From Actinomycetota bacterium (GTDB lineage Bacteria > Actinomycetota > Thermoleophilia > Solirubrobacterales > 70-9): 64,000 bases of DNA. Under the pieces are notes generated by a model, which was given only the letters and a program-made list of their open reading frames with translations, searched no databases and was not told the origin of the DNA. Positions 1 through 64,000 of this stretch are shown piece by piece. Made by a program: the position numbers and the translations under genes. Location of the stretch: positions 5,187 through 69,186 of the forward strand of contig JBKPIY010000005.1 of the NCBI GenBank assembly GCA_046730475.1. Reading direction: 5' to 3'. Every line of letters starts with the position of its first letter. The first letter of the stretch is position 1.

Positions 1-123
1 CACCTCCACGCCGGGCGGTCCACCCACGTGGTCGAGGTCCGAATTCGCCGCGAGGATCGCCTCGTCGCCAACCTCCTCGTCACCCAATTCGTCCTACCCG
101 GCCAGACGGCCAGGACGATCTAG
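1..123 (+). CDS. 3' end of a CDS running into the window; possible hotdog/PaaI-type thioesterase C-terminus (partial)
   Basis: Frame 1 is open from base 1 to TAG at 121-123 with high GC3. The peptide ...LHAGRSTHVVEVRIRREDRLVANLLVTQFVL resembles the C-terminal strand pattern of PaaI/4HBT thioesterases. Only 40 aa are visible. Confidence 0.35.
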   Translation, partial: HLHAGRSTHVVEVRIRREDRLVANLLVTQFVLPGQTARTI

Positions 124-1559
124 GGCACGCGGTGGATCTCGAACAGGTTGGTCCCGACCTGCTGGCTCGGGAGCCCCGCGGTGATCGCGATCAGGTCACC
201 CGAGGAGGCGGCGCCGCAGCGCTTGGCGATGGTCGCGCAGTCGTCGAGCAGCTTGCTGAGGCTGGTCCACTCGGGCCCGAGCTGGGGATGGACGCCGAAC
301 AGGAGGTTGAGGCGCCGGACGGTCTGGACGGTGGGGGAGACCGAGACCACGGGCACCCGGGGGCGATGGGCCGACACCAGCCGGGCCGTCCGCCCGCTGG
401 TGGTCGGGACGACGATCGCCGCAAGCCCCAGCCGGTAGGTGGCGGCGACGCTGACCTGGGCGACCGCCTCGGCGACGTCGTCGGCGCGCTCCTCGGCTCG
501 GCCGAACACCCAATCGCCGTAGGGCAGATGCGGCTCGGTCGCCCGCGCGATCCTGTCCATCATCCGCACCGCCCCGACCGGGTGCTCGCCCACCGCGGTT
601 TCCTCGGAGAGCATCACCGCGTCCGTCCCGTCGTAGATCGCGTTGGCGACGTCGGCGACCTCGGCCCGGGTCGGGCTCGAGGCCCGCACCATCGTCGCCA
701 ACATCTGGGTGGCGGTGATCGCCGGCTTCGATGCCCGGCCCGCGAGCGAGATCAGGTGCTTCTGGGTTCCCGGGACTTCCTCGAGCGGCAGCTCGACGCC
801 GAGGTCCCCGCGGGCGACCATCACCCCGCTGTCAGCGGCGTCGATGATCTCCTTCGCCCGCTCGGCCGCCTGGGGCTTCTCGATCTTCGCGATCAGAGGG
901 ATGTGGGCATCGAGCGAGGCCAGCCTGGAGGCGACCGACTCGAGGTCGGAGGGCCGCCGGACGAAGGAGACGGCGAGGAGGTCGACCGCGTGCTCGACGG
1001 CGAACTCGATCCACTCGCGGTCGTGCACCCCCCCCTGGGGGAGCTCGGCATCGGCCCGCGGCAGGTTGATCCCCTGATGTGAGCTGACCGCTCCGCCCGC
1101 CTCGACCTCGCAGACGACCTCGGATCCGGTGGTGGAGAGGACCCGGAGCCGAACCCGCCCGTCGGCGAGGAACACCGGGTCGGACTCCTTCACCGCGGTG
1201 GCGATCCCGTCCCACATCACCGGGAGCCGCTCGGCGTCGCCCGGCTCCGCCCCTTCTCCGGCGCTGAGCACGACCCTGGAGGCCGAGTGGAGGACGGCGA
1301 AGTCGTCGGCGAGCTGGCCGAGGCGGAGCTTCGGCCCGGGCAGGTCGCCGAGGATCCCGATCTCGCGGTTTGCGACCGCCGCCGCGGCCCGGATCCGCTC
1401 GACGTTCTCGGCGTGGTCGGTCCGGTGGCCGTGGGAGAAGTTGAGCCGGAACACGTCGACGCCGGCGTCGATCAGGCGTCGCAGGGTCTCCGGGTCGCGG
1501 CTGGCCGGACCGACCGTGGCGACGATCTTGGTGCGGCGCCAGCTGCGCTGATCAGGCAC
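120..1559 (-). CDS. pyk: pyruvate kinase
   Basis: N-terminus RRTKIVATVGPASRDPETLRRLIDAGVDVFRLNFSHG and full-length PK-like sequence. I prefer the GTG start at 1559, which follows GGAAGGAGAGGGA. The ATG at 1586 is the longest-ORF alternative. Confidence 0.9.
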   Translation of the reverse strand: MPDQRSWRRTKIVATVGPASRDPETLRRLIDAGVDVFRLNFSHGHRTDHAENVERIRAAAAVANREIGILGDLPGPKLRLGQLADDFAVLHSASRVVLSAGEGAEPGDAERLPVMWDGIATAVKESDPVFLADGRVRLRVLSTTGSEVVCEVEAGGAVSSHQGINLPRADAELPQGGVHDREWIEFAVEHAVDLLAVSFVRRPSDLESVASRLASLDAHIPLIAKIEKPQAAERAKEIIDAADSGVMVARGDLGVELPLEEVPGTQKHLISLAGRASKPAITATQMLATMVRASSPTRAEVADVANAIYDGTDAVMLSEETAVGEHPVGAVRMMDRIARATEPHLPYGDWVFGRAEERADDVAEAVAQVSVAATYRLGLAAIVVPTTSGRTARLVSAHRPRVPVVSVSPTVQTVRRLNLLFGVHPQLGPEWTSLSKLLDDCATIAKRCGAASSGDLIAITAGLPSQQVGTNLFEIHRVP

Positions 1560-2064
1560 TCCCTCTCCTTCCCCCGGCCGCCGCATCGAGCGCCCCGAGA
1601 TCCCCCCGCAGCTCCTCGATCGAGTCGAACACGGCGGCCGCCCCGGACCCGGCCAGCTCCTCGCGAGAGTAGGCGCCGGTGAGGACCCCGACGGCGGCGA
1701 TCCCGGCTCGGTCGGCGGCGACGCAGTCCCAGACCGAGTCTCCGACCAGGACGGCGTCCCGGGTGCCGGCCCTCTCCAGGGCCGCCTCCACCAGGTCGGG
1801 GTTCGGCTTGGTCGCCTCGACCTCAGCGATCATCTCCATGTAGATCGGATTCTCCTCGTCACGGACCGCCTCGCCGAGCTCGGCCTCGACCTCCTCGCCC
1901 GCCAGCGCCGCCACCAGCTGACCGCCGCCCATCCCGATCGAGCGGTGGATCCTCCACAGCGGCAGGACGATCTGGTGGCGCCGAAAGGCCCGGTACCAGG
2001 CGAGGGCGTGCTGGTAGTTGGTGTCCACCAGGGTGCCGTCGATGTCGAGGATCGCGGCCCGCAT
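1552..2064 (-). CDS. HAD-superfamily hydrolase (phosphatase-like)
   Basis: HAD motif I is present (ILDIDGTLVDT) and a late GDSVWD motif. The ATG at 2064 gives MRAAILDIDGTL and sits 4 nt after the upstream gene's stop. The longest ORF would start at 2124. Confidence 0.75.
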   Translation of the reverse strand: MRAAILDIDGTLVDTNYQHALAWYRAFRRHQIVLPLWRIHRSIGMGGGQLVAALAGEEVEAELGEAVRDEENPIYMEMIAEVEATKPNPDLVEAALERAGTRDAVLVGDSVWDCVAADRAGIAAVGVLTGAYSREELAGSGAAAVFDSIEELRGDLGALDAAAGGRRGSA

Positions 2065-2068
2065 CGGA

Positions 2069-4540
2069 TCATCCGGCGAACGTTCGCTGACGGGTCGGCG
2101 CCGAGATCGTCTCGGTGGGGCCATCCGCCGGCGGCGCGCCCCTCGCCTCCCCGGGAGGTTCGTCCTCGAGGTGCTCGATCGCCGGGAGCCGCCAGACCAG
2201 GCTCGCGATCACCAGGCCCCCCGCCGCCGACAGCAGGGCCAAAAAGAGCTGGCCCCCGGCGAGCCGGGTGAGGTCGAAGAAGTTGCGCATCGGCTCCACC
2301 GCCAGCGCCAGCGCATAGATCGCCCCGAGGGCCGAGACCAAGGCGAGCATGTAGCTCTGGATCGCGATGTGCTCGCGACCGGGTCCGCGCTCGAGCAGGA
2401 GGATGAAGGCGAGCCCGAGGACCACCAGGGTGGTGGTGGCCGCGGTCCGGCCCGCCTCCAGCGATCCGCCGAAGACCGTGTCGACGAAGAAGAAGCTGGC
2501 GAGCGAGGCCGCGGCAATCGCCAGGCCGGCGGGCACCGCGAAGGCCGCCAGGGCCCGCAGCAGCCGCCCCCGGTAGAGCGGCCCGCCGCTGGGGGCAAGG
2601 GCGAGGACGAACGAGGGGATCCCGATCGTGACCAGCGCCGCCAGGGTGAGCTGGCGCGGCAGAAACGGGAACGCCCACCCGGGCACCGCCACCACGACGA
2701 TCAGCGCCGCCGCGTACACGGTCTTCGTCACGTACAGCCGGCCGAGACGGTGGATGTTGCGGGCGATCCGGCGCCCCTCGGCCACCGCCCGGGGCAGGCG
2801 CGAGAACTGATCGTGGAGGAGGACGATGTCGGCGATCCCCTTGGTGATCTGGCTCCCGGACCCCATCGCCACCGCCAGCCGGGCCCGCTTCAGCGCCGGG
2901 ACGTCGTTGACGCCGTCGCCGATCATCGCCGTGAAGCGACCGCGTTCGGCGAGCGCCGAGACCAGGGCCTTCTTCTGCTCCGGCCGGATCCGGCAGAAGA
3001 TCGTGTTTCGCTCCGCCGCCCGGCCAAGGCTCGTCCGGTCGGCGGGGAGCTCGTCACCGTCGATCACGCCGGCGTCCTCGGGCACCCCGACGGCGGCGGC
3101 AACCGCGGTCACGGTTGCCCGGGCGTCGCCCGAGATCAGCTTCAGGTCGACCCGCTGGTCGCGCATGAACTCGATCGTGTCCCTGGCGTCGGGGCGCAGC
3201 GTCTCCTCCAGCACCACCAGCGCCAGTGCCTTCACGGGCGGAGCGCCCTCGGCCTGCGGGTCCTCTGGGAGCCGCGCCGCCGCCCGGCCGAAGGCCAACA
3301 CCCGATTGCCCGCCCTGGTGCGCTCCTCCAGGGTCCGCTGGAGCGCCGGGGGGAGCTCGAGCGCGCCCTGCGCCGCGAGCACATCCGGGGCGCCGAGGAC
3401 GTAGGTCTCGCCGCCGCCGCGCCCCCCCAGGGTGAGACCGCTCCACTTCCACTCCGACGAAAAGGGGACCTCGGCAACGACCGGCTCGCGGGTCGCCGGG
3501 TAGGCGTCGGCGATCGCCGCCAGGGTCCTATTCCGCTCGCCGGCGCTGGCGGCGAATCGCGCCAGCGCCCGATGGGCGGCCGCGGGGTTGGAGTCGAAGA
3601 CGTCGACCGCCACCAGCTCGAGCTCGCCGCTGGTCAGGGTCCCGGTCTTGTCGACGCAGATCGTGTCGACCGCGGCGAGCGACTCGGTCGCGGCCATCTG
3701 CTGGACGAGGGTGTCGAGGCGGGCGAGGCGGACCGCCGCCACCGCCAGGGTGACGCTCATCAGCAGGACCAGTCCCTCGGGGATCAGGGTGATGAGCCCG
3801 GCGGTGGCGGTCTGGGCGGCGTCATGGAGCGGCTCGCTCCGGGCCCGGAGGGCGAAGATGAGCAAGGCCGCCAGGGGGAGCATCAGCCAGGTGCTCGCCC
3901 GCAGCACCTGGTTGACCTCATCCTGGAGCGGGGAGAGGGGGTGGCGGAAGGCGCGCGCCTCGCCGGCGACCTTCTCGGCGTAACTGTCCCCGCGGACGGC
4001 GTCCACCCTGTAGTAGCCCGACCCCGACATGCAGAAGGCGCCCGACAGTGCCCGCTGGCCAACGCGCTTACGGACCCCCTCGGCCTCCCCGGTCAGGACC
4101 GACTCGTCGAGGGTGAGCCCGCGGGAGTCGATCACCTCGCCGTCCGCGACCAGCTGGTCACCGGGCTCCACCCTGATCACGTCGCCGGGGACGACCTCCT
4201 CGGCACGGAGCTCCTCCACCCGCCCGTCGCGGACGACCTTCGCCCTCGGCGCCACCAGCAGGGCGAGGTTCTCGAGCACCTCCTTGGCCTTCAGCTCCTG
4301 GCGGATCCCGATGTAGCTGTTGATGATCGCGATGAACCCGAACAGGGCATCGGCGAACAGTCCCAGCGCCAGCATGATCACGAAGAAGGTGCCGATGATC
4401 GCGTTGAACAGCGTCAGCACGTTGCCGGCGACGATTGAGGTGATCGACCGGCTGGAGCGATCCTCGGGCTCGCCGAGCTTGCGGAGGCGCTTGGCCGCCT
4501 CCTTGCTGGTCAGTCCGGTCACCGTCGCGGCGTCCATCAC
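2069..4540 (-). CDS. cation-transporting P-type ATPase
   Basis: Phosphorylation motif CVDKTGTLT, hinge motif GDGVNDVPALK, multiple TM segments, 823 aa. Confidence 0.9.
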   Translation of the reverse strand: MMDAATVTGLTSKEAAKRLRKLGEPEDRSSRSITSIVAGNVLTLFNAIIGTFFVIMLALGLFADALFGFIAIINSYIGIRQELKAKEVLENLALLVAPRAKVVRDGRVEELRAEEVVPGDVIRVEPGDQLVADGEVIDSRGLTLDESVLTGEAEGVRKRVGQRALSGAFCMSGSGYYRVDAVRGDSYAEKVAGEARAFRHPLSPLQDEVNQVLRASTWLMLPLAALLIFALRARSEPLHDAAQTATAGLITLIPEGLVLLMSVTLAVAAVRLARLDTLVQQMAATESLAAVDTICVDKTGTLTSGELELVAVDVFDSNPAAAHRALARFAASAGERNRTLAAIADAYPATREPVVAEVPFSSEWKWSGLTLGGRGGGETYVLGAPDVLAAQGALELPPALQRTLEERTRAGNRVLAFGRAAARLPEDPQAEGAPPVKALALVVLEETLRPDARDTIEFMRDQRVDLKLISGDARATVTAVAAAVGVPEDAGVIDGDELPADRTSLGRAAERNTIFCRIRPEQKKALVSALAERGRFTAMIGDGVNDVPALKRARLAVAMGSGSQITKGIADIVLLHDQFSRLPRAVAEGRRIARNIHRLGRLYVTKTVYAAALIVVVAVPGWAFPFLPRQLTLAALVTIGIPSFVLALAPSGGPLYRGRLLRALAAFAVPAGLAIAAASLASFFFVDTVFGGSLEAGRTAATTTLVVLGLAFILLLERGPGREHIAIQSYMLALVSALGAIYALALAVEPMRNFFDLTRLAGGQLFLALLSAAGGLVIASLVWRLPAIEHLEDEPPGEARGAPPADGPTETISAPTRQRTFAG

Positions 4541-4597
4541 CTGCCCATAGATACAGGACCCGGGACACAGGACGGAGGCCCGGCCCTGGCTTCCCCC

Positions 4598-5131
4598 CTA
4601 CACGCCTTCGCCCCAGAACCAGGCGCCGAACGGCTCGGTACGGCGGACCCGGAGCGCCGCGCGCCGGGTGAAGAAGGCGAGCTCCTCGCCACCCCGCGGC
4701 GCTCCCGGCGCGGCGCTGCGGCAGGCGATCCCGGGCAGACCCCGATCCCAGGCGTCCAGGCCGATCCGCCGGCAGCGACTGTGGCCGATGATGCGGCCGC
4801 GGTTGTCCCGGGGGTAGCTCTCCGGCAGCCCGACCGAGCGGCAGCCGGCGTCCGTGACCACGGTCAGGTAGCGGTCCTCCGGCAGCCGGGTCGAGACGAG
4901 GATCGGGGCGGCGTCGTCGCGTAGGTCCTCGGGCCCGTAGGGCTGGCCGGCGAGCTTGCGGTGGACGTTGGCGCGCGCCACCTCGACGGAGCGGCAGAGG
5001 TAGACGCAGGGAAAGGACCCTGGCGGGTTCCAGCGCCCGCCGCGCTCGGCGGCGTAACGGCCGTCCAGCGGGTCCTCCCAGCGTGGGTCGGCGACCCGAA
5101 AGTACGGCCCGGCCCGCCGGATCGTCCTCAT
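4598..5131 (-). CDS. RES-domain toxin (NAD+-degrading RES family, MbcT/ParT-like)
   Basis: FRVADPRWEDPLDG...GGRWNPPGSFPCVYLCRSVEVARANV is a typical RES-domain N-terminal core. It lies 13 nt downstream of an Xre/MbcA-type antitoxin gene. Confidence 0.8.
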   Translation of the reverse strand: MRTIRRAGPYFRVADPRWEDPLDGRYAAERGGRWNPPGSFPCVYLCRSVEVARANVHRKLAGQPYGPEDLRDDAAPILVSTRLPEDRYLTVVTDAGCRSVGLPESYPRDNRGRIIGHSRCRRIGLDAWDRGLPGIACRSAAPGAPRGGEELAFFTRRAALRVRRTEPFGAWFWGEGV

Positions 5132-5144
5132 CCGACGCCGGCGC

Positions 5145-5483
5145 TCAGCTGGTTCCGGCCCAGTCGAAGGAGGCGCGAATCTTCTCCAGCAGCTCCGGGT
5201 GGCGGTCGGCGCTGATCATCTCCAGCATCGAGAGCCCGCCGTAGGCGCGGACTGGGCGCCTCACGATCCCCGGGATCCGCTCCGGCTTCAGCTGGTGGGC
5301 GAGAAGATCGGCGATCGAGGCGAGGGTCGACGCCTTCTCCTGCCTGGCGCCCGGGATCCCTCGTTCGCGCCACTGCGACACCGCCTGGCGGCGAACGCCG
5401 AACAGGCGCGCGAGCTCGGCGTCCGAGAGGCCGAGGAGCTCCCGAACCGGGTCCAGCAGCGAGGGTGCGATCACAGCCGTCAT
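5145..5483 (-). CDS. Xre/MbcA/ParS-type antitoxin (DUF2384-like C-terminus)
   Basis: LGLSDAELARLFGVRRQAVSQWRERG is HTH-like, and RIPGIVRRPVRAYGGLSMLEMISADRHPELLEKIR is the RES-toxin-binding domain pattern. The ATG at 5483 avoids overlap with the divergent gene at 5632. The longest ORF extends to 5654. Confidence 0.8.
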   Translation of the reverse strand: MTAVIAPSLLDPVRELLGLSDAELARLFGVRRQAVSQWRERGIPGARQEKASTLASIADLLAHQLKPERIPGIVRRPVRAYGGLSMLEMISADRHPELLEKIRASFDWAGTS

Positions 5484-5631
5484 TGACCACAGCCTACCGC
5501 AAGCAAATGTCAAGGTCCCTTGGAACCCGCGTCTCTTCCGGGCCACCGCCCCCGCGGTGACCGGGTGACCGGCCGCCCCGACCGCGACCGGCCGCGCCGG
5601 GAGGCCGGCGTTCACGTAGGCTCCCGGGCTG

Positions 5632-6708
5632 ATGGCGCTCAAGCTCGGACTCAACCTCGGCTACTGGGGGATCGGTCCCCAGGGCGACGAGGCGATCGAG
5701 ATCGTGCAGGCGGCCGAGCGGGCCGGCTACGAGTCGGTGTGGGCGGCGGAGTCCTACGGGTCCGATGCGGTCAGCGTCCTCGCCTACCTCGCGGCCAAGA
5801 CCGAGAGGATCGGGCTCGGCGCCGCCATCCTTCAGGTCCCGGCGCGGCCGCCGGCGGCCGCGGCGATGGCCGGGGTGACGATCGACGCGCTCTCGGGGGG
5901 GCGATTCATATTCGGCTTCGGGCCCTCCGGCCCCCAGGTGTCGGAGGGCTGGTACGGCGTTCCGTACGCGAAACCCTGGGGCCGAACCCGCGAGTACGTC
6001 GAGATCGTCAAGGAGATCGTCGCCCGCGAGGGTCGCCTCGAGTTCGAGGGCGAGCATTTCCACCTGCCGCTCCGCGAGGGCGAGGGCGTGACCGGGCAGG
6101 GCAAGGCCCTGAAACTCAACATCCATCCGGTTCGCAGCCGGATTCCCATCTACCTCGGCGCGATCGGGCGGAAGTCGGTTGAGCTGGCGGCCGAGATCGC
6201 CGACGGCTGGATCCCGATCTTCTTCTCGGTCGACGCGTGGAAGTCGGCGTGGGGCGAGCACATCGAAGCCGGGCTCGCGAACGGGGGGCGGTCCCGCCAG
6301 GATTTCTCCGTCTCGCCGTCGGTGCAGGTCGCGATCGACGGCGACCTGGAGGCGGCGCGGGGGATCGTGAAGGCGGGGTTGCTCCTGTACCTGGGCGGGA
6401 TGGGCTCGAAGACGACCAACTTCTACGTCGACCTCACCCACCGGTTCGGCTTCGGCGAGGCCGCCGACGAGGTCCAGTCGCTCTACCTCGAGGGCAAGCG
6501 GGAGGACGCCTACGCCGCGATCCCCGACGAGCTCGTGGATGCGACCGCGATGATCGGCACCGAGGACGAGGTCGCCGAGCGGGTGAGGCGGTTCATCGCC
6601 GAGGGCGTCGACCGGATGATCGTCTCCCCTGTTCAGGGAAGCACCGAGGAGCGGCTGCACACCCTCGAGCGTCTCGCCGACATGGTCGGGGTCGGCTCCC
6701 CGGCCTGA
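5632..6708 (+). CDS. LLM-class (luciferase-like) F420-dependent oxidoreductase
   Basis: MALKLGLNLGYWG...AERAGYESVWAAESYGSDAVSVLAYLAA...GGRFIFGFG is a typical LLM flavin/F420 oxidoreductase. Confidence 0.8.
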   Translation: MALKLGLNLGYWGIGPQGDEAIEIVQAAERAGYESVWAAESYGSDAVSVLAYLAAKTERIGLGAAILQVPARPPAAAAMAGVTIDALSGGRFIFGFGPSGPQVSEGWYGVPYAKPWGRTREYVEIVKEIVAREGRLEFEGEHFHLPLREGEGVTGQGKALKLNIHPVRSRIPIYLGAIGRKSVELAAEIADGWIPIFFSVDAWKSAWGEHIEAGLANGGRSRQDFSVSPSVQVAIDGDLEAARGIVKAGLLLYLGGMGSKTTNFYVDLTHRFGFGEAADEVQSLYLEGKREDAYAAIPDELVDATAMIGTEDEVAERVRRFIAEGVDRMIVSPVQGSTEERLHTLERLADMVGVGSPA

Positions 6709-6760
6709 TCATCGCGGCGCCGCCCGAACCGATCTCGTCCAATAGATTGCCGCGCCCTGA

Positions 6761-7897
6761 ATGAAGATCGGAGTCCCCAAGGAGACCGCCGAGAGGGAGC
6801 GGCGGGTCGCCACCGTCCCCGACGTCGTCAAGGCGTTGGCGGCGAAGAACGTCGAGGTCACGGTCGAGCCCGGCGCCGGTGAGGCGGCGAGCTTCCCCGA
6901 CGAGGACTATCGCGACGCCGGCGCGTCGCTCGACGGCGATCCCTGGGGGCTCGAAGTCGTCTTCAGGGTGGCGCCGCCGGCCCTCGCCGACGTCGACCGG
7001 CTGGACCAGGGCCAGGTCCTGGTCGGCTTTCTCCAGCCGCTCACCGACGGCGAGCTCGCCTCCGCCCTGGCGAAGCGCGGGGTCACCAGCTTCGCGATGG
7101 AGGCGATCCCCCGGATCACCCGGGCCCAGTCGATGGATGCCCTCTCCTCCCAGGCGAACGTCGGCGGCTACATGGCGGCGATCATCGCCGCCCGCGAGGC
7201 CGGCCGGTTCTTCCCGATGATGACCACCGCCGCGGGCACGGTGGCACCGGCGAAGACGTTGGTGCTCGGGGCGGGGGTGGCCGGCCTCCAGGCGATCGCC
7301 ACCTCGAAGCGGCTCGGCTCGGTGGTGACCGGGTTCGACGTCCGCTCGGTGGTGCGCGAGCAGATCGAGTCGCTCGGCGGCCGCTTCCTCGCGGTCGAGG
7401 CGGTCAAGGACGCCGAGGGCGAGGGCGGCTACGCCCGGCCCCTCACCGACGAGGAGAACGAGCGCCTCCGGGGCGAGCTGGCCCAGGCGGCGAAGGGACA
7501 GGACGTGATCATCAGCACCGCCGCGATCCCGGGGCGGCCGGCGCCGCTTCTGCTCACCGCCGACGCCGTCCACGGGATGAGGCCGGGCTCGGTGATCGTC
7601 GATTTGGCGGCCGAGACGGGGGGCAACTGCGAGCTGTCGAAGCCCGGGGAGACGGCGGTGGAAGCGGGGGTGAAGATCATCGCCCCGCTCAACCTCGCCA
7701 GCGAGATGCCATCGACCGCGTCGGTGCTCTACGCGAAGAACCTCCAGAACCTGATCGAGCTGATGATCGACGGCGAGGGGAACCTGAAGCTGGACTTCGA
7801 CGACGAGGTGGTGGCCGGGGCCTGCATCACCCACGAGGGTGAGATCCGCCACGAGGGCGCCCGCAAGGCCGCCGGCCAGGGAGGGGGCCAGCGATGA
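6761..7897 (+). CDS. pntAA: NAD(P) transhydrogenase subunit alpha part 1
   Basis: MKIGVPKETAERERRVA..., alanine-dehydrogenase/PNT fold, GAGVAGLQAI Rossmann motif. ATGA overlap with the next gene. Confidence 0.9.
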   Translation: MKIGVPKETAERERRVATVPDVVKALAAKNVEVTVEPGAGEAASFPDEDYRDAGASLDGDPWGLEVVFRVAPPALADVDRLDQGQVLVGFLQPLTDGELASALAKRGVTSFAMEAIPRITRAQSMDALSSQANVGGYMAAIIAAREAGRFFPMMTTAAGTVAPAKTLVLGAGVAGLQAIATSKRLGSVVTGFDVRSVVREQIESLGGRFLAVEAVKDAEGEGGYARPLTDEENERLRGELAQAAKGQDVIISTAAIPGRPAPLLLTADAVHGMRPGSVIVDLAAETGGNCELSKPGETAVEAGVKIIAPLNLASEMPSTASVLYAKNLQNLIELMIDGEGNLKLDFDDEVVAGACITHEGEIRHEGARKAAGQGGGQR

Positions 7898-8253
7898 GCC
7901 TGATCACCGAGATCACGATCTTCGTGCTCGCCGCGTTCGTCGGCTTCGAGGTGATCTCGAAGGTGCCGAGCACCCTGCACACCCCGCTGATGTCGCAGAC
8001 GAACGCGATCCACGGGATCGTCCTCCTCGGCGGCCTGATCGTCGTCGGGCTCTCCGACAACACCCTCGACAACGTGATCGCGACGATCGCGATCATCTTC
8101 GGGACGATCAACATCGTCGGCGGCTTCATGGTCACCGACCGGATGCTGGGGATGTTCGCGCGCCGACCGGCGCCCCCCAAAGAAGAGGCGGCCGCCCCCT
8201 CGGAGGTGACGCCGGAGGAGGCCGGCAAGGGGCGCGACGGAGGCGGCTCGTGA
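7894..8253 (+). CDS. pntAB: NAD(P) transhydrogenase subunit alpha part 2 (membrane)
   Basis: Small hydrophobic protein TEITIFVLAAFVGFEVISKVPSTLHTPLMSQTNAIHGIVLLG. Start and stop overlap the flanking pnt genes. Confidence 0.85.
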   Translation: MSLITEITIFVLAAFVGFEVISKVPSTLHTPLMSQTNAIHGIVLLGGLIVVGLSDNTLDNVIATIAIIFGTINIVGGFMVTDRMLGMFARRPAPPKEEAAAPSEVTPEEAGKGRDGGGS

Positions 8254-9668
8254 TCCCGCTCGCCGCCCTCGCCCCGGACTCCAACTTCGTCCAGGTCTGC
8301 TACATCGTCTCCTTCTCGCTGTTCATCTTCGGGGTCAGGCGCGGGACCCACCCGACCACCGCCCGGCAGGGGAACATGATCGCCGCGGCCGGGATGGTGA
8401 TCGCCGTCGCCACCACCCTGGCGCTTGAGGGGATCGGCAACTGGGGCCTGATCATCGGTGGGATGGCGCTGGGGACTTCGATCGGGGCGATCGCCTCCCG
8501 CCGGGTGCAGATGACCGCGATGCCGCAGATGGTCGCCCTCTACAACGGCGTCGGCGGCGGCGCGGTGGCCCTGATCGCGTGGGCGAAGTTCCGAAACGAG
8601 CTCGCCCTCGGCGGGGACATCCCGCTGGACACCTTCGTCCCGGTCCTGTTCTCGATGGTTATCGGCTCGATCTCGTTCTGGGGCTCGAACATCGCCTTCG
8701 GCAAGCTCCAGGGGATCATCCCGGGGCAGCCGATCAAGGTCCCCGGCCAGCAGGTCCTGAACGCGCTGCTCCTGGTCGGAATCGTCGCCGCCTGCATCGT
8801 GCTCGGCGCCGACCACGACTCCGATCCCTCGCAGGCCCTGTTCATCGGCGTGCTGCTCGCCGCCGCCGTGCTCGGGAACCTGGTGGTGCTCCCGATCGGC
8901 GGGGCCGACATGCCGGTGGTGATCTCGCTGCTGAACGCGTTCACGGGGCTGTCGGCGGCCGCCGCGGGGATCGAGCTCGACAACGTCGCCCTGATCGTCG
9001 CCGGCACCCTGGTGGGCTCCTCGGGGACGATCCTCACGCTGGCGATGGCGACGGCGATGAACCGATCCGTCCCCAACATTCTGTTCGCCGGTTTCGGCGG
9101 GGTCCCCGCCGCGGCCGCGGGCGCCGCCGAGGAGCGGCCGGTGGTCTCCATCAACGCCCAGGACGCGGCGATCAAGCTCGCCTACGCCGACTCGGTGGTG
9201 ATCGTCCCCGGCTACGGGATGGCGGTCGCCCAGGCCCAGCACGCGGTCAAGGAGATGGCCAACGCGCTCGAGAAGAAGGGCGTCACGGTCAACTACGCGA
9301 TCCACCCGGTCGCGGGACGGATGCCGGGCCACATGAACGTGCTCCTGGCCGAGGCCGACGTCCCCTACGAGAAGCTCAGGGAGATGGACGAGATCAACCC
9401 CGAGCTGCCGCGCACCGACGTGGCGGTGGTGATCGGCGCCAACGACGTCACCAACCCGGCCGCCAAGAACGACCCCAACTCGCCGATCGCGGGAATGCCG
9501 ATCATCGAGGTGAGCGAGGCCCACCAGGTGATCGTGATCAAGCGCAGCCTCAACCCCGGGTTCGCGGGGATCGACAACGACCTCTTCTACGAGCCCAACA
9601 CCTCGATGCTGTTCTCGGATGCGAAGCAGGCGGCTACCGACGTCGCCGCCGAGATCGAAGAGCTCTAG
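8250..9668 (+). CDS. pntB: NAD(P) transhydrogenase subunit beta
   Basis: GTG at 8250 overlaps the pntAB stop (GTGA). C-terminal dIII domain VIVPGYGMAVAQAQH...HPVAGRMPGHMNVLLAEA...GANDVTNPAA. Confidence 0.9.
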   Translation: MIPLAALAPDSNFVQVCYIVSFSLFIFGVRRGTHPTTARQGNMIAAAGMVIAVATTLALEGIGNWGLIIGGMALGTSIGAIASRRVQMTAMPQMVALYNGVGGGAVALIAWAKFRNELALGGDIPLDTFVPVLFSMVIGSISFWGSNIAFGKLQGIIPGQPIKVPGQQVLNALLLVGIVAACIVLGADHDSDPSQALFIGVLLAAAVLGNLVVLPIGGADMPVVISLLNAFTGLSAAAAGIELDNVALIVAGTLVGSSGTILTLAMATAMNRSVPNILFAGFGGVPAAAAGAAEERPVVSINAQDAAIKLAYADSVVIVPGYGMAVAQAQHAVKEMANALEKKGVTVNYAIHPVAGRMPGHMNVLLAEADVPYEKLREMDEINPELPRTDVAVVIGANDVTNPAAKNDPNSPIAGMPIIEVSEAHQVIVIKRSLNPGFAGIDNDLFYEPNTSMLFSDAKQAATDVAAEIEEL

Positions 9669-9711
9669 GAGCTCGGGCCGGGGCCGGCCGGACCACCGCC
9701 TCGCGCGCCGA

Positions 9712-9951
9712 TTACCCCTTGGCTCGGAGCCGCGCCACCACGATCCCGATCACGAACCCGAGGACGAGCGCGATCAGGAGGGCGACGATGAGCGGGGCCT
9801 CCGTCTTGGCGACGATGAAGTCGACCGTCACCCTCTGGGAGTTGACCGCGATGAAGATGATCCCCAGGACAATGGCGGCCAGGAGGATCCAGAACTTGGC
9901 GCCGCGGCCGCGCGATACGTGTGCTCCCTCCATCCCGCGCGACCCTAGCAT
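9712..9951 (-). CDS. small membrane protein, LapA/DUF1049-like
   Basis: KFWILLAAIVLGIIFIAVNSQRVTVDFIVAKTEAPLIVALLIALVLGFVIGIVVARL gives two TM segments in the DUF1049 pattern. An alternative ATG start is at 9933. Confidence 0.6.
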   Translation of the reverse strand: MLGSRGMEGAHVSRGRGAKFWILLAAIVLGIIFIAVNSQRVTVDFIVAKTEAPLIVALLIALVLGFVIGIVVARLRAKG

Positions 9952-10096
9952 GGAGCTAGATCGCTGATTCCAAATCCACGCCCACCCCGATGACGCGCCT
10001 GGCGGGCGGGTCGGAGACCGACGTTGACAGCGAAGAGGGCGGGGTGGGATGCCGGTACTTCACAGGCATCGAAAGGAGCGATGCCGATGAGGCTAT

Positions 10097-10318
10097 TTGT
10101 TGTCTCACTTGTCCGGCTGCGCTCTGATGATGGCCCTGGCGGGCTCGGCGCTTGGCGGCACGGACAGTAACTTCCCCGACGGGATCCCCCTGAACCCACA
10201 GGCGGGGGTGACCGCCTGCACGACGCTCGCCGGAACGGCGGCCGTCGCCACCGGGTCGGACACTGGCTTGGCGAACAAGGGCGATCTGTTCACCGACGCT
10301 TGTCTCGGCGGCCCGTAA
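10097..10318 (+). CDS. small secreted protein (hypothetical)
   Basis: TTG start. Signal-like LSGCALMMALAGSALGG, then a roughly 50-aa Gly/Thr-rich mature part with two Cys. High GC3 in this frame only. No family recognised. Confidence 0.35.
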   Translation: MLSHLSGCALMMALAGSALGGTDSNFPDGIPLNPQAGVTACTTLAGTAAVATGSDTGLANKGDLFTDACLGGP

Positions 10319-10350
10319 GGAGGCGATGCGCTGACAGAAGTAGGGGCGGC

Positions 10351-10377
10351 GGGGTCAAGGACTTGATCCTTGACCCC
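10351..10377 (+). terminator. perfect 11-bp stem-loop downstream of the small ORF (putative terminator, no U-tract)
   Basis: GGGGTCAAGGA (10351-10361), loop CTTGA, then TCCTTGACCCC (10367-10377). Confidence 0.35.
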
Positions 10378-10658
10378 ACCTGCTCACGAGGTGGCGTAAT
10401 CGGCTACCTCCGTCACCCATCCGCGCGCTCTCCCCCGGGAGCCTGTTCACGTGTGCCGTCGTCCCGACAGCCGATCGCCGCCGTGGCCCTCGCCGCCTGG
10501 GCGGTCGCCGCCGCGGTTCCGCGGAACCGCCGATCGCCCGGGAGGGCGGCCAGGCGGCGATCGAGTGGATCGGCGTCGTTCTCCTGGTCGGTCTGCTGGT
10601 CGCCGCCCTCGCCTCGGTCGCCGGGTCGCGCCCCCCGGGCGCCGCTCTCGCCCGGGCG

Positions 10659-11600
10659 GTGGCGGAGCGGATCATCTGCGCGGTGCGGCTCTCGGACGGC
10701 TGCCGCTCGGACCCGGCGCTCTACGCCCGATACGGCGAGCTCGCCGCCGCGGTCCGCGACAACGCCCCCAAGATCACCTACGAGAACGGGATGCGCGCCC
10801 TCCCGGTCGACTTCCGCCGCTGCCGGTCGCCGAGTTGCGGCGACGGCCCGGCGGCGGGCCGGGTGGCGCGCACGCTCGCCGGGCTCCCGGTGGTCGCCTT
10901 CACCCACGTGATCGACTGCCGCGATCCCGCCCTCGGCAGGGCACGGGGGTTCGACTGCTCCGGCGAGCGCGCCGGTCGCGTCTACATCCAGTACTGGACC
11001 TACTACGCGGACTCGGCCACCCTCCGCGGCCTCCCCTACCTCGACGAGCAGGGCTATCACCACGACGACTGGGAGGGCTACCAGCTCCGGATCAACCCGG
11101 ACGGCTCGGTCGACGCCCGGGCGAGCTCGCACAGCGGCTACAACGGCCAGGAGAAGTTCTTGAACAAGGCATCGGATGCGGCGGGGAAACTCCCCGGGGC
11201 GGGCGAGGTGAGGGAGGCCGCCGAGGCGCTCGGCCTACGAGACCGGGGCGGCTGGACCCCGTCGCGGGGCACCCTGTACGTCTCCGGGGGGAGCCACGCA
11301 GGTCACGCGTCGGAGGACTCGCTCGAGCGCGACCTCGCCGTCGTGATCGCGACCGGCGCGCTCAGCGTCCGCCCGCGCCCGCGTGGACCGTTCGCCAGGC
11401 ACGACGCGAAGCTCAGGGTCGAGCGCCTCGCCGGGCGGCTCCAGCGCCGGCTCTTCGGTGCCGGCCCCCGGACCACCCCCAGCGGCAGCCTCACCCTGAT
11501 CCCGATCGAGCCCCTTGCCGGCTCGGGCGCCCGGTTCGCGGTCTCGCCGCCGTGGCGTAAGCGCGTCTACCGCGACCCGGAGTACGAGGGAACCGGCTGA
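10659..11600 (+). CDS. hypothetical protein. The in-frame upstream region encodes a Flp/TadE-like class III signal segment, so the true start is probably upstream and non-canonical.
   Basis: Called from the first canonical start (GTG 10659). The same frame is open from 10374 and encodes ...REGGQAAIEWIGVVLLVGLLVAALASVAG. The C-terminal part contains VYIQYWTYYADS...GYHHDDWEGY. Confidence 0.6.
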   Translation: MAERIICAVRLSDGCRSDPALYARYGELAAAVRDNAPKITYENGMRALPVDFRRCRSPSCGDGPAAGRVARTLAGLPVVAFTHVIDCRDPALGRARGFDCSGERAGRVYIQYWTYYADSATLRGLPYLDEQGYHHDDWEGYQLRINPDGSVDARASSHSGYNGQEKFLNKASDAAGKLPGAGEVREAAEALGLRDRGGWTPSRGTLYVSGGSHAGHASEDSLERDLAVVIATGALSVRPRPRGPFARHDAKLRVERLAGRLQRRLFGAGPRTTPSGSLTLIPIEPLAGSGARFAVSPPWRKRVYRDPEYEGTG

Positions 11601-11610
11601 GCCCGTCGCC

Positions 11611-12378
11611 CTACCTCGGCGGCATCCGCAGGGCGCCGTCGAGGCGAATGGTCTCGCCGTTCAGCATCTCGTTCTCGACGATGTGGACGGCAAGCTGCGC
11701 GTACTCCTCCGGGAGGCCGAGGCGCGAGGGGAAAGGGATCCCGGCGCCGAGGGCCTCCCGCTGCTCCTCGGGAAGGGCGCCGAGCAGAGGGGTGTCGAAC
11801 AGGCCTGGGGCGATCGTCATCACCCGGACGCCGCGCGAGGCCATGTCGCGGGCGGCGGGCAGGGTGAGGCCGACGACGCCGCCCTTCGAGGCCGAGTAGG
11901 CGACCTGGCCGATCTGGCCGTCGAAGGCGGCGATCGAGGCGGTGTTGACGCAGACGCCGCGCTCGCCTCCCCCGTCGGGGTCGTTTCCGGACATCGCCGC
12001 GCAGGCGAGCCGCAGGACGTTGAAGGTCCCGACCAGGTTCACCTTGATCACGTTGTGGAAGATCTCGAGGTCGTGCGGCCCCTGCTTGCTCGCCGTTCGC
12101 TGGGCCCAGCCGATCCCGGCACAGCAGACCGAGATCCGAAGGCCGCCGTCCGCCCCCGCGGCGGCGGCCACCGCGGCCTCGACGGGGTCGGGCTCGATCA
12201 CGTTCGCCTCGACGAAGCGCGCCCGGTCGCCGAGCTCGGCGGCGAGCGCGTTGCCGCGCTCGGCGTTCAGGTCGGCGATCACCACCGACGCGCCCCGCTC
12301 GTGCAGGGCCCGGGCGGCGGCGGCCCCGAGGCCGGAGGCCCCACCGGCGATCAGGGCGCTGGTTCCCTCGATCTCCAT
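11611..12378 (-). CDS. SDR-family oxidoreductase (3-hydroxyacyl-CoA dehydrogenase type-2-like)
   Basis: [17 protein letters not shown] Rossmann motif, YSASKGGV catalytic motif, 255 aa. Confidence 0.85.
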
Positions 12379-12602
12379 GGCCGCGAGACCCTAGAGGGTT
12401 GATGGGGGTTACGCGTGCGTGGATGACCCGCATCAGCCCTCTGGTGGAAGCTCGCGCTTGCTCCTGGCGCGCCGGGCGACGGGATCGATCGGGGCCGGTA
12501 GGACCGGCTCGGTAGTCTTCACCGATCGCGGAGGTTGCAGCACCCAGAGAGGGTGGAAGTCGTCCCGCCGCGCCCGAGCTCAAGAGCTCGCTCGCCGAGC
12601 GG

Positions 12603-13763
12603 TTGACGGAGGCGCGTCGGCATACCCTGCGCCTGATCGAGCCGCTCACGGACGGGCAGCTGAACCGCGTCTATGACCCGATCCTGAGCCCGCTGATCTG
12701 GGACCTCGGCCACATCGCCAACTTCGAGGAGCTGTGGCTGGTGCGGCGGATCGGCGAGCGCGAGCCACTCCGCGGCGAGCTGGGGGCGCTCTACGACGCG
12801 ATCGAGCAGCCTCGCAAGATCCGGGGCGAGCTCCCGATTCTGAAGGCCGACGAGGTCGGCCCGTACATGGAGGGGGTGCGCGAGCGGACCCTCGAGGTGC
12901 TGGATGAGATCGAGCTCGACCCCGGCGATCCGCTGCTCCGAGAGGGCTTCGTCTACGAGCTGATCCTCGCCCACGAGCACCAGCACAACGAGACGATGCT
13001 CCAGCTCCTGCAGGTGGTGGAGGCCTACGAGCCGGTGGCCCTCGACCGCGGCCCGGCCGCCGAGGCCGCCGGCGAGGGACCGGAGATGGTCATGGTGGAG
13101 GGGGGGAGCCACGAGATCGGGGCCGCCCCGGACGGCTTCGCCTACGACAACGAACGCCCCCGCCACCAGGTCGACCTGGCGCCTTTCCGGATCGACCGGG
13201 CGCCGGTGACAAACGGGGCATACATCTCCTTCATCGAGGAGACCGGGGCCCAGCCACCGATGTACTGGGAGCGCGACGGCGGCGGCTGGACCCGCAGGGC
13301 GATGGGGAAGACGGAGCCCGTCGACGAGCGCCAGCCGGTGATCCACGTCTCCTGGCGTGAGGCCGAGGCCTTCGCGCGCTGGGCGGGCAAGCGCCTGCCG
13401 ACGGAGCTCGAGTGGGTGGCGGCCGCCGCGGGCGCCGACCGCGGCCGCGCCAATCTCGACCAGCTCGCCTTCGGCTGCGCCCCGGCGGGGGCCTACGGCG
13501 ACGCGCCGTCCGGGTGCGGCGCCGTCCAGATGCTGGGTGATGTCTGGGAGTGGACCTCGAGCGACTTCGAGGGCTACCCCGGGTTCACCGCCTTCCCCTA
13601 CCCCGAGTACTCCGAGGTCTTCTTCGGCGACACCTACAAGGTGCTGCGGGGCGGAGCGTGGGCCACCCGTCGGAACGTGATCCGCACGAGCTTCCGCAAC
13701 TGGGACCTGCCCGAGCGGAGACAGATCTTCGCCGGCATCCGCTGCGCGCGGGACGCCGATTAA
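12603..13763 (+). CDS. egtB: ergothioneine biosynthesis sulfoxide synthase EgtB (DinB_2 + FGE-sulfatase domains)
   Basis: SPLIWDLGHIANFEELWL (DinB-like His motif), HEHQHNETM, then an FGE-type C-terminal domain (VSWREAEAFARWAGKRLPTELEW...GDVWEWTSS...RGGAW). TTG is the only start available in frame after the stop at 12513. Confidence 0.8.
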   Translation: MTEARRHTLRLIEPLTDGQLNRVYDPILSPLIWDLGHIANFEELWLVRRIGEREPLRGELGALYDAIEQPRKIRGELPILKADEVGPYMEGVRERTLEVLDEIELDPGDPLLREGFVYELILAHEHQHNETMLQLLQVVEAYEPVALDRGPAAEAAGEGPEMVMVEGGSHEIGAAPDGFAYDNERPRHQVDLAPFRIDRAPVTNGAYISFIEETGAQPPMYWERDGGGWTRRAMGKTEPVDERQPVIHVSWREAEAFARWAGKRLPTELEWVAAAAGADRGRANLDQLAFGCAPAGAYGDAPSGCGAVQMLGDVWEWTSSDFEGYPGFTAFPYPEYSEVFFGDTYKVLRGGAWATRRNVIRTSFRNWDLPERRQIFAGIRCARDAD

Positions 13764-13801
13764 TCCGGGTAACGACGGGGGTCGTAAGAAAGACAAGACC
13801 C

Positions 13802-14815
13802 GTGAGGGCGAGCGCGATCGATTCCACCGAGACGACAGCCTCCGAGAGAGTCACGGTCGAGGTTCACCTCCCGCCCGGCGGCCCCCTGTCGGGGATGGCG
13901 GCCGACGTCCGCGCCGGCCTCACCCGCCCCTTCAAGGAGCTCTCGCCGCGCTACTTCTACGACGAGCGGGGCTCCGCGCTGTTCGAGCGGATCACCGAGC
14001 TCCCCGAGTACTACCCGACCCGCTGCGAGCGGGCGATCCTCGACCGGGGCGCGGCTGCGATCTGCGAGGCGGCCAACCACCCCGCCGCCCTGATCGAGCT
14101 CGGGTCTGGGTCGGCGGCGAAGACGCGGGTGCTCCTGGACGCGATGCGGGACGCCGGCTGCCTCGAGACCTACTGCCCGGTCGACATCTCGGAGGAGATC
14201 ACCCGCCGGACGGCGACCCGGATCGCGGAGGAGTACGACGACGTCAGGGTGGTCGGCCACGTATGCGACTTCGAGCTCGACCTGGAGCGGATTCCCGTCG
14301 GCGGTCCCCGGGTGATCGCCCTGCTCGGCGGGACGATCGGCAACTTCGAGCCCCAGCAGCGGGCGGGCTTCCTGAGGCGGATCGCGAACCTTCTCGGCCC
14401 CGAGGACCGCTTCCTGCTCGGCACCGACCTGGTCAAGGACCGGGCCATCCTCGAGGCGGCCTACAACGACCCGCAGGGCGTCACCGCCGAGTTCAACAAG
14501 AACGTGCTCGCCGTCCTCAACCACGAGCTGGGGGCGAACTTCGACCTCGACTCATTCGAGCACGTCGCCCGCTGGGACAACGAGAACCTGTGGGTGGACA
14601 TCCGGCTGCGGTCCCTGACCAACCAGGTGGTGACCTTCTCCACCCTCAACATGCTGGTTCCGTTCGCCGCCGGCGAGGAGATGCGAACCGAGATCTCCAC
14701 CAAGTTCGCGCGCCCGGGGCTCGAGGGCATCTACGCCGAGGCGGGGCTGGAGCTCACCGACTGGTGGACCGACCCCGAGGGCCTCTACGCCCTCAGCCTG
14801 GCGCGCGCGGGATGA
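13802..14815 (+). CDS. egtD: L-histidine N-alpha-methyltransferase EgtD
   Basis: LTRPFKELSPRYFYDERGSALFERITELPEYYPTRCERAIL...IELGSGSAAKTRVLL is the hallmark EgtD N-terminus. GTG at 13802; the longer ORF (from 13550) overlaps egtB. Confidence 0.85.
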   Translation: MRASAIDSTETTASERVTVEVHLPPGGPLSGMAADVRAGLTRPFKELSPRYFYDERGSALFERITELPEYYPTRCERAILDRGAAAICEAANHPAALIELGSGSAAKTRVLLDAMRDAGCLETYCPVDISEEITRRTATRIAEEYDDVRVVGHVCDFELDLERIPVGGPRVIALLGGTIGNFEPQQRAGFLRRIANLLGPEDRFLLGTDLVKDRAILEAAYNDPQGVTAEFNKNVLAVLNHELGANFDLDSFEHVARWDNENLWVDIRLRSLTNQVVTFSTLNMLVPFAAGEEMRTEISTKFARPGLEGIYAEAGLELTDWWTDPEGLYALSLARAG

Positions 14816-14831
14816 AAGCCCGCGACGAGCG

Positions 14832-16253
14832 CTACGCTGGCGCGAACTGGCCGTGGAAGCCGTAGGGGATGTGGTGCGGGGCCTCGGCCCGCGCGATCTC
14901 GCTGAGATCGGCGGCGTCGAGGACGAGCAGGAAGGAGCGGCCGCCGCGTGAGTCGAACACCACCGAGAGCAGGACCCCCCCGTCCTCACCGCTCGCGCCG
15001 GGGGCGGCCACGAACACGGGCTCGCCGGGGCTGCCGCCGTCCTCGGACCAGCTCCGGGTGGTCCGCTCCTCGACGTCGAGCTTGATGATCTGGTCGAACC
15101 AGCCCGACCTGGAGCCCACTCCCCAGGCGTAGCGGTAGGGCCGCTCGTTACAGCGCCCGTAGTTGATCCGGGGGAGGTCGAGCGACTGATCGGTGAGGCG
15201 CTCGGCCGTGACCGTTCCCGCCCCCGGGGCGATCCGGAAGCGGCGGACCTCTCCCCGGCTGATCGGCTTGCCCTGTCGCAACCGCTCCAGGTAGAGGTCC
15301 TCCACCGGGGTGGCGTCGGGGTAGACGCAGGCGTCGACCACCACCTCGCCGTCCTCCTCGTAAGCGTTGATGTGATGGAAGCAGAAGCAGGGATCGCCCT
15401 CGAACGGACCGGTCGCCGCCCCGTTAAAGCGATCGACCAGGGTGAAGCGCGTCCCAAGCTCCGGCTTCCAGCGGTAGTTCTCGATGTAGGGTCGTCCGCT
15501 GAGCGGGATCGTGATCGGGTTGACGACGAGGGGGAACTCGGCCAGCACCAGCCAGCGCGCTGTGAGGCCGAACGAGTGCATGTAGGCCGGCTCGCGCACG
15601 GGCAGCTCGCCGATCAACTCGGGCTCGGCCTCGTCGGGACGGAGCAGGAAGAAGCGGTAGCGGTTGCGGGGACCGAGCCTGGCGGCGTAGTTCAGCATCC
15701 CGCCCGTCGCCCGGTCGAGGTGAGGGTGCGCCGTGGTCAGCATCCCCGGCGCCTCGTAGGCGACCCCGACCGTCTCCAGCGTCGCCGCGTCGAACTCGAC
15801 CGGAATCGGGGTCTCGGTCATCGCGATGTAACGCTCCCCGAGCTTCGTCAGGTTGACGTTGGCGTTGTCGGAGAACTTCGGGGAGAAGAGCGAGAAGAGG
15901 CGGGCGAACAGCGAGCGGCACGGGTCGGTGGCGAACTCCGAGTAGACGATCTCGCCCTTCTCCTTGGCGGCGCGGTAGGCGCGGGTCTCGAGGAAGCGGT
16001 TGGCGTAGGAGACCTTGCCGCCGCTAAAACCGAACCGGTGGAGCATCGCGTAGCCGTCGAACAAGTGCCGCATGGTCTGCTCGCCGACCTCCCACTTCGC
16101 CGGTCCGGTACGTAGCAGCGAGCCGGAGAGCCAGTCGGGGAGCCCTCCCTCGAGCGGCAGCTCCTCGACGCGGACCTCACGCTCGAGCGAGCGGAAACCG
16201 TCGACATAGGAGGTGGGCGGGGCGGTGGTGGCGGTGGCGTCGCTCATACTCAT
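14832..16253 (-). CDS. carotenoid oxygenase family (carotenoid/apocarotenoid cleavage dioxygenase-like)
   Basis: LRTGPAKWEVGEQTMRHLFDGYAMLHRFGFSGGKVSYANRFLETRAYR plus conserved His contexts (HPH, YMHSF, FHHINAYE). ATG at 16253 (or 16247) follows GGAGGG. Confidence 0.85.
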   Translation of the reverse strand: MSMSDATATTAPPTSYVDGFRSLEREVRVEELPLEGGLPDWLSGSLLRTGPAKWEVGEQTMRHLFDGYAMLHRFGFSGGKVSYANRFLETRAYRAAKEKGEIVYSEFATDPCRSLFARLFSLFSPKFSDNANVNLTKLGERYIAMTETPIPVEFDAATLETVGVAYEAPGMLTTAHPHLDRATGGMLNYAARLGPRNRYRFFLLRPDEAEPELIGELPVREPAYMHSFGLTARWLVLAEFPLVVNPITIPLSGRPYIENYRWKPELGTRFTLVDRFNGAATGPFEGDPCFCFHHINAYEEDGEVVVDACVYPDATPVEDLYLERLRQGKPISRGEVRRFRIAPGAGTVTAERLTDQSLDLPRINYGRCNERPYRYAWGVGSRSGWFDQIIKLDVEERTTRSWSEDGGSPGEPVFVAAPGASGEDGGVLLSVVFDSRGGRSFLLVLDAADLSEIARAEAPHHIPYGFHGQFAPA

Positions 16254-16314
16254 AATCCCTCCTGAATGATTCTTACCGTATGGTGCGCAATGTACTATAT
16301 CCCATCGCACATCG

Positions 16315-16830
16315 ATGTCCGCGCCCAGGCTCACAGCCACCTCCTACGTCGTCCTCGGGTTGATCGAGCGGCTCGAGCCGGCGACTCCGTACGACCTGAA
16401 GCGGGCCGCCGCCCTCGGCGTCACCCAGTTCTGGTCGCTCCCGCACACCCAGCTCTACTCGGAGTGCGGGCGGCTGGCCGAGTCCGGGCATTTGTCCGAG
16501 CGCCGTGAGGAGTCCGGCCGCCGGCGGCGCATCTATCGGCTCACGAGCAGCGGTAAGGCCGCGCTCGACGCCTGGCGAGCCGAGGGCACCTCCGAGCTCT
16601 ACGAGCTGCGCGACGCGGGACTGCTGAAGCTGTACTTCGGCGCTGATCCCGCGAAGCTGGCCGAGCGCCAGCTCGAGGCTCACCGCGGGAAGCTGCAGGA
16701 GTATGAGCGCCAGCTCGAGGCGTGCGAGCGGGCCCGCACCCCGGAGGGCATCCGCCTGGCGATCGAGGCCGGGATCGGCCACGAGCGCGAGTACATCCGG
16801 TTCTGGGCGCGGCTGGCGCAGCCCGACTGA
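16315..16830 (+). CDS. PadR-family transcriptional regulator
   Basis: TSYVVLGLIERLEPATPYDLKR...LYSECGRLAESGHLSERREESGRRRRIYRLTSSGKAAL is a winged-helix PadR pattern. Divergent from the oxygenase gene. Confidence 0.85.
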   Translation: MSAPRLTATSYVVLGLIERLEPATPYDLKRAAALGVTQFWSLPHTQLYSECGRLAESGHLSERREESGRRRRIYRLTSSGKAALDAWRAEGTSELYELRDAGLLKLYFGADPAKLAERQLEAHRGKLQEYERQLEACERARTPEGIRLAIEAGIGHEREYIRFWARLAQPD

Positions 16831-16840
16831 GCCGCGACCG

Positions 16841-17770
16841 CTAGGGAGCCAGGGCCTCGATCAGGTCCCCGATCCGCTCGGGGGTGGTGATCGGCGTGAT
16901 CACCGGCAGGGTGATGCCACCGGCGACGAAGGCGGCGAGACGATCCCTCATCTCCTCGGGGGAGCCGAGGATGAAGGTGTCGGCGATCAGGTCCCAGGGG
17001 GCGAGCTCGGCGGCCCGCTGGCGGTCCCTCGCGCTCCAGGCCTCGACCATCGAGTCGATCCGATCCCCGTAGCCGAGCCAGCGGTAGAAGGCCTCGTAGA
17101 CCGGGACGGTGATGTAGGAGCTGAACATGAACCGGGCGAGCGGCTCCACCTGCTCACGCTCGCCCTCGAGGCAGAAGAAGCGGCAGAGCACTTCGAAGCC
17201 CTCGGGCGCCCCCTCCAGCCGCCCGGCCACCCTGGGCAGGGCCGCCAGGGGAAGGAAGTTGGTGAAGGCGCCGTCGGCCTTCTCGACCGCGAGCCTGAGC
17301 ATCCTCCCGCGCAGGGCGGCCACCACGATCGGGATCCTCTCCGCGGGGGCGCGCTCGAGCTTGAAGCCGCCCTCCGCCCGCTCGCCCGCGAGCGCCGCGC
17401 GCAGGAAGTCGATCGTCTCCGAGATCCTCGTCAACGGCTTCTCGAACGGCATCCCGTTCCAGCCCTCGACGATCCGATCCGAGGAGGCGCCGATCCCGAG
17501 CGCGAAGCGCCCCCCGGAGGCGTCCGCGAGCGCCGCCGCCTCCTGGGCGAGGAGGGCACGGCCGCGCTGCATCACCCCGACCACCCCGGTTCCCAGGCGC
17601 GCCCTCTCGGTCCAGGTCGAGGCGAGGGCGAGGGGGGTGAACCCGTCCGGCCCGTTGGTCTCGCCCGACCACAGGTCGGTGTAGCCGGCGGCCTCGGCGC
17701 GGCGCACGTGCTCCGCCTGGTCGCGGAGCCCGAGCACCGGCAGCGGCAGCGTCATGCCCCAGCGGTTCAT
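16841..17770 (-). CDS. LLM-class F420-dependent oxidoreductase
   Basis: GMTLPLP...AEAAGYTDLWSGETNGPDGFTPLA...SGGRFALGIGASS is a luciferase-like monooxygenase family pattern. Confidence 0.8.
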   Translation of the reverse strand: MNRWGMTLPLPVLGLRDQAEHVRRAEAAGYTDLWSGETNGPDGFTPLALASTWTERARLGTGVVGVMQRGRALLAQEAAALADASGGRFALGIGASSDRIVEGWNGMPFEKPLTRISETIDFLRAALAGERAEGGFKLERAPAERIPIVVAALRGRMLRLAVEKADGAFTNFLPLAALPRVAGRLEGAPEGFEVLCRFFCLEGEREQVEPLARFMFSSYITVPVYEAFYRWLGYGDRIDSMVEAWSARDRQRAAELAPWDLIADTFILGSPEEMRDRLAAFVAGGITLPVITPITTPERIGDLIEALAP

Positions 17771-17807
17771 GGTCGCGCGAGCCTATTCGACGGGATAGAG
17801 TCGCGCC

Positions 17808-18296
17808 ATGGATACCTTGGATCTCCGCCGCTCGGAGGTCGTGGGGTTGATCGCGGCGCTGGTCCTGGTCGTGAGTCTCTTTCTCGAGTGGTTCTCGCTC
17901 GGCAGCGGCCCGGACGTCGCCCGCGGGAACAACCCGGACAACTGGGTCTGCGGCGTCGGCCACAACAGCTGCACCGCCTGGCACACGTTCCCTATCCTCC
18001 GCTGGCTGCTGATCGCCGCCGCCGCGGCGCCGTTCATCCTCACCTACCTGGTCGTCCGCCACACCGAGCTCTCCTGGCCGCGGGGCGAGGTGACCGCGAT
18101 CGTGGGCCTGACGGCGCTGGTCCTGATCGCCTATAACGGCTTCATCGACAAGCCCTCCGTCAACGACATCCAGGTGAACCTCTCCTACGGCTACTTCCTC
18201 GCCCTGGCGGCGGCGATCGGAATCTTCATCGGGGGCGGCTTCCGCGCCCTCGAGAGCGGCGGTGGCGCCCCCCGAAAGCCGCCCGCGACCTTCTGA
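17808..18296 (+). CDS. hypothetical integral membrane protein
   Basis: About four predicted TM segments (VVGLIAALVLVVSLFLEWF, ILRWLLIAAAAAPFILTYLVV, IVGLTALVLIAY, FLALAAAIGIFIGG). No family recognised. Confidence 0.55.
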   Translation: MDTLDLRRSEVVGLIAALVLVVSLFLEWFSLGSGPDVARGNNPDNWVCGVGHNSCTAWHTFPILRWLLIAAAAAPFILTYLVVRHTELSWPRGEVTAIVGLTALVLIAYNGFIDKPSVNDIQVNLSYGYFLALAAAIGIFIGGGFRALESGGGAPRKPPATF

Positions 18297-18309
18297 GCGG
18301 AGGGTGGCG

Positions 18310-19353
18310 ATGGCCGCCGACGACAGTCGAGAGGAGACTCACGTCATCTCCCACGACGTGCGCTCCGGCTCGAAGCCGGATCGCAACCTGGCCCTCGAGC
18401 TGGTCCGGGTGACCGAGGCGGCGGCCCTGGCGGCGGCGCGGTGGGTCGGGCGCGGCGAGAAGGAGTCGGCCGATCAGGCTGCGGTCGACGCGATGCGCCT
18501 GCTGCTCGACACCGTCCCGATGGACGGGGTGGTAGTGATCGGTGAGGGCGAGAAGGACGAGGCGCCGATGCTCTACAACGGCGAGCGGATCGGCGACGGC
18601 AGCCCGCCGGTCGTCGACATCGCGGTCGATCCGCTCGAGGGGACGACCCTCACCGCCCGGGGCTTCCCGGGGGCGCTGGCGGTGATCGCGCTGTCGGAGC
18701 GGGAGACGATGTTCGACCCCGGCCCCTGCGTCTACATGGAGAAGCTCGCCGGCGGGCCGCGGGTCGCCGATTGCCTCGACTTGAACCAGCCGCTCGCCGA
18801 GGTGGTCCGGGCGGTGGCCGAGCGCAAGGGCGGCGAGCCGGGGGACGTCACCCTGATCATGCTCGATCGCCCCCGTCACGAGGACGCGGTCAACGAGCTC
18901 CGCGAGGTGGGCGCCAGGGTCCGCTTCATTACCGACGGCGACGTCCAGGCGTCGCTCCTGGCCGTCACCGAGGGGACCGGCGTCGACCTGCTCTGGGGAA
19001 TCGGAGGCACCCCCGAGGGCGTCCTCTCGGCCTCGGCGATCAAGTGCCTCGGCGGCCAGCTCCTTGGCCGGCTGTGGCCCCGCGACGACGAGGAGCGCGA
19101 GGCGGCCGTGGGCGCCGGCTACGACCTCGATCGGGTCCTCGACGTTGAGGCGCTGGTGGGCGGGAACGACGTCTTCTTCGCCGCCACCGGGGTGACCGAC
19201 GGCGACCTCCTCGACGGGGTCCGCTATCTGGGCGACGGCCACGCCACCACCGAGTCGCTGGTGATGCGCTCGCGCTCCGGCACGGTCCGCAAGGTCCAGG
19301 CCCGCCACGACCGGCCAAAGCTGCGGGAGATCACCGCCGGCCGGTACGGCTAG
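18310..19353 (+). CDS. glpX: class II fructose-1,6-bisphosphatase
   Basis: NLALELVRVTEAAALAAARWVGRGEKESADQAAVDAMR...VVIGEGEKDEAPMLYNGE...DPLEGTT is a GlpX signature. ATG at 18310 avoids overlap with the upstream gene. Confidence 0.9.
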   Translation: MAADDSREETHVISHDVRSGSKPDRNLALELVRVTEAAALAAARWVGRGEKESADQAAVDAMRLLLDTVPMDGVVVIGEGEKDEAPMLYNGERIGDGSPPVVDIAVDPLEGTTLTARGFPGALAVIALSERETMFDPGPCVYMEKLAGGPRVADCLDLNQPLAEVVRAVAERKGGEPGDVTLIMLDRPRHEDAVNELREVGARVRFITDGDVQASLLAVTEGTGVDLLWGIGGTPEGVLSASAIKCLGGQLLGRLWPRDDEEREAAVGAGYDLDRVLDVEALVGGNDVFFAATGVTDGDLLDGVRYLGDGHATTESLVMRSRSGTVRKVQARHDRPKLREITAGRYG

Positions 19354-19416
19354 AGATCCGGATCGTCGAATCCGGGTCGGCCTGCGTCGATTCGGAGTCA
19401 GCCATCCAGTGGTCCT

Positions 19417-20265
19417 CTAGCCCTCGACCGGCAGCCGGCCGGTGTCGTCGCACTCGTGGCGCAGGGAGTTGATCACCGCGCCGGAGAGCAGCGCAAGGCT
19501 GACCACGTAGAACCAGACGAGGGCGACGAGGACGAAGCCGATCGTGCCGCCGACCCGGTCGAGGCTGGAGATGTTGACGAGGTAGAAGGGGAAGGCGTAG
19601 TTGGCGATCCCGCTGACCACGGTGAAGAACAGGGCCCCGGGCCAGACCGAGCGCCAGGGCATGTGTCCCTTCGGGACCGCCCAGTAGATCGCAGCGACGA
19701 TCGCGAAGGTGACGATCGCCCCGCCGATCACGAACACCCCCGTCCGCGCCACCCCGAAGTCGGAGAGGCCGAACGGAAGGTTCTCGGCGCTCGAGAGGAC
19801 GGCGCTCTCCACGGTCGGAACGGCCACGCTCGCGGCCAGCAGCAGCGTGAGGGCAGCGAGCATCACCAGCGAGAAGCGCTTCTGCGCCAGCCAGCCGCGG
19901 CATTCGACGCGGTAGATCCGGCAGAAGGCGGTGTCGACCCCGCCCCAGAAGGAGGCGCCGATCCAGATCCCGCTGATCACCGCCGCCACCCCGATCGTGG
20001 TGGAGCTCTCCCGCACCCGATCGATCGCGTGCATGAGGGTGTCCTGCTCGACGTTCGGGAACAGCCGCTGTAGGTCGACGACCACGCTGTTCTCGATCTC
20101 GGAGCTGTTCACGACCTTGCCGAAGATGAACAGCACCAGCAGGGCGAAGGGGAAGATCGAGAGGACCAGGTTGTAAGCCACCATCGCGGAGAGCCCGGTG
20201 ACGTTCTCCTTGTACGCCCTGTTCCAGAAGGCGCGGGCCCACGGCGAGTGCCAGGGGGGTGTCAT
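19417..20265 (-). CDS. YihY/BrkB-family membrane protein
   Basis: FWNRAYKENVTGLSAMVAYNLVLSIFPFALLVLF and multiple TMs. ATG at 20265 (MTPPWHSPW...); the longest ORF reaches 20436. Confidence 0.8.
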   Translation of the reverse strand: MTPPWHSPWARAFWNRAYKENVTGLSAMVAYNLVLSIFPFALLVLFIFGKVVNSSEIENSVVVDLQRLFPNVEQDTLMHAIDRVRESSTTIGVAAVISGIWIGASFWGGVDTAFCRIYRVECRGWLAQKRFSLVMLAALTLLLAASVAVPTVESAVLSSAENLPFGLSDFGVARTGVFVIGGAIVTFAIVAAIYWAVPKGHMPWRSVWPGALFFTVVSGIANYAFPFYLVNISSLDRVGGTIGFVLVALVWFYVVSLALLSGAVINSLRHECDDTGRLPVEG

Positions 20266-20426
20266 CAGCCGTTGACCGGTTCGGGTCGAGCGGCGAGGGT
20301 CACGTAACCGAGGGGCGGGGCGGTGTAGTTGGTGGGACCGGCTCAGGTTCTTCGAGGGGCCGGCGGAACTTTTCCGCGAGGCGCGTGCTTTTCCTCGAAG
20401 ACGGGCGGCGGCGAGCGCCGAAACCC

Positions 20427-20455
20427 TTGACTTCAAAAAATATAGCGGCTACGAT
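20427..20455 (+). promoter_or_regulatory. candidate sigma-70-type promoter for rpoD
   Basis: TTGACT (20427-20432), 17-bp A/T-rich spacer, TACGAT (20450-20455). Located in one of the few AT-rich patches, about 235 nt upstream of the rpoD ATG. Confidence 0.4.
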
Positions 20456-20690
20456 GCGAACAGACGTTTGACTCGTGATGGATATGGGGGGCCAACCCCC
20501 GCCAGAATCGAATCAGGTGCGGACTCGCGGACGCGGGTTCGCGCTTTTGTCGCCTTGAGGTGGTCAAGGTAAAGGTTTTTCGGACGCGCCCGAAGGACGA
20601 GCGAGCAGACTCAGAACTGGGTAGCCCGGATGTCGACGGGTATACCCGAAGGGCAGGACCGAACCCAACCAGGTAGAAACGGACTGACGG

Positions 20691-21788
20691 ATGCTAGTTG
20701 CGGAGCTTCAGGAGCTCGAGGAAGTAAAGACGCTGATCACCAAGGGTCAGCAGCTCGGCGTGCTCACCTACGGCGACATCGCCACGGCGGTCTCGGAGGT
20801 GGAGCTCGACGAGTCCGACGTCGAGGACCTGTACGGGCACCTCGAGCGGAGTGGGATCGAGCTGGTCGAGGACCTCGACCCGGCTCAGAAGCAGGCCGAG
20901 GAGGCGGCCGAGAAGGGTCGCGGGCGAAAGCGGGCCAAGCAGGCGCTCGACCTGAAGCCCGACATGACCACCGATTCCCTGCAGCTGTTCCTCAAGGACA
21001 TCGGCAAGGTGAGGCTGCTGACGGCGGCCGAGGAGGTCGAGCTCGCGAAGCGGATCGAGCGCGGCGACCTCGACGCGAAGCAGAAGATGGTGGAGTCGAA
21101 CCTCCGGCTGGTCGTCTCGATCGCAAAGAACTACCGCAACCAGGGGCTGCCCTTCCTCGATTTGATCCAGGAGGGCACGCTCGGGCTGGTGCGGGCCGCG
21201 GAGAAGTTCGACTACCGGAAGGGCTTCAAGTTCTCGACCTATGCGACCTGGTGGATCCGGCAGGCGATCGCGCGCGCCCTCGCCGACAAGGCGCGGACGA
21301 TCCGGATCCCGGTGCACGTGGTCGAGAAGCTGAACAAGATCGGCCGGGCGGAGCGGAAGCTCGTCACCGAGCTAGGTCGCGAGCCGACCCCGGAGGAGAT
21401 CGCCGAGGTCACCGGGATCGAGCCCGAGGAGGTCGACTCGATCAAGCGCTCGGCGCAGGCTCCGGTGTCGCTGGAGAAGCCGGTCGGCGACGAGGAGGAG
21501 TCTGAGTTCGGCCAGTTCATCGCCGATGAGCGCGCCGAGTCCCCCTTCGAGCGCGCCGCCGAGCTGCTCACCAAGGAGGCGCTGAAGGAGGCGCTCGAGA
21601 ACCTCTCCTATCGCGAGCGCCGCGTGCTCGAGCTCCGCTACGGGCTCGGCGGCGAGCACCCCCGGACCCTGGACGAGGTCGGGCGCACCTTCAACGTCAC
21701 CCGCGAGCGGATCCGCCAGATCGAGAACCAGTCGCTGAAGAAGCTCCAGAGCCTCGCTGAGGCCCAGAAGCTGCGCGAAGTCGCCTGA
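20691..21788 (+). CDS. rpoD: primary RNA polymerase sigma factor (RpoD/SigA/HrdB type)
   Basis: Regions 1.2-4.2 are recognisable: [105 protein letters not shown]. Confidence 0.92.
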
Positions 21789-21810
21789 GCGGCGATCGGG
21801 TTCGCCGTCG

Positions 21811-22551
21811 GTGGAGAAGGTCAGGCTCGCCTGGCGATTCCAGGGGTTTTCCGACGGGGCGCTCGGCGGCTACGCGGCCGGCGTCGTCGGCAGGCGCATC
21901 GACCTCGGCCCGGCCGAGGTCAACCTGCGCAGCCTGCCCCCGATGGAGCGGGAGCTCGAGCTGAGCGAGGATCACGGTTCCCTGGAGCTGCGCGACGGCG
22001 AGACGCTGGTCCTCGAAGCCCATCGGGCCCGGTTCGATCTGGAGATTCCCCCGCCGCCGGATCTCCGCCAGGCCGAGGCCGCCGCCGGGCACCTGATTCA
22101 CGATGAGGGCACGCATCTCTATCCCTCGTGCTTCACGTGCGGCCCCGACCGCGCCGAGGGCGACGGCCTGCGGTTGTTCATGAGCCGCGTGCCCGGGCGG
22201 GATCGCAGCCTTGCCTCCGCCTGGAACCCTCACCCCGGTCTGGCCGGCGAGGGGGAGGCGCTTTCGGGGGAGCTGCTGTGGGCGGCGCTCGACTGCCCGA
22301 CGATCTGGGCCGCGTGGTCGACCGAGCGACCGGCGTCGTTCCCCGCAGACAGCTTCACTGTGCTTGCCCGTCAGCGGCTCGACCCGCTGGCGCCGGTCCC
22401 GGTCGGCGAGACGGCGATCGTCTCCGCCTGGCCGATCGAGCGCGATCGACGCAAGCATCGCTGCGGCGCCGCCATTCACGACGTCCGCGGCAACCTGCTG
22501 GGCCGCTGCGAATCGTTGCTGGTCGAGGTCCCCAGGCGCCAGGGCAACTAG
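21811..22551 (+). CDS. hotdog-fold (PaaI/thioesterase-like) protein, hypothetical
   Basis: SCFTCGPDRAEGDGLRLF matches the CF(V/T)CG...GL motif common at the start of hotdog thioesterase-like domains. The rest is unassigned. Confidence 0.5.
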   Translation: MEKVRLAWRFQGFSDGALGGYAAGVVGRRIDLGPAEVNLRSLPPMERELELSEDHGSLELRDGETLVLEAHRARFDLEIPPPPDLRQAEAAAGHLIHDEGTHLYPSCFTCGPDRAEGDGLRLFMSRVPGRDRSLASAWNPHPGLAGEGEALSGELLWAALDCPTIWAAWSTERPASFPADSFTVLARQRLDPLAPVPVGETAIVSAWPIERDRRKHRCGAAIHDVRGNLLGRCESLLVEVPRRQGN

Positions 22552-22603
22552 CTCCGGCAAGTGGCGCTAAAGGCCGTGGGCCGTGCGCCCGATAGGGCAT
22601 GTG

Positions 22604-23767
22604 ATGGCGTTCGATATCGACGCGGCGCTCCGGTACGTAGTGGAGCGGGAGGGCTCGGACCTCCATATCAAGGCGGACTCGCCCCCGGTGGCGCGCGTCC
22701 ACGGTGAGCTCTTTGCGATCCCGGGCTCCGGGCCCCTGAGCGCGGAGGAGACCGAGAAGGCGTTCCACTCGATCGTGGACGGGGCGCGCCTGGCCGAGTT
22801 CGAGGAGGGCGGCGAGGTGGACTTCGCCTACGAGCTGCCCGACGTCTCCCGGTTCCGGGTCAGCGCCTTCAGGCAGCGCGGGGTGGTCTCGATCGCCCTG
22901 CGGATGATCCCCTTCTACGTGCGCACGATCGACGACCTCGGGCTGCCCGAGGTGGTGCGAACGCTCGCCGAGGAGCCCCGCGGGATCATCCTGCTCACCG
23001 GCACCACCGGCTCGGGCAAGTCGACCACCCTGGCGGCGATGATCGACCACATCAACTCGACCCGGGCCAGGCACGTGGTCACGATCGAGGACCCGATCGA
23101 GTACCTGCACCAGGACAAGCTCTCAGTCATCAACCAGCGCGAGGTGGGCTTCGACACCCGGAGCTTCAGCAAGGCGATGCGCAGGGTGCTCCGCCAGGAT
23201 CCCGACGTGATCCTGATCGGGGAGATGCGCGACGAGGAGACGGTCCGGACGGCGCTGTCGGCCGCCGAGACCGGGCACCTGGTGATGTCGACGCTCCACA
23301 CCCTGGACGCGACCGAGACGATCAACCGGATCATCGACTTCTTCCCGCCGCATCTCCAGCAGCAGGGGCGGGTGATGCTCGCCTCGACCCTGAGGGGGGC
23401 GATCTCCCAGCGGCTGGTGCCGCGCTCGGACCGCGAGGGGCGGATCGCGGTCTCGGAGGTGATGGTGGTCACCGGCCGGATCCAGGACCTGATCCTGAAC
23501 CCGGACGAGACGGGCAGGATCTCGGAGGTGATCTCCCAGGGTGACTTCTACGGCATGCAGACCTTCGACCAGGCCCTGCTCGGCTACGTCACCGATGGCC
23601 AGATCTCCGAGGAGGTGGCGATGCAGACCGCCAGCAGCCCACACGACTTCAAGTTGATGCTGGCCGCCGAGGGCCGCCGCGCCAGCGGGGTGGAGCAGCT
23701 GATCGACGACGGCGGAAACGGCGCCCCCACCGTGGACCAACGTTCGGGGTTCGGCGCCTCCTCCTAA
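22604..23767 (+). CDS. type IV pilus retraction-type ATPase, PilT/PilU family (PilU-like: lacks AIRNLIRE)
   Basis: SDLHIKADSPPVARVHGEL, Walker A LTGTTGSGKSTT, IEDPIEYLH, VILIGEMRDEETV, GHLVMSTLHT. The position corresponding to AIRNLIRE reads GRIQDLILN. ATG at 22604. Confidence 0.85.
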   Translation: MAFDIDAALRYVVEREGSDLHIKADSPPVARVHGELFAIPGSGPLSAEETEKAFHSIVDGARLAEFEEGGEVDFAYELPDVSRFRVSAFRQRGVVSIALRMIPFYVRTIDDLGLPEVVRTLAEEPRGIILLTGTTGSGKSTTLAAMIDHINSTRARHVVTIEDPIEYLHQDKLSVINQREVGFDTRSFSKAMRRVLRQDPDVILIGEMRDEETVRTALSAAETGHLVMSTLHTLDATETINRIIDFFPPHLQQQGRVMLASTLRGAISQRLVPRSDREGRIAVSEVMVVTGRIQDLILNPDETGRISEVISQGDFYGMQTFDQALLGYVTDGQISEEVAMQTASSPHDFKLMLAAEGRRASGVEQLIDDGGNGAPTVDQRSGFGASS

Positions 23768-23832
23768 GCGGGGCCAGGCAGGGGACCGATGGGGCCGGGC
23801 AGGGGACCGATCAGAGGCCGGAGGGCCACGCG

Positions 23833-25173
23833 ATGACCAACCTGATGAATTCCTTCCGCCAGGGGCTCCGGTCCGAGCGCGGGATCACGATACCGATGGC
23901 GCTGATGGTGATCATCATCGGGCTCGGCCTCGCCGGCGCCGCAGTGATGGCCACGGTCGCCTCCCAGCGCGGGTCGGTCGGCGACGAGGACCGGAAGACG
24001 GCGATCGGCGCCGCTGACGCGGGCATAAGCCAGGCCCTCTACCGGGAGAACAGGATCCCCACCACCAGCGGCCTCAGGTGTCTGGTGCAGGGCGGCAGCG
24101 GCCTGGTGGCCGGAGCGCCGTTGTCCGACGGCTGGTGCCCGGAGCGGGACGGCGCCGTCGGGGACGCCAGCTTCGTCTACCGGGTCCAGCCGTGGGAGGT
24201 GGTGACGGTGAACCAGCGGGAGATGCGCCGGGTTAGGGTCGTATCGATCGGGACCTCGGACGATGTCTCGCGCCGGGTGGCGGTGACGGCGCTCGCTCCC
24301 ACCGGGGACAACCTGCTGGGCAACGACGGCGCGATCGGCATCGACTCGGTGCACATCTCGGGCGTGTCCGTGGTCAACGCCTCGACCGGCAGCAACGGGA
24401 CCGTGACCCTGGAGAACAACGGCACCCTGTGCGGTAACGCCAGGCACGGGCCGGCCGGAAACTTCGCGATCGACAACAACGGCGTCCAGTGCCCGGGCTA
24501 CGGCCAGAGCACCGCCCTGACCGATCTGCCGCCGCCCGACCTCACCGAGGCCAAGGCCAACGACGCCACCTGGAAGTTCTTCAGCGTGAATACGAAGACG
24601 GGGAACGCCACCTGGAATGCCTCCACTCGTACCCTGGAGCTTCAGGGCGGGGCCGTCGTCAACATGACCAGCGGCGATTACGTCCTCTGCCGCCTGAAGA
24701 TGACCGGCGGCAGCCAGCTGATCGTGCCGGCGGGCGAGAAGGTGCGAATTTGGTTCGACAAGCCCGAGAACTGCGGCTGGACCACGCAGGACAGCCCCGT
24801 CGAGCAGATCAAGGTCGACGGCACCTCGAGCATCATCAGCAGCGGCTATGACCCGCTGGACGGCTCGACCTTGATGAACATGTACGTGGCGGGGTCGGAC
24901 GTGGGAATCGACACCCAGGCCAACTTCGGCGGCAACGGAAGCGCGCTCTACCAGGTGTTTCTCTACGCGCCGCGCACCGACGTCACGATCACCGGCAACG
25001 TCACCTACCAGGGACCGGTGGCGGGGAAGACCCTGCTCACCGACGGAAACGCGACCCTGACCTCGGACCCGGCGATCATCCTTCCCCACATCGACATCGT
25101 CGTCCTCTACCGGCCAGACCGCTACGTCGAGTGCACGGGAGCGACCGGATCTCCGCCCGACGCGAACTGCTGA
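23833..25173 (+). CDS. PilX/TadG-like N-terminally anchored pilus-associated protein with repetitive beta-rich ectodomain (hypothetical)
   Basis: N-terminus RSERGITIPMALMVIIIGLGLAGAAVMATV resembles PilX_N/TadG-type anchors. No G/FTLxE prepilin site. Gly/Asn/Thr-rich repeats (GNDGAIGIDSVHISGVSVVNASTGSNGTVTLENNGT). Confidence 0.5.
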   Translation: MTNLMNSFRQGLRSERGITIPMALMVIIIGLGLAGAAVMATVASQRGSVGDEDRKTAIGAADAGISQALYRENRIPTTSGLRCLVQGGSGLVAGAPLSDGWCPERDGAVGDASFVYRVQPWEVVTVNQREMRRVRVVSIGTSDDVSRRVAVTALAPTGDNLLGNDGAIGIDSVHISGVSVVNASTGSNGTVTLENNGTLCGNARHGPAGNFAIDNNGVQCPGYGQSTALTDLPPPDLTEAKANDATWKFFSVNTKTGNATWNASTRTLELQGGAVVNMTSGDYVLCRLKMTGGSQLIVPAGEKVRIWFDKPENCGWTTQDSPVEQIKVDGTSSIISSGYDPLDGSTLMNMYVAGSDVGIDTQANFGGNGSALYQVFLYAPRTDVTITGNVTYQGPVAGKTLLTDGNATLTSDPAIILPHIDIVVLYRPDRYVECTGATGSPPDANC

Positions 25174-25255
25174 TCGGGGCGGGATCCCCGGTTTCAGGTA
25201 ATTGACCACCGCGCGCTCAAGCTTGAGGACGATAGCGCCGAGCTAGAAGGTAGAG

Positions 25256-25861
25256 ATGCGAAAGGCACTGAACGAGAACCCCACTGTCCAGATCGTTGTC
25301 ATCGGCATGATGCTGGTGCTCGGCCTCGTGGTGGCGACCGGGGCGCTCACGGGCAGCGGCGGAAGCACGTCCAAGCCTGCGAGCGGAGCGGCCGCGACCG
25401 GATCCGGCGCCGCCGGCTCTACCTACGCTCCCTCGACGGCGTCCAGCGCCGTCCCGACGAGCTCCAGCGTCGCGGGCGTTCGGGTGCCGACCGACCTGCT
25501 TCCCCCGACCCGGGCCGACCTGGTGGCCGCGTACGAGCGCGGCGACGCGATCGTGCTGCTGGTCGTCAGAGGGGGCGGGATCGAGGACGCGATGGTGCGC
25601 TCCGCCGTGCGTCGACTCGAGGGCGAGCGCGGGGTCGCGGTGTACGTCACCCGCGCCGAGCACATCGCCCGATACGCCTCCATCACCGAGGGCGTCAACG
25701 TCAACCGGGTGCCTGCGCTGGTCGTGGTGAAGTCGCGGCGCCTGAGCGGCGGGGAGCCGAAGGCAACGGTCCAGTACGGGTTCCGCAGCGCCCAAAGCGT
25801 CGTCCAGGCTGTTCACGACGCCCTGCACCGGGGCGGCACCGCCACCTACTACCCCCGCTAG
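25256..25861 (+). CDS. membrane-anchored hypothetical protein with Cys-less thioredoxin-like C-terminal region
   Basis: N-terminal TM (VQIVVIGMMLVLGLVVATGAL), Ser/Ala/Gly linker, then AIVLLVVRGGGIEDA...VNRVPALVVV, which resembles a thioredoxin fold without CxxC. Confidence 0.5.
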   Translation: MRKALNENPTVQIVVIGMMLVLGLVVATGALTGSGGSTSKPASGAAATGSGAAGSTYAPSTASSAVPTSSSVAGVRVPTDLLPPTRADLVAAYERGDAIVLLVVRGGGIEDAMVRSAVRRLEGERGVAVYVTRAEHIARYASITEGVNVNRVPALVVVKSRRLSGGEPKATVQYGFRSAQSVVQAVHDALHRGGTATYYPR

Positions 25862-25864
25862 CCG

Positions 25865-27697
25865 GTGGCCCGGCCCCCTGGCCCTCGGGCCCTTCCGTTG
25901 CCCGAAGAGGGTCAGCCTGCGCAAGTGGCTCAGCCTGCGCAAGGGGCTCAGCCTGCGCAGTCGCACCCGGAGGTACCCGGTCTCTATCCCGCGAGCAGGC
26001 GGAGCTATTCCGGCCGGCTCCTGACCGACGTGATCCGGGACATGGGGCTGGCCAGCCCCGAGCGGATCGACAGCGCGATCGCGGACGCCCGCAGCGCCGG
26101 CGTTCCTCCCGAGCAGCTGCTGGTCGAGCAGTCCGTCGTTGGCAGCGAGCAGCTGGCGCGGGCAATGGCGGAGCGCTACGGGCTCGACTTCGTCGACCTC
26201 GCCGAGTTCGAGGTCGACATGACGGCCGCCAACCTGCTCTCGGTCGGCTCAGCGCGCCGCTACCAGGCGGTGCCGGTCGGCTTCCTCGAAGGGGAGGCGT
26301 TGCTGCTGGCGATGGCCGACCCGGTCAACGTGCTCGCGATCGACGACATCCAGATGATGACCGGGCTGAGATGCCGCCCCGCGGTCGCGCTCCTGGAGGA
26401 CATCGAGGCCGTGATCGGGCGCCTCAACAGCCTCCAGAGCGCCGTCTCCGAGGCGATCGAGGGCAGCGACCGCGATGGGGCGCCGGGGGCGGCGGTGAGC
26501 GAGCCATCTGCGTCGGACGTCACCGACCTCCGGGCTTCCGCCGAGGACGCCCCGGTGATCCGGCTGGTCAACAGCATCCTCGGGCAGGCCGTCACGGAGG
26601 GGGCCTCGGACGTCCACCTCGAGCCCGGCGACGGGGAGATGAGAGTCCGGTTCCGGGTCGACGGCGTCCTCTATGAGGCGGCCCACGTTCCGAAGCGGAT
26701 GGTGGCGGGCGCGATCTCGAGGGTGAAGATCATGAGCAACCTGGACATCGCCGAGAAGCGCGTGCCCCAGGGGGGGCGTACCGCCGTCATCATCGACGAG
26801 CATCGGGTCGACCTGAGGGTGACCACCCTGCCCACCCAGGGCGGCGAAGGGGCTTCGATCAGGATCCTCGACGAGGCGCAGACGTTGCGCTCGCTGGACG
26901 ATCTGGGGATGGAGGGAGACGCGCGGAAGCGCTTCGAGGCGGCCGTGGGGAACCCCTACGGCGCCGTCCTGGTCACCGGGCCGACCGGCTCGGGCAAGTC
27001 GACGACCCTGTACGCCGCCCTCCAGCTCGTCAACCACGAGAGCAGGAACATCATCACGATCGAGGATCCTGTCGAGTACCGGCTGGAAGGGGTCAACCAG
27101 ATCAACATCCGGCCCAAGGCCGGCCTAACCTTCGCCAGCGGCCTGCGCTCGGTGCTGCGAGCGGACCCCGACGTGATCATGGTCGGCGAGGTGCGCGACG
27201 GAGAGACGGCCCGGATCGCAACCGAGGCGGCGCTGACCGGCCACATGGTGCTGACCACGCTGCACACCAACGATGCCCCCGGAGCGGTGGCGCGGCTGAC
27301 CGAGATGGGAATCGAGCCGTTCCTGACCGCCTCCGCGGTCGACGCCGTCGTCGCCCAGCGGCTCGCCCGCCGGCTGTGCACGCACTGCAAGCGGCCGACC
27401 GTGATCGCCAAAGCCGTGCTCGAGGAGCAGGGGATCCCCGCCGAGGCCGACTTCGAGACATACGAGCCCGTCGGCTGCAGTCGCTGCAGTCGCCACGGCT
27501 ATGTCGGGAGGGTCGGCCTGTTCTCGGTGATGCTGATGAGCACCGAGATCAAGGAGCTCACCGTGCGGCGCGAGTCGGAGGCCGAGATCATGCGCGTGGC
27601 CCGCGCGGAGGGCATGCCGACCGTGCGCGAGGACGGGCTCGCGAAGGCGCGGGCCGGCCTCACGAGCCTCGAGGAGGTGCTCCGTGTCACCCGCTGA
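25865..27697 (+). CDS. pilB: type IV pilus assembly ATPase PilB (GspE family)
   Basis: N-terminal T2SSE_N-like helices (LARAMAERYGLDFVDL), Walker A VTGPTGSGKSTT, IEDPVEY, VIMVGEVRDGETA, GHMVLTTLHTN, tetra-Cys CTHCK...CSRCSRHGY. The start is uncertain: GTG 25865 or GTG 25925. Confidence 0.9.
   Translation: MARPPGPRALPLPEEGQPAQVAQPAQGAQPAQSHPEVPGLYPASRRSYSGRLLTDVIRDMGLASPERIDSAIADARSAGVPPEQLLVEQSVVGSEQLARAMAERYGLDFVDLAEFEVDMTAANLLSVGSARRYQAVPVGFLEGEALLLAMADPVNVLAIDDIQMMTGLRCRPAVALLEDIEAVIGRLNSLQSAVSEAIEGSDRDGAPGAAVSEPSASDVTDLRASAEDAPVIRLVNSILGQAVTEGASDVHLEPGDGEMRVRFRVDGVLYEAAHVPKRMVAGAISRVKIMSNLDIAEKRVPQGGRTAVIIDEHRVDLRVTTLPTQGGEGASIRILDEAQTLRSLDDLGMEGDARKRFEAAVGNPYGAVLVTGPTGSGKSTTLYAALQLVNHESRNIITIEDPVEYRLEGVNQINIRPKAGLTFASGLRSVLRADPDVIMVGEVRDGETARIATEAALTGHMVLTTLHTNDAPGAVARLTEMGIEPFLTASAVDAVVAQRLARRLCTHCKRPTVIAKAVLEEQGIPAEADFETYEPVGCSRCSRHGYVGRVGLFSVMLMSTEIKELTVRRESEAEIMRVARAEGMPTVREDGLAKARAGLTSLEEVLRVTR
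25911..25964 (+). repeat. three tandem copies of an 18-bp unit (CTCAGCCTGCGCAAGGGG-like) at the 5' end of pilB
   Basis: gtcagcctgcgcaagtgg / ctcagcctgcgcaagggg / ctcagcctgcgcagtcgc. Translates to (A)QPAQ(V/G/S) x3 in the pilB frame. Confidence 0.8.
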
Positions 27698-27767
27698 TCG
27701 CGGTCCGGACGGCTCGATCGAGATTCGGACTCAAGGATTTTGCCCTGGCGCCGATGGACGCTGCGAG

Positions 27768-28943
27768 ATGCGCTCGCCGCTGACAAGCATCCGCGCCCGC
27801 CGCCGCCTCGCGATGGCGCCGGGAATCCTTGCGATGGCGCTGCTGGCGGCGCCCGCGCATACGCAGGCCAACGTGCCATTCAAGCGGATCAGCTCCCCTG
27901 GCCCGATCGAGAGCATCTGGGTCGGCAACGACCTCAGCTGCCAGGCGAAGTTGACCCAGGACAGTGTCAACAGCTTCTTTCCGCCCTCGGTTGCGCCCGG
28001 GGACTGCGGGATCTTCATTGCCAGGGGAGGGGTGATCTACTCCCCGAACTGGGCGCTGCACGCCGACACCGGCGTCGTTCTCAGCTCCGCCGACGGCGTC
28101 CCGTTCACGCCGGGCAGCCAGAGCAACGTGACCGGCTCCGGGACCGCCGCCGACCCGCTCGAGCTCGTCACGGACGCGAGAATCCGGGGACTGACGGTGG
28201 AGCGCATCGACAGCTACGTAATCGGCAGCGACTCCTGGAGCATCAAGATCAGGCTGATCAACGACTCCACCTCGGACGACGTCACCGTCTACCACTCCGG
28301 CGACTGCTACCTGGCTGGCAGCGACTACGGCTACGGCGTCGCCAACGCGACAGCCGGCGCCGTCTTCTGCACCTCCACGCCCAACAACTCCCCCCCCGGC
28401 CGGGTGATCGGCTTCGGCCCCCCGGGCGCCGTCCCCAGTAGCGGCGCCGCGTTCGTGGAGGGCCATTTCTTCGACGACCTGTGGCAGAGCACCAACGGGT
28501 CCCTGTACCCGAAGGTCTGCAAGTGCACTTCCTTCATCGACAACGGTGCCGGGCTGAGCTGGGGGCGGAACGTGCCCGCCAACGGCACGGTCGAGCTGGA
28601 CCTGTCCGCCACGGTCAAGGCGCCCGCAGAGCTTGGCCTCAAGGTGCGCCCGCGACGCGCCCGGGGGAAGGTTGGCAAGACGGTCCGGTTCACGGCGGTG
28701 GTGCAGAACCGGGGGGAGCTTTCCGGAAGGGTCCGCGTGTGCGCAAAGCCGCCCAAGGCGAAGATGAAGCTGAAGGGCAGGCGCTGCCGCTCCGCCACCG
28801 TCGAGGTGGGGGCAAGCGTCAAGCGACGCTTCCGGCTCGTGCCGAAGCCAGCGGCGCGCGGCAAGCGGGTTCGCATCCGCTTCCGTGCCACCTCGCCGAA
28901 CAGCGCGGGGGCACGGGCGAAGGCGACCGTGAAGGTGAAATGA
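27768..28943 (+). CDS. secreted hypothetical protein inside the pilus locus
   Basis: Signal peptide MRSPLTSIRARRRLAMAPGILAMALLAAPAHTQA. The C-terminal roughly 100 aa form a basic Ig/CARDB-like beta domain (KTVRFTAVVQNRGELSGRVRVCA...). ATG at 27768. Confidence 0.6.
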   Translation: MRSPLTSIRARRRLAMAPGILAMALLAAPAHTQANVPFKRISSPGPIESIWVGNDLSCQAKLTQDSVNSFFPPSVAPGDCGIFIARGGVIYSPNWALHADTGVVLSSADGVPFTPGSQSNVTGSGTAADPLELVTDARIRGLTVERIDSYVIGSDSWSIKIRLINDSTSDDVTVYHSGDCYLAGSDYGYGVANATAGAVFCTSTPNNSPPGRVIGFGPPGAVPSSGAAFVEGHFFDDLWQSTNGSLYPKVCKCTSFIDNGAGLSWGRNVPANGTVELDLSATVKAPAELGLKVRPRRARGKVGKTVRFTAVVQNRGELSGRVRVCAKPPKAKMKLKGRRCRSATVEVGASVKRRFRLVPKPAARGKRVRIRFRATSPNSAGARAKATVKVK

Positions 28944-28976
28944 CGACGATCGAGAGCGAGAGGCAAGGACGCTGAA

Positions 28977-30071
28977 ATGGACTTCGATTTCGCACAGGTT
29001 CTGACCCAGATGGTCGAGGAGCGGGCTTCGGACGTTCACCTGACGCCCGGGTTTCCGCCGGCGATCCGAATCCGCGGACGGATTGTGCCGATGGAGGACT
29101 CCCCGGTCCTCTCCCCCCAGCAGACGCGCGACGTCGTCTACAGCATCCTCAACGACGACCAGCGCAAGCGGTTCGAGAACAACAAGCAGCTCGACTTCGC
29201 CTACTCGATCCCCGGGGTGGCCCGGTTCCGGGTCAACTGCTACTTCCAGCGCGGGGCGGTCAGCGCCGCCTTCCGCCACATCCCGACCGACATCCGCAGC
29301 CTCGAGGAGCTCGGGCTTCCGTCGGTCCTCGTCGACCTGACCCGTAAGCCGCGCGGCTTCGTGCTGGTCACCGGGCCGACCGGCTCGGGCAAGACGACCA
29401 CCCTGGCCTCGATGCTCGACATGATCAACGCCGAGCGGGCGGAGCACATCCTCACGATCGAGGACCCGATCGAGTACCTGCACAACCACCGCAAGTGCAT
29501 CGTCAACCAGCGCGAGATCGGGAACGACGCCGATGACTTCGCCCTCGCCCTGAAGGCGGCCCTGCGCCAGGACCCCGACGTGATCCTGGTCGGCGAGATG
29601 CGCGACCTGGAGACGATCTCCACCGCGCTGACGGCTGCCGAGACCGGGCACCTGGTGTTCGCCACCCTGCACACCCAGTCCGCCGCGCAGACGGTCGACC
29701 GGATCATCGACGTGTTTCCCCCTGGTCAGCAGCACCAGGTGCGGATGCAGCTCTCGATCGGGCTCCAGGGGGTCGTGACCCAACAGCTTCTCCCCACCGC
29801 CGACGGCTCCGGCCGGGTGGTCGCCGCCGAGGTGATGATCCCGACCCCGGCGATCCGGAATCTGATCCGCGAGGGCAAGACGCATCAGCTCTACTCCGCG
29901 ATTCAGACCTCGGGCGCCCTGGGCATGCAGACGATGGACGCCCATCTCGCCCAGCTCACGCGGATGGGCAAGATCACCCGCGCCCTGGCCGAGCAGCGCG
30001 CCTCGATCCCCGAGGAGCTCAAGCGGCTGCTGGTGGGGGCCTCGGAGCCGGCCGCGATCAGGGCTGCCTAG
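28977..30071 (+). CDS. pilT: twitching motility ATPase PilT
   Basis: ASDVHLTPGFPPAIRIRG, Walker A VTGPTGSGKTTT, IEDPIEYLH, GHLVFATLHT, and an intact AIRNLIREGK motif. Confidence 0.9.
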   Translation: MDFDFAQVLTQMVEERASDVHLTPGFPPAIRIRGRIVPMEDSPVLSPQQTRDVVYSILNDDQRKRFENNKQLDFAYSIPGVARFRVNCYFQRGAVSAAFRHIPTDIRSLEELGLPSVLVDLTRKPRGFVLVTGPTGSGKTTTLASMLDMINAERAEHILTIEDPIEYLHNHRKCIVNQREIGNDADDFALALKAALRQDPDVILVGEMRDLETISTALTAAETGHLVFATLHTQSAAQTVDRIIDVFPPGQQHQVRMQLSIGLQGVVTQQLLPTADGSGRVVAAEVMIPTPAIRNLIREGKTHQLYSAIQTSGALGMQTMDAHLAQLTRMGKITRALAEQRASIPEELKRLLVGASEPAAIRAA

Positions 30072-30086
30072 CGGAGGGCGGATCGG

Positions 30087-31322
30087 ATGGCTACCTACAC
30101 CTTCCGCGCAGTCGATGTCGCCGGCGTCCCGTCGCGCGGGGAGCTCGACGCCGGCTCCAAGACCCAGGTCTCGGAGAAGCTCCGAGAGCGGGGACTGATC
30201 GTCCTCGACGTCTCCGAGAAGGGGGAGTCGTTCCGGCTCGAGCGGATCGTGGAGCGGTTTCGCGGCGCCCGGCTGCGGGATCTGTCGGTGTTCTCACGGC
30301 AGTTCGCCACCCTCGTCGCCTCGGGGATGCCGATGCTGCGGGCGCTGTTCACGCTCGAGGACCAGACCGATGACGAGATGCTCAAGGACGCTGTCGTGGG
30401 CGTGCGCGAGGACGTCGCCGCCGGGAGCTCGCTGGCGTCGGCACTGGAGCGCCGCCCGAAGGTGTTCGATCCTCTCTACCGGGCGATGGTCCGAAGCGGC
30501 GAGGAGTCAGGGCGCTTGGAGGAGGCCCTCGACCGGCTCGCGTTCCACCTCGAGAAGCTCGACGCTCTGCGGCGCCAGGTTCGCTCGGCGGTCCTGTACC
30601 CGAGCTTCGTCTTCAGCTTCGCGGTCGCGGTGATGCTCGCGGTGGTGGCGTTCATCGTGCCGGTGTTCGCCGGGATCTACGAGGACATCGCGGCCGACTA
30701 TCCGGGCACGAGCGCGCAGCTGCCGCTGCCGACCCGGATCACGGTCAGCGTCTCCCACGCACTCACGCACTACTGGTACCTGATTCTGCCGGTGCTGATC
30801 CTGGCCGTGTTCGCCTTCGTCCAGGTGAAGCGGACCGACCGCGGGCGCCGGGCCTGGGACCGGTTCAAATTGCGGCTGCCGGCCAAGATCGGCGACGTGG
30901 TCCAGAAGGTCGCCCTGGCGCGCTGGTCGCGGACATTCTCGGGCGCCGTCGCCTCCGGCGTCCCGATCCTCCAGGCCGTCAAGATCACCGGCGAGACGGC
31001 CGGCAACTCCCTGATCAAGGACGCGATGGTGGACGTCTACGCCTCCGTCAAGGGCGGCGGCACGATCGCGGCGCCGATCGAGCGCAACGACATGTTCCCG
31101 GCGATGGTCACCAACATGGTCGCGGTGGGCGAGGAGTCCGGCCAGCTCGAGCAGATGCTGACGAAGATTGCCGACTTCTACGAGGCCGAGGTGGACGCCA
31201 AGGTGAAGGCGTTAACTTCGATGATCGAGCCGCTGATGATCATCTTCGTCGGCGCCGGGGTCGGCTTCATCGTGATCTCGATGTACCTGCCGATCTTCGA
31301 CCTCTACGACAAGATCCGCTGA
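30087..31322 (+). CDS. pilC: type IV pilus platform protein PilC (GspF family)
   Basis: Two GspF repeats (FSRQFATLVASGMPMLRAL... and FSGAVASGVPILQAV...), C-terminal IEPLMIIFVGAGVGFIVISMYLPIF. Confidence 0.9.
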   Translation: MATYTFRAVDVAGVPSRGELDAGSKTQVSEKLRERGLIVLDVSEKGESFRLERIVERFRGARLRDLSVFSRQFATLVASGMPMLRALFTLEDQTDDEMLKDAVVGVREDVAAGSSLASALERRPKVFDPLYRAMVRSGEESGRLEEALDRLAFHLEKLDALRRQVRSAVLYPSFVFSFAVAVMLAVVAFIVPVFAGIYEDIAADYPGTSAQLPLPTRITVSVSHALTHYWYLILPVLILAVFAFVQVKRTDRGRRAWDRFKLRLPAKIGDVVQKVALARWSRTFSGAVASGVPILQAVKITGETAGNSLIKDAMVDVYASVKGGGTIAAPIERNDMFPAMVTNMVAVGEESGQLEQMLTKIADFYEAEVDAKVKALTSMIEPLMIIFVGAGVGFIVISMYLPIFDLYDKIR

Positions 31323-31648
31323 CGGGGCCGGCCTCGCCCGTCGCCCCACCCCCGGTCCGGCCTGACGGGGACTGCCGCTGCCCGTCCGGCAAGGTGATCT
31401 CGGAAGCCGGGAGCGGACCATGCGCAGCGCCGAAAGGGTTGGCCCCGGCGCGGCAGACGCTCCCGCTCCAGGCACGAAGCGCCGAGCTATGCCGCCCGCC
31501 GTTCGGGTTAATTCGCGCCCGCCTGCGCCAGTAACGAAAATCGATGTAAACGCAGGTTCTACCTCGACAACCTAATCACTTCTTCGGGACTTGCTAAAGC
31601 GCGGGCGGGCGGCGCCGATACCCACGGTGTAAAGGAAACAGGCCAGGG

Positions 31649-31740
31649 CCCTGGTGCGAAGGGCAAACCCGTCGCGAGGCGGGGGCGCAAAGCCGACGGG
31701 GCTCCACCTCACGGGGGAGCCGGCCGGGCTGCCACCGGGG
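31649..31740 (+). promoter_or_regulatory. candidate c-di-GMP-I (GEMM-I) riboswitch aptamer in the pilA 5' leader
   Basis: P1 stem: CCCUGGUG (31649-56) pairs with CACCGGGG (31733-40). GGGCAAACC at 31661-69. Hairpin CCCGUC-GCGA-GGCGGG (31668-83) with a GNRA loop. GCGCAAAGCC at 31685-94. Second hairpin GGCUCC...GGAGCC (31700-05 / 31716-21). Order and spacing match the Vc2-type aptamer as I recall it. Confidence 0.75.
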
Positions 31741-31807
31741 TCAGACCGACACCGACTGGGAGCGAAGGGGCTCTGGCGCGACAGCAAAGGTTCACAAGGA
31801 GGTACCT

Positions 31808-32263
31808 ATGCTGGTGAAGCTCCGCCAGAGGATGGCCCAGGAGGAATCGGGCTTCACGCTCGTTGAGCTCCTGGTCGTGATGTTGATTCTCGGCCTGCTG
31901 GCCGCGATCGCGATCCCGTCCTTCTTCAACCAGAGGGACAAGGCCAAGGATGCGGATGCCAAGTCGTCGGTGCGCACTGCGCAGACGGCGATCGAGACAT
32001 ACGCTACCGATCACGACGGTAGGTACACGGGCGCAACCGCAGCGCGGCTGAAGGACATCGAGGTGACGCTGAACGACCCGCCCGGCAACACGCTTGCCGT
32101 TAACGTGCCGAGTCCCAGCGCTTACACGGTTACGGTTACATCGAAGACCGGTACCAATTTCTCGATCACCCGTGACAGCACCGGAGCGCTCACGTTTGGG
32201 TGTACTGCCCCTGATAAGGGCGGCTGCCCAGGCCCCGCCGGTGACTGGAGTGGTAACGGCTAG
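31808..32263 (+). CDS. pilA: major type IV pilin (type IVa-like)
   Basis: AAGGAGG lies 5 nt upstream of the ATG. Leader MLVKLRQRMAQEESG, then FTLVELLVVMLILGLLAAIAIPSFF (G/F cleavage site, Glu+5). C-terminal Cys pair CTAPDKGGC (disulfide loop). Confidence 0.9.
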   Translation: MLVKLRQRMAQEESGFTLVELLVVMLILGLLAAIAIPSFFNQRDKAKDADAKSSVRTAQTAIETYATDHDGRYTGATAARLKDIEVTLNDPPGNTLAVNVPSPSAYTVTVTSKTGTNFSITRDSTGALTFGCTAPDKGGCPGPAGDWSGNG

Positions 32264-32279
32264 GACCGTAGGGCGCACA

Positions 32280-32342
32280 GCGGCCTGAGGCCGCACACGG
32301 TGGACTCGAAGGGCGGCGTCTGACCCGGGGTCGCCCTTCGAG
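32280..32342 (+). terminator. two stem-loops directly after pilA (putative partial terminator/attenuator)
   Basis: GCGGCC-TGA-GGCCGC (32280-32294). CTCGAAGGGCG (32305-15) pairs with CGCCCTTCGAG (32332-42). No U-tract. Confidence 0.4.
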
Positions 32343-32364
32343 GCCCACCGACCCGAGAAATCAC

Positions 32365-32964
32365 TTGACCACTGACGACAACATTCGCCGCCGCCGCGAC
32401 CTTCGCTCCGCGAGCGGCTTCACCCTGGTGGAGCTGCTGGTGACGCTGCTGATCTTCGCGGCGATAATGGCGGCCGTCGTCCCGATCATCGTCACCGCGG
32501 TCCGCTCCGAGCCGCGGACGAGCAAGCGGGCGTACGACATCCAGCGCGGGCGGGCCGCGCTGGAGCGCATCATCCGCGACCTTCGCTCCGGCTACAGAAT
32601 CGACACCGCGCTCTCCACCCAGCTCGCCGTCAACACCTACACGCGCAAGGTCACCTGCGGGAGCGACGCCATCCTTGCTCCCGACCAGCCCGCCACCGCC
32701 TGCCGCGTCACCTACTCCTGCAGCGACGCCCAGACCCTGACCCGCTCCGAGAACCCCGTCACGGGCAGCGGCGGCAGCTCCGCCATCCTCGTCCGGGGCC
32801 TCTCCTGCACCAACGTCTTCTTCAATCGGGACGGCTCTCCCCTCGGCTCGACCGCCAGCCCCGACTACGTGCACATCAGGCTGATGTTCCCAGCCCAGGA
32901 CGGCAACGAGGAGATCACGCTCGAGGACGGCGTCGATTTCCGCAATATCACCCCGGGGGTGTGA
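32365..32964 (+). CDS. minor pilin / pseudopilin (prepilin-type N-terminal cleavage/methylation domain)
   Basis: RSASG/FTLVELLVTLLIFAAIMAAVVPIIV, TTG start. Confidence 0.8.
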   Translation: MTTDDNIRRRRDLRSASGFTLVELLVTLLIFAAIMAAVVPIIVTAVRSEPRTSKRAYDIQRGRAALERIIRDLRSGYRIDTALSTQLAVNTYTRKVTCGSDAILAPDQPATACRVTYSCSDAQTLTRSENPVTGSGGSSAILVRGLSCTNVFFNRDGSPLGSTASPDYVHIRLMFPAQDGNEEITLEDGVDFRNITPGV

Positions 32965-34379
32965 CCATGCATGAGGCGCTGACCCGCAGACGAACCCGGC
33001 TCGCGGCGCTCGGTCGAGACCAGTCGGGGATGACCATCGTCGAGCTCCTGGTCACGGCCATCCTCCTGGTGCTGGGCGCGCTCGCGATCTTCCAGGCGCT
33101 GGAGGCGGCGAGCCGCAACGGCTACCGCTCCGAGCAGAGGCAGGTAGCCCTGGACCGCGCTCAGCGCGAGCTCGAGGCGATCCGGAGCCTGCCCTACAAG
33201 GAAGTGGCGATGACCGCCGTCCCGACGGCGAGCGCCGATCAGAACGACCCCCGTAGTCGCGTCAGCGGCACCACCTTCGACCTCAACCGCAGCGGCGGCG
33301 CTCCGGCCCAGATGGTCGTGAACGGCGGCGCCCTCGACACGGGCGGCACCGTCACCGGTGGCGTGGTGGCCCCCGGGCCAGAACACTTTACGAGCGGCGA
33401 CGTCGGCGGCAACATCTACCGCTTCGTCGTCTGGCGAGACGACCCCAGCTGCCCCGCGGCGCTCTGCCCCGGCACCCAGGACCTGAAGAGGGTCGTGGTG
33501 GCGGTTCTGCTCGACAAGGTCGCGATCTCGGGCCAGCACCCCTACGTCGAGATCGCCTCCGACTTCTACAACCCCGACAGGAGCGATCTCAGCAACCCCG
33601 GACCCCCGAACCCGGGCAAGGGCGGCAAGACCACCGTGCAGCAATTCTGGCTCTCCGACACCCCCTGCTCGTCCGGCTCGACGAGTCCCGCCCGGGTGGC
33701 GCCGACCGCAGATCACCTGCTTCACAACACCCTCGGGGACTGCTCGGCCGGCCTCCGGAACGGGGGAACGGCGGGCGCCCCGGATGCGCTCCTGCCGCTT
33801 GCGCCGCCGGACACCGGTGCGCTCACCTACGACTACTCCAGCGACGCCTACCTGGAGCCGACTCCGGCGTACGCCGACCGCGGCGTGCAGATCCTGCGCC
33901 AGGACGCGAACGGCTGCTCGTACGCTCCGCAGGGGGCGACCCCGGAGGCGAAGATCCACCGCTGGGTGTCGCGGCCGGTTCCGGTGGCCTTCACGATGAC
34001 CGGCACCGCCACGCTCGAGGTCTTCTCGAAGACGATCAACAACGCCCGCCACCGCGGCAGGATGTGCGCGTATGCGTTCGTCCGCGGTCTGGTTGGTGGG
34101 CAGATCGTTGACACACCGGTGGTGAATCTCTCCACCTTGCAGCCTTACTTCACCTACTCACCGCCGGGCAACTCGGACTGGCCGCGTAACAAGTGGGACA
34201 AGATCACCATGACGATGAGATTCGACCCGAGGACGCTGTCGGTCGGTGACCGGATCGGAGTGGCGATCAGCGTCGATCGCTCGGACACCCCGGGCGACGC
34301 CCTCCAGTTCCTCTACGACCACTCCCAGTTCCCGTCGCGGTTCGAGGTCGGCACCACAACGCCAATCGGCAACGGCTAA
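32961..34379 (+). CDS. large minor pilin / pseudopilin (prepilin-type N-terminus, 472 aa)
   Basis: RDQSG/MTIVELLVTAILLVLGALAIFQALEA. GTGA overlap with the upstream minor pilin gene. Confidence 0.75.
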   Translation: MTMHEALTRRRTRLAALGRDQSGMTIVELLVTAILLVLGALAIFQALEAASRNGYRSEQRQVALDRAQRELEAIRSLPYKEVAMTAVPTASADQNDPRSRVSGTTFDLNRSGGAPAQMVVNGGALDTGGTVTGGVVAPGPEHFTSGDVGGNIYRFVVWRDDPSCPAALCPGTQDLKRVVVAVLLDKVAISGQHPYVEIASDFYNPDRSDLSNPGPPNPGKGGKTTVQQFWLSDTPCSSGSTSPARVAPTADHLLHNTLGDCSAGLRNGGTAGAPDALLPLAPPDTGALTYDYSSDAYLEPTPAYADRGVQILRQDANGCSYAPQGATPEAKIHRWVSRPVPVAFTMTGTATLEVFSKTINNARHRGRMCAYAFVRGLVGGQIVDTPVVNLSTLQPYFTYSPPGNSDWPRNKWDKITMTMRFDPRTLSVGDRIGVAISVDRSDTPGDALQFLYDHSQFPSRFEVGTTTPIGNG

Positions 34380-35140
34380 TGGCACCCCTCGCGGTGGCGG
34401 CCGGCGTCGGCGGACTGATCGCCGGCAGCTTCGTCAGCGTGGTCGCCCATCGCGTTCCGCGCGGGCTCTCGATAGTCGCCCCGCGCTCCCAATGTCCCTC
34501 CTGCGGCTCCCAGATCGCGGCGTACGACAACGTCCCGGTGCTCTCGTGGCTCGCCCTGCGGGGCCGCTGCCGGCGGTGTGGGCATGGGATCCCGGCACGC
34601 TATCCGCTCCTGGAGCTGGGCCTCGGCGCGCTGTTCGCCGCCACCGCCTTGGTCCTGCGCTCTGATCCCTTGCAGGTCGCACTCGGGCTGGTGCTGGTGG
34701 CGACCCTGGCGGCGGTGACCCTGACCGACTTGGAACGGCGGGTGATCCCGAACCGGATCCTGCTCGTGGCCGCGGCGATCGGGCTCGCGGTGATGGCGGC
34801 CGCCGATCCGGGCATCGTCCCGGGCCGCCTCGCCTGGGCGGCGGCGGCGGGAGGGGGGCTGCTGATCGTGGCGCTCGTCTACCCCCGCGGCATGGGGATG
34901 GGCGACGTCAAGCTGACCGCCTTGATGGGGCTCTACCTTGGGCGGGCGGTGGCGCCCGCGATCTTGGTGGCGCTGGCGGCGGGCGCGATCGTCGGCATCG
35001 CGCTGATGGTCCGCGACGGCGCCGGGGCCCGCAAGCGGACGGTGCCGTTCGGGCCGTTCCTCGCCCTCGGGGGAGTGGTCGGACTGCTGGTCGGCGGGTC
35101 GCTCGTCGACTGGTACTTGACCGGCTTCGCTCCCCAGTAA
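34379..35140 (+). CDS. pilD: prepilin peptidase (A24 family)
   Basis: PRSQCPSCGSQIAAYDNVPVLSWLALRGRCRRCGHGIPARYPLLEL (Zn-ribbon N-domain) and the catalytic Asp context GMGMGDVKL. One-nt overlap (TAATG) with the upstream gene. Confidence 0.9.
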   Translation: MAPLAVAAGVGGLIAGSFVSVVAHRVPRGLSIVAPRSQCPSCGSQIAAYDNVPVLSWLALRGRCRRCGHGIPARYPLLELGLGALFAATALVLRSDPLQVALGLVLVATLAAVTLTDLERRVIPNRILLVAAAIGLAVMAAADPGIVPGRLAWAAAAGGGLLIVALVYPRGMGMGDVKLTALMGLYLGRAVAPAILVALAAGAIVGIALMVRDGAGARKRTVPFGPFLALGGVVGLLVGGSLVDWYLTGFAPQ

Positions 35141-35215
35141 TCGGTAACTACGCCTTTTGGGGTAAAGCAGCCGCCGCCGCCCGCCGATGGAAGCCCGGTA
35201 AGGAGATCCGAGGGA

Positions 35216-36343
35216 ATGCTGACTAGAACAAGATCCGGCCTGGTGGGCCTCGACTTCGGCGCGGACAGCGTCGCCGCCGTTGCCGTCACCTCGAACGGCT
35301 CCCCCAAGGTGGAGCGGACGGCGATCGCCCCGCTCGAGCCGGGGCTGGTCAACGAGGGCGACGTGGTGGACGTCGCCGGGCTGGCGAGCGCCGTGCGGCG
35401 GCTGTTCGACGAGAACCGACTGTCCAAGAACGTGCGCCTCGGGGTGGCCAACCAGCGGGTCACGATGCGCACCATCCGCCTCCCTTTGATCGAGGACGAC
35501 GGCGAGCTCGACACGGCGATCCGGTTCAAGGCCCAGGACGCGATCCCGATGCCGCTCGAGAACGCCGTGCTCGACTACCAGGTGGTCGGGCGGGGCAAGG
35601 GCGAAGCCGGCGAGCGCTGGATGGACGTCGCCGCCGTTGCCGGCCGCCGCGACATGCTCTTGACCGCCGTCGAGACGCTGCGTGAGGCGGGGCTGCGCCC
35701 GGTGGGGATCGATCTCTCCGCCTTCGGGATGCTCCGCGCCCTCGCACCTTCATCGGACGGCGAGGACGCGGCGGCCCCGGCGACCCTGTACTGCCACTTC
35801 GGCGACGTCACCAACCTGGCCGTCGCCCGGGGGGCGAGCTGCCTGTTCACGCGGGTGGCCGCGTTCGGCTACGAGGACATCGTCGGGCGGCTCGCCGAGC
35901 GCTGCGCGATCCCGGTCGGGGACGCGCGCGCGGTGCTGCGCGAGGCGCGATTCAAGCCGGCCCCCGTCCAGCCCGCCTCGCCCGCGAGCGACCAGCCTTC
36001 GGAGTGGATCGCCGACCCCGGCCGGCGGCCCCGGTCGGAAGAGGGCGAGCCGGGCGAAAGCGAGGAGCGGCGGATCGCTGGGGAGCTGTTGGGGGAGGGC
36101 GCCGCCAAGCTCGCCGATGAGATCAGGCATTCGCTGGAGGCCTATGGCGCCCAGGAGGGCGCGGCGGCCGTCGATCGGCTCGTGCTCTGCGGCCCCGGCA
36201 GCACCGTTCTTGGCCTCGAGGAGCGCCTCGAGCAATCGCTCGGCTATGCGGTCGAGTCGAGGTTTCCCGCTGCCCTCGCCAGCCTCCCCGACGCCGAGGC
36301 GGCTCGAGCCCTGGTTCCCTACGGCTTGGCCCTGGAGGAGTAG
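35216..36343 (+). CDS. pilM: type IV pilus assembly protein PilM (actin-like ATPase fold)
   Basis: LVGLDFGADSVAAVAV..., AIPMPLENAVLDYQVVG, GIDLSAFGMLRAL, LVLCGPGS. AAGGAG is upstream. Confidence 0.85.
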   Translation: MLTRTRSGLVGLDFGADSVAAVAVTSNGSPKVERTAIAPLEPGLVNEGDVVDVAGLASAVRRLFDENRLSKNVRLGVANQRVTMRTIRLPLIEDDGELDTAIRFKAQDAIPMPLENAVLDYQVVGRGKGEAGERWMDVAAVAGRRDMLLTAVETLREAGLRPVGIDLSAFGMLRALAPSSDGEDAAAPATLYCHFGDVTNLAVARGASCLFTRVAAFGYEDIVGRLAERCAIPVGDARAVLREARFKPAPVQPASPASDQPSEWIADPGRRPRSEEGEPGESEERRIAGELLGEGAAKLADEIRHSLEAYGAQEGAAAVDRLVLCGPGSTVLGLEERLEQSLGYAVESRFPAALASLPDAEAARALVPYGLALEE

Positions 36344-36346
36344 GCG

Positions 36347-37078
36347 GTGCGTCCGGTCAACCTGATCCCAGGCGACCTGCGGCGCGGCCCGCGGCCCCGC
36401 GGGCGAAGCGCCTCGACCGGCTACCTGGTCATCGGGGTGATGGCGGCGCTGCTGGTCGGCGTGATCGTGCTCGTGACGACCAACAACCAGATCTCGGACC
36501 GCAAGTCCGACATCGCCCGGCTCAAGGTCGAGGAGCAGCAGGCGACGGAGCGAGCGCAGCAGCTCAGCGCCTTCACCGACTTCCGCAGCGCCGAGGAGCG
36601 CCGCACCGCGACGGTGGCCAGCCTCGCCCAGAGCCGGTTCGACTGGGAGCGGGTGATGAGGGAGCTGTCGCTGGTGCTGCCGGACAACGTTTGGCTGGTC
36701 AACCTGACGGGCACCGTCACTCCCGACGTGACCCTTGACGGCGGCGCGAGCCTTCCCACGCGGACCAGCGTCGCGGGGCCGGCCCTCGAGATCATCGGCT
36801 GCACCACCTCGCAGGACAACGTGGCCCGGTTCGTCTCGGCGCTCGAGGACATCGACGGCGCGACCAGGGTCGGGGTCCAGTCCTCGGAGCTGGGCGACTC
36901 CACCAGCCCCGAGGGAACGAGCGGCGGCGGCGGCAGCACGAGCCAGGACTGCCGCACCCGGAACTTCATCTATCAGTTCGAGATCGTGGTTGCCTTCGAC
37001 AAGGCGCCGACGCCTTCGGTCGCGACCGTGACCACCCCGGTCCCCGCCGCGACCACGACAACCGGGACGGGAGGGTGA
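36347..37078 (+). CDS. pilN: PilN-like fimbrial assembly protein
   Basis: MRPVNLIPGDL N-terminus (PilM-binding type), a single TM, coiled-coil, position immediately after pilM. Confidence 0.75.
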   Translation: MRPVNLIPGDLRRGPRPRGRSASTGYLVIGVMAALLVGVIVLVTTNNQISDRKSDIARLKVEEQQATERAQQLSAFTDFRSAEERRTATVASLAQSRFDWERVMRELSLVLPDNVWLVNLTGTVTPDVTLDGGASLPTRTSVAGPALEIIGCTTSQDNVARFVSALEDIDGATRVGVQSSELGDSTSPEGTSGGGGSTSQDCRTRNFIYQFEIVVAFDKAPTPSVATVTTPVPAATTTTGTGG

Positions 37079-37079
37079 G

Positions 37080-37898
37080 ATGAGGCGGAACGACCGGATC
37101 CTCGTCCTCGCAGTCGGCCTGGTCGCCGTCGCGGCGCTCGCCTGGTTCCTGGTGCTTGCCCCCAAGCGCAAGGAGTCGGCGAGGCTCGGCGACGAGAAGC
37201 AGAGCGTGCAGGCCGCGATCGCCAAGCAGGAGCAGATCGCTGCCTACGGCCAGCAGGCGCGCCGGACGTTCCCCCACACCTATCAGGAGCTGGTGGTGCT
37301 GGGTAAGGCCGTTCCGGCCGGCGACGACACCTCCGCGATGCTGGTGGAGCTGAGCTCGATCTCGCACCAGGCGGACGTGAAGTTCGGGGGGATCGCGCTT
37401 TCGGAGACCGGCACCTCCGAGACAGCCGCCCCGACTTCGGCGCCGTCAGCCGGCACCAGCGGGCAGACGAGCAGCGCCGCCGGCGCGACCACGGCAAGCC
37501 TGAGCGGGTCGGCCCCGGCCACCGAAGCGGCCGCCGCCAGCCTCCCGATCGGGGCCACGGTGGGGCCGGCCGGTCTTCCGGTGCAGCCCTATCAGCTCCA
37601 TTTCATCGGTAGCTTCTTCAAGGTCGCCGACTTCATCGCCGGCCTCGACGATCTGGTCGGCACCAGGGGCCAGCGCGTGGTCGTCGACGGCAGGCTGATG
37701 ACAATCGATGGCTTCGCGCTGAGCGCCGACCAGAAGCGGGGCTTCCCCACCCTGGACGCCCGCTTCACGATGACCGCGTACGTGACCCCCGCGGAGGAGG
37801 GCTTGTTCTTGGGCGCGAGTCCCTCGGCTCCCTCGACGACCGGGACGACCCAGGTCAGCGCGACCGTGCCCAGCTCAACCTCTGGAGGGACGCCATGA
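37080..37898 (+). CDS. pilO: PilO-like pilus assembly protein
   Basis: Single N-terminal TM, coiled-coil, then LVVLGKAVPAGDDTSAMLVELSSISHQADVKFGGIAL (PilO-like core). Follows pilN by 1 nt. Confidence 0.65.
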   Translation: MRRNDRILVLAVGLVAVAALAWFLVLAPKRKESARLGDEKQSVQAAIAKQEQIAAYGQQARRTFPHTYQELVVLGKAVPAGDDTSAMLVELSSISHQADVKFGGIALSETGTSETAAPTSAPSAGTSGQTSSAAGATTASLSGSAPATEAAAASLPIGATVGPAGLPVQPYQLHFIGSFFKVADFIAGLDDLVGTRGQRVVVDGRLMTIDGFALSADQKRGFPTLDARFTMTAYVTPAEEGLFLGASPSAPSTTGTTQVSATVPSSTSGGTP

Positions 37899-38677
37899 GA
37901 AGGCCGAGCTTCCCAACCGACAAGGCGCCGCAGGTCGTCAGGGACCTGATCAGTGACCTCCGCGACCGCCACCTGCTGCCGGTCGTGGTCGGGCTCGCGC
38001 TCGCGATCGTGGCCGTGCCGGTGATCCTCTCCAACTCGGGCTCGTCGGGGAGCCCGGCGCCGCAGTCGCACGCTGCCGTCACTGAGCCGGCCAAGAGCGC
38101 GAAACACCTGACGGTCACGGCCGAGGACCCCGGGCTGCGCAACTACCGCAAGCGGCTCGACCGACTCAGTTCCAAGGACCCGTTCAAGCAGCAGTACCAA
38201 ACCCCCATCACCAAGGCGGCGGAGCTCGGCACCAGCCTCTCGACCGCGGTCGGCGGCGGGTCGACCGGCACCTCGGTCACCCCGGGGCCCGTGCCCACCG
38301 GGACCGGCGGTGGTACCCCCGTCGGGAAGACCAAGCCGGCCAAGCCTGAAAAGGTGGTCAGCTACACGATCAACGTCTTCACCGGCCCGACCGGGAGTCT
38401 GAAGCGGCGCACCGGGGTCGAGCCGCTGACCCCGCTTCCGAGCGCATTCAGGCCGGTGGCGCTCTTCCTCGACGCCACCTCCGACGGCCGCAAGGCCCTG
38501 TTCGTGATCTCCTCGCAGGCGGCCCTGCATCGGACCGATGGGAGCTGCGTGATGAAGGATGACGGCGCCTGTCAGGTGCTGGCGCTGCGGCCCGGCGGGG
38601 TTGCGGGCTTCACCTACGCCGGCGACAGCAAGCTCTACAAGATCAAGCTGGTCAAGATCACGCCCGTCACCGGGTAG
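37895..38677 (+). CDS. membrane-anchored hypothetical protein, possible PilP-like component
   Basis: ATGA overlap with pilO and GGAGGGA upstream. One TM, Gly/Thr/Pro linker, KDPF motif, C-terminal beta-rich domain ending YKIKLVKI. Confidence 0.4.
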   Translation: MRRPSFPTDKAPQVVRDLISDLRDRHLLPVVVGLALAIVAVPVILSNSGSSGSPAPQSHAAVTEPAKSAKHLTVTAEDPGLRNYRKRLDRLSSKDPFKQQYQTPITKAAELGTSLSTAVGGGSTGTSVTPGPVPTGTGGGTPVGKTKPAKPEKVVSYTINVFTGPTGSLKRRTGVEPLTPLPSAFRPVALFLDATSDGRKALFVISSQAALHRTDGSCVMKDDGACQVLALRPGGVAGFTYAGDSKLYKIKLVKITPVTG

Positions 38678-38702
38678 CCGCCCCCGGCGCGCCGCCCTCT
38701 GC

Positions 38703-38731
38703 TTCAATAAGTAAAGTCTTGGAGCTATACT
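38703..38731 (+). promoter_or_regulatory. candidate promoter upstream of hxlR-type gene
   Basis: TTCAAT, 17 bp, TATACT (38726-38731) in an AT-rich patch 43 nt upstream of the ATG at 38774. Confidence 0.3.
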
Positions 38732-38773
38732 CGCGAAAGCGGGGGTGGAGATGGCAACCCTCGCCCAATCGCC

Positions 38774-39124
38774 ATGAACCTGGATTCGACCTGCCCCGTC
38801 TGTCGGACCGCCGAGATCATCTCGGGCAAGTGGACGCTCCTGATCATCCGGGACCTTGCCGACTCCTCGCTTCGCTTCTGCCAGCTCGAGCGCTCGCTCG
38901 AGGGAATCAGTCCCCGCACTCTCTCGCTGCGGCTCCGCGCCCTCGAGGAGCAGGACATCGTCGAGCGCCGGACCTATCCCGAGGTGCCTCCGCGCGTCGA
39001 GTATGCGCTCACGGACAAGGGCCGGGCCCTGGTCCCGTTGATCGAGGACATGCGCTCCTACGGCCGTCGCTGGCTCCCGAGCGACGCACCCCAGGCGCGC
39101 GAGACGACCGCCGCCGCGGCCTGA
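38774..39124 (+). CDS. HxlR-family transcriptional regulator
   Basis: CPVCRTAEIISGKWTLLIIRDL...LERSLEGISPRTLSLRLRALEEQDIVERRTYPEVPPRVEYALTDKGRAL. Confidence 0.85.
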   Translation: MNLDSTCPVCRTAEIISGKWTLLIIRDLADSSLRFCQLERSLEGISPRTLSLRLRALEEQDIVERRTYPEVPPRVEYALTDKGRALVPLIEDMRSYGRRWLPSDAPQARETTAAAA

Positions 39125-39163
39125 CCCGGCCCTAGCCCCCGCGACGCCGGTCCCCTCGCCGCG

Positions 39164-39183
39164 GCAGGGCCGAGCTGCCCTGC
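39164..39183 (+). terminator. stem-loop after hxlR-type gene
   Basis: GCAGGGC-CGAGCT-GCCCTGC, followed by a second small hairpin CCTGC-ATTC-GCAGG. Confidence 0.3.
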
Positions 39184-39236
39184 AAGCGCCCCTGCATTCG
39201 CAGGATGCTCGCGCCCAAGCGCAGAAATCCAAGGTC

Positions 39237-40922
39237 GTGACGATGCTGGAGAGCACCACCGAGCGGCTCGAGGGGGCGTTATGCCGCCTCGCGCTCGAGG
39301 CCGGCGACCTCCTCGACGATCTCCTCGCCCAGGGGGCCGAGCTTCCCTTCGAGATCGAGCCCACCGACGAGGGGCCCCTGCCGATGTACCAGTACGCGCC
39401 CCTCACGGGCGCCTTCATCCGCGCCCACGTGGCCGAGCTTCGCCGCCTGGAGGTTTTCCTCGAGGTGCGGGAGCTGGCGGGTGAGGAGGCGGCGGTCGGC
39501 TTCCTCGTCGGCCTCTGGGACGGACGCAGCGAGTTCAACCTGATCGAGGACCACCTGCGAGGTGCGATCGACGCGGTCCTCGCGAGCGTGGCCGCAAGCG
39601 GAGGCGAGGGGAGCGCCCCCGGCGAGGTGATCGTGCCACTGATCGGATTTCACATGCCCGTCGACGAGATCGGGCTGGACGGCGTCCGGATCGTCCGTGC
39701 CGACGCGGTCGAGGACGCGCCGGCGGAGGCGATCGAGTGCTCCCGGCCGGGACGAAAGGGAAAGCCGGGCTTCCTCGCGTGCGTGAGGTGCGCGGGCGCC
39801 GCCGTCGCACCCGGCGCGGCCGTCGCGGACGATCTCCGCCGGGCCCTCCGCACGATGCGGCTGTTCCGGCCCGGCGCCGTCGGCCTGGCCGCCCAAGGCT
39901 GGGTCCGCCGCCCCGACGGCTGGGAGCGGTTCGGCACCGGGACCAACCGGCCGCGCCACGGCGGCTACCGGCTCACCGGCACCGAGGCCGCCGATCTCGA
40001 GTCCTTCGCCACCACCCTCGCCGATCGCGGCGCCCGGATGCCCGCCTTCGAGTGGGCGGCCTCGCGATTCGACCTCGGCGCCGAGCGGCCCTCGCTGATC
40101 GAGGCGCTGAGCGACTACCTGCTCGCCCTCCGGGGGCTGCTCGAGGGCGGCGGCGCCGCCCGTGCCGCGCTCTCGGCGCGCGCGGCCGCCCTGGTCGCCG
40201 CCGAGATGGACGGGCGCGAGCGCGGCCGCCTCTGCGTGGAGCGGGCGCTGTCGCTCGAGCGCAAGCTGATGGGCGGGTCCCGCTTCGTCCCGGCGGCCGC
40301 CTGGCAGCCCCTGGACGTGATCGCGGATCTGGAGGAGACCCTGCGGCGAATCCTGCGGGCGATGGCCGCCGGGGAGCTGGGAGGGGATCTGCGCGCCACC
40401 GCGGATGAGATCCTGCTCTCCGACGGCCTCGCCGCCGCCGCCGGGACCGCCGGCGCCGTCGGCACCGGCCAGGCGACGCTTGGGGAGACCGCCGAGTGGA
40501 GCATCCCCGACCCGGTCGCAGAGGAGATCGGGGTGGCGCCCGGAGCCGACGCCGCCACCGAGGCCGACGAGGGCGAGGAGGAGACGACCGAGGCCGCCGC
40601 AGCCGATCAGGCGACCACCAGGATCGTTGTCGACGACGTCGAACTACCGAGGCTGATGGCCGACGAGATCGACGATCGGCGCCCCCTGGAGGGGGGCGCC
40701 GGCCTCGGGGATGCCGACTGGTTCAGCGCCGCCGACGGCGGGCTGGAGTGGCCGGCGTTCGCGAGGCCGCGGCGCGCCCGCGAGCGGGAGCGGCCATCCG
40801 GCGAGGCGCGCCGGGAGACCTCGGACCGGGTCCGCTACCTCTTCCCGGTCCCGGACGCCACCGACTGGGACGTCGGTGAGCTCACCTACGAGCCCGGACG
40901 CTCGCGCGCGATAGACCGGTAG
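39237..40922 (+). CDS. hypothetical protein, 561 aa, with acidic low-complexity C-terminal third
   Basis: Consistent GC3 bias over the whole ORF. No recognisable domain. Confidence 0.6.
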   Translation: MTMLESTTERLEGALCRLALEAGDLLDDLLAQGAELPFEIEPTDEGPLPMYQYAPLTGAFIRAHVAELRRLEVFLEVRELAGEEAAVGFLVGLWDGRSEFNLIEDHLRGAIDAVLASVAASGGEGSAPGEVIVPLIGFHMPVDEIGLDGVRIVRADAVEDAPAEAIECSRPGRKGKPGFLACVRCAGAAVAPGAAVADDLRRALRTMRLFRPGAVGLAAQGWVRRPDGWERFGTGTNRPRHGGYRLTGTEAADLESFATTLADRGARMPAFEWAASRFDLGAERPSLIEALSDYLLALRGLLEGGGAARAALSARAAALVAAEMDGRERGRLCVERALSLERKLMGGSRFVPAAAWQPLDVIADLEETLRRILRAMAAGELGGDLRATADEILLSDGLAAAAGTAGAVGTGQATLGETAEWSIPDPVAEEIGVAPGADAATEADEGEEETTEAAAADQATTRIVVDDVELPRLMADEIDDRRPLEGGAGLGDADWFSAADGGLEWPAFARPRRARERERPSGEARRETSDRVRYLFPVPDATDWDVGELTYEPGRSRAIDR

Positions 40923-40929
40923 ACCCGCG

Positions 40930-42081
40930 TCAGGCTGCCGGGACTCGACGCTCCCCGGTGGTCATCGCCTCCCGCTCCTCGGTAGTGGCGAACAGGAACC
41001 GGTCGATCTCGAGCAGCCCCTCGAGGTCGTGGACGTCCTCGTCGAGATAGGGGACCCGGATCACCCGCCGGGCCTGGAGCTCGCGGGCGAGGTGGTCGAC
41101 GTTGCGGGCGTCGCGGGCGGCGAGAGCCTGGTAGTCGGCGAAGTTGGAGGCGACCCGCGTGGCGAGGTCGTGATCGAGGAGGTGGCGGAGTGCGTCGCCC
41201 GCCTCCGCCCCGGCGCCGTTTCCGTACTGGACCTTGTTGACGATCACCCCCCCGACGGGGAGCTTCGCCTCGACCAGCTTGCGGTGGAAGTACACGGCCT
41301 CCTCGATCGGCTCGCCTTGGGGCCCGCAGACGACCACGAAGGTGGTCTCCGGGTCGCCGAGGAGCTCGGACACCCGTCGGGCGCGCTCCCGGAACCCGTC
41401 CACCATCCCGCTGAACGCGCTCAGGAACTCGCCGACGTCGGCGAGGAGGTCGAAGCCCACCACCCGCTTGAGGATCCCGAACATCATCGAGGTCCCGCGC
41501 CCGACCATCCGGGTGGCCAGCCCCGTCGGCTTCATGAAGATCTGGAGCGAGCGGCCCTCGATGAACTGGGTGAGCCGCTTGGGCGCGTCGAGGAAATCGA
41601 GGGCATCGCGGGATGGCGGGGTATCGAGGACGAGATGGTCGTAGCGGCCCTCCTGGTGGATCTCGTACAGCTTCTCCATCGCCATGTACTCCTGGGACCC
41701 GGCGAGGGCGTTGGAGAGCTGGCGGTAGATCCGGTTGGCGAGGATCCGGTCCCGGGTCTCGGCGTCGGGTGCGTGCTTTCTGACCAGCTCGTCGAAGGTG
41801 GCCTTGGCGTCGAGCATCATCGCCCACAGCTCGCCGCGCATCTCGATCCCGGCGCGCCGGAAGAGCTGCGGGTCGACCCGGCGGGGCTCGTTCTCGAGCT
41901 CGCGCAGCCCAAGCGAGTCGGCGAGCCGCTTGGCGGGGTCGATCGTCAGCACCGCCACCTTCTCGCCGCGCGCCGCGAGGCCGGCGGCGATCGCGGCCGA
42001 GGTGGTGGTCTTTCCGACCCCGCCGGACCCGGCGCAGATCGTCACCCGCTTCCCTGCCAGGATTTCGGCGACCCCCGGCAT
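40930..42081 (-). CDS. ArsA/Get3-like ATPase, second of a pair (size and order like mycobacterial Rv3680/BagB)
   Basis: GKRVTICAGSGGVGKTTTSAAIAAGLAARGEKVAVLTIDPAKRLADSLG. ATGA overlap with the upstream paralog. 383 aa. Confidence 0.8.
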   Translation of the reverse strand: MPGVAEILAGKRVTICAGSGGVGKTTTSAAIAAGLAARGEKVAVLTIDPAKRLADSLGLRELENEPRRVDPQLFRRAGIEMRGELWAMMLDAKATFDELVRKHAPDAETRDRILANRIYRQLSNALAGSQEYMAMEKLYEIHQEGRYDHLVLDTPPSRDALDFLDAPKRLTQFIEGRSLQIFMKPTGLATRMVGRGTSMMFGILKRVVGFDLLADVGEFLSAFSGMVDGFRERARRVSELLGDPETTFVVVCGPQGEPIEEAVYFHRKLVEAKLPVGGVIVNKVQYGNGAGAEAGDALRHLLDHDLATRVASNFADYQALAARDARNVDHLARELQARRVIRVPYLDEDVHDLEGLLEIDRFLFATTEEREAMTTGERRVPAA

Positions 42082-43058
42082 CAGTTGAGCGCCGCCGCGA
42101 GGCGCTCGAGATCGGGCACCTCGAGCTGGGGCTTGAAGACGAAGGGGAGGGTCTTGACGGGGGAGGAGACCCGCCGGCGAAGGCGCTGGAGCTGGGCCCG
42201 CTGGGCCTGGGCACGGCGTTGCTCCGAGAGGGCGGCGCCGATCGCCGCGCGGGCCGGCCCCTCGGCGCTTTCCAACGCCTTTTCGAGCTCGTCGACGTCG
42301 CGCCGATCGAACCGCTCCGGGTACATCGCGTTCATGTAGACGCGGTCCACCGCGATCCCGATCTCTCCGACGAGCTGGCGCTCGAGCGAAGCCGACTCGT
42401 TCACCGGCATCTCCTCCGGCAGCGACACGATCGCGACCCCGGTGGAGTCGTGGTCGGTGATGAAGCGGTCGAGCGCCTGGGCCTGGGAGTGGATCGGCCC
42501 GACCCGGGCGATTCCGGCGAACGTGCGGGGTGTCTGGAGGAAGCCGACGCCGTGGCCGGTGGCTGGGGCGTCGACGACGACGAGGTCGTAGCCCTGACCC
42601 TTCTTCACCCTCCGGTTGAGCTGGGCGAGCTCCCAGATCTTCCCGATCGTGACCAGCTCCTTGAGCCCGGGAGTGGCGGCGGCGAGGTAGTTGAAGATCC
42701 GGGAGCGAACCAGCAGGTCGCGCATTGCCCGCACCTTGAGCTGGAGAAGCAGGTACTCGCGCATCGACTCGTCGGGATCGACCGAGATCGCCCACAGGTT
42801 GTCGGCCACCTCGACCTCGTGGAACCCGACCTTCGCCCGCCTGAACACCCGCGAGGCATTCTCCTGGGAGGAGATCTCGCAGATGATCGTCCGCTTTCCC
42901 CTCGCGGCCGCGGCGAGCCCGAGGGCGATCGAGATCGTCGACTTTCCCACCCCGCCCTTGCCGGTGACGAACACGAGCCGCTTGTCGAGAAGCTCAGGCA
43001 CCCGAACGCGCCATTCTTGCGGACAAGGGTTGCCCGGGCCCTGGCGCTTGAATCTCAT
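42081..43058 (-). CDS. ArsA/Get3-like ATPase, first of a pair (like Rv3679/BagA)
   Basis: LVFVTGKGGVGKSTISIALGLAAAARGKRTIICEISSQ (deviant Walker A), DLVVVDAPATGHG. 325 aa from the ATG at 43058. Confidence 0.8.
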   Translation of the reverse strand: MRFKRQGPGNPCPQEWRVRVPELLDKRLVFVTGKGGVGKSTISIALGLAAAARGKRTIICEISSQENASRVFRRAKVGFHEVEVADNLWAISVDPDESMREYLLLQLKVRAMRDLLVRSRIFNYLAAATPGLKELVTIGKIWELAQLNRRVKKGQGYDLVVVDAPATGHGVGFLQTPRTFAGIARVGPIHSQAQALDRFITDHDSTGVAIVSLPEEMPVNESASLERQLVGEIGIAVDRVYMNAMYPERFDRRDVDELEKALESAEGPARAAIGAALSEQRRAQAQRAQLQRLRRRVSSPVKTLPFVFKPQLEVPDLERLAAALN

Positions 43059-43097
43059 GGGGAGGAAACACGGCGCCGCCTCCGAATTAGGCCGCTG

Positions 43098-44015
43098 ATG
43101 CCGAGTTTCCGTCGCAAAGCTGCCGCTTCGCGCGCTTCCGACAGCGGGCGCCTGAGCCCCGACGAGGTGGTCGGGCCCAGGCGTGACGCCGACGGGGCGA
43201 AGCCGAAGGACGAGAAGGAGACGAACATCCCCGCCAGGAAGGCGCCCAAGCGCGCCGGGCCGGCGCAGGTGATCGCGTTCGCGAACCAGAAGGGCGGGGT
43301 GGCGAAGACCACCACCGCCCTCAACCTCGCGGTCGCCTTCAAGGAGTCCGGCCACCTGGTGCTCGCCGTGGACATGGACCCGCAGGGGAACCTGACGATG
43401 AGCCAGGGCGTCGACCCGGACAAGGTCGAGAAGAGCATGTTCGACGTCCTCGTCCACCGCCTGCCGATCACCGAGGTGATCGTCGAGCGGGAGATCGACG
43501 TTGCCGTGGCGTCAATCGATCTCGCCGGGGCCGAGATCGCAATGGCGGCCCAGATCGGGCGGGAGCGCTCCCTCCAGAAGGCGCTCGCCGAGGTCCGCGA
43601 GGACTACGACTACATCTGCATCGACACCCCGCCCAGCCTCGGCCTGCTCACCGTCAACGCTCTTACCGCCGCTGACAAGGTCATTGTTCCGGTGCAGTGC
43701 GAGTACCTGTCGATGCGTGGCCTGCTGCAGCTCCAGAACACGCTCCAGATGATCCGCGAGAACCTGAATCCCAAGGTTGAGATCGAGGGGATCCTGCCGA
43801 CGATGCTCGACTCCCGCACCGTCCACGCCAAGGAGGCCGTCGAGATCCTCGAGGAGAACTTCGGGGAGCTCGTCTTCCAGTCCCGGATCCGGAAGGCGAT
43901 CAAGTTCGCGGAGGCGCCCGTGCGCGGCACCTCGGTGCTCAAGTACGACCCGAAGAGCAAGGCGGCGGCCTCCTACCGCGACCTCGCCAAGGAGGTCCTG
44001 ACGCATGGCTCGTAA
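43098..44015 (+). CDS. ParA/Soj/MinD-family ATPase with about 55-aa basic N-terminal extension
   Basis: VIAFANQKGGVAKTTTALNLA (KGGxxK[ST] deviant Walker A), LAVDMDPQGNLT, YDYICIDTPPSLG. The start is uncertain: ATG 43098, or GTG 43269 at the latest. Confidence 0.85.
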   Translation: MPSFRRKAAASRASDSGRLSPDEVVGPRRDADGAKPKDEKETNIPARKAPKRAGPAQVIAFANQKGGVAKTTTALNLAVAFKESGHLVLAVDMDPQGNLTMSQGVDPDKVEKSMFDVLVHRLPITEVIVEREIDVAVASIDLAGAEIAMAAQIGRERSLQKALAEVREDYDYICIDTPPSLGLLTVNALTAADKVIVPVQCEYLSMRGLLQLQNTLQMIRENLNPKVEIEGILPTMLDSRTVHAKEAVEILEENFGELVFQSRIRKAIKFAEAPVRGTSVLKYDPKSKAAASYRDLAKEVLTHGS

Positions 44016-45744
44016 GCGGGCGAGCATGCGCGAGGGCCCCCTCGCCGATCTCTTCCGCTCCACCGAGGGCTCGCTGGCCGATCAGGAGGTGCGGGTGACC
44101 GCCGCCAAGCGCAACTCCGCATCCCGCGGCGATGTCGCCGTCGCCGAGGCCCAGCCCGAGGTCGAGGCCACCCGGACGAGGGCCCGAGAAGCCGAGGCCG
44201 AGGTGTTGCAGCCCGAGGTCGAGGTTCCACAGCCCGAGCCCGTCCCCGAGCCCACGCCCGAGCCGATGCCCGAGCCGATGCCCGAGCCGATCCCGGAGCC
44301 CACCCCGGACCCGCAGCCCGAGCCCCCCGACCCGGATCCGGGCCAGCCCGAGCCCGTGATCGAGCGTCACCGGACCGGCTCCCACGAGGTCGTCGAGCGG
44401 CCGAGCCCCAACCACGAGGGCCTCGAAGGGCTGATGGGCCGCGGTGGGCGGGCCGGGGAGCGCCCCGCCTTCGGTCGCGACGAGCCGGACATGGCGCGCA
44501 ACACGACCAACACGACCGTCCCCCGCACCCACCGAGCCGTGCTCCGGGTCGTCGGTGTCGGGGGCGCCGGGGTGAACGCGGTCAACCGGATGATCGAGGC
44601 CGAGGTGCCGGGGGTCGAGTTCGTCGCCATCAACACCGATCTTCAGTCGCTTCAGACGTCGGCCGCCGACACCTGCCTGCAGATCGGCGCCGATCTCACC
44701 CGCGGGCTCGGCTCCGGCTCGGATCCGCGAGTCGGATACCGCGCCGCCTTCGACGAGCAGGACAGGATCCGGAGCATCCTCAAGGGCTCTGACATGGTCT
44801 ACATCGCGGCGGGAGCGGGCGGCGGCACCGGGACCGGTGCCGGCCCCGTGGTCGCGAGGCTCGCCCGCGACGTCGGCGCCCTCACGGTGGCCGCGGTGAC
44901 CAAGCCGTTCAGCTTCGAGGGGGCGCGCCGCGCCGCCCAGGCCGAGGAGGGAATCGCCGCCCTCGGCGCCGAGGTCGACACCTTGATCGTCGTCCCGAAC
45001 GAGCGCCTGCTCCAGATCCTCGAGCGGCGGACCTCGATCCAGGACGCCTTCCGGGTCGCCGACGACGTCCTGCGCCAGGCGGTCCAGGGGATCTCCGACC
45101 TGGTGATGCTCCCCGGCCTGATCAACCTGGACTTCGCCGACGTTCGCACCACGATGGTGGAGGCTGGCGACGCGATCCTCGGGATCGGCATGGGCGTCGG
45201 CGAGCACCGCGCAGTGCTCGCCGCCGAGAAGGCAGTCTCCTCGCCGCTCTTGGACTGCTCGGTCGAAGGGGCCCAGTCGCTGCTCCTCTCGATCACCGGC
45301 GGCGGCGACCTGTCGCTGGTCGAGGCGAGCGAGGCGGCGGAGATCGTCCGGGAGGCCGCTCATCCCGACGCCAACATCATCTTCGGCGCCGGCATCGACG
45401 AGGACATGCGCGGCGAGGTCTGGGTGACGGTGATCGCCACCCGGTTCGAGTCCGCCTACGCGCACCGGCATCGGCGTGATCGCGACCACCGTCCGCGGGA
45501 GCCGCGAGGCGGACGCGGCCCGGACGCCGACCCGACCGACAAACGGGCCGCGTGGGAGCGCCGCTGGGCGGGCGAGGAGCTCTACGACGCCGACCGCCAC
45601 CAGGACCGCGGCCGCCAGGGCGACCGTGCCGTCAGAGATCTTCGGGCCGAGTCCCCGGAGCGCGACCGACCCCCGCTCCAGCCGGGCACCGGCCTCGGGG
45701 GCGGGCTGGTCGTGGACGCTCCCGAGTTCATCCCCGGTCACTAG
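44005..45744 (+). CDS. ftsZ: cell division GTPase FtsZ with about 160-aa N-terminal extension
   Basis: Canonical core: VVGVGGAGVNAVNRMI, GGGTGTGAGPVVA, NLDFADV. C-terminal peptide DAPEFIP. The ATG at 44005 is preceded by AAGGAGG (43989-95, 9-nt spacer) and overlaps parA-like by 11 nt. GC3 stays high through the extension. Confidence 0.9.
   Translation: MARKRASMREGPLADLFRSTEGSLADQEVRVTAAKRNSASRGDVAVAEAQPEVEATRTRAREAEAEVLQPEVEVPQPEPVPEPTPEPMPEPMPEPIPEPTPDPQPEPPDPDPGQPEPVIERHRTGSHEVVERPSPNHEGLEGLMGRGGRAGERPAFGRDEPDMARNTTNTTVPRTHRAVLRVVGVGGAGVNAVNRMIEAEVPGVEFVAINTDLQSLQTSAADTCLQIGADLTRGLGSGSDPRVGYRAAFDEQDRIRSILKGSDMVYIAAGAGGGTGTGAGPVVARLARDVGALTVAAVTKPFSFEGARRAAQAEEGIAALGAEVDTLIVVPNERLLQILERRTSIQDAFRVADDVLRQAVQGISDLVMLPGLINLDFADVRTTMVEAGDAILGIGMGVGEHRAVLAAEKAVSSPLLDCSVEGAQSLLLSITGGGDLSLVEASEAAEIVREAAHPDANIIFGAGIDEDMRGEVWVTVIATRFESAYAHRHRRDRDHRPREPRGGRGPDADPTDKRAAWERRWAGEELYDADRHQDRGRQGDRAVRDLRAESPERDRPPLQPGTGLGGGLVVDAPEFIPGH
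44230..44355 (+). repeat. degenerate 6-nt/12-nt tandem repeat (CCCGAGCCN) encoding a Pro-Glu-Pro linker in FtsZ
   Basis: cagcccgagcccgtccccgagcccacgcccgagccgatgcccgagccgatgcccgagccgatcccggagccc... translates to QPEPVPEPTPEPMPEPMPEPIPEPTPDPQPEPPDPDPGQPEP. Confidence 0.85.
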
Positions 45745-45811
45745 ATCGCCGCCGGCTCCGGTCCGGACCGAACTGCGTCGCGGCCGCCCGGCGACCTAGG
45801 CTGCCGGGGAG

Positions 45812-47398
45812 ATGGTCAGCGCGAAGGGAGTCGTAGCCGCCGGGCATCCGGTGACCGCTGAGGCCGGAGGGGATGTCCTACGGAAGGGGGGAAACGCCGT
45901 CGACGCCGCGGTCGCCGCGGTGCTCACCTCGTTCGTCACCGAGAGTCCGCTGACCGGCTTCGGGGCGGGCGGGTTCATGCTCGTCCACGACCCCGGTAGG
46001 GAGGACGTCCTGATCGACTTCTTCGTCGCCGCGGGCGGCGCCGACGGGGTCGAGCGTGGTGCCGAGCTCGTTCCGGTCCCGGTCTACTTCGACGAGACGC
46101 CGCAGACCTTCAACGTCGGAGCGCCCTCGTGCGGGGTGCCCGGCAACCCCGCCGGCCTGGAGCGGGCGGTAGAGCGCTTCGGGTCGATGCCGATCTCGGA
46201 TCTGATCGTCGACGGGGTGCGGCTGGCGCGCGAGGGGGTCGAGGTGAACGCCCAGCAGGCCTACATCTTCGAGATCCTGACGCCGATCCTCACCTCGACG
46301 CCCGAGTCGGCCGCCCTGTACGCCCCCGAGGGGCGGATGCCGCGCCAGGGAGACACCTTCCGCTATCCCGAGATGGCGGACGCGCTCGAGCGCTTCGCTG
46401 CGGAGGGGGCGGAGCCCTTCTACACCGGCGAGGTCGGGCGGGTCGTATGCGAGTGGGTTCGAGAGCGAGGCGGGACGCTCGGGATCGACGACATGGGCGA
46501 CTACGCGCCGATCGAGCGCGAGCCGATCCGGATCCCGTTCCGCGGCGCCGAGGTGCTCACCAACCCGCCCGCCTCCTCGGGCGGGATCCTGATCGCTTTC
46601 GCTCTCGGGCTCCTGGAGCGGCTGGGCGAGCGGAGCGGGGTCGAGGAGGTGGTGGCGGCGATGGAGGCGGCGAACGCCGCCAGGGGCGAGGCGTTCCACG
46701 AGGGGCTCCATCAGGAGGGCTACGCGGCTCGCTTCCTCGACCCGGCGCGGTTCGACCGGGTCGCCGAGCGGATCCGCGGCGGCGGCTGGGCCGGGGGAGC
46801 CGGTGGAGCCGGGGGGCCCGGCGACGCAGCCGACCCCGGCGACAGATTGGGGTCGACCACCCACATCGCGGCCCTCGACGCGAACGGGATGTGCGCCTCG
46901 GTCACCTGCTCGAACGGGACCTGCTCGGGGATGCTGGTGCCCGGCACCGGGGTGCACCTGAACAACATGCTCGGCGAGGAGGATCTGAACCCTCACGGCT
47001 TCCACCTGATCCCGCCCGGCCGCCGGGTGAGCTCGATGATGTCGCCGAGCGCCGTCCTCGATCGCGGGGAGATCGAGGTCGGCCTCGGCAGCGCCGGCTC
47101 CAACCGGATCCGCTCGGCGATCCTCCAGGTGATCCTCAGGGTGATCGAGGACGGCATGGAGGCCGGGGAGGCGGTGCGAGCGGGCCGGCTCCACTTCGAG
47201 GCGGGGATCGTCCAGGCCGAGCCCGATGTCGACCAAGACGGCCTCGTCCGGCTCGAACGGCGCGGCGTCCCGGTGGTCCGATGGCGCCGGCAGAACCTCT
47301 ACTTCGGAGGCTGCCAGGCGGTTGTCCGCGACCCCGACTCCGGAGAGCTCTCGGGCGGCGGCGACCCCCGCCGGGGCGGCGCCGTGACCCTCGCCTAG
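45812..47398 (+). CDS. ggt: gamma-glutamyltransferase family protein
   Basis: KGVVAAGHPVTAEAGGDVLRKGGNAVDAAVAA and the autoprocessing/nucleophile context LGSTTHIAALD. Confidence 0.9.
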   Translation: MVSAKGVVAAGHPVTAEAGGDVLRKGGNAVDAAVAAVLTSFVTESPLTGFGAGGFMLVHDPGREDVLIDFFVAAGGADGVERGAELVPVPVYFDETPQTFNVGAPSCGVPGNPAGLERAVERFGSMPISDLIVDGVRLAREGVEVNAQQAYIFEILTPILTSTPESAALYAPEGRMPRQGDTFRYPEMADALERFAAEGAEPFYTGEVGRVVCEWVRERGGTLGIDDMGDYAPIEREPIRIPFRGAEVLTNPPASSGGILIAFALGLLERLGERSGVEEVVAAMEAANAARGEAFHEGLHQEGYAARFLDPARFDRVAERIRGGGWAGGAGGAGGPGDAADPGDRLGSTTHIAALDANGMCASVTCSNGTCSGMLVPGTGVHLNNMLGEEDLNPHGFHLIPPGRRVSSMMSPSAVLDRGEIEVGLGSAGSNRIRSAILQVILRVIEDGMEAGEAVRAGRLHFEAGIVQAEPDVDQDGLVRLERRGVPVVRWRRQNLYFGGCQAVVRDPDSGELSGGGDPRRGGAVTLA

Positions 47399-47423
47399 CG
47401 GCCCGGACGGCGGCTGAGGATTC

Positions 47424-48044
47424 TCAGCCGAACTCGACCTTGCCGTTCGAGCGGGCGCGCTCGGCGATCTCCTCGCTGTCCGCGAGGGCCTTCTCGACCG
47501 CCCTCAGCGCCTTGCCCAGGAGGGCCATCCGCTGGTCCTCGTCGCGCAGCTCGAGCAGCCGCTGCTTGGTCTCGACCGGGAGCTCGATCCGCGCCGCGAT
47601 CGCGTAGGCGCTCGCCGCCTCCAGCTCCTCGGGGGCGGGGCGCTCGCCGGTGGCGCGCTCGGCGAGCTCCGCGAACGCGTCGCGTGCCGCGCCCGCGGCG
47701 CCCTCGTCGATCGCGGCCGCCTCGTCCTCGGAGATCAACTCGACCTCGCCGGCGGGGTAGTCCGGGGCCTCGAATCGATCGAGCACCCGGAACGGGTCCT
47801 CACCGCTGACGACGACGTTCATCCGGCCGTCGTCGAAGCGCTCGAGCACCTCGTCGACCCTGGCCGTGCAGCCGACTCGCCGCGCCCCCTCATCGTCGTG
47901 GAAGACGATCCCGAAGGGCTCGTCCTCCTCGAGCGCATGACCGACCATCCGCTTGTAGCGCTCCTCGAAGATGTGGAGGGGAATCCGCTCCCCGGGCAGG
48001 AGGACGGCCTCGAGCTCGAAGATGGGAAGCTCCCGGCCTGCCAT
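47424..48044 (-). CDS. LON substrate-binding (Lon N-terminal) domain protein
   Basis: LPIFELEAVLLPGERIPLHIFEERYKRMV...FGIVF...GCTARV...DGRMNVVVSGEDPFRV. Confidence 0.7.
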   Translation of the reverse strand: MAGRELPIFELEAVLLPGERIPLHIFEERYKRMVGHALEEDEPFGIVFHDDEGARRVGCTARVDEVLERFDDGRMNVVVSGEDPFRVLDRFEAPDYPAGEVELISEDEAAAIDEGAAGAARDAFAELAERATGERPAPEELEAASAYAIAARIELPVETKQRLLELRDEDQRMALLGKALRAVEKALADSEEIAERARSNGKVEFG

Positions 48045-48101
48045 TCCTCGATTGTACGGAGGGATCGGGGCCGGCCCCGGCCGGGCGTCCTCTCGGTGAG
48101 A

Positions 48102-49241
48102 ATGACCGCCGTGAGCGAGATCGACTTCGAGGCCGAGGGCCTGTTGGACGGGGTGAGCGGGAAGGCACGGGGGGAGAGGCTCGTCCTGCTCGACGAGCTC
48201 GCCCGCGATGGGGTATCGCTCGAGGAGCTCCGCCAGGCGGTGGGCGAGGACCGGCTCGCCCTCCTCCCCGCCGAGCGGGTCCTCTCGGCGGACGGCGGGC
48301 GCTACACGCTCGCCGAGGTGGCGGAGGCCGCCGGGCTCGATCTCGACTTCCTGCGCCGGCAGCGCCAGGCGCTCGGGCTCCCGGTTTCGACCGGCGACGA
48401 GCCCGACGCGACCTCCGAGGACCTCGAGGCGGCTCGGCGGGCGCGGGCCTTCCTCGACGCCGGCCTGTCCGAGGAAGGGATGCTCGAGGTGACTCGGGTA
48501 ATCGGGATGTCCGTCGCCCAGGTGGCGGCGGCGATCCGCCAGCTGATCGCCGACTCCTACGTCGAGGCGGGGGTGACCGAGCGCGAGCTCGGGCTGCGCC
48601 TCGCGCGGGCGGCTCGCGAGCTGGCCCCGCTCGCCGGATCGGTGCTTCGGTATGCCCTCGGGCTGCATCTGCGCGAGCAGGTTCGCCACGACGTGATCGC
48701 CGGAACCGAGGTCGCCGCCGGGCGGCTTCCGGGCGCCAGCGAGGTGGCCGTCTGCTTCGCCGACCTGGTCGGATTCACGCGCCTTGGCGAGCGCCTGGAG
48801 GCCGAGGAGATCGGCGGCCTCGCCGGCCGCCTGAGTGAGATCGCAACCGAGGCCGCGAGGCCCCCGGTCCGCCTGGTGAAGATGCTCGGCGACGCCGCGA
48901 TGCTCGTTTCCCCCGATACCGACGCGCTGCTCGAGGCCGCGCTCGCGCTGATCGAGACGCCCGAAGCCGACGAGCGGGTGCCGCCGCTGAAGGCGGGGAT
49001 CGCCCGGGGAGAGGCGCTCGCCCGCGGTGGCGACTGGTACGGGCGCCCGGTGAACCTCGCCAGCCGGATCAGCGCCGTCGCCCGGCCGAGCAGCGTCCTC
49101 GTCTCGGCCGAAGTCGCCGAGCGCGCCGGCGAGGACTTCAGGTTCTCCCCTGCCGGCCGGCGGCGGTTCAAGGGGATCAGGGGCGAGGTCAGCCTTCGCC
49201 GGGCTCGGCGCGCCCATCCCGACGGCGCCGGCTCTTCCTGA
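48102..49241 (+). CDS. class III adenylate/guanylate cyclase domain protein
   Basis: C-terminal cyclase domain VAVCFADLVGFTRLGE...VKMLGDAAMLV...GIARGEALARGGDWYGRPVNLASRI...FKGIRGEV. The N-terminal roughly 200 aa are unassigned. Confidence 0.8.
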   Translation: MTAVSEIDFEAEGLLDGVSGKARGERLVLLDELARDGVSLEELRQAVGEDRLALLPAERVLSADGGRYTLAEVAEAAGLDLDFLRRQRQALGLPVSTGDEPDATSEDLEAARRARAFLDAGLSEEGMLEVTRVIGMSVAQVAAAIRQLIADSYVEAGVTERELGLRLARAARELAPLAGSVLRYALGLHLREQVRHDVIAGTEVAAGRLPGASEVAVCFADLVGFTRLGERLEAEEIGGLAGRLSEIATEAARPPVRLVKMLGDAAMLVSPDTDALLEAALALIETPEADERVPPLKAGIARGEALARGGDWYGRPVNLASRISAVARPSSVLVSAEVAERAGEDFRFSPAGRRRFKGIRGEVSLRRARRAHPDGAGSS

Positions 49242-49339
49242 CCGGAGGCGGGCATCACCTGCAACCGCTCCTTGAACGATGGGCCGAAACCGCCGCGTAA
49301 TGGTGAGCAGGCCCGAGCGTCTGTAGGCAAGGTGAGTAG

Positions 49340-51073
49340 ATGGCTCTTCTGATCCTGTTCGCGCTGGTGGCGGGCGCGGCGACGGCGCTGTCCCCTTGCG
49401 TGCTTCCGATCCTGCCCGCGGTGCTGTCGGCGGGAGTAACCGGTGGCCGCCGGCGCCCGCTCGGGGTCGTCAGCGGGCTCGCGCTCTCGTTCAGCTTCGC
49501 CATCGTCGCCCTCGTCTACGTGATCCACGCCCTCGGGCTCCCGAACGACATCGCCCGGACGGTCGCGATCGTCGTCCTCGCCGGGTTCGGGATCTCGCTG
49601 CTGGTGCCGCCGATCGGCGATCGAATCGAGGCCTGGCTCACCGCGATCGTGCCGAGACCGGCGCGGACGGGAGGAGAGGGGTTCGGCTCGGGACTGGTCC
49701 TGGGGGCGAGCCTGGGGCTGGTCTACGCCCCCTGCGCCGGCCCGATCCTGGCCGGGGTGATCACCGTGTCCGCCGCCCAGGACTTCACCGCCGGGCGGCT
49801 CGCGGTCGCCCTCGCCTACGCCTCCGGCTCCGCGGCGGCCCTCTACGCCCTCCTGCTCGGCGGCCGGCGGCTGACCGCCCGCCTGGCGCCGGTCCGGGGC
49901 CAGGTCCAGGTGCTGATGGGGGCGGTGATGGTGCTGGTGGCGGTGGCGATGAGCGCCAACCTCGACACCCGGTTTCAGACCGCGATCGCCGGCGAGTTGC
50001 CCGCGTTCCTGGTGAACCCGAGCGGGGAGCTCGAGAAGAGCGGCGCGGTCAGCGCGGACCTCGCCGAGGTGCGCGGCGGTCACGGGCCGATCGCCCCCGA
50101 CGACGCCCGGTCGCTCGACCGGGCGGTGAAGCTCCCGGTCTACGGCCGGGCCCCCGAGTTCGTCGACAACCAACGCTGGTTCAACAGCCCCGGCGGCCGG
50201 CCGCTGACGATGGCGGGCCTGCGCGGGCGGGTGGTCCTGATCGACTTCTGGACCTACACCTGCATCAACTGCATCCGCACCCTGCCCTACATGGAGGCCT
50301 GGGATCGCAAGTACGGCGACAGGGGCCTGACGATCGTCGGCGTCCACTCTCCCGAGTTCCCGTTCGAGAAGGATGCGGGCAACGTCGAGGACGCGATCCA
50401 CCAGAACGGCCTCACCTATCCCGTCGTCCAGGACAACGATCTCGCCACCTGGACGGCGTGGGGCAACCAGTACTGGCCCGCCGACTACCTGGTCGACGCC
50501 ACCGGCCACGTCCGCGACGCCCATTTCGGCGAGGGGGACTACAGCCAGACCGAGCGCGCGATCCGCACCCTCCTTCGCGAGGCGGGTCACAACGATCTCG
50601 GCGGCCGAGCCCACGCCCAGGCCCAGGTCGCATCCAAGGGAGTTCTGACGCCGGAGAGCTATCTCGGCGCCGCCCGGGCCCAGCGGTTCGCGAACGGGCC
50701 GATCACGCCGACCACGCGCGACTTCGGCTCGGTGCCCGCCTCGCTCCCCGCCAACGACCTCGCCTACGGGGGTCGCTGGACGATCACCGCGGAGGCGGCG
50801 ACGGCCGTCCGCAATGCCCGCCTCGATCTCGAGTTCGCCGCCAAGAGGGTGTTCCTGGTGCTCGGCTCGCCGGGGGGGCCGCGGGACCTCCGCGTCTACC
50901 TCGACGGGCACCCGATCCCGAACCGGTTTGCCGGCGAGGACGTCCACGCAGGAGTCGCCTTGGTCTCCGCTCAGCGCCTCTACCGGCTCGTCGACCTCGC
51001 CCGGGCCGGCGGCCATCGGCTCAGCCTCCGGTTCGGGCCCGGGATCTCCGGCTACGCCTTCACTTTTGGGTAG
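49340..51073 (+). CDS. dipZ: DipZ-like protein: CcdA/DsbD membrane domain fused to thioredoxin-like and C-terminal beta domains
   Basis: ATALSPCVLPILP and YAPCAGPIL (CcdA Cys motifs), then FWTYTCINCIRTLPY (CxxC redoxin). Confidence 0.85.
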   Translation: MALLILFALVAGAATALSPCVLPILPAVLSAGVTGGRRRPLGVVSGLALSFSFAIVALVYVIHALGLPNDIARTVAIVVLAGFGISLLVPPIGDRIEAWLTAIVPRPARTGGEGFGSGLVLGASLGLVYAPCAGPILAGVITVSAAQDFTAGRLAVALAYASGSAAALYALLLGGRRLTARLAPVRGQVQVLMGAVMVLVAVAMSANLDTRFQTAIAGELPAFLVNPSGELEKSGAVSADLAEVRGGHGPIAPDDARSLDRAVKLPVYGRAPEFVDNQRWFNSPGGRPLTMAGLRGRVVLIDFWTYTCINCIRTLPYMEAWDRKYGDRGLTIVGVHSPEFPFEKDAGNVEDAIHQNGLTYPVVQDNDLATWTAWGNQYWPADYLVDATGHVRDAHFGEGDYSQTERAIRTLLREAGHNDLGGRAHAQAQVASKGVLTPESYLGAARAQRFANGPITPTTRDFGSVPASLPANDLAYGGRWTITAEAATAVRNARLDLEFAAKRVFLVLGSPGGPRDLRVYLDGHPIPNRFAGEDVHAGVALVSAQRLYRLVDLARAGGHRLSLRFGPGISGYAFTFG

Positions 51074-51156
51074 GCGGGCGGCCGCGCCGACCCGATTTGG
51101 CCAGTTGTACGTTGGAGAGGGAGCCCGGCGCCGCCGATGCAACCCTCGTGCTACGG

Positions 51157-51423
51157 ATGTCGAGCGCAACTGAGCCCGCCTGGCCCCAGCCCGGGAGCCT
51201 CGGCCTCACCGGGATAGAGGTCGACGGCGTCCCGTACGCCGCCACCCTCGGCGAGCTGGTGGCGGGGGTGATCGTTCTGGTCTGGGGGCTATCGATGGCC
51301 CTCGTCGGGCTCTTGGGGGTGCAGGCGGCCACGGACATCGCCCGCGCAGTCACCGTGGCCGGGATCGCCCTCGTACTGCTCGGCGGCGAGCAGCTCGAGC
51401 GCGAGATTCGCGGCCTGCGCTGA
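51157..51423 (+). CDS. small hypothetical membrane protein
   Basis: 88 aa with two hydrophobic segments (LVAGVIVLVWGLSMALVGLLGV, AVTVAGIALVLLGG). Weak support. Confidence 0.35.
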   Translation: MSSATEPAWPQPGSLGLTGIEVDGVPYAATLGELVAGVIVLVWGLSMALVGLLGVQAATDIARAVTVAGIALVLLGGEQLEREIRGLR

Positions 51424-51440
51424 GAGGCCCAGGCGCCGCG

Positions 51441-52349
51441 TCAGGGCCTGCGAGCCGAGATCAGGAGGTTGTAGAAGAGGGAGGCGGGGAGGCGGGGCTC
51501 GAGCACCGAGGCGTCGAAGCGCTGGAGGGCGAGGTAGCTGCGGAAGGCGAACCGTCGCCAGGCGGTCGGCACCTCGTCGGGCTGGGCGCTGCCCTCGAGG
51601 GTGCGCATCGTCCACCCGTGAACGTTGGCGAGGAGCTCCTCACCGCGGACGCGGACGGCGGAGAAGCCGGCCGCCCTGGCCAGGCGGTCGAGCTCGCCGG
51701 GCCGGAACGCGTGTACATCGACCTCGCCCTCGAGCTGGTGGCCGTCGTCGGCTTCCCCGGGGGCCGACCGCCGCCGAGAGGCCCGGACCGCGAGCCGCCA
51801 CAGCGGGGCGGCCGCCCGGGCCGTGTACTTGGGCAGGAGAGCGAGGCGGTCTCCGTAGCGCGAGGGCTCGCCGCAGAAGGCGAGGATCCCCCCGGGCTGG
51901 AGGACGCGATGGAACTCGGCGAAGGCGCGCGCGAGGTCGGGGACGTGGTGGAGAACGGCGTGGCCAAAGACGAGGTCAAAGCTCTCGTCCTCGAACGGAA
52001 GGTGCTCGGCCTCGGCCGTCTCGATCCGGACTCGGAGGTCGAGGCGGGTGGCGTTCTCTGAGAGGGCCGCGAGCATTCCCGGGGAGATGTCGGTTGCGGT
52101 CGCCCGCTCGATCACCCCGGCCTGGAGCAGGTTGAGCGAGAAGTAGCCCGTCCCCGCGCCGATCTCCAGGGCTTCGCCGAAGGGATCGGCCGGCCACCCG
52201 GCGAGCGCCTTCCGGAGCTTCCCGCGCACCTGCGCCTGGCCGACCTCGCCGAAGTCGATCCCCCACTTGGCGTCGTACTCGGAGGCGGCGGCGTCGTGGT
52301 AGTGCTCGTTGGCCGCCTTGATCTCCTCGTACCTCGCTCGCGCCTGCAT
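51441..52349 (-). CDS. class I SAM-dependent methyltransferase
   Basis: ALEIGAGTGYFSLNLLQ (motif I), FDLVFGHAVLHHV, LQPGGILAF. Confidence 0.8.
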   Translation of the reverse strand: MQARARYEEIKAANEHYHDAAASEYDAKWGIDFGEVGQAQVRGKLRKALAGWPADPFGEALEIGAGTGYFSLNLLQAGVIERATATDISPGMLAALSENATRLDLRVRIETAEAEHLPFEDESFDLVFGHAVLHHVPDLARAFAEFHRVLQPGGILAFCGEPSRYGDRLALLPKYTARAAAPLWRLAVRASRRRSAPGEADDGHQLEGEVDVHAFRPGELDRLARAAGFSAVRVRGEELLANVHGWTMRTLEGSAQPDEVPTAWRRFAFRSYLALQRFDASVLEPRLPASLFYNLLISARRP

Positions 52350-52384
52350 CGGCGGCGATCTTACGCGGCGATTGCGGCTACAAG

Positions 52385-53137
52385 TTGCGGATGAGCTACG
52401 TCCAGGAAGGCCAGCCGGAGGGGGTACCCCCGCTCGAGCTGACGGGCGAGCGCACCCTGCCCGACGTGCCCGAGGAGAACTACTGGTTCCGGCGCCACCT
52501 CGCCGTGTACGAGTGGATCGCGGACCGCTGCGGCGGGCTCCGGGTCGCCGACCTCGCCTGCGGCGAGGGTTACGGCGCCGACGTGCTCGCCCGCCGGGCG
52601 GCGGATGTGATCGGAGTGGACGCCAACCCGGAGGCGTTCGAGCACGCCCGGGCGCGTTACCGCCGCGAGAACCTGAGCTTTCGCCGGGGGCTGGTGGAGG
52701 AGTTCGACGAGCGCGTCGACGCCGTCGTCCTTCTGCAGACGATCGAGCACGTCCACGACCCGGAACGGCTCCTCCAGCGGATCGCCTCCGCCGCCCCGAT
52801 CGCCTACGTCTCCACCCCGAACCGGCTCACCCTCGCTCCGCCCGGCGCCCTGAAGTCAGACAACCCCTGGCACCTGCGCGAGTACGACCGGGGCCAGTAC
52901 CGCGCCCTGCTCGAGCCCCACTTCGCCCGGGTCGAGGTACTCGGCCTGTGTCACGCCCGCCGCCTTCGCGCCCACGAGCTCGCCCTCCGCCTCGGTTGGG
53001 ACCGCACCCACCGCGCGCTCCGCCTGACGAGGCTTTTCTACGACCGATTCGTCCCCTCGATCCGCTCCAGCGACTTCAGGCTGAAGCGGGACAACCTCGA
53101 TCGGGCGCTCGACTTCCTCGCGATCTGTCATGCCTGA
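52385..53137 (+). CDS. class I SAM-dependent methyltransferase (Rv3030-like position)
   Basis: VADLACGEGYGADVLA (motif I), VDAVVLLQTIEHV. Its stop overlaps the GH57 start. Confidence 0.8.
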   Translation: MRMSYVQEGQPEGVPPLELTGERTLPDVPEENYWFRRHLAVYEWIADRCGGLRVADLACGEGYGADVLARRAADVIGVDANPEAFEHARARYRRENLSFRRGLVEEFDERVDAVVLLQTIEHVHDPERLLQRIASAAPIAYVSTPNRLTLAPPGALKSDNPWHLREYDRGQYRALLEPHFARVEVLGLCHARRLRAHELALRLGWDRTHRALRLTRLFYDRFVPSIRSSDFRLKRDNLDRALDFLAICHA

Positions 53138-54542
53138 TCGCCCGGTCGGCGACCTGGCGGTGGTTCTGCACAGCCACATGCCCTACGTGGAGGGGTTCGG
53201 GACCTGGCCCTTCGGGGAGGAGTGGCTGTTCGAGGCGGTGGCGAGCTCGTACGTGCCCGTGCTCGGGGTCGCCGGGCGGCTGACGATGACCATCACCCCG
53301 GTGCTCGCGGACCAGCTCGAGGCCGAGGGGGTGGGCGAGCGGATGCTCGATTTCCTCCGCCGCTATCGGCTGGAGGCCGCCGAGGACGATGCCGCCGCCG
53401 TCGACGAGCCGTTGCAGGATGCCGCCGCCGCGCGGGTGGAGGGCTACCGGGCGGCGATCGCCCGGCTCGAGGCGGCGGGCGGGGGTGCCCTTCGCCTGTT
53501 CCGCGACACCGCGGCCGAGGGCCGGATCGCCCTGATGACCTCGGCCGCCACCCACGCCGTCCTCCCCAAGCTCGCCACCCGGGCGGGCAGGAGGCTTCAG
53601 ATCGACGCGGGGCTTCGCTCGCACGCGCGCCGGTTCGGCGAGGGGCGGGGCTTTTGGCTACCCGAATGCGCCTATGCCCCGGGCATCGAGTGGCTGCTCG
53701 AGGAGCGCGGGATCGCCTACACCTGCCTCGACCAGAGCGCGCTCGAGCCCGACGGCGCCGCCCTCGCTCCCGTCCGGCTGGCCGAGGGGTTGACCGCCTT
53801 CACGATCGACTGGGCGGTGGTCGAGCTCGTCTGGTCCGAGCGGGGGTATCCCTCCGACGACGCCTACCTCGACTACCACCGCCTGTCGGAGAACGGCACC
53901 AGGCTATGGTCGGTGGGGGGCGGGCCCTACCAGCCCGGCGCTGCGGCCGACCGGGCCGCCGAGCACGCCCACGCCTTCCTGGAGGCGGTTCGCGGCCGCC
54001 TGGAGCGATTCCGCGCCGAGCGGGGCCGTCCCGGCCTCTGCGCCTTCGCGATCGACACCGAGCTCCTCGGGCACTGGTGGGCGGAGGGCCCGCTGTGGCT
54101 GGCGGAGGTTCTGGCGGGGGCCGAAGAGGAGAGGGTCCGGCTGGTCACGCTGCCCGAGGCGCTTGCATGGCACCGGCCCGAGGAGCGGCCGGTGGCGGAG
54201 GCAAGCTGGGGGGCGGGGAAGACGCTCGAGACCTGGGACTCCCCGGATGTCGCCGACCTGGTCTGGGGGGCGCGCCGGGTCGAGCTCCGCCTGCTCCGTC
54301 GCCTCGGCGAGGGCGGCGTGGAGCCCGAGGCGGCCGAGCGCGCGGCCCGCGAGCTGCTCGCGGTCCAGGCGAGCGATTGGGCTTTCATGGACCATCGCGG
54401 CCAGGCCGGCGACTACCCCTACCGGCGGGCGACGAGCCACGCCGAGGCGCTGCTGGAGGCCATAGACTCCGCCGAGGCTCCGGACCGCCGCTTGCGAAAC
54501 CTGGCCCCCGACCTGAGTCTGGCGCCCCTGTTCGAGCCATGA
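53130..54542 (+). CDS. GH57-family 1,4-alpha-glucan branching enzyme-like protein (DUF1957-containing; Rv3031-like)
   Basis: LAVVLHSHMPYVEGFGTWPFGEEWLFEAVASSYVPVL, GFWLPECAY, C-terminal ...SDWAF... pattern. Confidence 0.85.
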   Translation: MPDRPVGDLAVVLHSHMPYVEGFGTWPFGEEWLFEAVASSYVPVLGVAGRLTMTITPVLADQLEAEGVGERMLDFLRRYRLEAAEDDAAAVDEPLQDAAAARVEGYRAAIARLEAAGGGALRLFRDTAAEGRIALMTSAATHAVLPKLATRAGRRLQIDAGLRSHARRFGEGRGFWLPECAYAPGIEWLLEERGIAYTCLDQSALEPDGAALAPVRLAEGLTAFTIDWAVVELVWSERGYPSDDAYLDYHRLSENGTRLWSVGGGPYQPGAAADRAAEHAHAFLEAVRGRLERFRAERGRPGLCAFAIDTELLGHWWAEGPLWLAEVLAGAEEERVRLVTLPEALAWHRPEERPVAEASWGAGKTLETWDSPDVADLVWGARRVELRLLRRLGEGGVEPEAAERAARELLAVQASDWAFMDHRGQAGDYPYRRATSHAEALLEAIDSAEAPDRRLRNLAPDLSLAPLFEP

Positions 54543-55738
54543 CTCGAGTCCTGATCCTCTCCTGGGAGTACCCCCCGCTGATCGAGGGCGGCCTGGCCCG
54601 GCACGTCCGCAAGCTCTCGGAGGGGCTCGTCGAGTGGGACGTCGAGGTCCACGTGCTCACCCGCGGCGGCGAGGAGTCGCCCCCCGAGGAGCTTCTCGCC
54701 GGGGTCTACATCCATCGGGTCCGCGAGCCGACCCGCCCCGCCGAGCTGAACGAGTTCGTTGCCTGGGTGGAGCGGATGAACTCCGACATGCTCGCCGCCG
54801 GGGTCGAGCTCGGGGATCGCCACCGATTCGACCTCGTCCACGGGCACGACTGGCTGGTCGCCAACGCCTGCGACCACCTCGCGAAGAGGTTCGAGGCGCC
54901 CCTGATCACCACCATCCACGCCACCGAGCACGGCCGCCACCAGGGCTGGGTCGACAAGCACCCCCAGTCCTACATCCACGGCGTCGAGCGGTGGATCACC
55001 CACCGCTCCGACCGGGTGATCGCCTGCTCCACCTTCATGCGCGAGCAGATCATGGACGTGTTCGGTGTTCCCCAGGTCTCGATCGAGGTGATCCCCAACG
55101 GGATCGACCCCGAAGACCTCCAGCCGTACGACTCCGACGAGCTCGACCGTCTCCGCCGGGAGTTCGCCTCGCCGACCGAGTCGCTCGTCCTCCTCGTCGG
55201 GCGCCGCGTCTACGAGAAGGGCTTCCAGGTCGCGCTCGAAGCGCTGCCGCGGATCATCGAGCGCCTCCCCAGCACCCGCTTCGTGGTCGCCGGCTCAGGC
55301 ACCCACGAGGCGGAGCTCCGGCTCCAGGCGAGGGAGCTGGGCCTGATGAACCACGGGACCTTCGTCGGCTGGATCGGCGACGACGTGCTCCACTCGCTCT
55401 ATCGGATTGCCGACGTCTGCGTGGTCCCGTCGATATACGAGCCCTTCGGCCTGGTCGCGCTCGAGGCGATGGCCTCGAGCTGCCCCTGCATCGTCGCCGA
55501 CACCGGCGGCCTCCGCGAGGTCGTGCCGCACGACGAGGTCGGGCTTCGGTTCCGGGCCCGCGACCCCGAGTCGCTCGCGGAGATGAGCGTGAGGATGCTC
55601 GCCGACGCGAAGCTCTGCCGCCGCCTCGTCACCGAGGCGGTCGAGCACCTCGAGCGGTTCGACTGGGCCGACGTCGCCGAGCGCACCGCGGCCGTCTACG
55701 ACGAGCTCCTGCCGGCCGCCAGGACCGCGGGCGGCTGA
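54539..55738 (+). CDS. GT4-family alpha-glucosyltransferase (glycogen-synthase-like; Rv3032-like)
   Basis: RVLILSWEYPPLIEGGLARHV, HGHDWL, EPFGLVALEAMASSCPCIVADTGGLREVV. ATGA overlap with the GH57 gene. Confidence 0.88.
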   Translation: MTRVLILSWEYPPLIEGGLARHVRKLSEGLVEWDVEVHVLTRGGEESPPEELLAGVYIHRVREPTRPAELNEFVAWVERMNSDMLAAGVELGDRHRFDLVHGHDWLVANACDHLAKRFEAPLITTIHATEHGRHQGWVDKHPQSYIHGVERWITHRSDRVIACSTFMREQIMDVFGVPQVSIEVIPNGIDPEDLQPYDSDELDRLRREFASPTESLVLLVGRRVYEKGFQVALEALPRIIERLPSTRFVVAGSGTHEAELRLQARELGLMNHGTFVGWIGDDVLHSLYRIADVCVVPSIYEPFGLVALEAMASSCPCIVADTGGLREVVPHDEVGLRFRARDPESLAEMSVRMLADAKLCRRLVTEAVEHLERFDWADVAERTAAVYDELLPAARTAGG

Positions 55739-55986
55739 TGTCGCCGCTGCCCGAGGGGAGGCGGGAGGTGAGGCCGTCCAAGGAGGCGATGGGGCGCCGC
55801 CGGCGGGCGAGCTTCGGCCCGGCTCTCAACGTCAGTGTCCCGATCTCCTTTGGCCTGCCCCTGCTCGCGGTCGGGCTCGCCCTGATCGCCGCCGCTCTCA
55901 CCACCGGGCTGATCCTCTTCTGGATCTTCGGCGGGATCGGCCTGGTCACGGGTGCGGCCCTGTTCGCCTCGGGGAAGCGGCTCTAA
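55738..55986 (+). CDS. small membrane protein translationally coupled to the GT4 gene
   Basis: TGATG overlap with the GT4 stop. 82 aa with two TM segments. Confidence 0.45.
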   Translation: MSPLPEGRREVRPSKEAMGRRRRASFGPALNVSVPISFGLPLLAVGLALIAAALTTGLILFWIFGGIGLVTGAALFASGKRL

Positions 55987-56007
55987 GCAGCTTTCGCAAG
56001 CATTTGC

Positions 56008-56685
56008 CTAGTCGGGCGGCCCGAGCGCCGCGTCCCTGCCCGGCTCGACCGGGCTCGGCCAGCGCAGCTGCGTCGGCGCCTCGCGGATCCGGATCACCTT
56101 CGCGGGCACGCCGCCCACCACGGCGTTGGCGGGCACGTCCCTGGTGACGACCGCGTTGGTGCCAACGATCGAGTTATCGCCCACCTGGACGCCGCGCAGG
56201 ACGCAGGCGCCGTAGCCGATCCACACGTTCGAGCCGACGATCGTCTCTCGCTTGTAGATCCCTTGCTGGCGGATCGGGCGCTCCACCTCGACCACGCCGT
56301 GGTCGAAGTCGATGAACATCGCCCGGTCGGCGATCACGCACTGTTCGCCGATTCGGACCCGCTTGTAGGCCGAGATCGTGCATTCCTGGCCGATCACCGT
56401 CTTCGAGCCGATCTCGACCACCCCCTCGTGGCAGCGGATCTTGGTCCCGTCGCCGATCCAGCACAGGCGCCCGAACCGGACCTCGCCGCGCTTTCCGATC
56501 TGGATCTGCAGACGCCTTCCGAAGAACACCAGTCCGTCCGTGCGCCAGCGCCAGCCGGCCTGGGTGAGCAGCCGCCGCCACGCATAGCGCCACGCCAGCC
56601 GGGCGTACTTCGGGGTGAGCATGCGGTTGCGCCGCAGGAAGCCGAGCAGCCTCATCGGCGGCGGATCATAGGTAGGGGTCGCCAC
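56008..56685 (-). CDS. left-handed beta-helix (hexapeptide-repeat) acyl/acetyltransferase (Rv3034c-like position)
   Basis: Hexapeptide repeats: IGSKTVIGQECTISA, IGEQCVIADRAMF, VGSNVWIGYGACVLRGVQVGDNSIVGTNAVV. Confidence 0.8.
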   Translation of the reverse strand: MATPTYDPPPMRLLGFLRRNRMLTPKYARLAWRYAWRRLLTQAGWRWRTDGLVFFGRRLQIQIGKRGEVRFGRLCWIGDGTKIRCHEGVVEIGSKTVIGQECTISAYKRVRIGEQCVIADRAMFIDFDHGVVEVERPIRQQGIYKRETIVGSNVWIGYGACVLRGVQVGDNSIVGTNAVVTRDVPANAVVGGVPAKVIRIREAPTQLRWPSPVEPGRDAALGPPD

Positions 56686-56699
56686 TAGACTCGACGCCC

Positions 56700-57668
56700 G
56701 TGGCGAAGGCCGCCGAGAAATCCGAGGCCCCGCTCGCCGAGCGGCTGCTCGCCGGGGACAAGCGCGCGCTCGCGCGTGCGATCACCCTGATCGAGAACGA
56801 CGACCCGGCGGGCTGGGAGCTGGTCCGCCAGGTGTTCCCGAAGACGGGGAGGGCTCGGATCGTGGGGCTGACCGGGCCGCCGGGGGTGGGGAAGAGCACC
56901 CTGATCGGCGCCCTCACCGCCGAGATGCGAAGGGCGGACCGCGACGTCGCCGTTCTCTCGATCGATCCCTCCAGCCCCTTCACCCGCGGCGCCCTGCTCG
57001 GCGACCGGATCCGCCTGTCCGAGCATTTCCTCGACAAGGGCGTCTTCATCCGCTCGATGGCGAGTCGGGGCGCCCTCGGCGGGCTCTCGGAGGCCACCCT
57101 CCAGGCTGCGCTTCTGATGGATGCCTCGGGCAAGGACGACGTCTTCATCGAGACCGTCGGGGTTGGCCAGGCGGAGATCGACATCGTCGACCACGGGGAC
57201 ACCATCGTCCTGGTGCTGATGCCAGGCTCGGGCGATTCGATCCAGGCGCTGAAGGCGGGGGTGATGGAGATCCCCGACGTGATCTGCGTGAACAAAGCCG
57301 ACCACCCGATGACCGACACGATGATCCGCGAGATCCGCGGGGTCCTCTCGCTGGGGCCCAAGGCCTCCTGGAGGGTCCCGATCATCCGCACCGAGGCGGC
57401 CAGGGGAGAAGGGGTCGCCGAGCTGGCCGAGAAGATCGGCGAGCATCGCGCCCACATCGAGGCGGAGGGCACCCTGGAGGAGCGGCGGGCGAGGAACCTG
57501 CGAAACGAGGTGCTCGAGATCGCCGCCTCGCGGATGCGGCGGCGCCTGGAGGCCGCCGTCGCCGAGGACCAGTCGGTCGCCGCCCTGCTCGACCGGGTGG
57601 TGAGCCGGGAGCTCGACCCCGCGAGCGCCGCCACCGAGCTGCTCCGCTCCCGGGACGGAGACGGCTGA
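56700..57668 (+). CDS. meaB: methylmalonyl-CoA-mutase-associated G3E GTPase MeaB/ArgK
   Basis: RALARAITLIEND, P-loop GLTGPPGVGKSTL, SIDPSSPFTRGALLGDRIR, ETVGVGQAE, VNKADH. Confidence 0.88.
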   Translation: MAKAAEKSEAPLAERLLAGDKRALARAITLIENDDPAGWELVRQVFPKTGRARIVGLTGPPGVGKSTLIGALTAEMRRADRDVAVLSIDPSSPFTRGALLGDRIRLSEHFLDKGVFIRSMASRGALGGLSEATLQAALLMDASGKDDVFIETVGVGQAEIDIVDHGDTIVLVLMPGSGDSIQALKAGVMEIPDVICVNKADHPMTDTMIREIRGVLSLGPKASWRVPIIRTEAARGEGVAELAEKIGEHRAHIEAEGTLEERRARNLRNEVLEIAASRMRRRLEAAVAEDQSVAALLDRVVSRELDPASAATELLRSRDGDG

Positions 57669-57696
57669 GGCGCCGCAGCGTCGGCCAAGACCGGGG

Positions 57697-58842
57697 CTAA
57701 CAGCCGAGCTGGCGAGCGATCACCATCTGCTGGACCTCGTCGGTCCCTTCGCCGATGGTGAGGATCTTGGCGTCACGGTAAAAGCGGCACACCGGGTACT
57801 CCTCGATGTAGCCGTAGCCGCCGTGGATCTGGACCGCCTCCTCGGTTGCGCGCACCGCCAGGCGGCCGGTGATCAGCTTCGCCTGGGCGGCGGTCATGGT
57901 GAACGGCTCGCCGCGCTCCTCCAGCGCCGCGGCGCGGTAGACGAGCAGCCTCGCCGCCTCGATCTGGGCCGAGAGGTCGGCGATCTTCGCCTGGATCGCC
58001 TGGTATTTGGAGATCGGCTGCCCGAACGCGCGGCGCTCCTTCGCGTAGGCGATCGCCTCGTCGAGGGCGCCCTGGGCGAGGCCGACCCCCATCGCCGAGA
58101 CGCCGATCCGGCCGCCGTCGAGGATCTGGAGGAACTGCTTGAAGCCCTCGCCCCGGCGCCCGAGGAGGTTCGACTCCGGCACCCGGCAGTCCTCGAAGCT
58201 GAGCGGCCGGGTGTCGGACGCGTTCCAGCCCATCTTCCGGTAGGGCTCGCCGGGCTCATAGCCGGGGGTGCCGTTGGGGACGATCAGGTTCGAGATCTCC
58301 TTGGTCCCGTTCCCGCCCCCCGTGACCGCGGTGATCGTCACGCAGCCCGAGATCTTCGTGCCCGAGTTGGTGATGAACTGCTTGGCGCCGTTCACGACCC
58401 ATTCCCCGTCCTCGAGCCGAGCGGTGGTGCGGGTGTTGCCGGCGTCCGAGCCGGCCTCGGGCTCCGTGAGACCGAAGGCGGCGAGCTTGCGCCCGCTGCA
58501 CAGCTCGGGCAGCCAGTCGTCCTTCTGGGCGTCCGTCCCCCATCGGTAGATCGGCATCGTCCCGAGCGACGTGTGGGCGGCCATCGTGATCGCCACCGAG
58601 GAGTCGACTCGGGTCATCTCCTCCACCGCCAAGGCGTAGGCGAGGGTGTCGGCGCCTCCGCCCCCGTACTCCTCCGGGAAGGGGATGCCCATCAGCCCAA
58701 GCTCGCCCATCCTCGCCACCAGCTCGTACGGGAAGCTCTTGGTGCGGTCGAGCTCCGCGGCGACGGGCGCCACCTCCTGGCGGGCGAAGTCGCGAACGGT
58801 GTCCCGCAGCAGCCGCTGCTCGTCGCTCAGCTCGAAGTCCAC
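57697..58842 (-). CDS. acyl-CoA dehydrogenase
   Basis: VDFELSDEQRLLRDTVRDFARQEVAP, GLTEPEAGSDA, QIHGGYGYIEEYPVCRFYRDAKILTIGEGT. GTG at 58842; the longest ORF reaches 58974. Confidence 0.9.
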   Translation of the reverse strand: MDFELSDEQRLLRDTVRDFARQEVAPVAAELDRTKSFPYELVARMGELGLMGIPFPEEYGGGGADTLAYALAVEEMTRVDSSVAITMAAHTSLGTMPIYRWGTDAQKDDWLPELCSGRKLAAFGLTEPEAGSDAGNTRTTARLEDGEWVVNGAKQFITNSGTKISGCVTITAVTGGGNGTKEISNLIVPNGTPGYEPGEPYRKMGWNASDTRPLSFEDCRVPESNLLGRRGEGFKQFLQILDGGRIGVSAMGVGLAQGALDEAIAYAKERRAFGQPISKYQAIQAKIADLSAQIEAARLLVYRAAALEERGEPFTMTAAQAKLITGRLAVRATEEAVQIHGGYGYIEEYPVCRFYRDAKILTIGEGTDEVQQMVIARQLGC

Positions 58843-58853
58843 GGGCGGGCAGT

Positions 58854-59327
58854 CTAGGTGGGGATCTCGGGCACCCGGGCGATGTCCTCGTGGTAGACGG
58901 CGCGCACGTCGCGGGGTCCGAGCGGCTCGGCGCACCGCTTGCAGATCCGATGCTCGTCGACCTCGCCCCCGCACTGCTTGTGGACGAGGACAGTCTGCGG
59001 CTCTCCCGCACGGTCAAGGTACTTGTCGCCCCACTGCAGGAGCGAGACGAGGACGGGCCACAGATCGAGGCCCTTCTCGGTGAGGAAGTACTCGTAGCGC
59101 TCGGGCTGCTCGCTGTAGGGGCGTCGCTCGAGGATCCCCTCGTCGACCAGCCGCTGGAGCCGGGCGGCGAGGACGTTCCGCGCCACCCCCATTGAGCGCT
59201 GCATCTGGCTGAACTTGCGCCTCCCGCTGAAGACGTCGCGGAGGATCAAGATCGTCCAACGTTCGCCGATCAGCTCGAGGGAGCCGGCGATCGAGCAGAC
59301 GGGGTCGTTGTAGTCACGGTGGAGCAT
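58854..59327 (-). CDS. HxlR-family transcriptional regulator
   Basis: CSIAGSLELIGERWTILILRDVFSGRRKFSQMQRSMGVARNVLAARLQRLVDEGILERRPYSEQPERYEYFLTEKG. ATG at 59327. Confidence 0.85.
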   Translation of the reverse strand: MLHRDYNDPVCSIAGSLELIGERWTILILRDVFSGRRKFSQMQRSMGVARNVLAARLQRLVDEGILERRPYSEQPERYEYFLTEKGLDLWPVLVSLLQWGDKYLDRAGEPQTVLVHKQCGGEVDEHRICKRCAEPLGPRDVRAVYHEDIARVPEIPT

Positions 59328-59369
59328 CGCCCTTGGCCTGCGGTCTCCTCTGTGATCTTGGCACACTCG

Positions 59370-59384
59370 GTTGCGTGATGCAAC
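59370..59384. promoter_or_regulatory. palindrome GTTGC-N5-GCAAC, copy 1 (candidate HxlR operator)
   Basis: GTTGCgtgatGCAAC in the hxlR/thioesterase divergent intergenic region. Confidence 0.45.
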
Positions 59385-59409
59385 TGACTCTGTTAGGGTC
59401 GCTCGCGTT

Positions 59410-59426
59410 GGTTGCATCAAGCAACC
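59410..59426. promoter_or_regulatory. palindrome GGTTGC-N5-GCAACC, copy 2 (candidate HxlR operator)
   Basis: GGTTGCatcaaGCAACC. Its centre lies 41 bp from copy 1. Confidence 0.45.
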
Positions 59427-59447
59427 GTTGTCGAGAAAGGAGGCGCG

Positions 59448-59597
59448 ATGAAGAAGCAGCGCAGACGCCGCCGGCCGGACCTCGGGCTCGACGGGCTCGA
59501 CCCGAAGCTGATCACGATCACCCCCGAGGAGATCCTCGCCGACCTCTTCTACCCGGCGGCCCCAGCCGCTCGGGGCGGCCCCTCGCGGCGCCCGTGA
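59448..59597 (+). CDS. small ORF (49 aa) with poly-Arg N-terminus, coupled to the thioesterase gene
   Basis: AAAGGAGG lies 4 nt before the ATG. MKKQRRRRRPDLGLDGLDPKLITITPEEILADLFYP.... Its stop overlaps the downstream GTG (GTGA). Confidence 0.35.
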   Translation: MKKQRRRRRPDLGLDGLDPKLITITPEEILADLFYPAAPAARGGPSRRP

Positions 59598-60178
59598 GCG
59601 CCGCCCGCGAGGGGGCGCCGCCGATCCGCGCGGTCGACTCGGCCCGGGCGGTCGGCGAGACCGCGCCGCACGGGACCCGCCGTCGCGAGATCGTCTGGCA
59701 GGACCCGATGGTCGCCTTCGAGGGCGCCGCTGGCAAGGACGGGATCGAGCTGATGGGGGAGCTGATGCGCGGCGATCTGCCGCCTCCCCCGATCGCGGTG
59801 GTTATGCGGATGACGGCGGCCGAGGTCGGGGTCGGGCACGCCGTTTTCGAGGGCGAGCCCGGGGAGGAGCACTACAACCCGATCGGGGCCGTCCACGGTG
59901 GCTACGCCTCCACGATTCTCGACTCGGCGCTCGGCTGCGCCGTTCATACCACGCTGCCGGCGGGCGCCGCCTACACGACCCTCACCCTCGAGGTGAAGTT
60001 CGTGCGCGCGATCACCCGCGACACCGGGCAGGTGCGAGCCGAGGCCGAGGTCGTCCACCGCGGCCGCCGCCAGGCGACGGCCGAGGGGCGGCTGATCGCC
60101 GCCGGATCGGGGAAGCTCCTCGCCCACGGCACCGCCACCTGCTTGATCCTCGGCGGCGAGGAGGCGGTGACACCTTAG
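59594..60178 (+). CDS. PaaI-family (hotdog) thioesterase
   Basis: HYNPIGAVHGGYASTILDSALGCAVHTTL...TLEVKFVRAI...VVHRGRRQATAEGRL. The start is uncertain (GTG 59594). Confidence 0.8.
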   Translation: MSAAREGAPPIRAVDSARAVGETAPHGTRRREIVWQDPMVAFEGAAGKDGIELMGELMRGDLPPPPIAVVMRMTAAEVGVGHAVFEGEPGEEHYNPIGAVHGGYASTILDSALGCAVHTTLPAGAAYTTLTLEVKFVRAITRDTGQVRAEAEVVHRGRRQATAEGRLIAAGSGKLLAHGTATCLILGGEEAVTP

Positions 60179-60203
60179 TGGCCGGGCCGTTACGGTTCGG
60201 GCG

Positions 60204-60423
60204 ATGGCGACAGAAGGCAGCGACGCCGCCACGGTGATCGCCTCCTACGAGGCGCTCAATCGGGCGACATCGAGGCCGCCATGTCGGCGCTGTCCGAGGA
60301 TGCGGAATGGCGCGAGAGCGAGGCGCGCTCCCGGACACCGGCGTCTACCGCGGTCGGGACTCGATCCGAGACCTTCCTCACCCACTTCCTCGAGCGCCGA
60401 TGAGGACGAAGGCGGCCCAGTAG
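60204..60423 (+). pseudogene. frameshifted remnant of a SnoaL/NTF2-like gene
   Basis: MATEGSDAATVIASYEALNR continues in the +1 frame as GDIEAAMSALSEDAEWRESEA, and in a third frame as LPDTGVYRGRDSIR. No frame gives a full-length domain. Confidence 0.35.
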
Positions 60424-60568
60424 AAAGCGCCGAGGGGCGGCCGCGGGGAGCGGCGGTCGGATCGTCCAGGAGAAGAAGTCGTTCGTCCGGGTCGCCCCGA
60501 CGAACATCGGCGTGATCGTAAAAGGCGGTCCCAGCTCCCTCCGCGACCGCCGTACGATCAGCCGGCCG

Positions 60569-61021
60569 ATGACCGAGTCCGACCGGCCAGCGGGATCCGA
60601 TCGTCGCGCCCGCACCCCGCAGGTGCGGCTCGGGAGGCTGGTCGAGAACGGGGTCGCGCCGAGCATCTTCGGTCTGATCGAGCGAGGGATCGCCCGCGAC
60701 CCGGACGCGGTCGGCGGAATGCGCGGCAGGGTGGTGTTCCGGTTCGCCGAGGAGTTCTCACCGCTCCGGGTGCGGTTCGGGCCGAGGGTGGTGCTGGTCG
60801 AGGACGGCGACGTGCGAAGTCCCGACCTCGCGATCACCGGCCGGCTGCCCGACATCGTCCACTTCGCCACCGTGCCCACCCTCGGCTGGCGCCTGAGCGG
60901 CGTCCCAAACCCGGTCGACGCCAGGGGGCGCGCGGCGCTGGGACGGCTCGCCAGCGGGCGGGTCCGGGTCGAAGGAAGCAGGGCGCTCGCCCGGAGGGTG
61001 ATCCGGCTGCTGGCGGTGTAA
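60569..61021 (+). CDS. SCP2 (sterol-carrier-like) domain protein
   Basis: GRVVFRFAEEFSPLRVRFGPRVVLVEDGD...PDLAITGRLPDIVHF...LASGRVRVEGSRALARRVIRLL. Confidence 0.55.
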   Translation: MTESDRPAGSDRRARTPQVRLGRLVENGVAPSIFGLIERGIARDPDAVGGMRGRVVFRFAEEFSPLRVRFGPRVVLVEDGDVRSPDLAITGRLPDIVHFATVPTLGWRLSGVPNPVDARGRAALGRLASGRVRVEGSRALARRVIRLLAV

Positions 61022-61047
61022 GGCAGCTGGCCGGCCGCCGGGGAGCG

Positions 61048-62502
61048 TCAGCTCGCGAGCGAGCGGGCGAGGTCCACCAGGAGCCGGACCCCGTAGCCGG
61101 TCGGACCCCTGCCGACGTACTCGCGCCCGACGTCCCAGGCGGTGCCCGCGATGTCGAGATGGACCCACGGCTTGCCGCCGACGAACTCCTCGAGAAAGGA
61201 CCCGGCGTAGATCGTCCCCGCCTTGCGCTTCGTCGCGGAGTTGGTGAGGTCGGCGTCGGTGCCCCTGGTCAGCTCCTTGTACTCGGGGTGCAGCGGAAGG
61301 CGCCAGGCGAGCTCGCCGGTTCGCGTCGCCGAGCGCTCGACCCGCTCGGCCCAGGCGTCGTCGTTGGAGATCAGGGCCGCGTAGGTGGAGCCAAGCGCGA
61401 TCAGGACCGACCCGGTGAGGGTGGCGAGGTCGACGATCCGGTCGGCGCCGAGCTCGACGCAGTGGGCGAGGGCGTCGGCGAGGATCAGTCGGCCCTCGGC
61501 GTCGGTGTTGTTGACCTCGACCGTCTTCCCGTTCAGCTGGGTGATGATGTCGCCCGGCTTGGTCGCGGTCCCGCTCGGCATGTTCTCCGTGGACGGGATC
61601 ACCGCCGTCACCCTCAGCGGCAGCCCGAGCTCGGCGATCGCGCCGACTCCCTCGAGCACCGCGGCGGCGCCCGACATGTCCATCTTCATCTCCTCCATCC
61701 CCCGGGCGGGCTTGATCGAGATCCCGCCGCTGTCGAAGGTGATCCCCTTGCCGACCAGGCCGAGCACCTCGCCGGGGTCGCCGGCTTCGTAGCGGAGAAC
61801 GATCAACCGCGGCTCCTCGGCGGTGCCCTTCGACACCGCCTCGAGGCCACCCATCCCGAGCGCGGAGATCTGCTCCCGCCCGAGCACCTCGCAGCTGAGC
61901 GAGTCGTGCGTGGAGGCGAGGGCGGTGGCGCGCTCGGCGAGATGGGAGGGGGTGACGACGTTCGAGGGAAGCTGCTGCAGCTCCCGGGCGCGGTTTGCCG
62001 CCTCGGCCGCGACCCGCGCCACCTCGGCCTCGGCGGCGAGCCCGTCCGGGATCTCGCCGCCGACCGCGATCGTCAGCCGCTCGATCGGGGGCGGGCGGTC
62101 GTCGTCCTCGAACGACTTGTAGCGGTCGAAGCGGTAGGCCGCGAGGATCGTGCCCGCGACCAGATCGGCGGCGGCGAGCTCGTCGGCGGCGGAGCCGGCG
62201 ACCGGCAGCGACCAGGCGATCGACCGCGCCCGCAGGCGGCCGGCCTGCTTCGCCGCCAGGGCAGCGGCCACCCGCAGGTGCTCGCCGTTCACCTGCTCGG
62301 GGTCGCCGAGGCCGACGATCAGGAGCCGCTCGGGGCGGCCGGGGCGCAGCAGGGTGAGCCGCTTGTAGTCGGTGCGAGCGTCCTCTGCCCCCGGGGTGGA
62401 GACGAACTCGGAGGGGACAGGCGTCTCGGCGTTCGTGCGAGCGACCGCGTGCAGGTCGGCCTCCACCTCCACCAGCCGCTTGTGGACCACCTCCACCCGC
62501 AC
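61048..62502 (-). CDS. pepA: leucyl aminopeptidase (M17)
   Basis: LVGKGITFDSGGISIKP, VNNTDAEGRLILADAL, VDLATLTG. GTG start around 62502 (alternatives 62496/62490). Confidence 0.88.
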   Translation of the reverse strand: MRVEVVHKRLVEVEADLHAVARTNAETPVPSEFVSTPGAEDARTDYKRLTLLRPGRPERLLIVGLGDPEQVNGEHLRVAAALAAKQAGRLRARSIAWSLPVAGSAADELAAADLVAGTILAAYRFDRYKSFEDDDRPPPIERLTIAVGGEIPDGLAAEAEVARVAAEAANRARELQQLPSNVVTPSHLAERATALASTHDSLSCEVLGREQISALGMGGLEAVSKGTAEEPRLIVLRYEAGDPGEVLGLVGKGITFDSGGISIKPARGMEEMKMDMSGAAAVLEGVGAIAELGLPLRVTAVIPSTENMPSGTATKPGDIITQLNGKTVEVNNTDAEGRLILADALAHCVELGADRIVDLATLTGSVLIALGSTYAALISNDDAWAERVERSATRTGELAWRLPLHPEYKELTRGTDADLTNSATKRKAGTIYAGSFLEEFVGGKPWVHLDIAGTAWDVGREYVGRGPTGYGVRLLVDLARSLAS

Positions 62503-62624
62503 GGACGGCGGAGGATAGTGACGAGGTCGCCGCCGCCGGGCGGTCGGCTCGGGGGTGGGGCTAGCATTGCCTGGACGACGGTGCAACGAAGCCGGCCGAA
62601 GCCGGCGCGATCGAAAGGGCGGCG

Positions 62625-63809
62625 ATGGCGAAGACGGTGATCCTCTCAACGGCCCGGACCCCGTTCGGGAAGATGGGCGGCGGCCTCGCCCCCCTCGACG
62701 CTACCGAGCTGGGCGGGACCGCGATCAAGGAGGCGCTGGAGCGGGCGGAGGTCGACCCCGGCCAGGTCGAGGGTGTCGTCTACGGCCAGGTCCTGCAGGC
62801 CGGCCAGGGACAGATTCCCTCGCGCCAGGCGCAGATCAAGGCCGGGATCCCGCGCGAGGTCCCCTCCGAGACCGTCAACAAGGTCTGCGCCTCAGGGATG
62901 CGGACGATCGGGATCGCCGACCTCGCGGTCCGCGCGGGCGATCTCGACATCGCGGTCACCGGGGGGATGGAGTCGATGAGCAAGGCGCCATACCTGCTCC
63001 CGGGGGCGCGGTTCGGCTTTCGGATGGGTGACGTGACGGCGATCGACGCGATGACCCACGATGGGCTGACCAACCCGTTCACAGACAAGCAGATGATCAA
63101 CGAGGCGAGCGAGGTCTCGAACGAGCTCGAGATCACCCGGGCGGACATGGACCGCTGGGCCGAGCGCTCGCACCACCTCGCCCATAGGGCCACCGACGAG
63201 GGTCGCCTCGCCGAGGAGATCGTCGCCGTCACCGTCAAGGGACGCAAGGGCGACACGGTGGTCGAGGCCGATGAGGGGATCCGCCCCGACACTACCGTCG
63301 AGACCCTGGCCAAGCTGAAGCCGGTGGGCGGCGACGACGCGACCCACACCGCCGGCAACTCCCCGGGCGTCAACGATGGCGCCGCGGCGGTGGTGGTCGC
63401 CTCCGAGCGGTGGGCGACGGAGAACGGGAAGGGAGTGGCGGCGACGGTCCTGAGCTACGGCCAGGTTGCCGACGACTTCCCCTATCTCGCCCGCACCCCG
63501 GCCAAGGCGGCCAAGCAGGCACTCGAGAAGATCGGCAAGCGCCCGGAGGACGTCGACCTGTGGGAGATCAACGAGGCGTTCGCCTCGGTCGCGCTGAACT
63601 CGGTCCACGTCCTCGGGATCGAGCCCGACAAGGTGAACGTCAACGGGGGTGCGATCGCCCTCGGGCACCCGATCGGCGCCTCGGGTGCCCGGATCGTCGG
63701 CGCCCTCGTGCACGAGCTTCACCGCCGGGGGGGCGGTCTCGGCTGCGCCGCCATCTGCTCCGGCGGCGGACAAGGCGACGCCATCGTCCTGGCAGTGAAC
63801 GGCTCCTAG
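62625..63809 (+). CDS. acetyl-CoA C-acetyltransferase (thiolase II)
   Basis: VNKVCASGMRTI (active-site Cys), NEAFASV, NVNGGAIALGHPIGASGARI, CSGGGQG. Confidence 0.92.
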   Translation: MAKTVILSTARTPFGKMGGGLAPLDATELGGTAIKEALERAEVDPGQVEGVVYGQVLQAGQGQIPSRQAQIKAGIPREVPSETVNKVCASGMRTIGIADLAVRAGDLDIAVTGGMESMSKAPYLLPGARFGFRMGDVTAIDAMTHDGLTNPFTDKQMINEASEVSNELEITRADMDRWAERSHHLAHRATDEGRLAEEIVAVTVKGRKGDTVVEADEGIRPDTTVETLAKLKPVGGDDATHTAGNSPGVNDGAAAVVVASERWATENGKGVAATVLSYGQVADDFPYLARTPAKAAKQALEKIGKRPEDVDLWEINEAFASVALNSVHVLGIEPDKVNVNGGAIALGHPIGASGARIVGALVHELHRRGGGLGCAAICSGGGQGDAIVLAVNGS

Positions 63810-63846
63810 CCTCAGCGGGGCATGGTTCCGCCCCCGTTCGCGGGAC

Positions 63847-64000
63847 GATGAAGCGGTCCGCCGCCTTCTTCGACCTCGACAAGACCCTGATGGCGGGGTC
63901 GTCGGGGATGGTGTTCGCGCGGGTGGCGAATCGCCACGGGATCGTGGCCCGATCGCAGCTCGTCCGCTGGGGGTGGGATCACTTGCGCTACCGCCTCCGT
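63847..64000 (+). CDS. HAD-IB family hydrolase (SerB-like), 5' part only
   Basis: MKRSAAFFDLDKTLMAGSS (HAD motif I). Runs off the window. Confidence 0.6.

Follow-up and report, generated by a model that had tools for sequence, protein, structure and literature searches.

A probable class I c-di-GMP riboswitch in the major type IV pilin leader of a Solirubrobacterales bacterium

At this locus a gap of 485 nt separates pilC from the gene for the major type IV pilin (pilC stop at 31322, pilA ATG at 31808), which raises the question of whether the gap holds an RNA sensor of c-di-GMP and how such a sensor would act on the pilin. A preliminary description had given the same gap length and placed a candidate c-di-GMP-I (GEMM-I) riboswitch in it. 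The stretch analysed, 64 kb in length and called the window here, comes from a soil actinobacterium of the order Solirubrobacterales (Thermoleophilia, Actinomycetota). The gene downstream of the gap was as follows.

31808..32263, + strand: type IV pilin ORF, 151 aa; leader peptide MLVKLRQRMAQEESG, then FTLVELLVV...

This ORF matched PF07963 N_methyl (E 5.4e-7), and orthologues were also found. The element sits between pilC and the pilin ORF, with 68 nt from the end of its closing stem (P1) to the pilin ATG, in a cis position within the predicted 5' UTR, from a promoter-like motif to the start codon, that was common to 35/35 leaders.

A scan of the whole 64-kb window against 4227 Rfam families returned a single RNA match at gathering level, that of RF01051 (c-di-GMP-I) at 31652-31736 on the + strand, which covered the full model (1-87) with an E of 3.8e-7, a likeness much closer than chance would give. 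The score, for which a check had been proposed, was 51.5 bits and lay above the gathering threshold of 35. The proposed class II control, RF01786 (c-di-GMP-II), was negative, with no gathering-level match across the window and nothing at E<=10 in 31300-31850. As riboswitches go it is unremarkable, a member of an established RNA family that Rfam detects; its parts were assigned as below.

31652..31736, + strand: c-di-GMP-I aptamer (RF01051, model 1-87)
31649..31656, + strand: 5' strand of the closing stem P1, CCCUGGUG (alignment helix 11-18/101-108, 98.9% paired)
31733..31740, + strand: 3' strand of P1, CACCGGGG; its GGGG 31737-31740 can switch to the linker hairpin H3
31662, + strand: unpaired G, equivalent to Vc2 G20 (RF01051 model position 11; G23 of the first sequence)
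31663..31688, + strand: tetraloop hairpin; G-C and C-G pairs of 31663-64 with 31687-88, then an AAA bulge
31668-73/31678-83, + strand: 6-bp stem of the tetraloop hairpin, with a GCGA (GYRA) loop at 31674-31677
31689..31691, + strand: AAA junction joining both hairpins (Rfam alignment, consensus GCAAAG)
31691..31730, + strand: second hairpin, base AGCC...GGCU, upper stem GGGGCUCC...GGAGCC (alignment helix 54-62/92-98, 96.7% paired)
31732, + strand: unpaired C, equivalent to Vc2 C92 (Rfam alignment; C93 of alignment A1)

All sequence features listed in the preliminary description were present where it had placed them, namely the pairing of CCCUGGUG with CACCGGGG in the closing stem, GGGCAAACC ahead of the hairpin CCCGUC-GCGA-GGCGGG (31668-31683), the GCGCAAAGCC junction and the second hairpin GGCUCC...GGAGCC. 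The aptamer forms a three-way junction of P1, the GYRA-capped hairpin and the second hairpin. With Vc2 and the RF01051 family it shares the closing stem, the tetraloop hairpin, the AAA junction, the second hairpin and the conserved core GGCAAAC ... CGCAAAGCC ... GCC, along with G, A and C at the ligand contacts, the 5' UTR location and P1 as the putative switching element. The host differs in being a basal actinobacterium, and the GYRA loop (GCGA in the window, GUGA in orthologues) has no 11-nt receptor; a GEMM subclass of this kind, with a GYRA loop and without a tetraloop receptor, is known (PMC1950547). The GEMM junction is "virtually always AAA" (PMC1950547), and at 31689-31691 the first and third A were invariant among the leaders and the second was kept in at least 90% of them.

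In Vc2, G20 makes contact with one of the two ligand guanines, and an A in its place is the mark of cGAMP-selective variants; C92 forms a Watson-Crick pair with the second ligand guanine (PMC6140456). The equivalents of Vc2 G20, A47 and C92 were mapped through the Rfam consensus and PMC6140456, with A47 placed via the RF03167 consensus, as G31662, A31689 (A50 of alignment A1) and C31732; these predicted ligand contacts were invariant in 35/35 leaders. The preliminary description had rightly read a G rather than an A at the specificity position, which it placed at the first G of GGGC (31661); the site is the middle G (31662), and 31661 is an A in at least 90% of orthologues. The G present at the specificity position in all 35 leaders fits c-di-GMP and not cGAMP. 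The cGAMP-selective GEMM-Ib class was rejected as an assignment, as it needs an A at the Vc2 G20 equivalent, where all orthologous leaders keep the G of 31662.

A ligand other than c-di-GMP, such as 3'3'-cGAMP or another dinucleotide, is quite unlikely. What speaks for it is the resemblance to RF03167 (c-di-GMP-I-GGC), a very similar GC-rich, receptor-less GEMM-I build on which the window scored 49.8 bits and whose gathering score was reached by 6/9 of the orthologous matches among the first 20 loci, outcompeting RF01051 within the clan. However, the window itself fell under the RF03167 gathering score of 59, the specificity base is G rather than the A of GEMM-Ib, and A31689, the position that carries the defining G of GCGAAG in the "GGC" variant, is A in the window and in 35/35 leaders. 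Because this defining G is absent, the assignment of the orthologues to RF03167 was dropped, and their high scores probably reflect the shared GC-rich, receptor-less build.

The element was carried by 39/80 related pilC loci, which span PilC identities down to ∼54%, and all 35 complete leaders placed it 154-173 nt before the pilin ATG. These 35 orthologous pilin leaders from Solirubrobacterales genomes made up alignment A1; most of them are close relatives, so that leader counts are not independent. In A1, 96% of cells were paired (96.1%), against 34-51% with slid partners, and 13 pairs had double changes against 3.3 in shuffles. The compensatory changes that had been looked for in the proposed stems were found in the tetraloop hairpin, with double changes at 6/6 pairs of its stem (e.g., GC:22 and AU:9 at one pair), and in the closing stem, where 5/8 pairs of P1 had changed on both sides. 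Invariant ligand-contact bases together with compensating stems are what purifying selection on a fold leaves behind. About 20 sister species had lost the aptamer by internal deletion, with at least three different deletion boundaries, and kept the promoter, an enclosing outer helix (H0) and the SD hairpin. This repeated loss is what could be expected if the aptamer were a remnant in decay that no longer regulates anything and the leader worked through H0 and the SD hairpin alone. Such a reading is very improbable given the retention of the aptamer down to PilC identities of ∼54%, its invariant contacts and compensated stems, and the form of the losses, which are clean removals rather than erosion. 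The proposed GEMM-I riboswitch of the major pilin leader was supported by each computational test named for it, and on sequence grounds the 5' UTR of this Solirubrobacterales pilin mRNA very likely contains a functional class I c-di-GMP riboswitch.

Around the aptamer closes the conserved outer helix H0, an addition relative to Vc2 and RF01051, and a linker hairpin (H3) shares GGGG 31737-31740 with the 3' strand of P1.

31642..31652, + strand: 5' strand of H0, core GCCAGGG 31642-31648 plus CCCU 31649-31652
31737..31753, + strand: linker hairpin H3, GGGGUC / GACACC (alignment helix 105-110/117-122, 96.6% paired)
31767..31778, + strand: 3' strand of H0, GGGGCUCUGGCG, element (c); its GGGG 31767-31770 is the partner of 31649-31652 in the short-P1 state

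H0 is almost invariant (GCCAG was the same in 35 leaders) and so has little covariation of its own, with one double change from G-C to A-U in a single leader (L015); H3 had two pairs with double changes, and its formation excludes the outer 4 bp of P1. The segment CCCU 31649-31652 can extend either H0 or P1. Paired with GGGG 31737-31740 it completes the 8-bp P1; paired with GGGG 31767-31770 it gives a longer H0, and GGGG 31737-31740 then folds into H3. RNAalifold paired 31649-52 with the 3' strand of H0, and the same bases fit P1. Owing to this shared 4-nt segment, long P1 and long H0 are mutually exclusive. In transcripts ending just after H0, the state with long H0 and H3 averaged 7.7 kcal/mol more stable than the aptamer with long P1 and was the lower in energy of the two in 34/35 leaders, a gap that on these modelled energies is within reach of a nM-pM ligand. 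Without ligand, long H0 and H3 would win; binding of c-di-GMP would lock the long P1 and so weaken H0 and H3.

How this exchange might reach the pilin was sought in the region of the Shine-Dalgarno sequence. As the preliminary description had it, AAGGAGG lies at 31796-31802, 56 nt past the stem and ahead of the ATG at 31808, and a U-tract terminator is absent; a search for intrinsic terminators found no terminator-like site in 31000-32600. The SD sequence sits in a hairpin of its own.

31788..31807, + strand: small hairpin, AGGU 31788-91 / ACCU 31804-07, with the SD AAGGAGG in the loop, ending beside the AUG

Equivalent SD hairpins with different stem sequences occurred in other leaders. RNAalifold found no consensus pairs from H0 to +45, where a sequence-based alignment does not register small SD hairpins of this kind. 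With no terminator and an SD 56 nt downstream in its own hairpin, the output is most likely translation initiation and/or mRNA stability, and the riboswitch is probably translational. In Vc2, a translational OFF switch, the stability of P1 is key to ligand binding and switching (PMC9262584); the SD here, 56 nt off, has by comparison no obvious pairing partner in the aptamer. The preliminary description had seen such a partner in ACCUC of the second hairpin loop, complementary to GAGGU of the SD. That motif is indeed present at 31706-31710, but the proposal did not hold, as the apical loop is variable among leaders and ACCUC occurs solely in the window sequence. The loop-SD duplex was also no better than with shuffled loops (-8.6 vs. 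-8.0 kcal/mol in the window; 3/35 leaders at or below 5%). Neither the window nor the orthologous leaders showed a conserved anti-SD, and predicted SD accessibility with and without the forced aptamer was unchanged in every leader.

An OFF switch at high c-di-GMP is the favoured direction, at roughly even odds. In the aptamer-less leaders the SD and pilin ORF are intact and are preceded by an unbroken long H0 hairpin, so that long H0 should be the permissive state. With H0 forced, the initiation region was predicted to be more accessible by at least 0.08 in 27/35 leaders, whereas the change in the window sequence was of opposite sign (0.40 with H0 vs. 0.48 without). In one leader (L002), CCUC of the 5' strand of P1 has two partners, the SD's GAGG in the aptamer state and the GAGG of the tetraloop hairpin in the free fold, an arrangement that is, as modelled, a classical translational OFF design.

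The same riboswitch could instead be an ON switch, a possible though less probable reading in which the ligand-bound P1 would stack coaxially on H0 into one long 5' helix that shields the initiation region from the 3' strand of H0, protects the mRNA, or does both; in the unliganded RNA, aptamer strands would mispair and H0 would be lost. Consistent with this, the aptamer with a 4-bp P1, long H0 and H3 together averaged -58.9 kcal/mol against -57.2 for the long-P1 state; this combined state is as stable as long P1, so that the ligand could bind without H0 giving way. In the large "group 2" set of leaders, moreover, the unconstrained ensemble had neither H0 nor aptamer and instead paired the P1/H0 5' strand (UGCUUCG) with the 3' strand of the tetraloop hairpin (CGAGGCG), a fold from which aptamer formation could free the 5' strand for H0. 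In the aptamer-less leaders, too, H0 runs on without a break into the GGUG/CACC part of P1. Against the ON reading stand the exclusion of long P1 and long H0 by their shared segment and the partition function, in which forcing the aptamer lowered the probability of H0 (p(H0 | aptamer formed) <0.1 in 31/35 leaders), as well as the L002 design.

The precedents for riboswitches before pilus genes favour ON. The pilA1 riboswitch of C. difficile works through a transcription terminator and turns the pilin ON. Known as Cdi2_4 and of class c-di-GMP-II (Bordeleau et al., 2015, as cited in PMC6916266), it resembles the present case in being a c-di-GMP riboswitch directly upstream of a major type IV pilin in a monoderm bacterium, but has the unrelated class II fold of RF01786, of which there is no match here; the present leader also has no terminator, and OFF is the direction inferred. 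The Geobacter pilM riboswitch (GEMM-Ib, 3'3'-cGAMP) shares the aptamer architecture and the position before a type IV pilus gene, and is likewise an ON switch (PMC9262584). It differs in carrying A for G at the specificity position, in its cGAMP ligand and proteobacterial host, in acting on transcription through a terminator, and in preceding assembly genes rather than the pilin.

The direction of control also bears on the promoter upstream of the leader, which has the core TAAA-N15-GCCGATA.

31595..31621, + strand: sigma-28/WhiG-type promoter, -35 TAAA 31595-31598, 15-nt spacer, -10 GCCGATAC 31614-31621

The consensus used was TAAA, a spacer of ∼15 nt and GCCGATAA, with at most two mismatches (PMC8325347), and TAAA-N15-GCCGATAC has one mismatch to it. 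The relaxed pattern had three matches in the window against 0.05 expected, all on the + strand and each before pil genes. T(A/C)AAG-N15/16-NYCGAT was found 19-21 nt before H0 in 35/35 leaders, a position also kept in the aptamer-less leaders; in the window, 20 nt separate the end of the motif from H0. Transcription is predicted from the sequence to start at ∼31628-31631, and a transcript from this promoter, if used, would begin ∼12 nt before H0.

Control of type IV pili by c-di-GMP is established in basal Actinobacteria via RsiG-WhiG, and the pil genes of Rubrobacter are driven by this promoter type (PMC8325347). That system shares with the present locus its messenger, its output (a pil gene cluster) and its promoter type (TAAA / GCCGATAA); its host belongs to a sister class of basal Actinobacteria, and three such promoters inside its pil cluster parallel the three matches in the window. 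It differs in mechanism, being a protein anti-sigma system at transcription initiation, whereas the present locus has an RNA sensor as well, downstream of such a promoter. No whiG or rsiG was found among the scanned ORFs of the 64-kb window, nor any diguanylate cyclase or phosphodiesterase gene. The presence of WhiG and RsiG in this genome is assumed from relatives: single-motif RsiG and WhiG were reported for Conexibacter and Patulibacter (PMC8325347), whose families are listed under Solirubrobacterales.

An OFF riboswitch would push pilin output the same way as RsiG-(c-di-GMP)-WhiG does at the promoter. An ON riboswitch would oppose the RsiG-WhiG logic of the sister class and, behind a WhiG promoter shut at high c-di-GMP, would give a band-pass (incoherent) circuit. 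The major pilin of these Thermoleophilia may tentatively be placed under double c-di-GMP control, by RsiG-WhiG at the sigma-28-type promoter and then by the GEMM-I leader riboswitch through an undescribed helix-exchange platform, as a coherent feed-forward OFF circuit. In that circuit new transcription would stop, and stable pilin mRNA already made would be silenced too; the platform would set the outer half of P1 against the enclosing 5' helix and linker hairpin, with neither a terminator nor direct SD pairing. On this view, loss of the aptamer in sister lineages would be a simplification of the circuit that happened several times.

The interest of the locus lies in this possible double control, by RsiG-WhiG and riboswitch. 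The preliminary description had stressed novelty, which stands in part. The RNA sensor is a new link in this lineage, where the link described was the protein switch RsiG-WhiG; lists of GEMM-associated genes, however, have included pilus genes since 2007 (PMC1950547), and the link of c-di-GMP to pili was known via RsiG-WhiG (PMC8325347). The latter paper makes no mention of a riboswitch, and literature searches returned no paper linking a c-di-GMP riboswitch to Thermoleophilia or Rubrobacter. If the promoter assignment is true, one gene would have two chemically different sensors of one messenger in series, a convenient natural setting in which to ask what sigma-factor control gains from a riboswitch, such as speed or an effect on mRNA already made. 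Close relatives with the aptamer and with its clean deletion offer a natural experiment on the contribution of the riboswitch.

A further pairing concerns the start of the pilin coding sequence.

31823..31830, + strand: CGCCAGAG, codons 6-8, speculatively an alternative partner (d) of element (c)

In the window, CUCUGGCG in the 3' strand of H0 can pair with CGCCAGAG at -17.8 kcal/mol, which 3.1% of later CDS windows equal or better. Pairing of this strand with early pilin codons is, in the folding model, a possibility that looked attractive in the window and ∼8 leaders. It was rejected as the OFF helix, as 10-24% of other CDS windows pair equally in most leaders. The register of the pairing differed between leader groups.

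The leader of the type IV pilin gene contained a match to the c-di-GMP-I family (RF01051, Rfam 15) at 31652–31736 on the plus strand, with an E-value of 3.8e-7 and 51.5 bits, above the gathering score of 35. The model was covered end to end, and this was the sole gathering-level Rfam 15 match across the whole window. All sequence features from which the preliminary description had proposed such an aptamer were found in place: the closing stem P1, formed by CCCUGGUG (31649–56) and CACCGGGG (31733–40), the tetraloop hairpin CCCGUC-GCGA-GGCGGG, the junction GCGCAAAGCC, the second hairpin GGCUCC...GGAGCC, the AAGGAGG at 31796–31802, 56 nt past the closing stem, and the 485-nt gap between pilC (stop at 31322) and the pilin (ATG at 31808). 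Under permissive thresholds, 31300–31850 gave no match to the class II control family, and the variant family RF03167 scored 49.8 against a gathering score of 59. No terminator-like hairpin with a U-run was present in 31000–32600, in agreement with the earlier reading. The loop was GCGA or GUGA, without the 11-nt receptor, and GYRA-loop GEMM elements lacking this receptor are a known subclass (PMC1950547). The pilin-leader element is a true c-di-GMP-I family member and a predicted c-di-GMP sensor. The RF03167 label given by Rfam to some orthologues was unwarranted, because the defining G is absent.

The leader lies within the following pil genes.

Genes of the pil cluster
22583–23767, plus strand, further PilT-like ATPase
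25865–27697, plus strand, PilB-type ATPase (Pfam)
28977–30071, plus strand, PilT-type ATPase (Pfam)
30087–31322, plus strand, PilC, T2SSF (Pfam)
31808–32263, plus strand, pilin with N-terminal methylation motif (Pfam)
32365–32964, plus strand, second pilin-like ORF (Pfam)
34379–35140, plus strand, prepilin peptidase (Pfam)
35216–36343, plus strand, PilM (Pfam)
36347–37078, plus strand, PilN (Pfam)

An identical PilC protein was present in NCBI assembly GCA_046726055.1, and the PilC relatives in the species-representative genome set (41–72% identity) were nearly all from MAGs of Solirubrobacterales, an order of the class Thermoleophilia, phylum Actinomycetota. Between pilB and pilT, a 419-aa ORF (27684–28943, plus strand) with a coding-like GC3 of 0.89 had no Pfam match and represents an uncharacterised component of the cluster. 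Two or three tandem pilin paralogues followed pilC in four related loci (L014, L024, L075, and L076), where the leader examined precedes the first paralogue only.

Of the first 20 related loci, 9 had an Rfam match to GEMM-I 3′ of pilC, and an nhmmer profile built on the whole leader recovered it in 39 of 80 loci. These comprised 35 complete leaders of the same build, three truncated where the retrieved sequence ends, and that of locus L002, whose downstream part differs from the others. All 35 complete leaders run to the ATG of a type IV pilin (…GFTL[IV]ELLVV…), at a near-constant 154–173 nt from the conserved leader start. When these were aligned, 96% of cells were paired in the aptamer structure versus 34–51% with slid partners, and changes on both sides were seen at 13 pairs versus 3.3 in shuffles, with double changes at 6/6 pairs of the tetraloop stem and 5/8 pairs of P1. 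Three bases were invariant, namely G31662, aligned to the conserved unpaired G, A31689, aligned to the first A of the AAA junction, and C31732, aligned to the unpaired C preceding P1. In Vc2, a Vibrio cholerae aptamer, this G and C each contact one ligand guanine, and a G-to-A change leads to cGAMP-type specificity (PMC6140456). Judging from the single consensus difference between RF01051 (GCAAAG) and RF03167 (GCGAAG), A31689 would be the equivalent of A47 of Vc2.

Upstream of the leader, TAAA-N15-GCCGATAC has one mismatch to the flagellar/WhiG consensus (-35 TAAA, -10 GCCGATAA; PMC8325347). A relaxed pattern had three matches in the window versus 0.05 expected, all on the plus strand.

WhiG-like promoter matches
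22568–22594, plus strand, before the PilT-like ORF at 22583–23767, whose annotated start overlaps the motif
31595–31621, plus strand, before the pilin leader
35163–35189, plus strand, 27 nt 5′ of pilM (35216)

They mirror Rubrobacter, whose pil cluster has three mapped WhiG promoters and where piliation is under RsiG–(c-di-GMP)–WhiG, a c-di-GMP-dependent anti-sigma/sigma pair (PMC8325347); neither that study nor a 2026 follow-up preprint mentions a riboswitch. T(A/C)AAG-N15/16-NYCGAT was present in 35/35 leaders, ending 19–21 nt 5′ of the conserved leader. A sigma-28-like motif lay within 150 nt upstream of 7/11 pilin-linked metagenomic GEMM-I aptamers of the GYRA type, versus 8/100 of the others. 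Single-motif RsiG and WhiG have been reported from Conexibacter and Patulibacter (PMC8325347), and the taxonomy listing places Conexibacteraceae and Patulibacteraceae in the Solirubrobacterales. Because whiG and rsiG were not found within the 64-kb window, RsiG–WhiG use by the source genome is something we infer. An aptamer behind a WhiG-type promoter would imply two c-di-GMP inputs to one gene.

About 270 nt of non-coding sequence (31323–31594) separate the pilC stop from the pilin promoter, including a relatively A+T-rich stretch (31540–31590) directly 5′ of the -35. In 'group 1' leaders (L003, L006, L014, L047, L068, L076, etc.), an inverted repeat, CCCTAAGCACTATTTAGGG, abuts the -35 TAAAG on its upstream side, about 25–45 nt 5′ of the -35; the window copy is degenerate or partial (CCTAATCACTTCTTCGGGA, 31569–31589). 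It could be a regulator operator or the pilC transcript end.

An outer helix, H0, encloses the aptamer by pairing GCCAGGG (31642–48) with CUCUGGC (31771–77), both strands near-invariant. The adjoining CCCU (31649–52; CYYC in orthologues) can pair either with GGGG 31737–40, completing the 8-bp P1, or with GGGG 31767–70, extending H0 to 11–12 bp; the lengthened H0 goes with a linker hairpin, H3, from GGGGUC (31737–42) and GACACC (31748–53). In transcripts ending just past H0, long H0 with H3 was predicted to be more stable than the aptamer with long P1 by a mean of 7.7 kcal/mol, and was the lower state in 34/35 leaders, a gap that a tight ligand could cover. Forcing the aptamer lowered H0 probability below 0.1 in 31/35 leaders, and with H0 forced, the initiation region was predicted to be more open by at least 0.08 in 27/35. 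Several observations argue against such a toggle, however. An aptamer with a 4-bp P1, long H0 and H3 was predicted to have roughly the same stability as the long-P1 state, predicted SD accessibility itself was unchanged, and the accessibility measure had the opposite sign in the window sequence. In addition, early codons were not specific pairing partners of the H0 3′ strand in most leaders, and RNAalifold yielded nothing 3′ of H0. The ACCUC in the second hairpin loop, previously suggested to act as an anti-SD, was not conserved.

A small hairpin (31788–31807) holds the SD in its loop, and its 3′ arm reaches up to or into the AUG. Equivalents occur in leaders of the related loci (L001–L080), with or without aptamer, and with varying stems (AUAGGU/ACCUAU, UUGGA/UCCAA, UGGAC/GUCCA, UGAACC/GGUUCA). 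A translational regulator may bind this hairpin, or the hairpin may itself slow translation modestly. 'Group 2' leaders (L028, L029, L035, L080, and others), but not the window, conserve a perfect 8-bp palindrome, CCACGTGG, in the linker from the aptamer to the H0 3′ strand (GACACCACGTGGCT). Unable to form a hairpin alone, it may be recognised by a protein, in either the DNA or the RNA.

In about 20 related species, the orthologous pilin leader has no aptamer, and in the alignment the internal deletions had three or more distinct boundaries. The linker was retained in L033 and L050, the first bases alone of the aptamer remained in L053, L074, L024, and L051, and next to nothing was left in L056. 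In all of them the promoter persists, with its T(A/C)AAG-N15/16-NYCGAT motif, as do the SD hairpin, the ORF and an uninterrupted long H0 hairpin. Since long H0 and the ORF are kept together, long H0 is, on sequence grounds, compatible with pilin expression; it would be the competitor of the ligand-stabilised long P1. L002 is without H0, and its aptamer state pairs CCUC of the P1 5′ strand with GAGG of the SD, whereas in the unconstrained fold the partner of this CCUC is GAGG in the tetraloop hairpin; as modelled, this is a classical translational OFF design. These two independent hints, the aptamer-less leaders and L002, favour pilin output being OFF at high c-di-GMP, with an ON switch the less likely alternative. 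The OFF sign would match RsiG–WhiG, in which the sigma factor is sequestered at high c-di-GMP (PMC8325347).

Pilus genes have been tied to GEMM RNAs since the discovery of GEMM (PMC1950547), a GEMM-Ib element lies upstream of pilM in Geobacter (PMC9262584), and C. difficile pilA1 is under a class II riboswitch (as cited in PMC6916266). The pilin-leader aptamer is therefore of a kind already known, and is detectable by any Rfam-based annotation. In the searchable literature, no description was found of GEMM-I in Thermoleophilia pilin leaders, of GEMM-I behind a WhiG-type promoter, or of an enclosing-helix platform with repeated clean aptamer loss. A metagenome scan revealed GEMM-I upstream of pilin genes in other lineages, in some cases with an ordinary terminator. 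On contigs L122, L138, and L168 it lies upstream of a different pilin type (MKRF..GFTLIELLIVIII); L122 and L138 have an upstream GCCGATA motif and a leader hairpin with a U-run, and appear to be terminator-type pilin riboswitches of another lineage.

Elsewhere in the window, two plus-strand ORFs share an 11-nt overlap; the first (42219–44015) encodes a ParA/MinD-like ATPase and the second (44005–45744) an FtsZ homologue, with N-terminal extensions of about 350 and about 180 aa, respectively. On the minus strand, at 4598–5131 and 5145–5654, a RES-domain ORF adjoins a small ORF without a Pfam match, a layout typical of RES-Xre toxin–antitoxin pairs.

Follow-up and report, generated by a model that had tools for sequence, protein, structure and literature searches.

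An ftsZ gene overlaps a parA-like gene outside the dcw context

How the division site is chosen in bacteria without Min or nucleoid occlusion is an open question, especially in the Actinobacteria. At the locus described here, an ftsZ gene encoding a long N-terminal extension overlaps a gene for a ParA-like ATPase. We analysed a 64-kb stretch of DNA (hereafter, the window), in which a parA-like deviant-Walker-A ATPase gene (43098..44015, + strand; putative start ATG at 43098, TAA at 44013-44015, 305 aa) runs into the long form of ftsZ (44005..45744, +; ATG at 44005, TAG at 45742-45744, 579 aa, Pfam Tubulin and FtsZ_C). The 11-nt overlap (44005..44015, +) suggests translational coupling. The Shine-Dalgarno sequence of ftsZ, AAGGAGG (43989..43995, +), lies within the last parA codons (A-K-E-V-L), and the ATG follows 9 nt downstream. 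A Pfam scan of 46 GC3-supported ORFs of the window (about 10 shorter or overlapping ORFs were left out) detected no dcw, ftsQ, ftsA or sepF gene. The conserved downstream neighbour is ggt (gamma-glutamyltranspeptidase; 45812..47398, +; Pfam 2e-100), which to our knowledge has no link to division. It also follows ftsZ in four related loci (L001, L002, L060 and L067), where no dcw gene lies within 10 kb of ftsZ. No min genes were found near the parA-ftsZ pair, and a promoter and terminator scan of positions 42800-46000 gave nothing exceeding the shuffled expectation.

An initial sequence-only reading of this DNA had described an ftsZ outside a dcw context and followed by ggt, the 11-nt overlap with its AAGGAGG, a start at the ATG at 44005, and about 160 extra N-terminal residues. 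The gene context was borne out by the Pfam scan, the overlap and the Shine-Dalgarno sequence are read directly in the DNA, and our results agree with the proposed start and extension. More specifically, the ftsZ frame has a GC3 of 0.83-0.97 from 44005 on, equal to that of the core; the beginning of the extension, hereafter the head, is conserved in relatives; and 45 of 52 relatives have Thr in place of Met163, the residue encoded by the internal ATG at 44491. The frame upstream of the core is kept open in about 70 complete genes although linker lengths change, and a Pfam scan of residues 1-162 found no domain. Judged by these sequence features, the long form of FtsZ is real. Some gene callers call short forms of 388-390 aa within the same protein clusters; automatic annotation thus at times shortens such ftsZ genes, and the feature is hidden.

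The parA-ftsZ pairing is conserved in two orders of Thermoleophilia

The pairing was found in the Solirubrobacterales and the Gaiellales, two orders of the class Thermoleophilia (soil actinobacteria). We compared 83 loci, namely the window and 82 species genomes from both orders, and a ParA homologue ends at most 120 nt from the head in all of them (83/83). The overlap in relatives measures 4-32 nt. Solirubrobacterales-type loci mostly have 8, 11 or 14 nt, and a length of 29 nt is shared by 54 loci, nearly all of the Gaiellales type. An AAGGAGG or GAGG-type motif stands 6-9 nt before the ftsZ start in nearly all of the 83 loci.

Other neighbours differ between the orders, with the exceptions of ggt and one gene of unknown function, here named U561 (39237..40922, +), which encodes a 561-aa hypothetical protein upstream of ftsZ and on the same strand. 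All 20 Solirubrobacterales-type loci that extend far enough upstream contain U561, and a counterpart of 403-407 aa occurs in about 47 Gaiellales loci; hhalign of the two families gave a probability of 95.5% (E 1.4e-8). The protein has no Pfam or NCBIfam match, and a Foldseek search of the PDB with its poor AF2 model (mean pLDDT 56) returned no match at E up to 0.001. U561 is a possible third component of the system and could be the real adaptor.

FtsZ carries a nearly invariant head on a variable linker

The extension opens with the head (residues 1-22, MARKRASMREGPLADLFRSTEG; 44005..44070, +), whose N-terminal part is basic and whose L13, L16 and F17 belong to a short amphipathic helix. The consensus M-A-R-K-(K)-R-A-S-M-R-E-G-P-L-A-D-L-F-R-S-T opens 119 of the 120 closest FtsZ homologues, the one exception being a fragment truncated at its N-terminus. 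As these homologues were retrieved by full-length FtsZ similarity, the sample was not selected for the head. The head sits on FtsZ in 83/83 loci and is encoded in at least 565 species genomes of the Solirubrobacterales and Gaiellales. Across the 83 genomes its residues, Met excepted, use 2-6 synonymous codons each and 12 of 16 residues never change; this conservation extends beyond the overlap with parA and reaches the level of the GTP-binding motifs, whereas the linker varies freely. Conservation of the head is evidently far beyond chance.

A profile search with the head against 1.84 billion representatives gave 1002 matches at E up to 0.001. Among the best 150 of these, the 20 that were long or had an internal head were inspected in full and proved without exception to be fragments of FtsZ or products of frameshifts; the remaining 130 are short pieces with the head at the N-terminus, taken as FtsZ fragments cut by contig ends. 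Against PDB sequences the head produced only chance matches to calponin-homology proteins (E 0.04-0.1). AF2 predicts the extension to be disordered except for helices at residues 4-8 and 14-21.

Residues 23-136 (44071..44412, +) form a disordered linker with 23% Pro, 18% Glu and a net charge of -15. Its column conservation is poor, with length and sequence differing between relatives (head-to-core spacing of 94-198 aa across loci), and its AF2 pLDDT is mostly <50. A second conserved short motif follows (44413..44487, +; H137-E-G-L-x-x-L-M-G ... R153-P-A-F-G-R-D-E-P161) and is order-specific: its columns are invariant in 52 Solirubrobacterales sequences, and the Gaiellales have a different motif, P-x-P-E-x-A-P-R-L, at this position.

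The canonical GTPase core and C-terminal domain occupy residues ~173-489 (44521..45471, +). Pfam assigns Tubulin (PF00091) to residues 181-339 (3.7e-43) and FtsZ_C (PF12327) to residues 388-481 (1.1e-29), and the protein passes the FtsZ equivalog test of NCBIfam TIGR00065 (400.5 bits, cut-off 295.2). The translation contains GGGTGTG and the T7 loop NLDFADV, both invariant in 52 homologues. Residues 501-579 (AF2 pLDDT <50) form a disordered C-terminal linker that ends in the docking peptide D571-A-P-E-F-I-P577 (45715..45735, +; C-terminus DAPEFIPGH), in which P573, E574 and P577 are invariant and F575 is nearly so; the conserved form is D-[AV]-P-E-F-x-P, with D-V-P-E-F-x-P in the Solirubrobacterales and E-[LP]-P-S-F-L in the Gaiellales. 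The C-terminal peptide of FtsZ is the usual docking site of its partners. The N-terminal layout, an invariant peptide on a variable, disordered Pro/Glu-rich linker, mirrors this C-terminus.

The sequence-only reading had anticipated the head, the linker, the core and the C-terminal peptide. The basic head (MARKR...GPLADLFR) and its adjacency to parA, noted there in a single genome, hold in the ortholog alignment across two orders and 83/83 loci; the composition of the linker fits the acidic Pro-Glu region described; and the Pfam, TIGR00065 and motif checks agree on a canonical FtsZ with a DAPEFIP peptide.

The overlapping gene encodes a ParA-type ATPase with a probable peptide pocket

The ParA-like protein, with its core at residues 55-305, matches Pfam AAA_31 (3e-60, 203.5 bits), CbiA (1e-25) and, weakly, MipZ. 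Its best PDB matches are M. xanthus ParA (8RAY, 202 bits) and the M. smegmatis protein 4PFS (201 bits), followed by Soj of T. thermophilus (1WCV, 166 bits) and H. pylori (6IUB, 165 bits). The deviant Walker A motif KGGVAKTT (residues 64-71) also precedes ftsZ in the 77 loci whose parA-like gene is unbroken, and VDMDPQGN and IDTPPS, which align to D58, D60, N64 and the Walker B motif of M. xanthus ParA, are invariant in orthologues. Among 120 listed homologues, 117 (without the self-match and two lacking an identity value) are Solirubrobacterales orthologues with 90-94% identity. Identity of ParA exceeds that of the FtsZ core both within the Solirubrobacterales (89.5 vs 82.3%) and between orders (70.6 vs 58.6%), and ParA appears to be under the stronger constraint.

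Sequence and gene context speak against assignment to three known subfamilies. The protein ends in ...LAKEVLTHGS right after the last core helix, without the C-terminal membrane-targeting helix of MinD, scores 53.8 against a cut-off of 212.9 for TIGR01968 (minD_bact), and has no min genes nearby. For a chromosomal ParA of the ParABS type, the NF041546 score is 121.6 against a cut-off of 180, and ftsZ, not parB, lies downstream in 83/83 loci. The MipZ profile PF09140 is covered only at positions 2-136 of 262, the P-loop half, with 49.9 bits vs 203.5 for AAA_31. Neither a ParB N-terminal motif nor an in-frame GERRxRA box was found in about 1.4 Mb of related loci and the window; ParB might be a partner of this ParA if these genomes hold a parAB operon.

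The residues of M. xanthus ParA that line the peptide-binding pocket (V116, L150, L152, L155, L187, L192) correspond to I147, L181, L183, V186, M218 and L223 here, and four of the six are invariant in 11 aligned orthologues. At the Arg site, the equivalents of Y81, E82 and D110 are F, D and D, but Ala replaces E117. K269 takes the place of the DNA-contact residue R238, and with a basic residue kept there, the ATP dimer of ParA would be expected on the nucleoid.

FtsZ may be both cargo and activating partner of ParA

Peptides that activate ParA/MinD ATPases lie at the extreme N-terminus, comprise about 20 conserved Arg/Lys-rich residues and are followed by an unstructured Pro-rich region; the class has been described for ParB, PomX, MinE, ParG, McdB and TlpT (PMC7993993). 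The head has the same features in its sequence: it occupies the extreme N-terminus, its roughly 20 conserved residues are rich in Arg/Lys, and a flexible region follows. With its five Arg/Lys (R3, K4, R5, R9, R18) and Pro-rich tail, it fits this class by sequence, by analogy with the described members. The ParA-binding motif of M. xanthus ParB uses L11, R13, L15, L18 and I19 (PMC12462528). The counterparts in the head are M8, R9, L13, L16 and F17, with L-x-x-L-[I/F] shared, and the head thus resembles the ParB motif in its basic residue and L-x-x-L-[I/F], a likeness of about five residues. The Arg-to-helix spacing is unlike that of ParB and this ParA is without the otherwise invariant E117, so that the ParB analogy may not transfer.

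An overlap in every locus together with a nearly invariant head suggests that FtsZ binds its own positioning ATPase directly. Our preferred reading, to which we give a probability of about 0.55, is that parA and ftsZ form a translationally coupled two-gene module across the Thermoleophilia, in which FtsZ would serve the ParA-type ATPase as cargo and as activating partner alike. The head would fold into a short helix, presenting L13, L16 and F17 plus M8 and R9, and dock in a hydrophobic pocket where the subunits of the ATP-bound ParA dimer meet; in chromosomal ParA, the N-terminal motif of ParB is received there. FtsZ filaments, showing many heads, would bind and switch off nucleoid-bound ParA far more than monomers do. 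Paired ParB peptides activate ParA >10-fold over single ones (PMC12462528), and by analogy a preference of ParA for the polymer is plausible. With an activator peptide on every FtsZ monomer, the ParA gradient might collapse, unless avidity lets filaments act as the effective activator. In this reading, a ParA gradient or flux mechanism would set where Z-ring material lies relative to the nucleoid, much as for PomXYZ clusters, carboxysomes and ParB-parS complexes, but with no adaptor protein. The outcome would be either positive positioning or a nucleoid-occlusion-like exclusion. A ParA-FtsZ positioning module had already been proposed in the sequence-only reading. Its sequence basis stands, in that the head fits the peptide class and ParA apparently keeps the pocket; FtsZ-ParA binding, ATPase stimulation and nucleoid association are what we infer from these features.

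Other readings of the head are less probable

The head may be real and bind something other than the adjacent ParA, which would act through another FtsZ surface, as MipZ does, or be merely co-expressed. We consider this unlikely, though it has several observations on its side: MipZ and PomZ contact FtsZ without an N-terminal peptide (PMC11407121), an N-terminal peptide of cyanobacterial FtsZ alters polymerisation and the interaction with SepF (PMC6175996), the order-specific motifs just before the core must bind something, and a third conserved neighbour, U561, exists. Taken by itself, the adjacency of the genes is also compatible with a MipZ-like ParA touching the FtsZ core rather than the head. 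However, such a partner leaves unexplained the activator-peptide hallmarks of the head, the sole element conserved in both orders, as well as the overlap with parA in 83/83 genomes and the peptide-binding pocket apparently kept in ParA.

It is improbable that the head tethers FtsZ directly to membrane or DNA, independently of ParA, as an anchor in organisms without FtsA. Amphipathic helices at the N- or C-terminus are reported to tether some FtsZs directly, in Mycoplasma (bioRxiv 10.1101/2023.08.29.555414) and in Odinarchaeota (PMC12583498). In the head, the hydrophobic moment of residues 12-21 is 0.53 and R3, K4, R5 and R9 are basic, but the helix has three large hydrophobic residues only and a net charge of -1, with acidic residues after it. 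The membrane-targeting sequences of E. coli MinD and FtsA carry charges of +3 to +4, in contrast with this value. Moreover, the invariant polar or small residues S7, E10, G11, P12 and T20 are typical of a specific protein interface, not of a lipid-binding helix, and a membrane anchor was rejected as unlikely on charge and hydrophobicity.

Hardly credible, finally, is an annotation artefact, in which translation would begin internally, at ATG 44491, with the stretch before it either untranslated or under no constraint but that of the overlapping parA and its Shine-Dalgarno sequence: the conventional N-terminus that results and the short gene calls speak for it, but the replacement of Met163, the coding-like GC3 from 44005, the conservation of the head as protein with synonymous variation far past the 11-29-nt overlap, and the frame kept open despite changes in linker length have, at the level of sequence, effectively refuted it already.

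Comparison with known positioning systems

The proposed parA-ftsZ module can be set beside several systems. In PomXYZ of M. xanthus, a nucleoid-bound ParA-type ATPase likewise sets the Z-ring site and the cargo is multivalent. PomX activates through its N-terminus, a conserved and positively charged peptide of 22 residues that precedes an unstructured Ala/Pro-rich region (PMC7993993). There the peptide is on a separate scaffold and FtsZ is recruited secondarily, whereas here it is on FtsZ itself; the sequences are unrelated, and no PomX or PomY homologues were recognised near parA-ftsZ. ParABS shares the Soj/ParA type of ATPase and the helix logic of the ParB peptide, and counterparts of its hydrophobic pocket residues are kept, but here ftsZ takes the downstream place of parB, the head has R9-x3-L13 instead of the R13-x-L15 of ParB, and the E117 equivalent is Ala. 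MipZ of Caulobacter crescentus, an ATPase of the ParA/MinD family, has FtsZ as its direct target and makes use of the nucleoid (PMC11407121); unlike the proposed module, it binds the end of the FtsZ polymer and is positioned by ParB, with no FtsZ peptide involved.

PldP of Corynebacterium and Rv1708/MSMEG_3743 of Mycobacterium, from the same phylum, are ParA-like proteins outside a parAB operon that are implicated in septum placement; Rv1708 binds ParB and ScpA, its downstream gene product (PMC10482377, PMC3989709). The likeness to the Thermoleophilia ParA is one of type. Downstream of them lies scpA, not ftsZ, and FtsZ in those organisms is without the head. The N-terminus of ScpA, FEGPFDLLL, looks like REGPLADLF of the head, a resemblance alone and no part of our argument; one Gaiellales scpA lies 8.5 kb downstream, after an lgt-like gene and not after a parA. 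Heterocyst-forming cyanobacteria also have a clade-specific conserved N-terminal extension of FtsZ, often missed in annotation and needed for normal polymerisation and division (PMC6175996), but it is of about 60 residues and unrelated sequence, with no adjacent ParA gene and no invariant peptide on a long disordered tether. In the literature searched, mostly outside subscription journals, we found no description of an FtsZ N-terminal ParA-type peptide or of a parA-ftsZ operon in the Thermoleophilia, an absence that is not proof.

In conclusion, the prediction comes down to a peptide of 22 residues and a defined pocket and is therefore directly checkable. If true, this would be ParA positioning at its minimum, an ATPase and a cargo bearing the activator peptide, with FtsZ, the central division protein, as the cargo. 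It would also be the first case of an FtsZ N-terminal tail, and not the C-terminal peptide, serving as partner-docking site, and it would offer a simple two-protein system for reconstituting the ParA-driven positioning of a dynamic polymer. A broader proposal, which we put forward tentatively and with the odds somewhat against it, is that Thermoleophilia place their division ring by an adaptor-free ParA system: FtsZ filaments would be the cargo, each subunit with a tethered ParB- or PomX-like peptide, and the Z-ring would position itself on the gradient of nucleoid-bound ParA. The whole class would then rely on this system as its primary means of selecting the division site, possibly together with U561.

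Organization and conservation of the parA-ftsZ pair

The window carries a gene for a deviant-Walker-A ATPase of 305 aa (43098-44015, + strand; Pfam AAA_31 at 3e-60, and CbiA) that shares 11 nt with an ftsZ gene encoding 579 aa (44005-45744, +), whose Shine-Dalgarno sequence, AAGGAGG (43989-43995, +), lies 9 nt ahead of the ATG. The protein contains the Pfam Tubulin (residues 181-339) and FtsZ_C (388-481) domains and passes the NCBIfam FtsZ equivalog cut-off (400.5 bits vs 295.2), while residues 1-162 match no Pfam family. Both the overlap and the Shine-Dalgarno sequence had been described in the sequence-only reading and are found as described. The same reading had placed this ftsZ outside any dcw context, and indeed dcw, min, parB and sepF genes were not found among the scanned ORFs of the 64-kb window, some of which form a type IV pilus cluster and others of which are metabolic; the next gene after ftsZ is ggt (45812-47398, +).

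The first 22 residues of FtsZ (44005-44070, +), here named the head, are encoded in at least 565 genomes in a head-profile scan of one genome per species. The 80 best genomes belong to Solirubrobacterales, Gaiellales/Gaiellaceae or unclassified Thermoleophilia/Actinomycetota; a single short contig bears the label Acidimicrobiia, yet its head is of the Gaiellales type. In intact genes, the head always opens an FtsZ gene. The conservation expected of the head and of its adjacency to parA was borne out in both orders, with a ParA homologue ending at most 120 nt from the head in 83 of 83 loci (the window and 82 species genomes from Solirubrobacterales and Gaiellales). In Solirubrobacterales-type loci the usual overlap of the two genes is 8, 11 or 14 nt; an overlap of 29 nt occurs in 54 loci, of which nearly all are of the Gaiellales type, and the ftsZ Shine-Dalgarno is placed within the last ParA codons. 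A few long-read MAGs show split ParA or FtsZ frames, which look like assembly frameshifts. A head-profile search of 1.84 billion representative proteins gave 1002 matches at E up to 0.001, and no other protein family was apparent among the best 150 of them: 20, which are long or contain the head internally, are all N-terminal fragments of FtsZ, FtsZ with a frameshift or misfusions of ParA to FtsZ, and the other 130 bear the head N-terminally on short pieces.

Anatomy of the FtsZ extension

Along FtsZ, conservation of the head equals that of the GTP-binding motifs, and R5, A6, S7, M8, R9, G11, P12, L13, A14, L16 and F17 are invariant in an alignment of 52 sequences. The linker that follows is poorly conserved, and its acidic Pro-Glu character, noted before from the sequence, is confirmed (Pro 23%, Glu 18%, net charge -15); head and core are spaced by 94-198 residues across loci. 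AF2 models based on the 52-sequence alignment give a confident GTPase domain and a disordered extension, within which short helices are predicted at residues 4-8, 14-21, 53-66 and 138-143. With its conserved head on a disordered and variable linker, FtsZ has a peptide on a tether at both ends. Directly before the core, a second short conserved motif (residues 137-161; 44413-44487, +) is order-specific: H-E-G-L-x-R-L-M-G-G ... R-P-A-F-G-R-D-E-P is invariant in Solirubrobacterales, and Gaiellales FtsZ has P-x-P-E-x-A-P-R-L at this position. It is probably another docking site.

Head residues 10-17, R-E-G-P-L-A-[DE]-L-F, resemble the N-terminal ScpA motif F-E-G-P-F-D-L-L-L, a likeness that may be a clue to how the head arose. 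In other Actinobacteria, the orphan ParA Rv1708 is encoded upstream of scpA and binds the ScpA protein (PMC10482377). The scpA gene of one Gaiellales genome (L056:18533-19303) follows an lgt-like gene and not a parA.

The ParA-like ATPase and its putative partner-peptide pocket

By sequence, the nearest solved relatives of the window ParA are the M. xanthus chromosomal ParA 8RAY (202 bits) and the M. smegmatis ParA-like protein 4PFS (201 bits), followed by Thermus and Helicobacter Soj. It scores below every NCBIfam equivalog cut-off, and Pfam MipZ matches it weakly, over the P-loop half. It has both Motif 2 and Walker B in addition to the signature lysine, and lacks a MinD-type C-terminal membrane helix. 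Constraint on this ParA is very strong, its homologues being 90-94% identical (117 among the matches listed, self-hit aside, with a reported value). The ParA core (43260-44012) exceeds the FtsZ GTPase core (44521-45471) in conservation, both within Solirubrobacterales (89.5 vs 82.3%) and against Gaiellales (70.6 vs 58.6%), which is unusual for a ParA-like protein. Ahead of Walker A, residues 1-54 (43098-43259, from a predicted start codon) form a basic, low-complexity extension that varies among relatives from 33 to >150 residues of open frame.

In M. xanthus, the ParA pocket comprises V116, L150, L152, L155, L187 and L192, and ParB R13 is close to ParA Y81, E82, D110 and E117 (Schnabel et al.). 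Alignment places I147, L181, L183, V186, M218 and L223 of the window ParA at the pocket positions, F, D, D and A at those of the Arg site, where the A is the E117 equivalent, and K269 at the DNA-contact residue R238; most of these positions are invariant across ParA orthologues. The head counterparts to the ParB motif are M8, R9, L13, L16 and F17, so placed that head and M. xanthus ParB share the same L-x-x-L-[I/F] face but differ in its spacing to the Arg. The altered spacing, together with the change of E117 to A, would be expected of a private ParA-partner pair avoiding cross-talk. ParA/MinD-activating peptides, found in PomX, ParB, MinE, ParG, McdB and TlpT, are N-terminal, about 20 residues long and Arg/Lys-rich, and precede an unstructured Pro-rich region (PMC7993993); judged by its sequence, the head fits this class.

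A reading in which the head of this extension binds a partner other than the neighbouring ParA appears unlikely, though it deserves some weight, and has to be set against the linkage of the two genes and the pocket alignment. We consider it improbable that the head is a direct membrane or DNA anchor, as its helix, with a net charge of -1, contains three hydrophobic residues and the polar positions of the head do not vary.

The long form of FtsZ

We retrieved the 120 best FtsZ homologues by full-length similarity (526-605 aa, 59-81% identical), which, where named, are called Solirubrobacterales FtsZ. All but one open with M-A-R-(K)-K-R-A-S-M-R-E-G-P-L-A-D-L-F-R-S-T-[DE]-E-S, and the sole exception is an N-terminally truncated fragment. 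Conservation of the head reaches far past the 11-29 nt that ftsZ and parA have in common; because its residues except Met use 2-6 synonymous codons each across the 83 genomes while 12 of 16 residues stay unchanged, the constraint acts on the protein. From the first codon of ftsZ onward, in-frame GC3 is 0.83-0.97, and Met163, the alternative start (ATG 44491), is replaced by Thr in 45 of the 52 aligned sequences. A mis-called start, with translation from 44491 instead of 44005, is effectively refuted, and the ATG at 44005 favoured by the sequence-only reading stands; on these comparisons, the long N-terminus of FtsZ is real.

In the protein clusters of P0001 and P0106, FtsZ gene models of 388-390 aa stand beside full forms of 537-579 aa. 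As gene callers made these truncated models, the extension is sometimes lost in annotation, which has been reported for cyanobacterial FtsZ too.

Neighbouring genes

Two neighbours are common to both orders, ggt downstream and one uncharacterised protein, U561, upstream; the others differ, with pilus genes, HxlR and a BagAB-like pair in Solirubrobacterales and an Lhr helicase in Gaiellales. U561 (39237-40922, +) lies on the same strand as parA-ftsZ in both orders and belongs to no Pfam or NCBIfam family. It has 561 aa in Solirubrobacterales and a counterpart of 403-407 aa in Gaiellales (for example L067:7438-8661 and L060:7710-8921); hhalign finds the two families homologous (probability 95.5%, E 1.4e-8), with a conserved C-terminal motif, V-R-Y-L-F-P-V-P-D-A-T-D-W. 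Its AF2 model was poor and a structural match was not found. U561 could belong to the module as its third component.

Between U561 and parA, the window has an overlapping minus-strand pair of ArsA/Get3-like ATPase genes (40930-42096 and 42081-43037), BagB- and BagA-like, which score 347 bits against mycobacterial BagB (cut-off 521) and 154 bits against BagA (cut-off 400). The pair is divergent from parA, with about 60 nt separating the start codons, and was found in Solirubrobacterales loci and absent from the Gaiellales loci examined. The gamma-glutamyltranspeptidase gene closely follows ftsZ in the window and in four related loci from both orders (L001, L002, L060 and L067), sometimes with one intervening gene. 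The type IV pilus cluster (22583-38677, +), upstream of parA-ftsZ in L001 and L002 too, encodes three T2SSE ATPases, T2SSF, a prepilin peptidase, PilM/PilN and a pilin with an N-methylation motif, with several uncharacterised genes interspersed. Farther upstream, overlapping ORFs (12603-14815, +) encode FGE-sulfatase with DinB_2 and Methyltransf_33 domains, the domain pair known from EgtB and EgtD of ergothioneine biosynthesis.

Discussion

The sequence-only reading had proposed a direct ParA-FtsZ positioning module, and we favour a mechanism in which the FtsZ head is the peptide partner of the neighbouring ParA. Translational coupling would maintain co-expression of both proteins, and ATP-bound ParA dimers on the nucleoid would bind FtsZ heads. 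Activation of ParA by ParB peptides is over ten times stronger when they are paired than when they are single (PMC12462528), so filaments of FtsZ would act as the effective activator as well as the cargo. A ParA gradient would then position ring material relative to the nucleoid without an adaptor, the net effect being either PomXYZ-like recruitment to mid-nucleoid or nucleoid exclusion.

Full-text literature searches found neither a ParA-type partner peptide on FtsZ nor a parA-ftsZ operon in Thermoleophilia; the comparators found were MipZ, PomXYZ, PldP/Rv1708 and the cyanobacterial N-terminal FtsZ peptide, and the only divisome entries in a 2024 review of ParA/MinD cargos are MinD, MipZ and PomZ. 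What would be new here, in the reading we propose, is the fusion of cargo and activator peptide in a positioning system of the ParA/MinD kind.
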